From Erysipelothrix larvae (GTDB lineage Bacteria > Bacillota_I > Bacilli_A > Erysipelotrichales > Erysipelotrichaceae), in the NCBI RefSeq assembly GCF_001545095.1, contig NZ_CP013213.1, positions 780,001 to 812,000 on the forward strand: a DNA stretch of 32,000 nt. The letters run 5' to 3'. Under the pieces are notes generated by a model. That model was given only the letters and a program-made list of their open reading frames with translations, was not told the origin of the DNA and did not search any database. The stretch's first letter is position 1. Each line of letters starts with the position of its first letter. A program made the position numbers and the translations under genes. Of this stretch, positions 1 to 32,000 are shown one piece after another.

Positions 1-275
1 ATGCCAGTGAATAAAGACATTTCAAGAGAAAAGAGCATCCCTGTTGTAGGTTGAACATCCGGTGCTAACCCAAGTAGTAATATCATTGCGGGACTATTTA
101 GTGTTTCATAAAGAATTTGTTTTTCTACTTCAGACATTTCCATACTACTATAGTAAAAAGCGATGCCTGAAACAGAAATAATGAAGCCAAGTAACCAAAT
201 TAGGATTGAATTTCGATCTTTTTTTAAGTAAAAACGAAGAAGTTTCAGACTTTGATGCAGGTTATTAGTAAGCAT
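1..275 (-). CDS. ABC-2-type transporter permease, N-terminal fragment (gene runs off the left window edge)
   Basis: Minus-strand ATG at 273-275 overlaps the TAA of the upstream ATPase by 1 nt (TAATG). My translation MLTNNLHQSLKLLRFYLKKDRNSILIWLLGFIISVSGIAFYYSS... has a basic N-terminus followed by a hydrophobic helix and stays open to position 1. Its position directly after an ABC ATPase fits a permease partner. Confidence 0.6.
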   Translation of the reverse strand, partial: MLTNNLHQSLKLLRFYLKKDRNSILIWLLGFIISVSGIAFYYSSMEMSEVEKQILYETLNSPAMILLLGLAPDVQPTTGMLFSLEMSLFTG

Positions 276-1168
276 TATTTTGTACCTTCGCTCTGATCGT
301 AGTGTTTCATGAATAAATCTTCAAGTGAAGGGAGTTGATTATCAATATATGTAATACCATAGGGTGCAAGTTCTTCTATGAGTACACTAATTTGATGGGG
401 GTCAATTGAAAATGAGAAGTCAGTAGGTGTTCCCTTAACATCACTTAAATAGCTTAAGTCAAATAGAGTCTTGAAGGGTACACTTGTCTTAATGTTCATT
501 TGAACACGAGCTAAGTGTCGAAGTTCACTTAATGACCCAATATCAACTATTCTACCTTCTCGTATAATTGCGACGCGATCACATAACTTTTCAACTTCGG
601 ATAAGATATGACTTGAGAGGATTACGGATTTTCCTTGTTGTTTAAGCGATAGAACTTCGTTTTCAAAGACCTGAGCCATTAAAGGATCCAAGCCGGAAGT
701 CGGTTCATCGAAGATGTACAAGTCTGCATTTGAGGCAAGTGCTGCGACAATGGCAACTTTTTGCCGGTTTCCTTTGGAATAGGTTCGCGTTTTCTTTGTA
801 GGATCCAATTCAAACCTGAGAATTAAATCATCCCTTTTACTGAAATCTGAGCTTCCTTGTAATGACATCAATAAATCAATGACTTCTCCACCCGTAAGGT
901 TAGGCCATAAATTCACATCACCTGGAACATATGCAACATGTTTGTGTATTTCAAGAGAATCATCCCAAACATCTTTATCAAAGATTCGAGCACTTCCTTC
1001 ATTTGCTTTTAGAATTCCTAATAGAATACGGATTGTTGTAGATTTACCCGCACCATTTGGTCCAATAAACCCAAGCACTTCACCCTTTTCTACATTAAAA
1101 CTCACATCATGCAATGCCGTGAAATCACCGTACTTTTTATTTAAACTTTTGATTTGAACTAAAGCCAT
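275..1168 (-). CDS. ABC transporter ATP-binding protein (ABC-2/daunorubicin-resistance-like subfamily, with C-terminal extension)
   Basis: 297-aa ORF with Walker A GPNGAGKST, a signature-like YSKGNRQKVAIVAAL, and Walker B LYIFDEPTSGLD followed by an H-loop SSH. An SD-like GGAGGTG lies upstream of the ATG at 1168. Confidence 0.9.
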   Translation of the reverse strand: MALVQIKSLNKKYGDFTALHDVSFNVEKGEVLGFIGPNGAGKSTTIRILLGILKANEGSARIFDKDVWDDSLEIHKHVAYVPGDVNLWPNLTGGEVIDLLMSLQGSSDFSKRDDLILRFELDPTKKTRTYSKGNRQKVAIVAALASNADLYIFDEPTSGLDPLMAQVFENEVLSLKQQGKSVILSSHILSEVEKLCDRVAIIREGRIVDIGSLSELRHLARVQMNIKTSVPFKTLFDLSYLSDVKGTPTDFSFSIDPHQISVLIEELAPYGITYIDNQLPSLEDLFMKHYDQSEGTK

Positions 1169-1345
1169 ACAAGCACCTCCATATAAATATGACAGAATAA
1201 TTATAGAGTTTTTTTATGCCTATTACAATCTAATTAAATAAAATAGAATATAAAGAAAAAGCAAATAATTGAGCAAAAAGATTAAAAATAAAATCAGTAA
1301 ATTATAGTTTATTAAATTTGGTAATATTGTTTTTGCCAATATACT

Positions 1346-1385
1346 TAAAAACCAACCTAGGTACTATAAAATCGGTTGGTTTTTG
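1346..1385. terminator. Bidirectional rho-independent terminator downstream of the SNF2 helicase gene
   Basis: AAAAACCAACC (1347-1357) pairs with GGTTGGTTTTT (1374-1384), with A/T runs on both sides. It lies 20 nt past the helicase stop (1407, minus strand). Confidence 0.6.
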
Positions 1386-1406
1386 ATGAGATATTTTGGG
1401 TCTTTT

Positions 1407-4400
1407 CTAAATAGGTATCTGGTCCGATGCGAATAAGGAGAGGATTTCTGATTTTGTCATTGTAACCACTGAACCATCCGAATCTTCCACAAAGGTATCC
1501 GAGAGTTGTTTCTTACGCGATTGAAGCAACTGAATTTTTTCTTCAATGCTATCTTTCATAATAAATCGATAAACAAGGACATTCTTTGTTTGTCCAAAAC
1601 GATACGCACGATCTGTTGCTTGATTTTGTGCTGAGATATTCCACCATGGGTCAAAATGAATGACCACTTCTGCGTTGGTTAGGTTAATCCCAGTACCGCC
1701 AGCGCGTAAGGAAATCAAGAAAACATCCACTTCTCCATTTTGGAAGGATTGCACCCTTGTTTGACGGTCTACTTTATTCACACGACCATCCAAGGTATGG
1801 TAACTAATATGGTGATGATTTAATGCTTCCGCAATAAAATCAAGCACGGACGTGAAACTTGAAAAGAGTAAAACTTGTTTTCCATCTTCTTTTAAATCTT
1901 GAATAAAGGAAACAACCGCTTCAAGTTTACTGGAACGATGCGTGATGTTTTCGTATATGGTTCGTGGTTCACAACAAATCCGTCTTAACCGTGTTAACAG
2001 TGCTAACACTTCTATATCACTGGTTTTCTCAACCTTACCCAATATTTGAAGTTCTTCATTAACCTGTGCCAAGTTCGCATAGTACAATTTACGCTCTTCA
2101 TCACTAAACTCAATGAGCATATCAATCTCTGTTTTATCCGGTAGATCCGACAATACTTCTGTTTTAAGACGCCGAAGGATAAACGGTTTGACCATTTGCT
2201 TGAGTTGAACACTGACTTCTTTGTTTTGTTCTCTGACAATTGGTGATTCGAAGTGATCCTTGAAATATTTATACTTGTAAAGGTATTCAGGCATGAGAAA
2301 ATCAAAGATTGACCATAGCTCAGCAAGGCTGTTTTCAATAGGGGTACCTGTGAGTGCAAATCGCTGTTTTGCATTCAACAGTTTGACACACTTAGAATTT
2401 TTTGAATTTGCATTTTTAATGTATTGTGCTTCGTCCAATACGACGGTTTGAAACTCAAGTTCTTTTAAGCGTTCAATATCACGTTTTAAGTAATCATAGG
2501 ATGTCACAACAACATCATAATCTCCAATCGAATCAATCAACACATCACGTTGTTTCTTAGAACCATGAATGATACAAGGTTTTAGATGTGGCGAAAACTT
2601 CAAAATTTCCTGTTCCCAATTCAGTAATACTGAAGAAGGGCAAATTACAAAATGTGGTTTATCACCGGTATTACTAGCGAAATAGCAGATCATTTGAAGG
2701 GTTTTTCCTAAGCCCATATCATCTGCGAGAATCCCACCAAATCCATAATGTTCCAACATCTTTAGCCAACGATAGCCTTCGACTTGGTATGGACGTAAAC
2801 TTGCGTTAATGGTATCTGGGACATTGAATTGCGTCTGATTCACAATTTGAAGTGCATCCAAATGTTTTTTGAAAGGTGTTGAGGTCTCAATACCATACTG
2901 CGATGCAAGTGCATCAAGCATAAACACACGATACGGATTGACATGAACATTCCCTTCTTCTAAATCATTGGCAGAATTCCCAGTCTTTTCTAATAGTTCT
3001 TGTGCATCGTGTAAGTCTTCATCCAACAAGGCAACCAGCTCACCATTTTTAAGGCGATAAAACTTCTTCTTACGCTTATAGGCGTTAAGAACATCTTTAA
3101 TTTCATCTTTAGGAATTATGTCGTGCTCTAAATCAATACCCAACAAATCGTTTGAAAAAGTAATCCCCAAACGGATTGGATTTGCTTTACGAAGGCTCAA
3201 GCGTTTTAAGCTTTCAGACACATATACATTTGAAAACTGCTTGAGTTGTTCAAGGCCATCTTGAAGAAATCCATTGGTCTTCTTTTTTTCAAGATCAAAG
3301 GATGTGATTTTCTTTGTTGAATCAAGGATTCCATCATATTCATTAAAGATATCAAGAACGTATTCAAAGGCAACACTGGATGATTTCTTAGAAGTGAACG
3401 TTTCATTAAGCAATGTGTCATTATGATAGGCTTTCACATTAAAAACTGCGACCCCTTCTTCATTGATATCCCCAAATATATCAATGCGATTATCCAATTC
3501 AACCCGTTGAATCACCCCTGAGGTATTCACCTTAAAGTACTGACTTACATTGTTTAATATATATCGGTCAAAATCAGAGAAGTCCTCTTTTCTGAAAACC
3601 AGTGGATTGGAAGCAAGTCTAGAATAGAGCACGCCAACATTTGGGTTATTGTGGGTGTCCATGCGTATGCAGCGGTACTTAGTATCATCCCCATGTACCA
3701 TCGCGTATAGATTTTTTTGTCCGACCATAAAATATGACTCATTCGCAAGTTCAACTTGAATATACTCACCATCTACACTTAATTGAAGTTGAAGGGGATT
3801 ATCGAATAAATCAACCGTTTCAAACGCCAATCCATCCAGAGCATTCATGTCACACAATGTATCAAAGAATAAATCAATGGTTTTCGCATTGATTTCAATT
3901 TCATTTACTCTTCTTGAGTGCTCATCATTTGTGAGGGTACAGACCTGCATCAAGTTCAAGATTTTAAGTGAATCTACATCAAAGGCTGACTCATGATGAG
4001 AAGTTGAGAAATCTTTACCATATTTATGAAATGAGTTTGACGCGACATCCTTAATAAATTCTGAGATATTCTTGATGAAATACATGCGATTTTCACCAAT
4101 CTTGATTCGAAGATAAATTGCATCAGCGTAGACTTGTTCGACAATAGGTTCAAGTTTAATGGACTTGGCTTCAACACGACGTATATCTTTGAGCACATTT
4201 TTTTGTTGGTTTAGAAAAACGTCCGAAGCATTCACCATGCTTTGCATGCGCAGTTGTTTTATGTGTGCTTCAAACATCTCACGACGATTGCTTTCCCAAT
4301 GAAACGGGAAGGTGTGTGGGTTTGCTGCATTAACAAGGCGCATGACAGCACCTACATGAGCACACGCACTATCTGAGGTGCAATAATAACAGTCACAATC

Positions 4401-4610
4401 ATAATAAGTGACTTTACCAAAATTATTCCACTGCAACTCAACTTCATAGGGATATCCGTGATAATCAATTGCGGCATTCAGTGAGTAACTGTTACGAATT
4501 GGATTGTGATCGATATGAAAAGAATCTACTGTGTTCATATACTGTCCAATTTTTATATAATTCCTACTTTTTGATACTACATGTTTTATTTCTTGTTCTT
4601 TAAACACCAT
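1407..4610 (-). CDS. SNF2-family helicase/ATPase with N-terminal SWIM zinc finger (YwqA/RapA-like)
   Basis: 1067-aa ORF. SWIM CxCxnCxH motif CDCYYCTSDSACAH near the N-terminus. SNF2 motifs ILADDMGLGKT (I), LDEAQYIKN (II, DEAQ), LTGTPIEN (III), SLRAGGTGINLT (V) and DPWWNISAQNQATDRAYRFGQ (VI). Confidence 0.92.
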   Translation of the reverse strand: MVFKEQEIKHVVSKSRNYIKIGQYMNTVDSFHIDHNPIRNSYSLNAAIDYHGYPYEVELQWNNFGKVTYYDCDCYYCTSDSACAHVGAVMRLVNAANPHTFPFHWESNRREMFEAHIKQLRMQSMVNASDVFLNQQKNVLKDIRRVEAKSIKLEPIVEQVYADAIYLRIKIGENRMYFIKNISEFIKDVASNSFHKYGKDFSTSHHESAFDVDSLKILNLMQVCTLTNDEHSRRVNEIEINAKTIDLFFDTLCDMNALDGLAFETVDLFDNPLQLQLSVDGEYIQVELANESYFMVGQKNLYAMVHGDDTKYRCIRMDTHNNPNVGVLYSRLASNPLVFRKEDFSDFDRYILNNVSQYFKVNTSGVIQRVELDNRIDIFGDINEEGVAVFNVKAYHNDTLLNETFTSKKSSSVAFEYVLDIFNEYDGILDSTKKITSFDLEKKKTNGFLQDGLEQLKQFSNVYVSESLKRLSLRKANPIRLGITFSNDLLGIDLEHDIIPKDEIKDVLNAYKRKKKFYRLKNGELVALLDEDLHDAQELLEKTGNSANDLEEGNVHVNPYRVFMLDALASQYGIETSTPFKKHLDALQIVNQTQFNVPDTINASLRPYQVEGYRWLKMLEHYGFGGILADDMGLGKTLQMICYFASNTGDKPHFVICPSSVLLNWEQEILKFSPHLKPCIIHGSKKQRDVLIDSIGDYDVVVTSYDYLKRDIERLKELEFQTVVLDEAQYIKNANSKNSKCVKLLNAKQRFALTGTPIENSLAELWSIFDFLMPEYLYKYKYFKDHFESPIVREQNKEVSVQLKQMVKPFILRRLKTEVLSDLPDKTEIDMLIEFSDEERKLYYANLAQVNEELQILGKVEKTSDIEVLALLTRLRRICCEPRTIYENITHRSSKLEAVVSFIQDLKEDGKQVLLFSSFTSVLDFIAEALNHHHISYHTLDGRVNKVDRQTRVQSFQNGEVDVFLISLRAGGTGINLTNAEVVIHFDPWWNISAQNQATDRAYRFGQTKNVLVYRFIMKDSIEEKIQLLQSRKKQLSDTFVEDSDGSVVTMTKSEILSLFASDQIPI

Positions 4611-4825
4611 AAATTACTCCTTCGCTCCCCTTATTATACCGTTTTTTAATGTACTCGTCCCATTAAAATAAAAATAAGGAAAAGCAGCCAATCCGGGAAG
4701 GTATAAAACAAACAATGAAATTGAAGTAAACGGTGAGTGAACGTGTGAATTAGGGACGTAATTCTTCCTATGAAGTTCATCATGAAATCAAGCGAGGGTT
4801 AATTTTCGCTTTCAAGTGATTTTAC

Positions 4826-4854
4826 TTGACATCTAGACGTAAACAGCATAGAAT
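4826..4854 (+). promoter_or_regulatory. Sigma-A-type promoter of the rplM-rpsI operon
   Basis: TTGACA (4826-4831), a 17-nt spacer, then TAGAAT (4849-4854), about 60 nt upstream of the rplM ATG. Confidence 0.6.
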
Positions 4855-4860
4855 TATAGA

Positions 4861-4916
4861 CGGCACTTTATGCCAATTGTAGCCCCGGAAACTACATTGG
4901 TTTAGGAGGAAAAGAT
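4861..4916 (+). promoter_or_regulatory. Structured 5' leader of rplM (candidate L13 ribosomal-protein autoregulatory leader)
   Basis: Two hairpins lie between the predicted start site and the SD: GGCA-CTTTA-TGCC and CCAATTGTAG-CCCCGGAAA-CTACATTGG. The second ends directly at the TTTAGGAGG SD. Firmicute rplM genes are known to carry an L13 leader. Homology was not tested. Confidence 0.45.
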
Positions 4917-5354
4917 ATGCGTCAAACAACTATGACGAAGCCAAGCGAGGTAGTGCGCGAGTGGTATGTTGTCGATGGAACTGACAAGACTTTAGGACGT
5001 CTTGCTACTGAAGTTGCAACTGTACTACGCGGTAAGCACAAACCTACATTTACACCAAACGTTGATGCTGGTGATTATGTAATCGTAATTAACGCTGATA
5101 AGATCAAAGTAACAGGTGATCAAGAATTCAAAAAATTCTATTACAACTACTCTGGTTATGCAGGTGGTGTACGTAAGCGTTCAACACGTGTTATGCGTGA
5201 AAGCTACACTGTTGAATGGGTTGAACGTGCAATCCACGGTATGATCCCACACACAAAATTGGGTGACAAACAACGTAAGCACTTATTTGTATACACAGGC
5301 GCTGAGCATCCACATGCTGCGCAACAACCAAAAGAATTGGTTGTTAAAGGTTAG
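4917..5354 (+). CDS. rplM: 50S ribosomal protein L13
   Basis: 145-aa ORF starting [47 protein letters not shown]..., the canonical L13 N-terminus. Strong SD AGGAGG. Followed by rpsI as in the conserved operon. Confidence 0.97.
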
Positions 5355-5362
5355 GAGGAACT

Positions 5363-5767
5363 ATGGCAAGCAAGAAAAAAACTTTATCGTACTACGGTAC
5401 AGGACGTCGTAAGACATCTGTTGCTCGTGTTTACTTAACTCCTGGCTCAGGTGTAATCACAATCAATCACAAACCGATTGATGAGCATCTTCCAAATGAA
5501 TTGTTACGTATGGATGTACGTTCACCATTTGAAGTAACCTCAACAGCAGATCAATTTGATGTAAATGTAAATGTCTATGGTGGTGGATTAACTGGCCAAG
5601 CTGGTGCAATCCGTCACGGTATTTCTCGTGCATTACTTGAAGTATCAGTAGACTATCGCCCAGCTTTAAAAGCTGCAGGCTTCTTGACACGTGATCCACG
5701 TGCGAAAGAACGTAAAAAATACGGACTTCGTGGTGCGCGTCGTGCTCCACAATACTCAAAACGTTAA
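5363..5767 (+). CDS. rpsI: 30S ribosomal protein S9
   Basis: 134-aa ORF with [12 protein letters not shown] near the N-terminus and the universal S9 C-terminus [16 protein letters not shown] 8 nt upstream. Confidence 0.97.
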
Positions 5768-5830
5768 TTTTTTATTACATGTTTTGTACTCAAAACCCAC
5801 TATTCAGTGGGTTTTTTGATGTTTGAGATA
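5756..5830 (+). repeat. attL: left copy of the island-bounding direct repeat (last rpsI codons, stop and terminator)
   Basis: 5756-5830 aligns with 16936-17009. The first 38 nt are identical (TCAAAACGTTAATTTTTTATTACATGTTTTGTACTCAA). After that there are 4 substitutions within the terminator hairpin and one 1-nt indel. Confidence 0.85.
5792..5817 (+). terminator. Rho-independent terminator of rplM-rpsI (attL copy)
   Basis: AAAACCCAC (5792-5800), loop TATTCA, GTGGGTTTT (5807-5815), continuing into a T run. Confidence 0.85.
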
Positions 5831-5850
5831 GGTTGGGAAAGGTCTATAAA

Positions 5851-5880
5851 GTAGCAAAATGGTAGCAAAAAGGTAGCAAA
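5851..5880 (+). repeat. Three GTAGCAAA direct repeats at exact 11-bp spacing (candidate integrase arm-type binding sites, attL arm)
   Basis: GTAGCAAA at 5851, 5862 and 5873. They lie between attL and the 3' end of the int remnant. Related copies occur at 16880-16897 near attR. Confidence 0.55.
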
Positions 5881-5884
5881 GTTC

Positions 5885-6092
5885 TCATTCGTGAAATAAT
5901 GACACTTCTCTCACAACTGATATTCCATCTTTTTTTGTCTTAGTACAGCCAATAATCTTGTATTTGGGATAAGCTGTACCTTTTTCTTTATTTACTGTAG
6001 TACCAACTTTTATACGAACCATATATAAGGATTGGTACGATTGCCTGGTTGTTTAGCAACACCACCAAATCCTTTAGGTAACACACGTGTCA
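5885..6092 (-). pseudogene. int: Tyrosine integrase remnant: only the N-terminal arm-DNA-binding (AP2-like) domain, frameshifted and truncated
   Basis: The ATG at 6092 overlaps the xis stop (ATGA). Frame 1 reads MTRVLPKGFGGVAKQPGNRTNPYIWFV*. After a shift at the TATATA run (6021-6027) the reading continues VRIKVGTTVNKEKGTAYPKYKIIGCTKTKKDGISVVREVSLFHE* (stop 5885-5887). The pattern LPKGF..GNR.NPY.VRI.VG...GK..YK.IG...TKK is typical of integrase N-terminal arm-binding domains. No core-binding or catalytic domain follows. Confidence 0.6.
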
Positions 6093-6341
6093 TAATTTAT
6101 TTCCTCCTTCTGGTTTATCGTTGAAGTATCCAAGTTCTTCCCAGACAAGTTTATCGGGACAGTAGAAACTGAACACCTGAGAATCATTTTTTTTACAGGC
6201 ATATCCAAATTTTAAGAAACCTTGTTTTAATCCTTCTCTTAAGAATGCTCTGGATCTACTAGTTGCTTTTGCGATCTCTTCAATAGGAACATGTCTTCCT
6301 GTAAAGCTTGGTGTGTTGGCGTACATAATCTTATTTGACAT
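6090..6341 (-). CDS. Excisionase-like small DNA-binding protein (Xis candidate)
   Basis: 83-aa ORF directly upstream of, and translationally coupled to, the int remnant. The central segment VPIEEIAKATSRSRAFLREGLKQGFLKFGYA resembles the HTH of ICE/IME excisionases. SD AAGGAGAG lies upstream of the ATG at 6341. Confidence 0.5.
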   Translation of the reverse strand: MSNKIMYANTPSFTGRHVPIEEIAKATSRSRAFLREGLKQGFLKFGYACKKNDSQVFSFYCPDKLVWEELGYFNDKPEGGNKL

Positions 6342-6416
6342 TTTCTTACTCTCCTTTATAATTTTTGACTGTGTTGAGTTATTTTGTTCTGAATTACTTA
6401 AGAATTATGTATATAA

Positions 6417-6448
6417 AAAGCCAACTGAGTAAAACATCAATTGGCTTT
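6417..6448. terminator. Hairpin/terminator between the IS21 insertion point and xis
   Basis: AAAGCCAA (6417-6424) pairs with TTGGCTTT (6441-6448). T runs follow on both strands (minus-strand RNA reads ...GGCUUUUUAUAU). Confidence 0.5.
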
Positions 6449-6480
6449 ATTTTAAATATTTACAATGAATCTTGAATAGA

Positions 6481-6533
6481 TGTATTTGTTAATCTAAAAG
6501 TGGGCCAATTCTCAATTGAAAACTGGTCCACTA
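6481..6533 (+). repeat. IS21 left terminal inverted repeat (IRL)
   Basis: TGTATTTGTTAATCTAAAAGTGGGCCAATTCTCAATTGAAAACTGGTCCACTA. The inner 23 nt are identical to the reverse complement of IRR. Confidence 0.85.
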
Positions 6534-6593
6534 TTTTTATAACTTCAGAAGTGTGTGATAATGCTTTTGGAGGTGAAAGAGGTGATATCACAA

Positions 6594-8042
6594 ATGAGCA
6601 AATATTCAATTATCACATTAAAAAAGAAAGGATGGTCCAACAGAAAGATTGCCCTTGAATTGGGTATAGACCGAAAGACGGTCGCACGGTATCTTCAGGA
6701 ATATAATAAATGTCAAATACAATTGATTGATAATCATGATTTATCAGACGAAAGAAAAGTAGAAGTCATTGATCAAATTGTTGGGGACCGTCACTATGAT
6801 GCAAGCAAACGAGGTAAGCGCAAGTTAACGCAAGAAATTCAAGCACGCATCATTGAAATTATGGATTCAGAAAAAGATAAAGATATGTTACTAGGAAGAC
6901 ATCATAAGCAAAAGTTAACAGTCACTCAAATTTTTGAAATTATCAAAAGCGAGGGACATGATATTGGTCAGACAACCATACGAAATTTTGTGCATGAAAT
7001 TCAAGCTTCACGAGAAACATTTATTCGACAAGATTATCGATATGGTGAGCGGTTAGAGTTTGACTTTGGAGAAGTAAAGCTTTTAATTAATGGTGAACCA
7101 AGAACATATTATCTCGCTGTTTTCTCATCACCAGCAAGCGGATATCGGTATGCATATTTATATCCAAACCAACGCAAACAAGTATTCATAGATGCACATG
7201 TTCGCTTCTTTGAGCATTCTAAAGGCTCTTGGGGTGAAGTTGTATATGACAATATGAGAAACGTCGTGAAGCGCTTTATAACGCCTTATGAAAAAGAAAT
7301 TAATGATGATTGCCTCAAACTGGCACTCTATTATAATTTTGAAATTAACCTGACTAATATACGAAGTGGTCATGAAAAAGGAAGTGTAGAAAACAGTGTT
7401 AAGGTAATTCGAAATCGTGTATTCGCAAAGGACTATAAGTTTGAAACATTTGAAGAGGCATGTGTTCATCTTGAACAGACTCTTGATGAAATCAATATAA
7501 AGAGTTCAATCGAAGATGAAAAGAAAGAACTTCAACCTTACAGAATTCCTTATGAATTCGCTGATATCGAAGTATATAGTGTTGACAAGTATGGTTGTAT
7601 ACACGTTGAAAATAATTTTTATTCAGTCCCAGACTATCTCCAACACAAAAGAGTTACGGTCAAAAACACCGTAAATTCGATACGCATCTATTCAAATCAC
7701 ACATTTGTGTACGAACATAAAAAGATAGATGGTCATCATCAATATCAGCTTGTGTTGGACCACTATCTGAATACAATGATGACTAAGCCGGGATCTGTAA
7801 AGAATTCACTTGTCCTAAAACAACATCCTGAGCTTTATAACATCTACCATAATCATTATAAAACAAGAACTAAAGAGTTCATAGAAATTCTTCAAGAAAA
7901 CAGGAATGAAACGTATAAAACGCTCAAAGATGCTTTAAAGTATCGGTTGGTTTCAAATACAATTGACACCGTTGAGTATGATGACAGCATACAAGAACAA
8001 TCACGTAAACAACTTAAGAAAATAAGCCAATTAATGCACTAG
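6594..8042 (+). CDS. istA: IS21-family transposase IstA
   Basis: The ORF track gives 6555-8042. The ATG at 6594 is preceded by GGAGGTGAAAGAGGTGA. N-terminal HTH GWSNRKIALELGIDRKTVARYL. About 480 aa, immediately followed by istB, which is the canonical IS21 layout. Confidence 0.88.
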   Translation: MSKYSIITLKKKGWSNRKIALELGIDRKTVARYLQEYNKCQIQLIDNHDLSDERKVEVIDQIVGDRHYDASKRGKRKLTQEIQARIIEIMDSEKDKDMLLGRHHKQKLTVTQIFEIIKSEGHDIGQTTIRNFVHEIQASRETFIRQDYRYGERLEFDFGEVKLLINGEPRTYYLAVFSSPASGYRYAYLYPNQRKQVFIDAHVRFFEHSKGSWGEVVYDNMRNVVKRFITPYEKEINDDCLKLALYYNFEINLTNIRSGHEKGSVENSVKVIRNRVFAKDYKFETFEEACVHLEQTLDEINIKSSIEDEKKELQPYRIPYEFADIEVYSVDKYGCIHVENNFYSVPDYLQHKRVTVKNTVNSIRIYSNHTFVYEHKKIDGHHQYQLVLDHYLNTMMTKPGSVKNSLVLKQHPELYNIYHNHYKTRTKEFIEILQENRNETYKTLKDALKYRLVSNTIDTVEYDDSIQEQSRKQLKKISQLMH

Positions 8043-8053
8043 GAGATAAATTA

Positions 8054-8800
8054 ATGGAAACAATTGAACAATTGTCAAAAGAATTAAAACTTTCATTCAT
8101 AAAAACACACTATGAAGCAGCAATACAGGAAGCGAAACACAAAGGATTGGATTTTCAAGAATTTCTTAACGAACTGCTTTATTGCGAACGAAACAATCGT
8201 CGTGACAACGGAATAAAACAACGCATTCGTGCTGCTCGATTTCCTCAAAACAAGACATTGGAGGATTTTACGACTGTAAAATTTAATTCAGAATTAAAAC
8301 GAAAGTTTAAAGAACTGGAAACATTGAACTTTATAGAAAATAAAGAAAACATTATCTTAATGAGTAATCCTGGAATGGGAAAAACACATTATGCGACCGC
8401 ACTTGGAATCAAAGCTTGTCTAGAAAATAAAAAAGTGCTATTTATCAGCGTTCCTAATCTAATTATAGAGTTAAAAGAAGCTATGTCAAAAAATCAAATT
8501 ACGCAATACAAAAAGAAGTTTGAAAAATTTGATCTAGTAATTCTTGATGAACTCGGCTATGTATCATTTGATAAAGAAGGAAGTGAAATTCTATTCAATC
8601 TAATCTCAAATAGAATAACAGTGGGCTCTATGATTATTACAACAAATTTAATGTTCGATAGATGGGAAGAAATATTCAAAGACCCCATTCTAACAACTGC
8701 TCTAGTCGACCGCTTAACCTATAAATCACATCTATTAAATATGAGTGGAGAGAGTTATCGTGTTGAAGAAACAATTGCTTGGCTAAAGAGCAAAGAATGA
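8054..8800 (+). CDS. istB: IS21-family helper ATPase IstB
   Basis: 248 aa with Walker A NPGMGKTHYA and Walker B LVILDELGY (DnaC/IstB-like AAA+). Starts 12 nt after the istA stop, with SD AGGAG. Confidence 0.9.
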   Translation: METIEQLSKELKLSFIKTHYEAAIQEAKHKGLDFQEFLNELLYCERNNRRDNGIKQRIRAARFPQNKTLEDFTTVKFNSELKRKFKELETLNFIENKENIILMSNPGMGKTHYATALGIKACLENKKVLFISVPNLIIELKEAMSKNQITQYKKKFEKFDLVILDELGYVSFDKEGSEILFNLISNRITVGSMIITTNLMFDRWEEIFKDPILTTALVDRLTYKSHLLNMSGESYRVEETIAWLKSKE

Positions 8801-8807
8801 CAAACGG

Positions 8808-8860
8808 TAGTGGACCAGTTTTCAATTGAGATTTGGACCATTATTCAGTTGACAAATACA
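8808..8860 (-). repeat. IS21 right terminal inverted repeat (IRR)
   Basis: The reverse complement reads TGTATTTGTCAACTGAATAATGGTCCAAATCTCAATTGAAAACTGGTCCACTA, matching IRL at 45 of 53 positions. Confidence 0.85.
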
Positions 8861-9095
8861 ATAGACAGGCTACATTTTCATTGTGCTGTAATTTGTGTGT
8901 CTGCATGTTCTCACCTTAACTTTCTTTTGTAACACAGACACTACCACAGTTCTCTTAACATATCTATCAGAACATGACTTAATAACACAAGAGAATGATT
9001 CAGCATGAAAAAAGTACTGAATCACTCAATCTGTTATCAAATCAAATATTAGAAAACATTTGATTATTAAAATTTTAATTTTGGTTAATTCGAAT

Positions 9096-9335
9096 CTACG
9101 AAGGAATCATCTTCGTAGCACTATTAGGCACAGTTTGGATTCGCTGCTTCGCTAGAGTCTCACCATTCCCAATCAAGGAAACACTTACTTGGCTTGCGAC
9201 GGTCTTATCACGCTCGAACGTCCATAAGTGGCGTATAATTATCACTATCACAGTCACCGCAAGATAGGGTATCAAACCTATTTCATCATCCAGTTTCATC
9301 GCTCTCTAGTTTTCTTAAGGTCATGGCGCACTAAT
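9096..9335 (-). other. GC-richer, hairpin-rich block of unknown nature (candidate structured ncRNA or small-protein gene)
   Basis: Visibly higher G+C than the AT-rich flanks. Perfect 8-bp hairpin CTACGAAG-N7-CTTCGTAG at 9096-9118. Possible long-range pairing CTAGAG/CTCTAG. Only a 67-aa ORF (9096-9299) with a weak SD overlaps it. Strand assignment is tentative. Confidence 0.25.
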
Positions 9336-9505
9336 GAAGGTTGCTTGTGTGATAGATAAAGTCACTAATAATGGCTATACAATTTTCAAAGAACATCCCA
9401 CATTTTTATGTGAGAAGAGGAGGATTAAAATCAACCCCTCTATAGTGATAAGGAATCTCAGAGCGTTTTGAGCACCTTTTTTGCTAAATTTCTAAAAACT
9501 TTTTT

Positions 9506-9898
9506 TTATTTGAGCAACATTGAGCGATGTCTTTTGCTTATAGTGGTCTGACTCATATTCTTTGTTTTTGCATACTCGCGATCACTTAAATCGTGGTAGT
9601 ATATCGCAATGAGTAAATCTTTTTCATCATCGGTAAGGGTGTTAATTGCTTTATAAAGTGCTTCGTATCGTTCCATTTTAAGTGCCTCGTTTCTTGTGGG
9701 GTCTAAATCTTCTAATAGTTTTATTTCAAGTGTGTTACTTTCGTACTCATCAAAAAGATGGTCTAGGTAAACCCAGGTGTTGCGGATTTGTTTGGTAAGA
9801 TAGCGTTCATGTTCAATGCTTTTCCAATATTCTCTATAAACTTCTTCGCTAACGTTAACTGCTTGGTTTATAATGTAGATCACATATGTATCATTCAT
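9506..9898 (-). CDS. Sigma-70 region-4-type HTH protein, Tn916 Orf7-like conjugative-element regulator
   Basis: 130 aa. The C-terminal segment LTDDEKDLLIAIYYHDLSDREYAKTKNMSQTTISKRHRSMLLK is a sigma region-4 HTH. SD AGGAGG lies before the ATG at 9898. It has the same orientation as xis-int, as in Tn916-type regulation modules. Confidence 0.6.
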   Translation of the reverse strand: MNDTYVIYIINQAVNVSEEVYREYWKSIEHERYLTKQIRNTWVYLDHLFDEYESNTLEIKLLEDLDPTRNEALKMERYEALYKAINTLTDDEKDLLIAIYYHDLSDREYAKTKNMSQTTISKRHRSMLLK

Positions 9899-10471
9899 AT
9901 TGATATTCCTCCTGTTTCTGTAATCTGTATTTGATTTGAAACAGGGTGGTGCTCTAACATTTAGAATGCAAAAAAAACTCCTTTAAACCCTGGAGGCAAC
10001 TATAAAGAACATTTAATTGTTATGAGTGGCCTTCAAGTATAATAGCCCAAAGTGTCATATATTCAAATGAACTTTGCTTAAATGGAAACTCCGTACCGTT
10101 TATCATAAATCTGATTATAATCCACGAATGATTTCAAGTAACTGATAAATGTTAAAGTTGCTTCTAGCTTGATTAAACAGTTACTATAAGCTATATATAT
10201 AGAATTAGGTAGCAATATTTTTATGAAAGACTCCGTATACAAGCAAAGCCTATTAAAAGGTTTAGTAATTGTACAACGAATTTCTTAGACACCATTTTGT
10301 CAAACGAATACTAATTTAATAAAAATGTTCGTTATTACTCCTTTGTGCTTTAAACAATGTATTAATGGTCAAATTAAGCAGCATAAATTTAAATGCTATC
10401 TTATATCACAAAGAATTCTTGCTGTAGAATTTACAATTTAATCAATTAAAAATCAACTTATTCGTAATTTG

Positions 10472-10499
10472 TTGAGATTAGATGCTTGAAACTTATAAT
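10472..10499 (+). promoter_or_regulatory. Candidate promoter of the bacteriocin-like operon
   Basis: TTGAGA (10472-10477), a 16-nt spacer, then TATAAT (10494-10499), about 40 nt upstream of the ATG at 10540. Confidence 0.45.
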
Positions 10500-10539
10500 A
10501 GAATCAAGGTTGACATGTGTAATAAAAATAGGATGAGTA

Positions 10540-11001
10540 ATGAAAAAATTATACAAAATTGTGGTAACAAGCGTATTGCTAGCAACGTTTACTTTAAATG
10601 TAAGTGCCGTAATGCTAAAACAATATACAAGCACCACATACGTGGAAAGCACTCATCCGAATATATGGGAATATGTAGGAAATGTTTCCGTTAAGGGTGC
10701 AGATTGGATTCGTATCGATGAAAACAACTGGGCATATCCAAGTTTTAGTCGGATTACCTATCAAGCTCCGAATTTTTTAGGAGGGACATTATCAGGGTAT
10801 TCAAATCACCCTAAAACAGTATATTCAACAGGGAAAAACGATGGTACACAACGTAAGGCAAGTATAACCGTAAAGGATTCTCTTAATCCGATAAATGGTA
10901 AAACTAAAGCACTTTGGAATATTAATCTTATTAACCGTGGAGTGCAGCCGGGTGATCCCAAACCTTGGAGCGTTGAAACCAAATTAACTGGATTAGAATA
11001 G
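10540..11001 (+). CDS. Secreted 153-aa protein, lactococcin-972-like bacteriocin candidate (enlarged)
   Basis: Sec signal peptide MKKLYKIVVTSVLLATFTLNVSA. The mature part contains W-EYVG and GYSNHPKTVYSTGKNDGTQRKASITV. From memory these resemble the Lcn972 mature motifs TWQHGYG and YSNYHHGSKTHSATV...GKDTQRAG. It is followed by DUF1430-type membrane proteins plus an ABC ATPase, which is the canonical Lcn972 locus architecture. Confidence 0.55.
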   Translation: MKKLYKIVVTSVLLATFTLNVSAVMLKQYTSTTYVESTHPNIWEYVGNVSVKGADWIRIDENNWAYPSFSRITYQAPNFLGGTLSGYSNHPKTVYSTGKNDGTQRKASITVKDSLNPINGKTKALWNINLINRGVQPGDPKPWSVETKLTGLE

Positions 11002-11060
11002 ACCTAAAAAAAGTATTTTAAAAGTGATTACACATGTCTTCCATTTATAGAGGTGATACT

Positions 11061-12080
11061 ATGAAAAAAATTAGATTATACGCAATGAGTACTACAAATT
11101 TATTAATTCTTCTAACACTTTTAATGATGCTAAGTTATGTGCATTTAAGTGCAAAAAGAGAGAAACTTCCATTTTTTATGACACCTAATTTTATTAAAGT
11201 AACCAATAATAGTGCTAACAATGTGCCAGTTAGACTTCTTGAAAAATATAACTCAGAAGAAGATATCACAATCATCAGTGCTTATGACGAGGAAGCCACA
11301 ATTGGTATTTATGATCCAAATATGAACTATGCTATGGGGAATACAGTGATTTTCTTTGGCCAAACACGTTATTTTTCATCAAGTGACTATTTGAATGCGA
11401 CGAAATCTGGAATTATAGTATCTGATAATCTAGCTTACGATATGGAACATTGTAAATTATCTAATAATGATCACATTGAAGATGTTATGTATTGTACAGA
11501 TTCAGAGAGTATGCTTTCAAATGATGGCAAGACACGACAAATTGTTAATTTATTTTCATTTGATAATCTCGGTGAATCCGTGTATCTAGATTATTATTCA
11601 GAATCTGGTAAAGGTGTTGTAAGTCAAATCGTTAGTGATCTTAAACAAAATGGATACCACGTTGATTCAAGCGACATTCCTAATGTTATTGAAGCACTAA
11701 TTCAGCCAAATAAAGGCTTGATTAGTGTCATTATGACTGGAAGTTTTGTTTTTTATATACTATATTACATTGTGTCATACTGGTATTTCTTCAATATGCG
11801 AAGGGAAGTTTCAATTCACTATTTACATGGGGGACAGTTTAAAAGTATGGCTCATCGCTTTGTAAAGCCACTGTTTTATATTTCAATATTACAGCTAACC
11901 GTTGCATATCTCTTTGCGAATTATCAACGAAGTTTTGGCTACTTAATTATGAGTAATGGATCATTACTGATTATTTCTATTTTCCACATCGTGCTAACAC
12001 TTTCCATTCATGTCATTGCTTACCAAAGAGTTTATACAAGCATTAAGAATAAGCGAGGTGATACTGATTATGTTAGATAA
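11061..12080 (+). CDS. FtsX/DUF1430-type integral membrane protein (bacteriocin-associated immunity/export permease, paralog 1)
   Basis: The ORF track gives 11034-12080. The ATG at 11061 follows SD AGAGGTGA. Topology is one N-terminal TM, a ~190-aa extracytoplasmic domain, then three C-terminal TMs. The motif NMRREVSIHYLHGGQFKSM sits after TM2, as in MacB/FtsX-type permeases. Confidence 0.7.
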   Translation: MKKIRLYAMSTTNLLILLTLLMMLSYVHLSAKREKLPFFMTPNFIKVTNNSANNVPVRLLEKYNSEEDITIISAYDEEATIGIYDPNMNYAMGNTVIFFGQTRYFSSSDYLNATKSGIIVSDNLAYDMEHCKLSNNDHIEDVMYCTDSESMLSNDGKTRQIVNLFSFDNLGESVYLDYYSESGKGVVSQIVSDLKQNGYHVDSSDIPNVIEALIQPNKGLISVIMTGSFVFYILYYIVSYWYFFNMRREVSIHYLHGGQFKSMAHRFVKPLFYISILQLTVAYLFANYQRSFGYLIMSNGSLLIISIFHIVLTLSIHVIAYQRVYTSIKNKRGDTDYVR

Positions 12081-13155
12081 TATTCGATATGGACTTAGGG
12101 ATGTCTACAAAAATAAAATTTTCTTCATAATAACCGTCTTTTTCTTAGTTACACTTAATGTGGTTGCGGTAATAACCGCATATTCAATTCGCTATGACTA
12201 TTATGAAAGAGAACAAATTGAAACTCAAGAAGCCGTTAGATTTAAAGCTGTTCCTGTAGGCTATGATTTCAAGTATGATAAAAAAAATCTTGATAAGTAT
12301 ATGGAAATACTTAATCAAAATGCAATGACATATCGAATTTCATATACACTTTCTGAAGAAAATGATGCATTGGTTTTTCTTGTTTTTGGGGATCCATCTC
12401 TAATTAATGATGAAATTGAAAGTAGTTTGAATACTGATGAAGTAAAAGTTTACACATATGACGAAGCAGTTGATAAAGAAATTAAAGTTCTCGACGAGAC
12501 CTATCCGGTACATTTAATCAATTATGATAATCATAATTTGAGTATTTTTAATGATATAGGACGAGATTCTATATTAGTTGTCTATCAGGGACACAATGCA
12601 TATGAAGTTATAAATCTTCTTTTACAATCCGATTCAGGTACCTTTTATGAATTATTATCGCAAACAATTGTACGCCAGGATGATAGACAGCGTATTGATG
12701 CATTCATGGACTTTGTGAATACAAATATTAAAGAGTTTAAATTTATAAGTCCGTATATCATCGCGATGGATGACTATGTTTCATCAAATCATGTCTTTAT
12801 TCGTCATTATCTCATACCCTTGTATATTATTATGTTTTTCATGGGTGTCTTTTCATTCCAAGTAATTTTTAAAGGGCTTTTGAATAAGATGCAAAGAGAA
12901 TTCACGATTCATGTCCTTCATGGTGCAAAGTTTCGCGATATCTTGATACGGCAACTGGTGTTCTATTTGTCGATGATGATAACTGCGGTAGTTTTGGCTG
13001 GAATCTTTGTGTTTCCAATTGGAAGACAAGAACCATTGATTGTTCTCTCTGTATTGATTACAAGTGGATTGATTCTGCTGATGAGTATCATTTATATCTA
13101 TATTGCATTGAAAAGAACAAATTTATTTGAGAACTTGAGAGGAGATCATGTATGA
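12070..13155 (+). CDS. FtsX/DUF1430-type integral membrane protein (paralog 2)
   Basis: The ORF track gives 12010-13155. The ATG at 12070 follows SD GAGGTGA and overlaps the paralog-1 stop by 11 nt. Topology is the same 1+3 TM arrangement, with the matching motif NKMQREFTIHVLHGAKFRDI. Confidence 0.7.
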   Translation: MLDNIRYGLRDVYKNKIFFIITVFFLVTLNVVAVITAYSIRYDYYEREQIETQEAVRFKAVPVGYDFKYDKKNLDKYMEILNQNAMTYRISYTLSEENDALVFLVFGDPSLINDEIESSLNTDEVKVYTYDEAVDKEIKVLDETYPVHLINYDNHNLSIFNDIGRDSILVVYQGHNAYEVINLLLQSDSGTFYELLSQTIVRQDDRQRIDAFMDFVNTNIKEFKFISPYIIAMDDYVSSNHVFIRHYLIPLYIIMFFMGVFSFQVIFKGLLNKMQREFTIHVLHGAKFRDILIRQLVFYLSMMITAVVLAGIFVFPIGRQEPLIVLSVLITSGLILLMSIIYIYIALKRTNLFENLRGDHV

Positions 13156-13823
13156 TTTTAGAGTTGCGAAATGTTAACCGGATCTATGAGACCGATGGTT
13201 TACGAAAACAAGCATTGAAAGATATTACGATTAAGATAAGTTCTGGAGATCAGATTATGATTTTGGGTGCTTCAGGATCTGGAAAATCAACGTTATTGAA
13301 TATCATTGGGTTACTTGACAAAGGGTATGAGGGGCAGTACCTGATTGATGGTATCGAGAGAAAGACGTTAACAGAAAAAGAGCAAGCAACATTGAGAAGT
13401 CGTTTATTCGGATATGTATTTCAAGATTTTGTTTTAGTCGAAAATGAAACAATTTTTGAGAATGTCAGAATTCCATTAATTTATTCAACCATTGAGAAAA
13501 GTAAGCACAAAGCGATGATTGAAACGGCTCTAGAAGGCGTAGGTTTAGCGGGGATGAGTCGTAAACGTGTGAAGTATCTGTCAGGTGGTGAACGGCAACG
13601 TGTTGCGATTGCACGTGCGTTAGTAAATCAACCGAAGATTGTGATTGCGGATGAGCCTACAGGATCGTTAGATCAAATTACACGTGAACAAGTATTAGAT
13701 ATCATATACAATTACCTCGATGAGGATAAGATATTGCTTTTTGTTACCCATGATTTAGAGAATAATCGAAGAGGTGAACAAAAAATAATTGATATAAAAA
13801 ACGGTGAGTTATTTTTTGACTAA
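13152..13823 (+). CDS. ABC transporter ATP-binding protein (MacB/LolD-like)
   Basis: 223 aa with Walker A GASGSGKST, signature LSGGERQRVAIARAL and Walker B IVIADEPTGSLD. The start overlaps the upstream stop (ATGA). Confidence 0.92.
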   Translation: MILELRNVNRIYETDGLRKQALKDITIKISSGDQIMILGASGSGKSTLLNIIGLLDKGYEGQYLIDGIERKTLTEKEQATLRSRLFGYVFQDFVLVENETIFENVRIPLIYSTIEKSKHKAMIETALEGVGLAGMSRKRVKYLSGGERQRVAIARALVNQPKIVIADEPTGSLDQITREQVLDIIYNYLDEDKILLFVTHDLENNRRGEQKIIDIKNGELFFD

Positions 13824-13854
13824 GTCGAATGGTGTTGATATAAATTTGCAAAGT

Positions 13855-13882
13855 GAGAAAGCAATTTGCTTTCTTTTTTTTT
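13855..13882 (+). terminator. Rho-independent terminator after the ABC ATPase
   Basis: GAGAAAGCA / TGCTTTCTT stem with a 3-nt loop, followed by a T run of at least 8. Confidence 0.8.
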
Positions 13883-13990
13883 GAAATCAAGAGCCATGTT
13901 TAAGCATATTAGCAATTTTAAAATTAACTATTAAATATCTAAAAAATACTATTCTATGGTAATATGAAATAGTGATGGGAGGGGTAATCT

Positions 13991-14713
13991 GTGTTTAAAG
14001 TAGCACTCGTTGATGATAATCCAAGCATTCATAGTATTATTAGAAAACTATTGAATGATTCATTTGCGGTTCATAAATTTGAATTGAAGTCGTACTATTC
14101 TGCCGAAGATCTTTTAGAGGATTATTCTAATAGTCATTTTTCTTTTCTTTTATTAGATATAGAAATGCCTGAAACAAACGGAATAGAGCTGTCGGAGAAA
14201 CTGCAATTTCTGAATCACAAAATCCCCATAATCTTTTTGACGTCGTATGAACACTATATGAAAGATGCCTTTGGATTAAATGTCTATAGTTACATTTTGA
14301 AAGATAATATGATAGAAGAGCTACCCAGTGTTATAAGAAAACTTTTAGTTACTCTTGAAGTAATTGAAAATCGCATACAAGTATCGTTTAATACAGATAT
14401 GGGAAATATTAAGCTTTACGAGGAAGATATTGTATGTGTTTATTTTGAGGATAGGCGACCAACAATTTATACAAAAAAAATAAAGGTAAGGGTTTATGGA
14501 GAGGCTTTGTACTCTGTGTATGAAAAACTTTCGAGTGATATGTTTTTACAACCAAATAGTGGAATTATAGTAAATCTTAAGTATATAAAGACGATTCAAG
14601 ATATGATTATATATTTAAATTTTTTTCCTTTTCCGATAACTATTTCAAGAAGTAAAATTAGAGTCATAAAGAGTAAATATACAGAATTCTTGGCCAGAGG
14701 AGATTCACTTTGA
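13991..14713 (+). CDS. LytTR-family response regulator (AgrA-like)
   Basis: 240 aa with a GTG start after GGGAGGGG. Receiver domain: VALVDDNP and the phospho-acceptor context LLLDIEMPETNGIEL. The ~100-aa C-terminal domain is LytTR-type (...IVCVYFEDRRPTIYTKK...). Confidence 0.85.
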   Translation: MFKVALVDDNPSIHSIIRKLLNDSFAVHKFELKSYYSAEDLLEDYSNSHFSFLLLDIEMPETNGIELSEKLQFLNHKIPIIFLTSYEHYMKDAFGLNVYSYILKDNMIEELPSVIRKLLVTLEVIENRIQVSFNTDMGNIKLYEEDIVCVYFEDRRPTIYTKKIKVRVYGEALYSVYEKLSSDMFLQPNSGIIVNLKYIKTIQDMIIYLNFFPFPITISRSKIRVIKSKYTEFLARGDSL

Positions 14714-16005
14714 TTTTGCAAAATATAATACTCGTTATCATCGAGTTATTTTATTGTTCAATTGATGTAATGCTCTTGCATTATTTTTGTTCAATATTGA
14801 TGACAAAGAAAAAGAAAAATATGTTTGTTGAAATTTCTATCTATTGCATCGCTGTTATAGGAGTATTTTTGTTAACATATGGTACACTTTTTTCGAAAAG
14901 TGGCAATTTATTATCGTTTCTTATTATGCTGCTATATGCATATATAATATTTGAAAAAGCATCGAGTGGTGCATTTATTACGGTAAGTTTTTATTATATC
15001 TGCTCAGGAATTGTAACACTTCTTACTGCTTCAGTAGTACCGATGGTTTTTGATACATCTATTTCTAGTATAATGTCAAATCCGTTATTTCGATCATTAA
15101 TTGTCCTATTTACGAAACTATTGATACTTTTAATAGGGTTTTTCTGCCGTAATAAGTTTAGTCTATATTCAGACAATACAGTAAACTTGCGTGGCGTCCT
15201 GATATTCTTTGTCATCGTATTTGTCAATTTGACTTTTGTTTTTGAATTTGTGTATTTAAGTGAAGAAATTCCGTTGGAAAACCTAGTTTTAACTATGATC
15301 TTCACTTTTATAATCTTTATTGTATTAATTACGATATTAATGATGAAGTATATAGATGAAAAAGAGAAAACTATTAATCTTGAAATTAAACTTGAAGAAG
15401 CAAACCGGAAAAATGAAGAATACATAAAAATTGCGAGTGACCAAGTTGAAATTATGAGGGTAAAACATGATTTAAAAAATCATCTTGTTGTTTTAGATAG
15501 CTTCATTCAGCAAAACGGCATTGAAGATGCAAAAAAATATTTAGACAAACTTTTTGTTCATCCAGGGTTAAAATCATATGTAAATACTAAAAATATGATT
15601 ATAAATGCAGTAATGAATCAAAAAATTGCTGAATATCCAAATATTAGGTTCAAGGTAAGACACGACGATAATTTCTATAATATAAGTGATACTGCATTAA
15701 CGATTATTTTGGGTAATGCTCTTGATAACGCAATTGAGGCAGTTAAATTTATGAATAGTCCAGAAGTAAAAGTAGTTTTTAGTGAGAACGAAAACTATAT
15801 TAAGTTGTATATAGAAAATCCATTTAGTATACAACCAATAATTAGACGTGGAAAATTCATAACACAGAAGGATTCGAGATTTTCTGGTATCGGTATAAAT
15901 AATATATTACAGGCTTCAAAATCAGTAGGTGGTGAAGCGGTTTTTAAAGTTGAATCTAACGTATTCAAACTTGTTGTACTTGTGGATAAACATTTCAATC
16001 AATAA
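14710..16005 (+). CDS. AgrC-type (HPK10, GHKL) sensor histidine kinase
   Basis: 431 aa. The TTG start overlaps the response regulator stop and follows SD AGAGGAG. The N-terminal ~215 aa are polytopic (6-7 TM). H-box MRVKHDLKNHL, N-box LGNALDNAIEA, G-box SGIGINNIL. Confidence 0.85.
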   Translation: MILQNIILVIIELFYCSIDVMLLHYFCSILMTKKKKNMFVEISIYCIAVIGVFLLTYGTLFSKSGNLLSFLIMLLYAYIIFEKASSGAFITVSFYYICSGIVTLLTASVVPMVFDTSISSIMSNPLFRSLIVLFTKLLILLIGFFCRNKFSLYSDNTVNLRGVLIFFVIVFVNLTFVFEFVYLSEEIPLENLVLTMIFTFIIFIVLITILMMKYIDEKEKTINLEIKLEEANRKNEEYIKIASDQVEIMRVKHDLKNHLVVLDSFIQQNGIEDAKKYLDKLFVHPGLKSYVNTKNMIINAVMNQKIAEYPNIRFKVRHDDNFYNISDTALTIILGNALDNAIEAVKFMNSPEVKVVFSENENYIKLYIENPFSIQPIIRRGKFITQKDSRFSGIGINNILQASKSVGGEAVFKVESNVFKLVVLVDKHFNQ

Positions 16006-16073
16006 AAATGCAAAATAAACAAAATATATTTTAAAGTATGCTTTATATGGCTATGATAAAAGCGGTGATTAAT

Positions 16074-16622
16074 ATGGATTATATTACAAAAAAAATAAGC
16101 AATTGGCTTTTAAAAGAAAATTACATTACTGATGATCAAGCTGACGATATCATATATGCTTTAGAAATAGTTATTTCCAATATTCTTCCGTTTACCACCA
16201 TTTTGATTTTGGGAGTTGTATTTCAACAATTGACCAAGACTGTATTATTTTTTCTAGTTTTTGTTGGTTTTCGAATATTAAGAGATAGATATCATGCGCC
16301 AACTTTTTTAAAATGTTATATACTCACAGTTGGTTCGTTCATAAGTTGTTTAGTAATGTCACTTATCATTAATCTTGAGGTTCAACTCCTATTTACATTC
16401 TACATGGTAATTCTAAATATTCTACTATTCGTAGTCTTCAAAACAAAAATCGATGAAGGTCAAAATCAAAAATCTAATTTTATCTATAATTTTATATTAA
16501 TAACGTACAATTCTCTATGTTTAATATTGAGTAAATTTGTTTTACATGAGTACACTGTTTTTTTATCAGTTCTTGGACTAATTATTGTTTCAACGTCAAT
16601 TGCCAAAGAAAAATCAAATTAG
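16074..16622 (+). CDS. agrB: AgrB-family accessory gene regulator protein B (AIP-precursor processing peptidase)
   Basis: The ORF track gives 16038-16622; the ATG at 16074 is preferred. Polytopic membrane protein with the segment FRILRDRYHAPTFLKCYILTV. This carries the AgrB catalytic His and Cys exactly 7 residues apart (H74/C81 here; H77/C84 in S. aureus AgrB). Confidence 0.8.
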   Translation: MDYITKKISNWLLKENYITDDQADDIIYALEIVISNILPFTTILILGVVFQQLTKTVLFFLVFVGFRILRDRYHAPTFLKCYILTVGSFISCLVMSLIINLEVQLLFTFYMVILNILLFVVFKTKIDEGQNQKSNFIYNFILITYNSLCLILSKFVLHEYTVFLSVLGLIIVSTSIAKEKSN

Positions 16623-16879
16623 CAAATATAAAAATACAACTTATTCAATATTGAAACAGTTTATTCAAAATCATTTTACATAAAAGTAATTTTGGAAACT
16701 CTAAATAGATAAAGGAAAACTGGACTTGATGAAGATTATACATGTAAGTCGTTGACTCAATTTTGTATGAGAGAAAAGGACTGTTATATAGTCTTCTAAA
16801 CGGAGGGATTTAAAGTGTAGCTGTCTAGTAGTTGTTTAGAATTCCAAAGTTTGTATATAGTTTACGATGTTTGACAAAT

Positions 16880-16897
16880 GTAGCATGGAGTAGCAAA
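16880..16897 (+). repeat. GTAGCA(AA) direct repeats near attR (candidate arm-type integrase sites)
   Basis: GTAGCATG at 16880 and GTAGCAAA at 16890. They have the same orientation as the three copies at 5851-5880 and lie about 40 nt inside attR. Confidence 0.45.
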
Positions 16898-16935
16898 CCA
16901 CTCACAAACCCTTATATCTAGTACATTAGGAATTA

Positions 16936-17009
16936 TCAAAACGTTAATTTTTTATTACATGTTTTGTACTCAAGGCCCACTATCTAGTGGGTTTTTTGAT
17001 GTTTAGATA
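16936..17009 (+). repeat. attR: right copy of the island-bounding direct repeat
   Basis: See attL. Contains TCAAAACGTTAA (a pseudo-3' end of rpsI) plus a variant terminator hairpin. Confidence 0.85.
16972..16997 (+). terminator. Second copy of the rpsI-type terminator (attR copy)
   Basis: AAGGCCCAC / GTGGGTTTT stem (two G-U pairs) followed by a T run. No gene lies immediately upstream of it. Confidence 0.6.
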
Positions 17010-17278
17010 TCGTAGAAAAACAGCATAAAGTCCCCTTTAAGAAGCACCAAAGCAGTGGAATTAACCATCACAATGTGCCCAGTTGAATGAACATGAACAC
17101 TCAGTGAACCTAAGACAATTCAACTTCATCATTTTATCGAAAGTTTTTATATTAATTGTATATTCATGCATTTGATCGGCTATAAAATGTCGCTTTACAC
17201 ATATTGTCAAATAAAAACTGGCTAAAGATAAACACGTGTAACAATCCAAACAAATGCTTTAGGGTGTAGAATATGTAT

Positions 17279-17322
17279 AAAAAAAGACAACAAGCACGTT
17301 TTGATTTTGAGCTTGTTGTCTT
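17279..17322 (-). terminator. Rho-independent terminator of the PTS EIIC gene
   Basis: AAGACAACAAGC (17284-17295) pairs with GCTTGTTGTCTT (17311-17322). A 7-T run follows on the minus strand. It lies 20 nt downstream of the stop at 17342. Confidence 0.8.
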
Positions 17323-17341
17323 AATGGTTACACGTTTTATA

Positions 17342-18628
17342 TTATTTCGCGATAAGTTTTTGTTCATCGGCGAGTTGCTTCTTGTCCATTGTTTTGAAGA
17401 ATGGATAATAGAGACATAAATCAAGTGCTAGAATCATAAATTGAAGAAGAATTGCACCAATATTCCAATTCGTTGCGATGGCACCACTTAATCCAATAGG
17501 CATGGTCCAAGATGGGTTAATTCCCACAGGTCTTGCGACAAGGTTAAAATTCATCAATGTATACACTACAAGAAGATTAATCACTGGAACAAAGATATAT
17601 GGAATCAACATGACAGGATTCAAGACAATTGGAACACCAAACATAAGAGGCTCGTTGATATTGAATACCGATGGTACGATACTAAGTTTACCCATTGTTT
17701 TCATTTGTTTACTCTTTGAGAAAAATGCAAGCAAGATTGCGAGTGCTAGTGTAGCACCGCCACCACCGAGCCATACAAAATTCATCATAAATGGATAACT
17801 TATAATATTAGGAATCTGTTTTCCTGCTTCAAACGCGAGTCTGTTTGCGTCCATGAGAGAAAACCAAATTGGATACATCACGGCACCAATCAAATCAGTT
17901 CCGTGTATGCCTAAGAACCAGAAGACAGATGAGAGAATAATCGCAACTAAAGTACCACCAAGGCCACTACCAATTCGAGTGAGTGGGATTCCGATTAATG
18001 TTGTTACAACATCATGAAGTCCTTGTGATCCTGTTTGACGTGCAAAGTAATCAAGAAATGCCCAAATAAAGAGAATTGCGAATCCAGGGATAATGGATGA
18101 AAAAGCAGCACTAACCCCCGAAGGTACTGTTTCTGGCATTTTAATTGTCCAGTCCATTTTCACGATGAAGCGATAAATTTCTACACTCACAAGTGCAAGC
18201 ACGATTGCGCTAAATAATCCACCACTGCCAAGTTTTGAATAGTCAATACCACTCAAACCCTCACCATCAAGTACAGATGGCGTAATGATGATAAATGCAG
18301 ATAATGAGATGATTCCTACGGAAACGTCGGGAAGACCATATTCTTTTGCAAGATTATAGGCTACACCAAATGCAACAACAAGTGCCATTACCCCAAAACT
18401 ACCATTTGTAATTTTACTTAATACACCCCCAACATTGCCAAATTTAGTCAATGTTTCAGTCCAATTTGGGATGGGTAAATTTCCAATTACCATTGATAAT
18501 GATCCAATGATTATCAATGGCATTGCCATCGACATCCCCAAGAAAACAGCGTGGAAATGTTTTTGCCCTTGCAGTTTACCTGCATAAGGCAATATTTTTT
18601 CTTCTAAAAACGTATTAATTCTTTCCAT
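17342..18628 (-). CDS. PTS lactose/cellobiose-family EIIC permease
   Basis: The ORF track gives 17342-18658. The ATG at 18628 follows TAGGAGGAAAT. The protein starts MERINTFLEEKILPYAGKLQGQKHFHAVFLGM..., the typical CelB/LicC-type EIIC N-terminus. About 10 TM segments. Confidence 0.85.
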   Translation of the reverse strand: MERINTFLEEKILPYAGKLQGQKHFHAVFLGMSMAMPLIIIGSLSMVIGNLPIPNWTETLTKFGNVGGVLSKITNGSFGVMALVVAFGVAYNLAKEYGLPDVSVGIISLSAFIIITPSVLDGEGLSGIDYSKLGSGGLFSAIVLALVSVEIYRFIVKMDWTIKMPETVPSGVSAAFSSIIPGFAILFIWAFLDYFARQTGSQGLHDVVTTLIGIPLTRIGSGLGGTLVAIILSSVFWFLGIHGTDLIGAVMYPIWFSLMDANRLAFEAGKQIPNIISYPFMMNFVWLGGGGATLALAILLAFFSKSKQMKTMGKLSIVPSVFNINEPLMFGVPIVLNPVMLIPYIFVPVINLLVVYTLMNFNLVARPVGINPSWTMPIGLSGAIATNWNIGAILLQFMILALDLCLYYPFFKTMDKKQLADEQKLIAK

Positions 18629-19622
18629 ATTTCCTCCTATTATGATGATGAAAATCAATTGTTTGACGCATCATCACAATTCTTATAATTCCTATGAATA
18701 GTTATCTTTATACCCCTTAAAGTATATAAAAATTCATGAATGAGTCGGTGTAAGCAAAAACATAATTTGCAGTGTTACACATGATGTCACGATAAAAAAC
18801 GAATGAAATGTGTTTTTTATCGTATCCCGTTAATGAATACATTAAGATGTATCCATTAAATAGCAAAAAACAAACAAAGGCTTTCATTCGCCATATCAGC
18901 AATTTTTTAAACTATCCATTATTCGTTTGATTGTCTCTACATATACTGCATCGTAAAGTTCTCTTTGTAATGGTGATGAAAACAATGGTTAATTCATCAA
19001 TAAAAGCTGCATTAGTGTCAAGAACTCTGGTTTTCTTTACAATGAAGAGACGAGCTGGAGGTGATAATCACCTTACACTCATATCATAACACTTTATTGT
19101 ACTTCACCTTTGCTTTGTATCAGAAAAGCCTATTGATGCTCTCTATATCACATTTATTTATTGTTATAAGCTGTGATTCATTTGGATCAAATAAGTGGAT
19201 AGATGGGGGTGTGAAGTGATATTATGACGCAAATATGATCTTAGAATCAAACTTTTTGATGCTTCTTGATGTTGAATAAGTGAAAAGCGTACAGATCATG
19301 AATCGAATCGTATTAAATAAATGATGATGCTTTGGGCAGATACATAAAGTTAATCTGACAAGAACTCATAAAAATCGCATAATTGCGTCTCGACGATGAA
19401 GATGCAGTGGATGATGTTATCAAGACAATGAAATAACGGAAGCAAAAGGGGTACGTATTGGCCGTGTTGTCAACGATACTGGGACCGTTTGTAAGCTGTT
19501 AAATGCGACTTAAACCCAGCACAACTCTTCAACTGATTGATACGCGCTCAAAAAAGCACAAGGGTCATAACCATTGATGAACTAAAAAGGGGTGCTATAA
19601 TAAATTTAAGGAGTGAGTATAT

Positions 19623-20048
19623 ATGAAAGATAGAATACGACGCGTTATCAACAATCATCAATTATCTTGTGAACATACCAGCAAGTACTACTATATTTTA
19701 CGAGGGTTTAAACCCCTTATGGGAGCTGTAGAAATCCCCGTAAAACCTTATGCAGATTCTTTGGATCCTAAAGAAAATCGGTACATTCTCGAAGAAGATC
19801 TTCCAAACCATGATGCTCATGAATTTGAAGGCTTCGACGTATGGACTGTTACCTTTAATCTGTTTGACGATAAGATTCTTGATGAAAATGGCCAGTTGGT
19901 TGATTTAAACCCCTTAACACTGCCAGTTCGATTTAAAAACCTGAATATTTTCAATGAAATTAACCCATTAACAGGAATTGTGGATAATCTGGAACTGGAT
20001 AATGACGACCGTCTTGATTACTTAAAGGCAATTGGATTCTTAAAATAA
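19623..20048 (+). CDS. Hypothetical acidic cytoplasmic protein (141 aa)
   Basis: Clean ORF with SD AAGGAG 8 nt upstream and its own terminator. I recognise no family motif. Confidence 0.6.
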   Translation: MKDRIRRVINNHQLSCEHTSKYYYILRGFKPLMGAVEIPVKPYADSLDPKENRYILEEDLPNHDAHEFEGFDVWTVTFNLFDDKILDENGQLVDLNPLTLPVRFKNLNIFNEINPLTGIVDNLELDNDDRLDYLKAIGFLK

Positions 20049-20075
20049 AGCACCCAAATCGGTGCTTTATTTTTT
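20047..20075 (+). terminator. Rho-independent terminator
   Basis: AAAGCACC / GGTGCTTT stem, loop CAAATC, followed by a T-rich tail. Confidence 0.8.
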
Positions 20076-20154
20076 ACAAACACTATCTTGTTTGACAATA
20101 TAGTAAGAATCGTTTATACTACCACTATATTGCAATACAAGAGAGGTGGTTTTG

Positions 20155-20484
20155 ATGGATGTATCACAAATGCTCAAAGGAATTCTAGAAGGCTGTATCT
20201 TGGAAATAATCTCAAAAAAAGAAACCTATGGCTATGAAATGACCACGCATCTAAAAGAAGCAGGACTTACGGTTAGTGATGGAAGCATCTATCCACTCCT
20301 TTTGAAACTTCAAAAAGAAAAATTAATTGAAGGTGAGATGAAGCCTTCAAAAGAAGGTCCGATGCGAAAGTATTATCATCTTACGGACAAAGGAAATCAA
20401 TCACTTCGTGAATTCAAATTGAAATGGAATACGATAAGAACGGGTGTTGACCAATTAATGGAGGGAAATCATGGAACCCAATAA
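20155..20484 (+). CDS. PadR-family transcriptional regulator
   Basis: The ORF track gives 20146-20484; the ATG at 20155 follows GAGAGGTGG. The sequence ILEGCILEIISKKETYGYEMTTHLKEAGLTVSDGSIYPLLLKLQKEKLIEGE...RKYYHLTDKG is the PadR winged-helix signature. Confidence 0.9.
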   Translation: MDVSQMLKGILEGCILEIISKKETYGYEMTTHLKEAGLTVSDGSIYPLLLKLQKEKLIEGEMKPSKEGPMRKYYHLTDKGNQSLREFKLKWNTIRTGVDQLMEGNHGTQ

Positions 20485-21280
20485 ATTGATAAGACTTAAT
20501 CATATAATGCAAGAGAAACTTAATGAAACCAATCGTGGTTATTATGATGTAGTATTAACTAAGGTAAGGTTTTCATTTCGAGATGAAAAACAATCGGAGG
20601 AAACATTGTATGAAGTGCTCACAGATCTCGTGATGGCTCAAGAACAAGGCATTGATGGTCAAACGTTCTTTGAAATGGCGCCTGAAACGCTTGCCCAAGC
20701 AATCATTGAAAACAGTGAGAAGATGAAACGAAGGGAACTCATAAAGATTGTGATGCCGGGTTTTCTAGTCTATATCCAACTTGCAATTACAACTCGAATC
20801 TTCCATGAAAATATTCAGATTGGACGAGTCCAACTCCCTTTTGAACTCATTTCTGTTGGAATCGGTTTGTCTTTACTACTCTATAGTGTTGTTAAAATGA
20901 GTCGAAAAAGCTACGTAAAAGCCACCATCGGTATTGTTTGTTTACTCTGTGTTGTTTTTCTTTGTGGGTTTATCCTGTTATCACAAAATAAACAGGATTA
21001 CATGCTCTTAGACCATAAGACCTATGGTTGGGTGATTGCTGTCATGAATTGTGTATTGATTGCATTTACAATAAACCAGGATAAACATGTGGATCTAATT
21101 GCAAATCTTTGTTCAATCTTATGTGTATGTGTAGGGGTTTTGGGAATCATAGGTGTGATAACACAAGCGCTCAATAACCGCATGCCTTGGCTCGTGTTCG
21201 CATTTTTAGGGGTGTACTGTGTGATGTATTTTATAAAATCTGTACACCATCTTACAACCCTTATCAAAGCACGCACGTAA
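20471..21280 (+). CDS. PadR-associated integral membrane protein (DUF1129-like layout)
   Basis: 269 aa, overlapping the padR stop by 14 nt. A soluble N-terminal ~85 aa is followed by about 5 TM helices. The family label is tentative. Confidence 0.6.
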   Translation: MEPNKLIRLNHIMQEKLNETNRGYYDVVLTKVRFSFRDEKQSEETLYEVLTDLVMAQEQGIDGQTFFEMAPETLAQAIIENSEKMKRRELIKIVMPGFLVYIQLAITTRIFHENIQIGRVQLPFELISVGIGLSLLLYSVVKMSRKSYVKATIGIVCLLCVVFLCGFILLSQNKQDYMLLDHKTYGWVIAVMNCVLIAFTINQDKHVDLIANLCSILCVCVGVLGIIGVITQALNNRMPWLVFAFLGVYCVMYFIKSVHHLTTLIKART

Positions 21281-21326
21281 TAAGGGTTTCTTTTTCACTG
21301 AAAACTAAAAAAATATACCCATACTG

Positions 21327-21358
21327 AAACTACGATTTAAAAATGTCGTAGTTTTTTT
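21327..21358 (+). terminator. Rho-independent terminator
   Basis: AAACTACGA / TCGTAGTTT stem followed by a T run. Confidence 0.8.
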
Positions 21359-21629
21359 GCTGTAGAGTGAAAATCAATGTCTATAAGTTAAGATAATAGC
21401 GGACTTAATAAATGAGTGAAACCCTATCATTATAACAATATATATAAGCGACTTCTATAATTCTGAGATTTTCTGATAAGCATCTATTCTACCAAGTGTT
21501 TAAGCACTTAATAGACGATTTAATAGTGTTTTGAATTACAAATCCATACCTTGAACTATGACTTTTTATCGCTGAAATTGAAATAACATCCTTTATAAAA
21601 TCCCCTTATATGATATAACCTTCTCTATT

Positions 21630-21657
21630 TTACTAAGCTATAAGCGGTGCTTATAAT
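21630..21657 (+). promoter_or_regulatory. Candidate promoter of the 2-oxoacid dehydrogenase operon, with a palindrome over the -10 box
   Basis: TTACTA (21630-21635), a 16-nt spacer, then TATAAT (21652-21657). The inverted repeat TATAAGC-GGT-GCTTATA (21639-21655) overlaps the -10 box. Confidence 0.4.
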
Positions 21658-21766
21658 GAAGATGTAATGAGATGATCATCGCATTTAATGGACTTTATTC
21701 ACCAAAATGCACAATTTATTTGCAGCACTTTTTAGTGCGCACTTTTCAAAGGAGAAAGGAAGCAGT

Positions 21767-22864
21767 ATGTCAAAATTAATCGATTTTAAGAAAATACTGA
21801 AGCAAACAAATCCTGATGTAAAACCCTTTCAAATCATGGATGAGAAGGGTGACATTGTGAATGACGCCTTCATGCCAGATCTTAGTGATGATCAGTTAAT
21901 TCAGATGATGGAAGTGATGGTTTGGGGACGCGAATATAATAATCGCGTCAGTATATTAAGTCGGCAAGGTGTGCTTGGAAATCTGCCACCAACAGAAGGG
22001 CAAGAAGCAAGCCAACTCATCTCGCAGTATGCATTAGAAAAAGGAGATTGGCTGTTACCATCCTATCGCGATGTCCCCCCAATGATTCGCCATGGCGTGA
22101 AAACACGTCAAGCAATCAATTGGTATAACGGACATACTGATGGGTTTAGTTATGACAAATCGGTGAAATCATTTCCACCACAAGTCATTATCGGTGCACA
22201 AATAATCCAAGCAGCGGGCGTTGGATTAGGGTTAAAACTCGATGGACAGAAACACGTTGCATTGACCTACATCGGAGATGGCGGAACATCACAGGGCGAT
22301 TTCTACGAAGGTCTTAATTTCGCAGGAGTCTATGATGCACCCGTTATCTTCGTCGCTCAAAACAATGGGTATGGTATCTCTGTTCCACGATCTTTCCAAA
22401 CACGATCTAAAACATTGTCTCAAAAAGGAATCGGTGTGGGGATTGCGCATTTATTTGTTGATGGAATGGATCCTTTTGCGGTTTATGTTGCGACGAAATC
22501 CGCGCGTGAGTATGCAGTATCAGGACAGGGTCCAGTACTTCTTGAGTTTTTAACGTTTCGGTTTGGACCTCATACACTCAGTGATGACCCACGTCGATAT
22601 CGTGAACATGAAGAAGTGGAACAATGGCGGTCAAAAGATCAACTAGTTCGCATGCGAAAATTTTTAGAACGCAAAGGATTGTGGACCCAAGAACACGAAG
22701 ATGTGATCAAAGAAAAGACACAACATGAAGTTAAAGAAGCATTGGATGCATCCAGAAATGTGGAAAAACAAACGGTGTCCGGTTATCTAGAATCTATGTT
22801 TGAAGTGATGCCTCAGACAATCAAAGAACAATTTGAATTTTATAAAGCAAAGGAGGGGCAATAA
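21767..22864 (+). CDS. pdhA: 2-oxoacid dehydrogenase E1 component alpha subunit (PdhA-like, TPP-dependent)
   Basis: The ORF track gives 21707-22864; the ATG at 21767 follows AAAGGAGAAAGGAAG. TPP motif GDGGTSQGDFYEGLNFAGVYDAPVIFVAQNNGYG. Overall collinear with Bacillus PdhA (FQI.DE.G..VN....PDL.DDQL ... EQFE.Y). The gene symbol is tentative because substrate specificity could be branched-chain. Confidence 0.88.
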   Translation: MSKLIDFKKILKQTNPDVKPFQIMDEKGDIVNDAFMPDLSDDQLIQMMEVMVWGREYNNRVSILSRQGVLGNLPPTEGQEASQLISQYALEKGDWLLPSYRDVPPMIRHGVKTRQAINWYNGHTDGFSYDKSVKSFPPQVIIGAQIIQAAGVGLGLKLDGQKHVALTYIGDGGTSQGDFYEGLNFAGVYDAPVIFVAQNNGYGISVPRSFQTRSKTLSQKGIGVGIAHLFVDGMDPFAVYVATKSAREYAVSGQGPVLLEFLTFRFGPHTLSDDPRRYREHEEVEQWRSKDQLVRMRKFLERKGLWTQEHEDVIKEKTQHEVKEALDASRNVEKQTVSGYLESMFEVMPQTIKEQFEFYKAKEGQ

Positions 22865-22866
22865 GC

Positions 22867-23847
22867 ATGGCTACAAGAAATATGGTCGAAGCAATTACTA
22901 GTGCATTGGACGTTATGTTAGAAGACGATGAAAAGATTCTTGTGTTTGGTGAAGATGTTGGGAAAAATGGCGGAGTTTTTCGTGCTACGGATGGTCTTCA
23001 AGAAAAACATGGTGAACGTCGCGTATTCGATACACCTTTAGCTGAATCTGGAATCTTAGGATTATCCATTGGATTGGGTGCTGTTGGATATAGGCCAGTA
23101 CCAGAAATCCAATTCTTTGGATTTGTGAGTGAAGCGATTGATTCGCTTACCAATCAAATGGCGCGGATGAGATTTCGAACAAACGGAACCTTAACCTGCC
23201 CAATCACCTTGCGTAGCCCATTTGGAGGCGGTGTCGGAACACCAGAAATCCACTCCGATAGTTATGAAGGATTTATCGCGCAAATGCCTGGAATCCGAGT
23301 TGTTGTTCCTTCAAATCCTTACGATGCAAAAGGCCTGTTGATTGCATCAATACGGAGCAATGATCCCGTTGTATTTCTTGAGCATTTAAAGCTTTATCGC
23401 GCAGAGAAAATGGAAGTTCCAGATGACATCTATGAAGTACCACTTGATAAAGCAAACATCGTCAAAGAAGGGCATGATATCTCAATTGTTGCATATGGTG
23501 CAATGGTTAAAGAAGCAATCAATGCTGCGACAATTCTAGAAGAAATTGGCGTGAGTGCAGAGGTTGTAGATTTAAGAACCATCGCTCCTTTGGATATTGA
23601 AACGCTCCAACAGTCTGTCTCAAAAACAGGCCGATGTATAGTGGTTCAAGAAGCACAACGTCAAGCAGGTGTTGCAAGTCATGTAATGTCAGAGCTTGCG
23701 GAAAGACTGTTCTTAGATTTAGAAGCCCCCCTATCAAGAGTAACTGGTCCAGATACAACATACCCATTCCCTTTAGGGGAAAGTATGTGGTTACCCAATG
23801 CCCATGATATCGTGCGTAAAGTACAAAACATAATGGAAAACTATTAG
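22867..23847 (+). CDS. 2-oxoacid dehydrogenase E1 component beta subunit
   Basis: 326 aa starting MATRNMVEAITSALDVMLEDDEKILVFGEDVGKNGGVFRAT.GL, the typical E1-beta N-terminus. Starts 3 nt after E1 alpha. Confidence 0.92.
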   Translation: MATRNMVEAITSALDVMLEDDEKILVFGEDVGKNGGVFRATDGLQEKHGERRVFDTPLAESGILGLSIGLGAVGYRPVPEIQFFGFVSEAIDSLTNQMARMRFRTNGTLTCPITLRSPFGGGVGTPEIHSDSYEGFIAQMPGIRVVVPSNPYDAKGLLIASIRSNDPVVFLEHLKLYRAEKMEVPDDIYEVPLDKANIVKEGHDISIVAYGAMVKEAINAATILEEIGVSAEVVDLRTIAPLDIETLQQSVSKTGRCIVVQEAQRQAGVASHVMSELAERLFLDLEAPLSRVTGPDTTYPFPLGESMWLPNAHDIVRKVQNIMENY

Positions 23848-23857
23848 GAGAAACACG

Positions 23858-25081
23858 ATGGTCTATAAATTTGAACTCCCAGATTTAGGAGAAGGGATAA
23901 CAGAAAGTGAAATCTTAGAGTGGTTTGTAAAAGAAGGGGATGTTATTAAGGCGGATGATCGGCTTTTAGAAGTTCAAAATGACAAAACCTCGATTGAAGT
24001 TCCATCACCACTTAGCGGTACAATTAAACACATTCATGTAAATGCCCATGATATCGCAAAAGTTGGGCAGGTACTTGTAGAAATAGAAGGTGAACATCTT
24101 GAAAGTGAAACACAAGCAGTGGATGACAACGAATCGAATGAAACAATTCAAAAAACAAGTAACAACAGTTACACATCATCTGTCAAAGCAAAAGCGATCC
24201 CATCAGTAAGAAAATATGCTCGAGAAAAAGGGGTTGTGCTTAGTGATGTCACACCAACTGGGAAAAACAATCGGGTGACGATGGCGGATATTGATCGTCA
24301 TATAAAAAACGAAAACCAAAGGGTCCCTAGTGTGATTACACCAAAACCTATCGTCACAATTCCAGATGAACATCACACAAGAAATATAGAGCCAATGAGT
24401 GCAATGCGAAAAGCAACGATGCATGCATTAATTGAGTCAACACGAATTCCAACAGTCACAATCTTCGCGGAAGTAAATGTTGATAAATTGATTAAGCATC
24501 GGAATGCGTATAAAGAATATGCACTCGATATGGAATCAAATCTTTCTTATACAGCATACTTTGTCAAAGCGGCGGTCACAATGCTTAAAGCACATCCAAT
24601 TTTCAATGCAAAGATTGACGTAGAGAAGGAAGAAATTGTTTATAAAGATGCCATTAATATCGGTGTCGCAACGAATACACCAAGAGGGCTGTATGTCCCA
24701 AATATCAAACAGGCAGATCGAAAAAATCTACTCGAAATATCCGATGAAATCGTGAAAAATACACGTTTAGCTCACGAAGGAAAACTCAGTCAAGAACACA
24801 TGAATAATGGTTCATTTACCATTACGAATGTTGGGGCATTTGCTCAAGATAGTGTGTATGCAACACCAATTCTAAACACGGATGAAGTAGGTATCATAAG
24901 CACCTCCCGCTTTGAAATGAAAACGATCGTTTGTGAAGATATGAGTGTTCAAGTGGCACCGATTATGAAACTTTCATTCACATTTGATCATCGAATTGTG
25001 GATGGTGTCGATGCACAAAAAGCATTGGAAACATTTAAACAAATCTTAAGCGATCCAAACATGCTTGGACTGAAAGGGTAA
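23858..25081 (+). CDS. Dihydrolipoamide acyltransferase E2 component
   Basis: Single lipoyl domain with EVQNDKTSIEVPSP (lipoyl-lysine), a peripheral subunit-binding segment AIPSVRKYAREKGV, and the catalytic DHRIVDG near the C-terminus. Confidence 0.92.
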   Translation: MVYKFELPDLGEGITESEILEWFVKEGDVIKADDRLLEVQNDKTSIEVPSPLSGTIKHIHVNAHDIAKVGQVLVEIEGEHLESETQAVDDNESNETIQKTSNNSYTSSVKAKAIPSVRKYAREKGVVLSDVTPTGKNNRVTMADIDRHIKNENQRVPSVITPKPIVTIPDEHHTRNIEPMSAMRKATMHALIESTRIPTVTIFAEVNVDKLIKHRNAYKEYALDMESNLSYTAYFVKAAVTMLKAHPIFNAKIDVEKEEIVYKDAINIGVATNTPRGLYVPNIKQADRKNLLEISDEIVKNTRLAHEGKLSQEHMNNGSFTITNVGAFAQDSVYATPILNTDEVGIISTSRFEMKTIVCEDMSVQVAPIMKLSFTFDHRIVDGVDAQKALETFKQILSDPNMLGLKG

Positions 25082-25084
25082 ATT

Positions 25085-26503
25085 ATGGTAGTTGGAGATT
25101 TTGCAAAGCAAACGGGATGCTTAATTATTGGCAGTGGTCCAGGTGGCTATGTTGCGGCAATACGGGCATCACAACTTGGACAACAGGTCACGATTGTAGA
25201 GAAGGATGCAATTGGTGGCACATGTCTTAATGTCGGATGCATTCCATCAAAAGCGCTGATTCAAGTCGCAACAGATTATGAAAAAGCGACACATTCAAAT
25301 CCATATGGTTTAAAGATTGATGGGGTATCCTTGGATTTTAAAGTTGCTCAAAATTGGAAAAAGAATGAGGTAGTAAGAACTTTAACGCAAGGGATTAAGA
25401 TGTTATTGAAAAAAAACAATGTTGAGATTGTTTATGGGAGTGCACACTTTATTGATAATCATAGGGTGCGTGTTATGGGGGATGAAATCAATCAAACCTA
25501 TCAATTCGAATCCTGTATTATTGCAAGTGGTTCACGGCCTTTAGAACTTCCATCATTTAAATATAATGAATCAGTTCTTGATTCAACAAGGGCCTTAAAT
25601 CTGACTTCAATTCCTAAATCGCTCATCATTATTGGTGGCGGTTATATCGGATGCGAACTCGCATGTATTTATTCGAAATTGGGAACACACATCACAATTC
25701 TTGAAGGAACGGCTCACATCCTACCAAACTTTTCCAAAGACCTCGTGAAATATGTTGAAACAGCACTCGAACATAAAGGTGCCAACATCGTTACTCATGT
25801 CTTTGCTAAAGGGGTTGAGTCGACGCAGGAAGGGTGTATTGTGAGTTTTGAGAAAGATGGACATCTAAAAAAAATCACTGCTGAAAAAGTGCTAGTAACC
25901 ATCGGAAGGCAACCCAATACCGATACCATAGGACTTGAGTATACGGATGTTAAAGTTGATGCAAAAGGACTGATTGAAGTCGATGATCAAGGAAGAACGT
26001 CGGTGCATCATATATTCGCAATTGGTGATGTTACTTTTGGCCCACAACTTGCACACAAAGCTACTTATGAAGCAAAGGTTGTTGCAAGTGTGATCAATGG
26101 ACATCCTGGGGGCTTTGATAATTTAGTGATTCCAAAAGTATGTTATACAACGCCTGAAATCGCGGGTGTTGGTTATACACTTGAGGAAGCAACTCAGAAT
26201 GGAATTCATGCTAAAACAGCACAATTTCCATATCATGCTAATGGACGTTCGCTCACAATGAATCAAACTGAGGGGTTCATTCGTATTATATATAATCAAG
26301 AAACTTTAGCACTACTGGGTGCAGAGATTGTCGGAGCTCATGCAAGTGAATTAATCGCTGAATTAACAATGGCACTTGAAACACATCTTACACTTGAAGA
26401 TGTTGCGCTCATTATTCACGCACATCCAACCTTAAGTGAGATGATTGACGATGCCGCACAAATCGGCTTAGGACACCCAATACACAGTGTGAAAGGAGTT
26501 TAA
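25085..26503 (+). CDS. lpdA: Dihydrolipoyl dehydrogenase E3 component
   Basis: FAD motif GSGPGGYVAA, redox-active disulfide GGTCLNVGCIPSKAL, NAD motif GGGYIGCE, C-terminal HAHPTLSE. Confidence 0.95.
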   Translation: MVVGDFAKQTGCLIIGSGPGGYVAAIRASQLGQQVTIVEKDAIGGTCLNVGCIPSKALIQVATDYEKATHSNPYGLKIDGVSLDFKVAQNWKKNEVVRTLTQGIKMLLKKNNVEIVYGSAHFIDNHRVRVMGDEINQTYQFESCIIASGSRPLELPSFKYNESVLDSTRALNLTSIPKSLIIIGGGYIGCELACIYSKLGTHITILEGTAHILPNFSKDLVKYVETALEHKGANIVTHVFAKGVESTQEGCIVSFEKDGHLKKITAEKVLVTIGRQPNTDTIGLEYTDVKVDAKGLIEVDDQGRTSVHHIFAIGDVTFGPQLAHKATYEAKVVASVINGHPGGFDNLVIPKVCYTTPEIAGVGYTLEEATQNGIHAKTAQFPYHANGRSLTMNQTEGFIRIIYNQETLALLGAEIVGAHASELIAELTMALETHLTLEDVALIIHAHPTLSEMIDDAAQIGLGHPIHSVKGV

Positions 26504-26504
26504 T

Positions 26505-27554
26505 ATGGAAAAAATATTTGAAAAAGGATTTTCAATGAAAGTTCTAAATGGTGTTGCCATTGGGACAGTCGCAGTGCTGATTCCTGGGGCACTCCTCAAT
26601 GAACTCTTTACAGCATTATTGCCTGTGTTTCCACAAGGGCAATTTATTCTCACTGCAACTGCTTTAGCAACAACACTGATGGGTGTAGTCGTGGGTGTTA
26701 TGGTGTCCATTATGTTTAAGTTCACACCAATACACACTGCTGCAGTTGCGATTGCATCCGGTTTGGGATCAGGAGCATGGTCGGTGAATGAATCCGGACA
26801 ATTTATCGTTCAAGGAAGTGGTGACATTATAAATATGTCATTGACCGCGACCATTGCTGTAATCATTATCCTTGCTTGCGGAAATCGCTTCAGAGCATAT
26901 ACCATGCTGGTTGTACCAGCACTAACTTTAGTTGTTGCCGGAGGTTTAGGTGTTGCTATACTACCCTATGTAAAAAGCATCACAAGCGGTATTGCTGAAA
27001 TCGTGAGAACATTTCTAGATTTACAACCCATTCTTATGTCGTTTCTGATGGCAATTGTATTTTCAATCATGATTGTTTCACCGATATCAACAGTGGGTAT
27101 TGCTTTAGCAATCAATCTGAGCGGTGTAGGGTCAGGGGCTGCCAATGTGGGTGTTTGCGCAGCAGCATTTGGACTTGCTATTTCTGGGTGGAAAACCAAT
27201 GAACTGGGAACGTCAATTGCACTTATTATGGGTTCGCCCAAAATGGCCATGCCCAATGTGATTAAGAATCCAAAAATAATGCTCCCAATAATCATAAACG
27301 CCGCAATCAGTGGCATCATCTGTGCTCTATTCCAACAACAAGGAACCTCCTATTCCGCAGGATTTGGATTTAGTGGCCTGATTGGACCGTTGAATGCAAT
27401 TCGCATGGCGGGTGGATTTACACCGATAAACATCTTCAAAGCAGTCTTTGTCTTTGTAGGGGTTCCAGTGGTGCTCGCATTTATCATGAGATATGTCTTC
27501 ATGCATACTCGAAAGCTTGTGAATGCTGAAGATTATCGAATCGATGTAAAGTAG
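26505..27554 (+). CDS. Polytopic membrane protein, PTS_EIIC_2-type (annotated in databases as PTS sugar transporter subunit IIC), embedded in the dehydrogenase operon
   Basis: 349 aa with about 10 TM. The N-terminus ...KVLNGVAIGTVAVLIPGALLNELFTALLP resembles the short EIIC-like family. Starts 2 nt after the E3 stop. Confidence 0.6.
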   Translation: MEKIFEKGFSMKVLNGVAIGTVAVLIPGALLNELFTALLPVFPQGQFILTATALATTLMGVVVGVMVSIMFKFTPIHTAAVAIASGLGSGAWSVNESGQFIVQGSGDIINMSLTATIAVIIILACGNRFRAYTMLVVPALTLVVAGGLGVAILPYVKSITSGIAEIVRTFLDLQPILMSFLMAIVFSIMIVSPISTVGIALAINLSGVGSGAANVGVCAAAFGLAISGWKTNELGTSIALIMGSPKMAMPNVIKNPKIMLPIIINAAISGIICALFQQQGTSYSAGFGFSGLIGPLNAIRMAGGFTPINIFKAVFVFVGVPVVLAFIMRYVFMHTRKLVNAEDYRIDVK

Positions 27555-27562
27555 GTGAAACA

Positions 27563-28465
27563 ATGAGAGACTTTATTGAGTTAGAAACACGCCTTGTCAT
27601 GAGCAAACATGAAGCAAAAAAAGTAGCATGTGTGTGTGCTTATGAAAGGCAAACACTCATCGCAATCGATGCTACAGCTCGAAAAGGGTACATAAAACCG
27701 ATTTTGATCGGTGAGAAAGCACGGGTTAAAAAAGCATTGGAGGACCATCAAATCAGCTCTGATTATGAAATTATTGATGTGGATAGCGATGAAGACGCAG
27801 CTAAAAAGGCTGTTTCGCTGGTACATGAAGGCTATGTTGACTTGATTATGAAAGGATATATTCAAACCAGTGATCTGTTGAAAGCTGTTGTGAATCGGGA
27901 CCAGGGCATCCGAGATAAGCCGATTCTCTCGCATGTTGCTTTAATCGAAGTGCCTTATCAAAACGAAATGTACTTCGTGAGTGATGGGGGCATGAATACA
28001 TACCCATCATTCAATCAAAAGAAAGCAATTATCGAAAACGCAATCGAAGTTGCCCATTATCTGGGCGTTGATCGTCCAAAAGTTGCCTTGCTCGATGCTG
28101 CAGAACATACAAATGCGCGCATCAGTGCTTCCTATGAATCACGTGACTTAAGTAATTTGAAATGGAATAACGCGATTGTTGAAGGCCCCATTTCCCTTGA
28201 TATTGCAGTGTCAAAAACAAATGCACGCATCAAGAATTATCAAGGGAAGATCTGTGGTGATGCGGATATTCTAATTGTCCCTGACATCATCAGCGGAAAT
28301 ATTTTGGGGAAAGCCGCAACACACTTTACCAATGGCATTATGGCTGGCATCATCTATGGAGCGAAGGTTCCCATTATTCTTGGTTCACGTGGTTCAAACG
28401 AAATTGAGAACGAGTATTCAATTATTGTGGCATGTCTTGTTGCACAAAAGGAGCGATTATCATGA
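27563..28465 (+). CDS. ptb: Phosphate butyryltransferase / phosphate acyltransferase (Ptb-like)
   Basis: 300 aa in the PTA_PTB size class, with internal MKG...T..L.KAV and C-terminal GNILGK..T motifs. Directly coupled (ATGA) to butyrate kinase. Confidence 0.85.
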   Translation: MRDFIELETRLVMSKHEAKKVACVCAYERQTLIAIDATARKGYIKPILIGEKARVKKALEDHQISSDYEIIDVDSDEDAAKKAVSLVHEGYVDLIMKGYIQTSDLLKAVVNRDQGIRDKPILSHVALIEVPYQNEMYFVSDGGMNTYPSFNQKKAIIENAIEVAHYLGVDRPKVALLDAAEHTNARISASYESRDLSNLKWNNAIVEGPISLDIAVSKTNARIKNYQGKICGDADILIVPDIISGNILGKAATHFTNGIMAGIIYGAKVPIILGSRGSNEIENEYSIIVACLVAQKERLS

Positions 28466-29520
28466 CTCTTATTCTGAGTATTAATCCTGGTGCGACCTCT
28501 ACTAAGTTTGGACTATTTGATGGCTATCACGAACTGTTCAAAGGAGAAGTACCGTTCATAAAAGATGCGCAAAGGCACACTACGCTCATTGATCAACTTG
28601 TTCCTCGATATGATGCCATATACACAGCCATCAAAGATCAAGGCTATGATCCACAAGATATTGAAGTTGCAGTGGGAAGAGGTGGTATATTACCACCCGT
28701 TGAGGCAGGAGCACTTTTGGTGGACCAACACTTGATTGATTATTTATTGAGTCATGCTGAAGTCGTGCACCCTGCAAATCTTGGTGCTTCAATTGCACAG
28801 AAGTTTGTTGATCAAGCACATCAATGTGTCGCATATATTTATGATCCAATCTCTGTAGATCAAATGATCCCTCTGGCTCGATTTTCAGGGGTAAAAGAAA
28901 TTGAACGAAAGAGCATCGGACATATTCTTAATTCTCGACAAGCTGCGATGCATTATGCGCAAACTTTAGGGAAATCTTATCATGATGTTAAGGTCATTGT
29001 AGTGCATGCGGGAACAGGAATTACACTTACTGCACATTCAGAAGGACGTATGATTGATTTGATATCGGATGATGAAGGCCCCTTTTCTCCAGAGCGAAGT
29101 GGTGGTTTGCCATTAAGGAAATTTATGGCAATGTGTTATAATAATAGTGAAAAAGACATGATTGAAATGACACGTCACAGCGCTGGACTTGTTTCTTATC
29201 TTGGAACAAATGATGTTCGAAAGGTTGAAGCATTTATCGACAATGGTGATCAATACGCACATTTGGTGTTGGAAGCAATGGCTTATCAAATATCAAAAAG
29301 TATTGCAAGTCTGGGGGCTGTGTTATATGGAAACATAGACGGAATTATCATTACAGGCGGTTTTGCACGATCAAAACGCATTATTGATTGGATAAAAGAG
29401 CGTGTCGCTTTTTTGGGGGAGGTGATAATATATCCAGGTGAATTTGAAATAGAAGCATTAGCTTTTGGTGGATACCGTGCTTATTTAGGCGAAGAAGAGA
29501 TACATACAATTAAGAGATAA
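28462..29520 (+). CDS. buk: Butyrate (branched-chain fatty acid) kinase
   Basis: The ORF track gives 28432-29520; the ATG at 28462 follows AAAGGAG and overlaps the ptb stop. The N-terminus ILSINPGATSTKFGLF is the ASKHA phosphate-1 motif. About 353 aa, typical of Buk. Confidence 0.92.
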   Translation: MTLILSINPGATSTKFGLFDGYHELFKGEVPFIKDAQRHTTLIDQLVPRYDAIYTAIKDQGYDPQDIEVAVGRGGILPPVEAGALLVDQHLIDYLLSHAEVVHPANLGASIAQKFVDQAHQCVAYIYDPISVDQMIPLARFSGVKEIERKSIGHILNSRQAAMHYAQTLGKSYHDVKVIVVHAGTGITLTAHSEGRMIDLISDDEGPFSPERSGGLPLRKFMAMCYNNSEKDMIEMTRHSAGLVSYLGTNDVRKVEAFIDNGDQYAHLVLEAMAYQISKSIASLGAVLYGNIDGIIITGGFARSKRIIDWIKERVAFLGEVIIYPGEFEIEALAFGGYRAYLGEEEIHTIKR

Positions 29521-29537
29521 AGTGGTGGGGGTTTTGT

Positions 29538-30455
29538 ATGGATGTTAAAGATCTGAAATATTTTATAACGGTCGTTGAAGCAGGAAGCTTTTCAGCTGCT
29601 TCAAAGGTGTTACATGTAACGCAACCAGCTTTAAGTTGGAATATTAAACAACTGGAAGAAGAGCTTGGTTTACAACTACTAAAGCGTTACAATCATGGTA
29701 TTAAAATGACAATGAGTGGTCAACTCTTGTATGAAGGTGGTAAAGATGTTGTTGAAGGGTTTGAACGGCTCGAACGTCTACTGAGATCTGATAACAGTTC
29801 CTATCTTAGAGAAGTTAAGTTTGGCCTGACAACACTTTTCGCAATCGAATATATGGATGTATTCGAAAGCTTTAAGAAAAAGTATGATCAATACAATCTA
29901 ACCTTTACGCAACGGGGATCAAAAGAGATCCAGAACATGTTGATTCGCGGAGAGATTGATATTGGGCTCACATCAGAGCCGACCTACTATTCCAAACTGT
30001 CGGTGAATGCAAACCGTCTTGAAGGGTATTATATTGACCTTGGTGTATTAGTAGGGAAAGACAATCCACTCTTTGACAAAACAAGTTTGACACTTCTTGA
30101 TTTGAAGGATATGGAGTTCTCAATGCTCACAACTGATTATGCAATCAGTAATGAAATTCCAAAACGTTGCAGCGATTTAGGGTTTCAACCTAAAATTGTC
30201 TATGAAAATGAAAATTGGGAAGTAATTGTGAAGCATGTTGAATCCTATGGATCAATTTCGATTCTACCTTCTGAATTTGAACAATTCTTAAATCGAGAAG
30301 ATATTAAATGGATTAAACTGGATGATCCTGAAGTATCACGGTTTAACCTTCAACTTGTGACAAGTTTAGATTTATCAATCCGAGATGATCATGTCTTGTA
30401 TTGGAGAGTCTATAATGAGTTATTGGAAAGAAATAAGCGGAATCCTGATTCATAA
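29538..30455 (+). CDS. LysR-family transcriptional regulator
   Basis: N-terminal HTH LKYFITVVEAGSFSAASKVLHVTQPALSWNIKQLEEELG. 305 aa. Starts 18 nt after buk with no intervening terminator. Confidence 0.92.
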   Translation: MDVKDLKYFITVVEAGSFSAASKVLHVTQPALSWNIKQLEEELGLQLLKRYNHGIKMTMSGQLLYEGGKDVVEGFERLERLLRSDNSSYLREVKFGLTTLFAIEYMDVFESFKKKYDQYNLTFTQRGSKEIQNMLIRGEIDIGLTSEPTYYSKLSVNANRLEGYYIDLGVLVGKDNPLFDKTSLTLLDLKDMEFSMLTTDYAISNEIPKRCSDLGFQPKIVYENENWEVIVKHVESYGSISILPSEFEQFLNREDIKWIKLDDPEVSRFNLQLVTSLDLSIRDDHVLYWRVYNELLERNKRNPDS

Positions 30456-30460
30456 ACAAC

Positions 30461-30495
30461 AAAGCATCAACGTGATTTTTAGTTGATGCTTTTTA
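30461..30495 (+). terminator. Rho-independent terminator ending the operon
   Basis: AAAGCATCAAC / GTTGATGCTTT stem followed by a T run. Confidence 0.85.
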
Positions 30496-30557
30496 TGTGC
30501 TCCTTGTATATCACATAAAATAGTGATTCAATAAGGGTATCGTAAGGGAGGTCATCA

Positions 30558-31193
30558 ATGAATAGAATAGAAAAAACAAGAGCGTATCTGGATGCATTAT
30601 TTAACAACAGCGAGCATCTTAAAACATCTTTGTATGATAAGTCATATCGCTATGAACATACGCTAAGAGTCGCTTCATGGGGTAAACGAATTGCGCAACA
30701 TGAAAACATTAATGAAGAAGCGCTTGTTATCGGTTGTTTACTGCATGATGTTGCCTATATTGAGAAACTGGATACAAAAGAGAAACAGATTGGTCATGGT
30801 AGGCGTTCTGCGTCCATTGTGAGGGACTTTGTGCACGGATTAGGGTTTGATCCAGACACCACGCAATCAATTCTCTATGGCATTGCAACCCATGTAGATG
30901 GAAAGGCAGACTTTGAAGGTGAAAGTACCATACTTTCAGAAAGCATCAGTGACGCTGATAATCTTGATCGATTTGATGTCTATAGAATTTATGAAACGTT
31001 AATCTTTGCGGATTTTTCAAACCTAAGTCTTGAAGACAAGCTAACGTATTGCACAAAACGCATTGAAGCCACTCAGAACAATATGGCACATGAGTTAGCG
31101 ACACACTATGCAACATCCATATTTAGAGAAGAACTGAGTTATATGCAAACATTCTTTGAAAAGATGCTAATTCAATTAAAAGAAAGCAGATAG
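30558..31193 (+). CDS. HD-domain phosphohydrolase
   Basis: 211 aa with H...(HTLRV) and LLHDVAY (HD dyad), then a later HVDG. SD AAGGGAGG upstream. Confidence 0.8.
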   Translation: MNRIEKTRAYLDALFNNSEHLKTSLYDKSYRYEHTLRVASWGKRIAQHENINEEALVIGCLLHDVAYIEKLDTKEKQIGHGRRSASIVRDFVHGLGFDPDTTQSILYGIATHVDGKADFEGESTILSESISDADNLDRFDVYRIYETLIFADFSNLSLEDKLTYCTKRIEATQNNMAHELATHYATSIFREELSYMQTFFEKMLIQLKESR

Positions 31194-31200
31194 TTATAAA

Positions 31201-31251
31201 AAATCCCTTAGGTTTCACAGGATGTACTGATCTTGAAAACTTAAGGGATTT
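31201..31251. terminator. Long hairpin, probable bidirectional terminator between convergent genes
   Basis: AAATCCCTTA (31201-31210) pairs with TAAGGGATTT (31242-31251). An A run lies upstream and a T-rich stretch downstream. Confidence 0.5.
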
Positions 31252-31442
31252 GATGTTTATCGATGGAAACTAGAGGCCATGTTTATGAACTGATTGACTT
31301 CAATTTGCGACAATCAATTTCAAACGTATGGAGTGTCCGCCTTATTTGTTGATCCTTTGAGATTAATGCTTTTATATATCAAGGCGTATCGTGTGATGAT
31401 ACCATTTTAGATAAGTAAACACACTGAATTGTCATGTGAGAT

Positions 31443-31952
31443 TTATCGTGCTTTCTTTGCCTTAATGAGTCCAGCATGGATTTTTGCTATATTGTCACCA
31501 CCAAATATCAACGTACTTTGAAATCCAGCATTGTAGTCTATGCTTAAAAACTTCTCGACAGATTTTTTCTTCTTTGGTATAGCTAGAGCCCAAAACCCAA
31601 AAGCTGCCAAACGAGTTAGGGTAACTCTGGATAAAATTTGTGATTGTGTTTCGATGCTCGCGGAAATAATCGCATTCATATCAATGTGGTATGAACCATA
31701 ATCCAGTCTATCTTTAGTTACTGTCACTAAAACGGTTTGTTCACCGGCAATTTCACCACCACCATAGTATTTTAAACGTGCCTTTGCGATTGTTGCTGCC
31801 TTTGCTTTAGCATTTGCTGCTTCGACAATCTTTCTTATTTTTGCATCTTTTTCCTTTTTAGCCAGATCCTTTGCTTGTAATTCCACGGATCCTTGGGTTG
31901 CTGAGTAATAGGTTAGAAAGATGGCTAAACCCAACAATAAAAGAACCATCAC
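31443..31952 (-). CDS. Hypothetical membrane-anchored protein (possibly 5'-incomplete in this window)
   Basis: 169-aa ORF from a GTG/ATG start (MMVLLLLGLAIFL... TM helix, then a Lys/Ala-rich segment). The same frame stays open to position 32000 (AIWIGWSVLTDSTENDV...), so the true start may lie outside the window. Confidence 0.55.
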   Translation of the reverse strand: MMVLLLLGLAIFLTYYSATQGSVELQAKDLAKKEKDAKIRKIVEAANAKAKAATIAKARLKYYGGGEIAGEQTVLVTVTKDRLDYGSYHIDMNAIISASIETQSQILSRVTLTRLAAFGFWALAIPKKKKSVEKFLSIDYNAGFQSTLIFGGDNIAKIHAGLIKAKKAR

Positions 31953-32000
31953 ATCGTTTTCGGTTGAATCCGTAAGAACTGACCACCCAATCCAAATGGC

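Follow-up and report, generated by a model that had tools for sequence, protein, structure and literature searches.

Streptococcal ICEs and IMEs have been reported to integrate at the 3′ end of rpsI (PMC4701971, PMC5357655, PMC5090054), where decayed elements and accretion are frequent; the definition of CIMEs is also given in this literature (PMC5357655, PMC4701971, PMC5704250). CIMEs formed by decay and accretion are known from the ICESt1/ICESt3-related islands of Streptococcus thermophilus, according to Pavlovic 2004 as cited in PMC5704250. The first-pass annotation of the Erysipelothrix larvae locus had named this target, and the published record bears it out.

Here, we describe an 11.2-kb island at positions 5756-17009 of a 32-kb stretch of E. 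larvae DNA (hereafter the window). The available data support the view that the island, flanked by attL and attR, derives from a tyrosine-integrase element which targets the rpsI 3′ end and restores it. It belongs to the known class of rpsI integrative elements, of which the E. larvae copy is a further member. It shares target gene and position with IMESag-rpsI and other streptococcal rpsI IMEs and ICEs (Tyr_4, Tyr_5, Tyr_7; PMC5090054, PMC5357655, PMC4701971), as well as a tyrosine integrase gene proximal to rpsI, gene-restoring direct repeats and the frequent tandem accretion with decayed elements. The host is a member of the Erysipelotrichaceae, and the likeness drawn here is one of target and layout. 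Unlike the streptococcal elements, the island lacks an intact integrase, a relaxase and a Rep; its cargo comprises an ABC exporter and an agr-like module, whereas theirs comprises TA, arsenic and mercury genes. We put the probability of the whole account, that is rpsI-specific integration, probable entry at the att site of an older element, decay, later gain of an IS21 and persistence as a CIME-like remnant, at roughly 0.8. The features of the locus are as follows.

5363-5767, plus strand: target gene rpsI, encoding ribosomal protein S9 (Pfam Ribosomal_S9, E=1e-49)
5756-5767, plus strand: recombination core TCAAAACGTTAA, the last 12 nt of rpsI (three codons and the stop)
5756-5830, plus strand: attL, repeat copy 1 (core 5756-5768, spacer 5768-5791, hairpin 5792-5815 with T-run)
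5851-5880, plus strand: int-proximal arm-type repeats, three GTAGCAAA copies 11 bp apart
5885-6093, minus strand: tyrosine integrase remnant keeping ~60 N-terminal codons, frameshifted by 2 nt; deletion junction at ~5922/5923
6090-6341, minus strand: intact xis-like gene, 83 aa, its stop overlapping the int start (ATGA)
6481-8859, plus strand: IS21-family insertion sequence, 2379 bp (Pfam IstB_IS21, E=2e-64), with istA at 6555-8042 and istB at 8054-8800
9506-9898, minus strand: small regulator of the element backbone, 130 aa, similar to sigma-70 region 4
10359-16695, plus strand: cargo cassette (Pfam, NCBIfam, membrane topology)
10540-11001, plus strand: cargo, secreted 153-aa protein
11034-12080 and 12070-13155, plus strand: cargo, two FtsX/MacB-like permeases
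13152-13823, plus strand: cargo, ABC ATPase, best family match TIGR03608
13991-14713, plus strand: cargo, LytTR response regulator (Response_reg and LytTR)
14710-16005, plus strand: cargo, AgrC-like kinase (HATPase_c_5, 52 bits; 6-7 N-terminal transmembrane segments; weak AgrC similarity)
16038-16622, plus strand: cargo, AgrB (PF04647, 72.9 bits)
16850-16935, plus strand: int-distal arm, forming the right end of the element, with GTAGCATGGAGTAGCAAA at 16880-16897
16936-17009, plus strand: repeat copy 2, read as an internal att site (core 16936-16948, spacer, hairpin 16972-16995)
17015-17074, plus strand: apparent 60-nt relic of a second and older rpsI element, from its int-proximal arm region

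The two repeat copies (75 and 74 nt, with starts 11180 nt apart) align over their full length, and re-alignment bore out what had been noted of them. The first 38 nt are identical (5756-5793 and 16936-16973) and consist of the spacer preceded by TCA AAA CGT TAA, with which rpsI ends (three sense codons and the stop). Past this point the copies diverge by 4 substitutions, all within the hairpin, and one 1-nt indel: AA>GG on the 5′ side of the stem, which creates G-U pairs, TC>CT in the loop (hence 2/4 in the stem and 2/4 in the loop), and the indel after the T-run. Both copies fold as terminator hairpins (-14 kcal/mol, z about -3). The 38-mer occurs exactly twice in the window, even with 3 mismatches allowed, there is no third copy of the repeat in the 32 kb, and 100 shuffles yielded 0 matches, the chance expectation for such a pair being 0. 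The rpsI reading frame is whole (134 aa), its coding end being restored at the insertion point. As had been claimed, no ORF or gene lies immediately ahead of copy 2; AgrB stops at 16622. Logan contigs break at the 38-nt repeat.

Comparison with other hosts identifies the island as an integrase-type insertion. A metagenomic sister, contig L111, is 91-94% identical and carries rpsI, the same spacer, terminator and arm repeats, an intact 353-aa integrase and xis. Positions 1-222 of L111rc correspond to window 5714-5936 (91%), 1161-1719 to 5920-6480 (94%) and 1714-2084 to 8860-9232 (90%), and the integrase, P0071, falls in the gap relative to the window. Relative to L111, the window has thus lost ~940 bp of int, acquired a 2-nt frameshift and gained the IS21. 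Relatives of the xis-int pair adjoin rpsI in E. rhusiopathiae, Holdemanella and three uncultured hosts, making at least five hosts besides E. larvae, and the same integrase clade, orientation and core are found beside rpsI in L083-88 (E. rhusiopathiae), L023 (Holdemanella), L033 and L112-116. The Holdemanella relative also carries a MobV (Mob_Pre) relaxase, as IMESag-rpsI does. The intact sister, these xis-int modules, the element-specific arm repeats at both ends and the attR junctions together uphold the original proposal of a tyrosine-integrase element at the rpsI 3′ end. The single other E. larvae assembly found also contains the island, and the insertion is deduced from sister elements and not from a same-species comparison.

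The attR junctions also redefine the crossover site. The right end of the element (16850-16935) is 90-94.5% identical to element ends in five contigs (L103, L120, L117, L118 and L119), in all of which identity ends just past TCAAAACGTTAAT and gives way to a different host terminator. In these five junctions from other hosts, the shared core is limited to TCAAAACGTTAA(T), 12-13 nt, and TCAAAACGTTAA is common to every attL and attR junction examined. Because this is the only stretch common to all junctions, we place strand exchange within TCAAAACGTTAA(T), which replaces the 38-nt crossover core suggested by the first-pass annotation. One junction fits less well: in the E. rhusiopathiae sister L083 the native terminator is kept ahead of the element sequence, which a simple core model leaves unexplained.

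The attL terminator is element-borne. This reading follows from the fact that the same hairpin travels with the element across hosts: the copy-1 spacer and hairpin also follow the rpsI stop in L111, which has an E. rhusiopathiae-like rpsI, and in L102, whose rplM-rpsI region is about 71-72% identical to that of the window, and the empty site of E. rhusiopathiae has a different native terminator. Of the proposed terminator origins, the element origin of the attL copy therefore stands. The attR copy, which had been conditionally proposed as the native one, is probably not native, as it is followed by the arm relic.

Next to attL, the xis-like gene and the int remnant were recovered as originally described. 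The remnant matches P0071 (353 aa, PF00589) at 56/57 residues once the frameshift is corrected, and is 69-71% identical to the N-terminus of the E. rhusiopathiae integrase. The ~940 bp that are missing relative to L111 lie exactly at the remnant, the catalytic domain is gone, and no functional tyrosine integrase is present in the island, only the ~60 frameshifted N-terminal codons. The GTAGCAAA arm repeats are putative binding sites of the integrase N-terminal domain. All four copies in the window (4/4) lie at the island ends, against 1.2 expected and 0/100 shuffles reaching 4, and the repeats are conserved in L111, with variants in L083, L102 and L112. The 83-aa xis-like protein has 20 homologs, none with a Pfam family, and no NCBIfam family matched either. 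Its gene lies directly upstream of int in L083, L111 and L112, and its structural model shows a beta-alpha-alpha-beta-beta-alpha, winged-helix-like arrangement of low confidence (pLDDT 60; Foldseek hits not significant, E>=0.23). From position and model, we consider it a putative excisionase. The xis protein and the neighbouring proteins carry names of E. larvae, with locus tags AOC36_03575 and AOC36_03580. Further along, the gene first labelled as an Orf7-like regulator does encode a small regulator-type protein, but its match is to sigma-70 region 4 (Sigma70_r4 and r4_2, E about 5e-5; TIGR02937, 35.8 bits), all under the curated cut-offs. A similar gene is found upstream of xis-int in L089.

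The presence of an IS21 inside the island was confirmed. It combines istA, istB, terminal inverted repeats (53 nt, 85%) and a 6-bp target-site duplication, AATAGA, at 6475-6480 and 8860-8865. An uninterrupted target site was observed in L002 (SRR6161627, otherwise 100% identical) and in L111. With its IstA/IstB genes, long inverted repeats and 6-bp duplication it is a typical IS21-family member with nothing unusual; IstA has HTH and Mu-transposase C-terminal matches only, and no DDE/rve catalytic family was detected in it. The IS21 is a secondary passenger that arrived after the island.

The cargo cassette had been described as an agr-like module and a bacteriocin-type locus. The agr-type trio is present, namely AgrB, an AgrC-type kinase and an AgrA-type LytTR regulator. 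As in staphylococcal agr and in clostridial and lactobacillal agr-like systems, AgrB is combined with a polytopic HATPase_c_5 kinase and a LytTR regulator; the cassette differs from them by its A-C-B gene order and by the lack of an identified AgrD ORF: in its intergenic regions, no small ORF preceded by a ribosome-binding site was a plausible candidate. The bacteriocin-type assignment has as its sole support the best match of the ABC ATPase, to TIGR03608, and the score (209 bits) is below the curated cut-off of 254.85. Lactococcin 972-type loci, the TIGR03608 group, likewise encode, in order, a small secreted protein of Sec type, membrane proteins and an ABC ATPase. Here the ATPase lies below the cut-off, the 153-aa protein and both permeases matched no known Pfam or NCBIfam family, and no cassette gene qualifies as the ATPase, precursor or membrane protein of the lactococcin 972-type family. 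The model of the 153-aa protein is unusable (pLDDT 47.6). We propose that the cargo is a putative quorum-sensing-controlled export or bacteriocin-immunity-type system. At the nucleotide level, the cassette is 97.5-98.9% identical to L102-L109, contigs whose rplM-rpsI regions are about 71-72% identical to that of the window, and this difference indicates a recent transfer of the cargo.

How the repeat pair and the cargo came to lie where they do can be read in several ways. That the 75-bp unit has nothing to do with mobile elements, and is a generic dispersed repeat or an rpsI terminator duplicated locally, has nothing in its favour except the formal possibility raised in the first-pass annotation; with two copies in 32 kb, a constant association with rpsI or element ends in the other loci examined, and int and xis homologs flanking the unit, we regard it as highly improbable. 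Another alternative is a single integration into a virgin attB, with an attP carrying the 75-bp copy, in which case copy 2 and everything rightward would be native E. larvae DNA. Long direct repeats have been reported for the streptococcal Tyr_4 and Tyr_5 rpsI integrases (PMC5357655), no same-species empty site contradicts this reading, and the relic on which the argument turns is just 60 nt long. Against it, the 60 nt to the right of copy 2 are homologous to arm regions in two other hosts: they are 78% identical to the L102 arm region, with a local alignment score of 58 (shuffle mean 15, maximum 25; 0/1000 shuffles reach 58), and they also match the L083 arm of E. rhusiopathiae. In that species the arm motif is element-specific, occurring in occupied sites but not in empty ones. 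Moreover, the host sequence after TCAAAACGTTAAT in the five other attR junctions is unrelated to the element spacer and hairpin, and the spacer and hairpin of copy 2 resemble element ends in hosts whose rplM-rpsI regions are about 71-72% identical. A virgin attB is thus improbable in our view. The right flank does not start with core DNA, as had been assumed for both flanks, but with a decayed arm region (17015-17074), which points to tandem accretion: copy 2 is probably not native, and the 75-bp repeat would be two related element ends. As the relic is short (60 nt, 78%), we infer this step rather than observe it.

For the cargo, movement by insertion sequences, in the manner of a composite transposon, into a pre-existing rpsI island is also conceivable, and would supplement the site-specific integration of the island, not substitute for it. 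An IS3-family transposase abuts the cassette exactly at the position equivalent to window 10359 in L103, L106, L108 and L109, L105 has rve genes on both sides of it, and elements with the same right end bear different cargo (L118). In the window, no IS3 sequence lies at either cassette border, and in L103, as in the window, the cassette and the right end of the element are on one contig. We hold this route to be rather unlikely.

Under the accretion reading, we propose the following order of events. An rpsI-specific tyrosine integrase would have inserted the element by site-specific recombination within TCAAAACGTTAA(T), probably not at a virgin attB but where an older related element had its att site next to rpsI. 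Because the element end brings along the last rpsI codons with a spacer and an intrinsic terminator of its own, rpsI stays intact and is now terminated by element DNA (attL, 5756-5830). Of the older element, the spacer, the copy-2 terminator and decayed arm sites of 60 nt would be all that survives (16948-17074), and copy 2 would be where the island's right end meets that element's left end. Such an entry would account for a repeat of 75 bp in E. larvae, whereas similarity at attR in other hosts reaches ~13 bp into the repeat. A ~940-bp deletion between imperfect short repeats would then have removed int codons ~62 to 353, and a 2-nt indel would have shifted the frame of the surviving codons. 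The IS21 would have come later, entering the interval that separates xis from the sigma-like gene. Both att sites with their arm repeats, the intact xis-like gene, the sigma-like regulator and the 6.3-kb cargo remain.

Profile searches (Pfam/NCBIfam) of all island ORFs detected no relaxase, Mob, Rep or coupling-protein family, and there is no conjugation (T4SS) module, the xis-like gene, int remnant, IS21, sigma-like regulator and cargo cassette taking up the whole 11.2 kb. The island therefore has neither the relaxase/oriT of its own that defines an IME nor the T4SS that defines an ICE. With both att copies and the arm repeats intact, int deleted and transfer genes absent, it corresponds to a CIME, and the lack of relaxase, replication gene and intact integrase makes it a CIME-like, non-autonomous decayed element. 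It cannot move on its own, and could move only with a related integrase in trans, or in cis with an incoming element. In contrast to the CIMEs of S. thermophilus, its partner element has shrunk to a ~130-nt relic, so that nothing is now present to mobilize the island with.

More broadly, it is tempting, if speculative, to view the rpsI 3′ end of Erysipelotrichaceae as a serial docking site, at which one integrase clade swaps terminators, accretes and decays to att-flanked cassettes, and where the E. larvae island might still be mobilizable by a P0071-type element. If so, serial docking would explain how hosts with the divergence of separate genera share a cassette at ~98% identity, and the agr-controlled secreted-protein/MacB-type exporter cassette could possibly represent a new bacteriocin family. 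The GC content of the island is 31.8%, against 37.3% for the left flank, and that of the cassette is 30.5%, against 37%.

The E. larvae island belongs to the known tyrosine-integrase elements that target the 3′ end of rpsI (PMC4701971, PMC5357655, PMC5090054). An island of this type had been proposed in the first-pass annotation; our analysis supports it, with amendments concerning the core, the second repeat copy and the right flank. The features on which the argument rests are the following.

4917-5354, rplM
5363-5767, rpsI
5756-5830, repeat copy 1 (attL), at the 3′ end of rpsI
5768-16935, island
6093-5885, minus strand, N-terminus of an integrase, frameshifted
6341-6090, xis-like ORF of 83 aa, its stop overlapping the int start
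6481-8859, IS21 element
9898-9506, 130-aa protein with a sub-threshold match to sigma-70 region 4
island cargo, a secreted 153-aa protein; two membrane proteins of FtsX/MacB-like topology (1 transmembrane segment, a loop of ~190 aa, a C-terminal hydrophobic cluster); an ABC ATPase; a LytTR response regulator, a polytopic GHKL kinase and AgrB
16936-17009, repeat copy 2, at the right end of the island

As previously reported, the two repeat copies align end to end and are identical over their first 38 nt, TCA AAA CGT TAA followed by a 26-nt spacer. Past this point, they differ by AA to GG in the 5′ arm of the hairpin stem, with pairing kept as G-U, by TC to CT in the loop (two substitutions) and by one 1-nt indel, and both copies fold into a terminator hairpin of -14 kcal/mol. 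The 38-mer occurs twice in the window, also when 3 mismatches are allowed, and was found in 0 of 100 shuffles. Neither a third att copy nor a boundary further to the right was found in the window, where a tRNA scan returned no gene; an Rfam scan of 4500-22000 returned no RNA family. The island has a GC content of 31.8%; that of the left flank is 37.3% and that of the right flank 35-40%.

The whole identical stretch had been taken as the possible crossover core. Five attR junctions from other hosts (contigs L103 and L120, L117 and L119, and L118) have right ends that are 90-94.5% identical to positions 16850-16948, and in all five the homology ends directly after TCAAAACGTTAAT, to be followed by three different host terminators. 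On the attL side, the metagenomic sister element L111, contig L102 and the window share the spacer and hairpin 3′ of the core and differ in the rpsI codons 5′ of it. Exchange must therefore have occurred within the 12-13 nt common to all junctions (TCAAAACGTTAA), so that the 38 nt stand as a shared identity but not as the exchange region. It also follows that rpsI is now served by a spacer and a terminator of element origin, as had been suggested for the attL copy; an essential ribosomal gene thus has its terminator from the element and not from the host. The comparative set that limits the shared core in this way is unusually clean: one sister element is intact, a sister species offers both empty and occupied sites, and several attR junctions could be compared. 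A search of viral_contigs with the attR junction gave 0 matches. L118 (3720-14183) has its 90-nt right end in common with the window island and carries wholly different cargo, a sign that modules are exchanged behind an att-proximal arm that is itself conserved.

For a crossover in the 38 nt, copy 2 had been read as the native terminator of rpsI, and the DNA to its right as core from the start. The 60 nt at 17015-17074 speak against both readings: they are 78% identical to the arm of the L102 element, the putative integrase-binding repeat region at its end, with a further match to the arm in E. rhusiopathiae. In local alignment this relic scores 58, whereas 1000 shuffles gave a mean of 15 and a maximum of 25 (0/1000 reach it), and no element match was detected in the window beyond 17074. 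Copy 2 is thus probably not native but a former element end. The simplest reading is tandem accretion: an older related element would already have occupied rpsI, and the present island would have entered its rpsI-proximal att site. The spacer, the terminator and a decayed arm would be all that remains of the older element. Accretion would account for a repeat of 75 bp here, whereas elsewhere attR similarity ends ~13 bp into the repeat, and accretion with decayed elements at rpsI has been described in streptococci (PMC5357655, PMC5704250). We still only infer it, because an island-free E. larvae genome was not found: exact-protein look-ups of S9, EIIC and the xis-like protein led to one other assembly, SRR6161627, which also bears the island, and the matches listed in an S9 scan of genome contigs included neither the window's own genome nor an Erysipelothrix isolate genome above 83%. 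A prophage or satellite origin of the island was ruled out, because phage genes are absent.

What the island has lost can be read from L111. Its integrase, P0071, was returned by a homolog search that started from the int fragment of E. rhusiopathiae. P0071 is an intact protein of 353 aa with a PF00589 domain, and its N-terminus agrees with the window remnant at 56/57 residues once the frame of the remnant is corrected. The reverse complement of L111 aligns with the window in three blocks.

Alignment of L111 (reverse complement) with the window
1-222, window 5714-5936, 91% identity
1161-1719, window 5920-6480, 94% identity
1714-2084, window 8860-9232, 90% identity

According to this alignment, the window is short of ~940 bp, namely int codons ~62 to 353 and 60 nt 3′ of the gene. 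The deletion junction lies near 5922/5923, between imperfect 17-nt repeats, and a 2-nt indel is present at about codon 24 of the window int; the remnant at 5885-6093 should carry a pseudogene annotation. Since the integrase catalytic domain, a relaxase and a T4SS are all missing, the island is not a functional IME or ICE. Both att sites are kept while integration and transfer genes are lost, and in this the island agrees with the definition of a cis-mobilizable element, or CIME (PMC5704250).

The last difference from L111 is the IS21 element, present in the window and absent from the sister element. The Logan assembly of SRR6161627 lacks it as well; this assembly has an uninterrupted target site (contig L002), duplicated as AATAGA in the window, and otherwise matches the window at 100% over the island and both flanks. 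Because of this polymorphism between otherwise identical sequences, we consider that the transposition happened very recently or that it still segregates in the strain.

Homologous xis-int modules face rpsI in several hosts, with a spacer, a hairpin and GTAGCAA-type repeats in between.

xis-int modules at rpsI in other hosts
E. rhusiopathiae (L083-088), type III restriction-modification cargo, int itself internally deleted
Holdemanella hominis (L023), intact int of 382 aa, Mob_Pre relaxase, AAA_25 protein
uncultured bacterium (L033), intact int
further host (L112-116), xis, intact int of 362 aa, PemK and type I restriction-modification cargo

In the window, all four GTAGCAAA arm octamers lie at the island ends (expected 1.2), three of them 11 bp apart and adjoining the int remnant. 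The ten complete E. rhusiopathiae genomes retrieved (L092-L101) are all empty at this site, where a native terminator unlike that of the window comes after rpsI and is succeeded by tRNA genes and a ferritin gene; the island and the arm motif are absent from all 10. No report of rpsI-targeting elements in Erysipelothrix was found in the literature searched. These elements, so far described in streptococci, now extend to Erysipelothrix and relatives, which does not overturn the current understanding of integrative elements.

The occupied E. rhusiopathiae islands (L083-L088) also carry an SNF2 helicase, and their distal end was not found within the 10-kb flank. At L083 (11420-11625), two similar terminator hairpins stand in tandem from rpsI to the arm repeats. 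Homology between L083 and the empty site L092 continues through the first, native hairpin, which places the junction ~51 nt beyond the stop codon; this is at odds with a simple core model and may reflect another layered remnant. A related module at L089 (8198-16879), with a sigma-like gene, PemK, xis and a split int, is not at rpsI; it has arm repeats of another type (GGTAACAA) and adjoins a different agr-like module (AgrB, HTH, LytTR regulator, kinase).

Contigs L102-L109 share the cargo cassette of the window (10359-16695) at 97.5-98.9% identity, and in L102, L108 and L109 it also lies downstream of rpsI. In these three, rplM-rpsI has only ~71-72% nucleotide identity to the window and S9 70% amino acid identity. 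High cassette identity set against such distant rplM-rpsI indicates recent horizontal transfer, and would document very recent movement of a putative quorum-sensing-linked exporter cassette between these hosts. In L103, L106, L108 and L109, the cassette is directly bordered by an IS3-family transposase, at a boundary that corresponds exactly to 10359, and in L105 rve genes stand on either side of it. These flanking genes make IS-mediated shuffling among rpsI islands plausible and suggest that the cassette may also be mobile as an IS-flanked unit. As for its function, the best family of the ABC ATPase is TIGR03608 (lactococcin-972-group bacteriocin exporter), with a score under the cut-off. Family searches with the 153-aa protein and the permeases returned no match; the 153-aa protein has 6 homologs only, and its model (pLDDT 47.6) is unusable. 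No agrD was found when looked for, and PADLOC gave generic ABC ATPase matches, nothing specific. The cassette may serve in export under quorum-sensing control or have a bacteriocin-type function, either of which is a reasonable guess.

The xis-like protein and its neighbours correspond to E. larvae records AOC36_03575 and AOC36_03580. The public annotation of the xis-like gene (6090-6341), "flagellar hook-length control protein", is almost certainly a mis-annotation. Neither Pfam nor NCBIfam has a model for its family, the structure model is of low confidence, and Foldseek against the PDB gave no significant match.

The left neighbourhood has also been rearranged, since in E. larvae an SNF2-family helicase and an ABC transporter (1407-4610 and 275-1168) precede rplM-rpsI in place of the usual ecfA-ecfA-ecfT-truA of E. 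rhusiopathiae and other relatives. On its right side, the window consists of a bkd/ptb-buk metabolic region: at 21707-29520, E1 alpha, E1 beta, E2 and E3 of a branched-chain 2-oxoacid dehydrogenase are encoded in one operon, after which come PTS_EIIC_2, phosphate butyryltransferase and a butyrate-kinase-like gene, all ordinary core metabolism of higher GC (40-43%).

Follow-up and report, generated by a model that had tools for sequence, protein, structure and literature searches.

The agr-type cassette of Erysipelothrix larvae that we analyzed is probably a decayed copy truncated at agrD, which would make no autoinducer itself and may still respond to a supplied peptide. It lies within a stretch of 32 kb, hereafter the window, whose features are collected in Table 1. 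This reading would settle the puzzle of an agr system without AgrD: the window holds a copy that lost agrD, not an AgrD-independent system.

Table 1. Features of the agr-type cassette and its surroundings (window positions)
Feature	Position	Strand	Remarks
Left copy of the 74-nt direct repeat	5751..5824	+	rpsI 3' end and its terminator; 92% identical to 16931-17004
LytTR-type direct-repeat pair before the secreted-protein/ABC operon	10434..10465	+	CAATTTAATCAA, 8-nt gap, CAACTTATTCGT; 20-nt step
Best sigma-70-like promoter of the region	10472..10499	+	TTGAGA-16-TATAAT; 11/12 consensus positions
Predicted output operon	10540..13823	+	153-aa protein, two membrane proteins, ABC ATPase
agrA-like response regulator (receiver and LytTR)	13991..14713	+	AOC36_03600 of Erysipelothrix larvae
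agrC-like HPK10 histidine kinase, 7-segment membrane sensor	14710..16005	+	AOC36_03605
Weak, degenerate LytTR-box pair 5' of agrB	15991..16022	+	scores 7.5 and 7.4
agrB-like membrane peptidase	16038..16622	+	PF04647, E=2.8e-20
Orphan LytTR-box pair of the putative lost agrD promoter	16637..16668	+	CAACTTATTCAA, 8-nt gap, CAGTTTATTCAA
Deletion/replacement junction	16695..16696	.	16695 is the final base common with agrD-bearing copies
Strain-specific 235 nt	16696..16930	+	no coding potential, no Rfam match
Right copy of the 74-nt direct repeat	16931..17004	+	includes rpsI-type terminator 16972-16995

The three reading frames lie where the original prediction placed them, and domain matches and motifs agree with the identities it proposed: a LytTR response regulator, an HPK10 kinase and AgrB. 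The regulator matches Response_reg (E=4e-18) and LytTR (E=1.4e-8), and possesses D8, D9 and D56. The kinase (HATPase_c_5, E=6e-14) contains the expected H-box (KHDLKNH, H253), N-box (GNALDNA, 336) and G-box (SGIG, 393), and its sensor, for which six to seven transmembrane segments had been anticipated, shows seven hydrophobic stretches from residue 6 to residue 210. The pairing of a polytopic HPK10-type kinase and a LytTR regulator is what an agr-type system should have, although the kinase scored only 33 bits against the AgrC equivalog model (cutoff 500) and hence is not an AgrC equivalog. The PF04647 match of the AgrB-like protein spans 2-178 of the 185 model positions, and its true start is likely the conserved methionine at 16074. 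The predicted histidine and cysteine, seven residues apart, are H86 and C93, which are invariant in the six homologues aligned and which align with the stretch AHAPSSFWC of S. aureus AgrB (H77/C84). The catalytic dyad H77/C84 of S. aureus is invariant in the AgrB family (PMC10482373); the protein encoded here has this family dyad, as expected of an agr-type AgrB, and its spacing is identical in staphylococcal and clostridial agr. Searches of PDB sequences with AgrB gave no match, and an AgrB profile scan of the JGI metagenomes found nothing.

As predicted, no agrD precursor gene, which an agr-type locus should include, could be recognized in the whole 32-kb window. An agrD HMM had been proposed as a check: a family-specific AgrD HMM run on every frame of the 32 kb scored at most 6.6 bits, versus 67-73 bits for true copies. 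Furthermore, none of 47 small intergenic ORFs (5700-17400) matched NCBIfam TIGR04223, whereas three positive controls did so in the same run. Generic AgrD models applied to X-joined six-frame translations were likewise all negative; these negatives carry little weight because the positive control recovered solely the strongest known AgrD, and this search was replaced by the family HMM and the per-ORF scan with controls. The small ORFs 16585-16683 and 16832-16921 and a terminator-encoded peptide (...EKAICFLFF, 13804-13884) were rejected as agrD, as they show no homology, leader or conservation. A DNA pattern for WGMYRPK found 71 loci in the JGI metagenomes, all of them chance matches.

The idea that the precursor is an atypically tiny or unrecognized peptide fits the family but not the window. 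Eight related loci (AgrB identity 34-98%) contain a conserved ORF of 28-39 codons with a strong ribosome-binding site and the consensus M..IV..LL......SSLS[IL]WG[MLF]Y[RK]PK. It is usually located 70-130 nt downstream of agrB; it lies 3' of agrB in L001-L005, L007, L008, L010, L011, L086 and L089, and 5' of agrA in L087/88. Of the eight ORFs, seven are preceded at 5-9 nt by a GGAGG or GGGGG Shine-Dalgarno sequence, and codons within the invariant core vary synonymously; this check covered the loci other than L089. TIGR04223 (AgrD; cutoff 19) is the sole NCBIfam family matched by these peptides, with 19.8 bits in L007, 15.6 in L011 and 13.3 in L001; the other two of the five peptides gave no match, so that one of five reached the curated cutoff. 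Pfam, including Pfam AgrD, gave no match to them. The assignment of the sister-locus peptides as AgrD is supported by their context, the Shine-Dalgarno sequence and the pattern of conservation. The search of sister elements for small ORFs that had been suggested thus yielded the conserved ORF with a serine as ring residue, whereas its tail is basic and not acidic as had been expected.

Judged from their sequences, the AgrD proteins of the relatives consist of a hydrophobic leader, the core S-[IL]-W-G-[MLF] and a basic tail of very few residues, Y-[RK]-P-K-R-K. The core is predicted to form a five-residue Ser-lactone ring. A ring S-I-W-G-M is predicted from the register with known AgrDs alone, and the register S-x-W-x-x-Y-x-P fits the published rings [CLWFT], [SSWVA] and [CPWII] (PMC12312760). 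The usual order in the family is agrA-agrC-agrB-agrD, and the cassette is a rare, uncharacterized agrA-C-B-D type of Erysipelotrichaceae. The comparison thereby delimits an agr subfamily of Erysipelotrichaceae-like bacteria that had not been described: its genes stand in an unusual order, its Ser-type precursors are unusually short and end in a basic tail, its regulator boxes follow a clear motif, and an output operon is predicted. With these features, the peptide should be simple to synthesize and the circuit simple to test.

The comparison with agrD-bearing copies indicates what happened in the window. Seven near-identical metagenomic contigs (about 98.5-99%) align to it until 16695 and are unrelated beyond; matching ends at this base in each of L001-L006, with 98.5-98.9% identity before it. 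The breakpoint is situated 31 nt upstream of the agrD ribosome-binding site, and no IS3 terminal repeat was found at the junction. Since identity to the agrD-bearing sister copies stops at 16695/16696, loss by deletion is supported, and agrD appears to have been removed by deletion or replacement of the DNA to the right of 16695. Loss through decay of the island end, one of three alternatives originally raised, is the one that we favor. An assembly or sequencing error in the reference genome is an extremely improbable cause of the absence of agrD: although the cassette ends on its right side in IS-rich DNA bounded by repeats, a separate Logan assembly (L085, run SRR6161627, possibly the same strain) has an identical kinase, an identical junction and the same next 270 nt. 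Another explanation would be that a regulator, kinase and AgrB without agrD represent an ancestral functional design, with AgrB acting on a different substrate and agrD being a later gain of the L001-type copies. In line with this, L009 (Erysipelothrix sp. UBA3377) also has the order RR-HK-AgrB, and no agrD is detectable within 16.7 kb. However, eight distinct loci, whose AgrB identity falls as low as 34%, do have agrD, the window retains the agrD promoter boxes without the gene, and the break is abrupt and followed by 235 nt of unrelated DNA, making this already disfavored explanation very improbable.

The first of the alternatives originally raised was that the precursor gene lies at another place in the E. 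larvae chromosome, for example in a second agrBD or agrD locus, in which case the cassette would be functional and AgrB would process the peptide in trans. The position of agrD is indeed variable in the family (upstream of agrA in L087/88), agrBD separate from agrCA is known in clostridia (PMC12312760), and the AgrB ORF is still intact. On the other hand, near-identical copies hold agrD at the window's breakpoint, the orphan agrD promoter boxes persist, nothing AgrD-like occurs within 32 kb, and the sole GTDB genome match for the AgrB family is another species. We therefore regard a precursor in trans as improbable.

The predicted regulator box CAAyTTAwTCAA occurs twice with a 20-nt step in the orphan pair left at 16637-16668, before the secreted-protein/ABC operon, and before agrB in relatives. 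The pattern TTAWTC-N14-TTAWTC, which was partly defined on the window itself, is present exactly twice in the 32 kb (in the pair before the operon and at 16641-16666) versus 0.08 expected, and both sites are at predicted promoter positions. A PWM built from agrB-agrD spacers alone (null, 0.16 pairs per window) also recovers the pair before the operon. In seven loci it identified pairs before agrB, strong and clearest in L007, L008, L010 and L011 (sums 26-34 bits), mixed in L009 (22.7; 17.5 + 5.2) and weak in L086 (17.0; 7.3 + 9.7), as well as a pair towards a bacteriocin-like gene in L007. The agrD box pair of the sister loci ends 55-60 nt upstream of the agrD start codon. The second repeat unit, ACAGTTTAT, fits the AgrA consensus. 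The sigma-70-like promoter begins 7 nt past the box pair of the operon; the density-dependent control of this operon that had been suggested thus gains in silico support, as the shared LytTR-box pair stands directly upstream of the operon's best promoter of this type.

In the circuit that we propose, the phosphorylated regulator would bind the box pairs before agrB, agrD and the secreted-protein/ABC operon, and binding would result in autoinduction and density-dependent expression of that operon. In E. larvae, replacement of the DNA right of 16695 would have removed the agrD ribosome-binding site together with the agrD ORF, leaving behind the orphan pair, which would now face non-coding DNA. 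Because agrD is replaced and the reading frames of regulator, kinase and AgrB are intact and full length, we predict that the strain itself produces no autoinducer, and the operon may switch on with peptide from cells carrying an intact cassette.

It is also possible, though doubtful, that the entire cassette has become a remnant without function, in which regulator, kinase and AgrB have drifted since the loss of agrD and no longer respond to peptide. AgrB carries the change D103V (182-aa numbering) at a site that is Asp in its five closest homologues and at which L009 deviates, and the ratios of non-synonymous to synonymous differences from L001 are 13:5 for the kinase and 3:1 for AgrB; the genes that are left may thus be in decay and no longer functional. 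In addition, the boxes upstream of agrB are degenerate, and IS activity and decay are seen across the insert. However, the catalytic and phospho-acceptor motifs of the three full-length ORFs are intact, and the same non-synonymous excess is present in the neighboring operon and among the agrD-positive copies themselves, so that its cause may just be that the copies diverged very recently.

If the truncated copy does still respond, a more tentative proposal is that E. larvae might be a natural signal-negative 'listener' whose receptor pair still works and responds to the [SIWGM]-type lactone of its neighbors, which would induce the secreted-protein/ABC operon (bacteriocin or immunity-like). In that case, the cassette would represent a quorum-sensing dialect shared by horizontal transfer, of which the signal-production half is repeatedly lost and the sensing half kept. 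Its 97.5-99% identity in hosts whose rplM-rpsI regions differ by 28% argues that the cassette moves between species. Furthermore, L083/L084 is a second near-identical copy with an IS3-like insertion in agrB, which suggests that the signal-production half has been hit repeatedly. The intact, agrD-deleted and agrB-disrupted versions of one mobile cassette thus make up a small natural system for studying signal loss versus retained sensing.

The predicted output operon encodes, besides the 153-aa protein, membrane proteins at 11034-12080 and 12010-13155 and an ABC ATPase at 13152-13823, and is followed by a terminator at 13855-13875. The 153-aa protein has an N-terminal hydrophobic helix, and its AF2 model (pLDDT 41) is unusable; neither this protein nor the two membrane proteins matched any family. 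The ATPase scored 209 bits against TIGR03608 (lactococcin-972-group exporter), below the cutoff of 254.85. Assignment as a lactococcin-972-type bacteriocin locus was rejected, as the precursor family is unmatched and the ATPase falls under that cutoff; the label 'bacteriocin-type' is an analogy. Neither a double-glycine leader nor a C39 domain was found here.

The intact relatives share with staphylococcal agrBDCA and clostridial agr the same four parts (PF04647, TIGR04223, HPK10 and LytTR), an AgrD in which a hydrophobic leader precedes a ring register of five residues and a proline is conserved three residues past the ring, and paired AgrA/LytTR-type direct repeats. They differ from these systems in their order (A-C-B-D, or D-A-C-B in L087/88) and in having separate box pairs before agrB and agrD instead of one P2 promoter; no counterpart of RNAIII was matched, Rfam giving no match in the whole 32-kb window. 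Their precursors measure 28-39 aa, versus 40-50 in staphylococcal and clostridial agr, and have a serine instead of a cysteine as ring residue. Their tail is basic and 5-15 residues long (5-11 in seven complete precursors besides L087/88, that of L007 being cut by the contig end), whereas known AgrD tails are acidic and have 14-15 residues (PMC12312760). The deletion of agrD is a further difference, particular to the window.

The agr2 locus of C. difficile R20291 (AIP NSA[SSWVA]) has the order agrA-agrC-agrD-agrB (PMC3754575). The original prediction contrasted the order RR-HK-AgrB with canonical agrBDCA; the family order does differ, but starting with regulator and kinase has a precedent in this locus (PMC3754575). 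Like the relatives, agr2 has a ring of the Ser type in which Trp occupies position 3 (PMC3754575, PMC12312760). Unlike them, it has agrD before agrB, an AgrD of 46 aa and a reported single transcript, and no adjoining bacteriocin-type ABC operon has been described for it. In natural populations of S. aureus, agr-defective variants arise by independent mutations, insertions and deletions (PMC12312760). Inactivation is likewise seen here, as an agrD deletion in one copy and an IS in agrB of the sister copy; however, S. aureus lesions mostly affect agrC and agrA, rendering cells signal-blind, whereas both lesions here hit signal-production genes and spare the receptor pair. The ComDE, BlpRH and PlnBCD systems also combine an HPK10 kinase and a LytTR regulator with paired direct repeats before the pheromone gene and before bacteriocin and ABC transporter operons, but their signals are linear double-glycine peptides, which leave the cell through ABC transporters with a C39 peptidase, whereas AgrB would be the maturation enzyme here.

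The insert that contains the cassette is 11.2 kb long and bracketed by the two 74-nt repeat copies, the left one overlapping the end of rpsI (5363-5767). The repeat corresponds to the attR that had been proposed, and the distance of about 310 nt predicted between agrB and attR was measured as 308 nt (16623-16930). The end of rpsI of another species (L083, 3191-3333) matches 16931-17074 of the window. A plasmid megablast gave no match. IS activity and decay are visible throughout the insert, and the cassette's right end lies in IS-rich, repeat-bounded DNA. The strain-specific 235 nt are probably the right arm of the insert; they contain AGTAGCAAA, which is also found in a triple repeat at the insert's left end.

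The three genes of the cassette are present as the original prediction described them: ORF calls, domain matches and motifs agree on a response regulator, a histidine kinase and an AgrB-family protein, all of full length. The regulator contains D8, D9 and D56. The kinase shows seven hydrophobic segments over residues 6-210 in a hydropathy scan, together with an H-box KHDLKNH (H253), an N-box GNALDNA and a G-box SGIG. In the case of AgrB, the His and Cys are spaced by 7 residues (YHAPTFLKC) and are invariant across all homologues; this stretch aligns with AHAPSSFWC of S. aureus AgrB, whose H77 and C84 are described as the invariant catalytic dyad (PMC10482373). Exact protein matches in Erysipelothrix larvae were found for S9, the regulator (AOC36_03600) and the kinase (AOC36_03605).

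Coordinates of the cassette, its surroundings and related loci (window positions unless a contig is named)
Feature	Location	Details
Response regulator	13991-14713	Receiver, E=4e-18; LytTR, E=1.4e-8
Kinase	14710-16005	GHKL domain, HATPase_c_5 type, E=6e-14
AgrB-family protein	16038-16622	PF04647, E=2.8e-20
74-nt direct repeat	5751-5824 and 16931-17004	92% identical; rpsI 3' end and terminator
TTAWTC-N14-TTAWTC site	10438-10463	Directly before promoter 10472-10499
TTAWTC-N14-TTAWTC site	16641-16666	Surviving spacer upstream of junction
Sigma-70-like promoter	10472-10499	Region's best; TTGAGA-16-TATAAT; precedes 153-aa gene
Terminator	13855-13875	Separates regulator gene from upstream operon
rpsI-copy terminator	16972-16995	Next terminator after agrB
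agrB interruption	L083 11526; L084 5860	Equivalent to window ~16234; IS3-like end TGTAATGGTATAGTGAATTTGTAACA..., then HTH_Tnp_1-type ORF start
Regulator-kinase-AgrB, Erysipelothrix sp. UBA3377	L009 4132-6771	
Small-ORF peptide, L001-L005		AgrB 98% identical to window; MSFIVNKLLQLAHSSNSFSIWGMYRPKRK
Small-ORF peptide, L010		AgrB 66%; MSYIVNKLLLLANSASSLSIWGMYKPKRKKSI
Small-ORF peptide, L007		AgrB 59%; MNFIVKMLLMVSDKASSLSIWGMYRPKR, cut by contig end
Small-ORF peptide, L011		AgrB 58%; MSYVIRVLMMISNKASSLSIWGMYRPKRKR
Small-ORF peptide, L008		AgrB 49%; MKTIVNFLLTLSATSDSLSLWGLYRPKKRKHQEDA
Small-ORF peptide, L086		AgrB 45%; MKSIIEFLLLIGSKADSLSLWGLYKPKRR
Small-ORF peptide, L087/88	Upstream of regulator	AgrB 39%; MKLLVTVLLTIARYSDSLSLWGFYRPTKKTETHHPSIEY
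Small-ORF peptide, L089		AgrB 34%; MKTLLNGLFLVASKAETLSIWGFYKPKLKK

The window AgrB is rare. A single-sequence search among 5.8 billion proteins gave five clusters, a profile search gave 20, and the GTDB species set held one locus, that of Erysipelothrix sp. UBA3377 (L009). Every contig that extends upstream of agrB keeps the order regulator-kinase-AgrB, which therefore characterises the family and is not a peculiarity of this island.

The original prediction saw no recognisable agrD in this design. As a statement on the family this is wrong. Translation of the DNA 3' of agrB in related contigs revealed a conserved small ORF, whose start is preceded at 5-9 nt by a Shine-Dalgarno sequence (GGAGG or GGGGG) in 7/7 loci examined (L089 left out). 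Synonymous codons vary between loci within its invariant core, as expected of a translated, selected peptide. The sole NCBIfam match of the peptides was TIGR04223 ("AgrD family cyclic lactone autoinducer peptide"), with 19.8, 15.6 and 13.3 bits (cutoff 19); the Pfam AgrD model did not match them. Furthermore, their register S-x-W-x-x-Y-x-P-K is that of known AgrD rings, such as [CLWFT] in C. perfringens and [SSWVA] and [CPWII] in C. difficile (PMC12312760), and on these grounds we read the small ORFs as agrD. The predicted product would be a five-residue Ser-lactone ring, S-I/L-W-G-M/L/F, cleaved before Tyr. In L087 and L088 the putative agrD (2460-2579) precedes the response regulator gene by about 385 nt (D-A-C-B) and encodes a longer tail, TKKTETHHPSIEY.

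The window copy, on the other hand, has lost agrD by deletion. Firstly, an AgrD-peptide profile scored no higher than 6.6 bits in a six-frame translation of the window, versus 67-73 on true copies, and TIGR04223 matched 0/47 small intergenic ORFs of the 11.2-kb insert between the 74-nt repeats; three controls in the same run did match. Secondly, L001 is 98.7% identical to the window over 10201-16695, and L002-L006 about 98.5-98.9% over shorter stretches, and in 6/6 of these contigs the match ends at exactly 16695. Past this point the contigs continue with GCAAAGATTAGTAAAAAGGAGGATATTAATATG..., the predicted ribosome-binding site and start of agrD; the window continues with 235 nt of unrelated non-coding sequence, reaching the right repeat copy. 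A misassembly of the reference is unlikely, since a contig from a separate Logan assembly (L085, run SRR6161627), with an identical kinase, has the same junction and does not differ at any base over the following 270 nt. Loss of agrD at the island end was the third alternative of the original prediction. In L003, a 77-nt stretch (4994-5070) on the far side of the IS3 element after agrD is 77% identical, inverted, to window 17074-16998, just right of the 74-nt repeat.

Compared with agrD-positive copies, the window AgrB carries S41T, D103V and I124T; the five closest homologues all have Asp at position 103. Against L001, the ratio of non-synonymous to synonymous codon differences is 13:5 for the kinase, 3:1 for AgrB and 3:5 for the regulator, with similar ratios in the neighbouring operon; the changes are too few to tell relaxed selection from recent divergence. 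We rate the window copy as a decayed member of its agr family.

A second lesion was found in L083 and L084, which carry the same module (97.5% identical) but in which an IS3-like end breaks agrB about 66 codons from its start. Thus, at least two independent lesions have struck signal-production genes, leaving the receptor pair intact. In L009, agrD was not found in 16.7 kb, where the scan with generic models had limited sensitivity; this may be a second independent agrD loss, or agrD may be located elsewhere. The rplM-rpsI region of the L083 host is 72% identical to that of the window, and there too the module sits immediately after rpsI (L083 2299-3333 compared with window 4862-5878 and 16931-17074). 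The 97.5% versus 72% identity indicates that the cassette moves between species, and that the L083 host recently acquired it by horizontal transfer at the same chromosomal hotspot. The insert has no remaining integrase gene. Three tandem copies of [A/G]GTAGCAAA, at an 11-nt step, lie just inside the left repeat (5850-5880), and one copy on the same strand lies just inside the right one (16889-16897); over the whole window the sequence is no more frequent than expected by chance, and these repeats may be arm-type recombinase sites of the insert. The insert also contains an IS21-family element (6481-8860; istA 6555-8042, istB 8054-8800) with 53-nt terminal inverted repeats, 85% complementary.

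In the relatives, the spacer between agrB and agrD carries CAAyTTAwTCAA twice at a 20-nt step, a LytTR-type box pair ending 55-60 nt before the agrD start. The 32-kb window holds its core, TTAWTC-N14-TTAWTC, at exactly two sites, versus 0.08 expected from shuffles, although the motif was partly defined on window-shared sequence, so that these two hits are not wholly independent evidence. The agrB-proximal hits in other loci are free of this circularity. A weight matrix built from the spacer units only (null, 0.16 pairs per window) detected further pairs just upstream of agrB. Both units are strong in L007, L008, L010 and L011; L009 combines a strong with a weak unit, and the pairs of L086 and the window (15991-16022) are weak. 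An additional pair in L007 points at its bacteriocin-like gene. The regulator gene has no such pair in front of it. Together with the terminators, this layout suggests a model in which regulator and kinase would be expressed on their own, and phosphorylated regulator would activate agrB, agrD and the neighbouring operon. The suggested control of the adjacent operon is thus supported in silico by the box pair before its promoter. The earlier interpretation is therefore partly supported: it is right on island-end loss, and wrong for the family on the absence of agrD. A weak LytTR-box-like pair (scores 11.7 and 5.1) at 10149-10180 (-) lies about 250 nt upstream of a minus-strand gene (9506-9898) for a 130-aa sigma-70 region-4-like protein, just outside the segment shared with L001.

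The cassette family shares its parts and its logic with agr. C. difficile R20291 already provides an example of a regulator/kinase-first order (agrA-agrC-agrD-agrB; PMC3754575), and Ser-lactone autoinducers have precedents as well (PMC12312760; PMC8251862). The family differs from known systems in its order (A-C-B-D or D-A-C-B), its separate box pairs for agrB and agrD, its short precursor, with a basic tail of mostly 5-11 residues (15 in L087/88) instead of an acidic tail of 14-15 residues, and its taxonomic setting. Our literature search found no paper linking Erysipelothrix with AgrD functionally.

The neighbouring operon has four genes, for a 153-aa protein that has a hydrophobic helix at its N-terminus, for two membrane proteins and for an ABC ATPase. 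Family searches with the first three gave no match, and an AF2 single-sequence model of the 153-aa protein (pLDDT 41) was unusable. The best NCBIfam match of the ATPase is a lactococcin-972-group exporter (209 bits, under the 254.85 cutoff), and next to the L007 and L009 cassettes, too, there is an FtsX-type ABC system together with a small protein that is secreted or a lipoprotein, which makes "bacteriocin-type" a reasonable analogy, short of an established membership. The membrane-protein ORFs (11034-12080 and 12010-13155) share 71 nt in the present gene calls; in the relatives the call for the second gene is shorter by 20 codons (361 aa), suggesting that its true start is probably near 12070.
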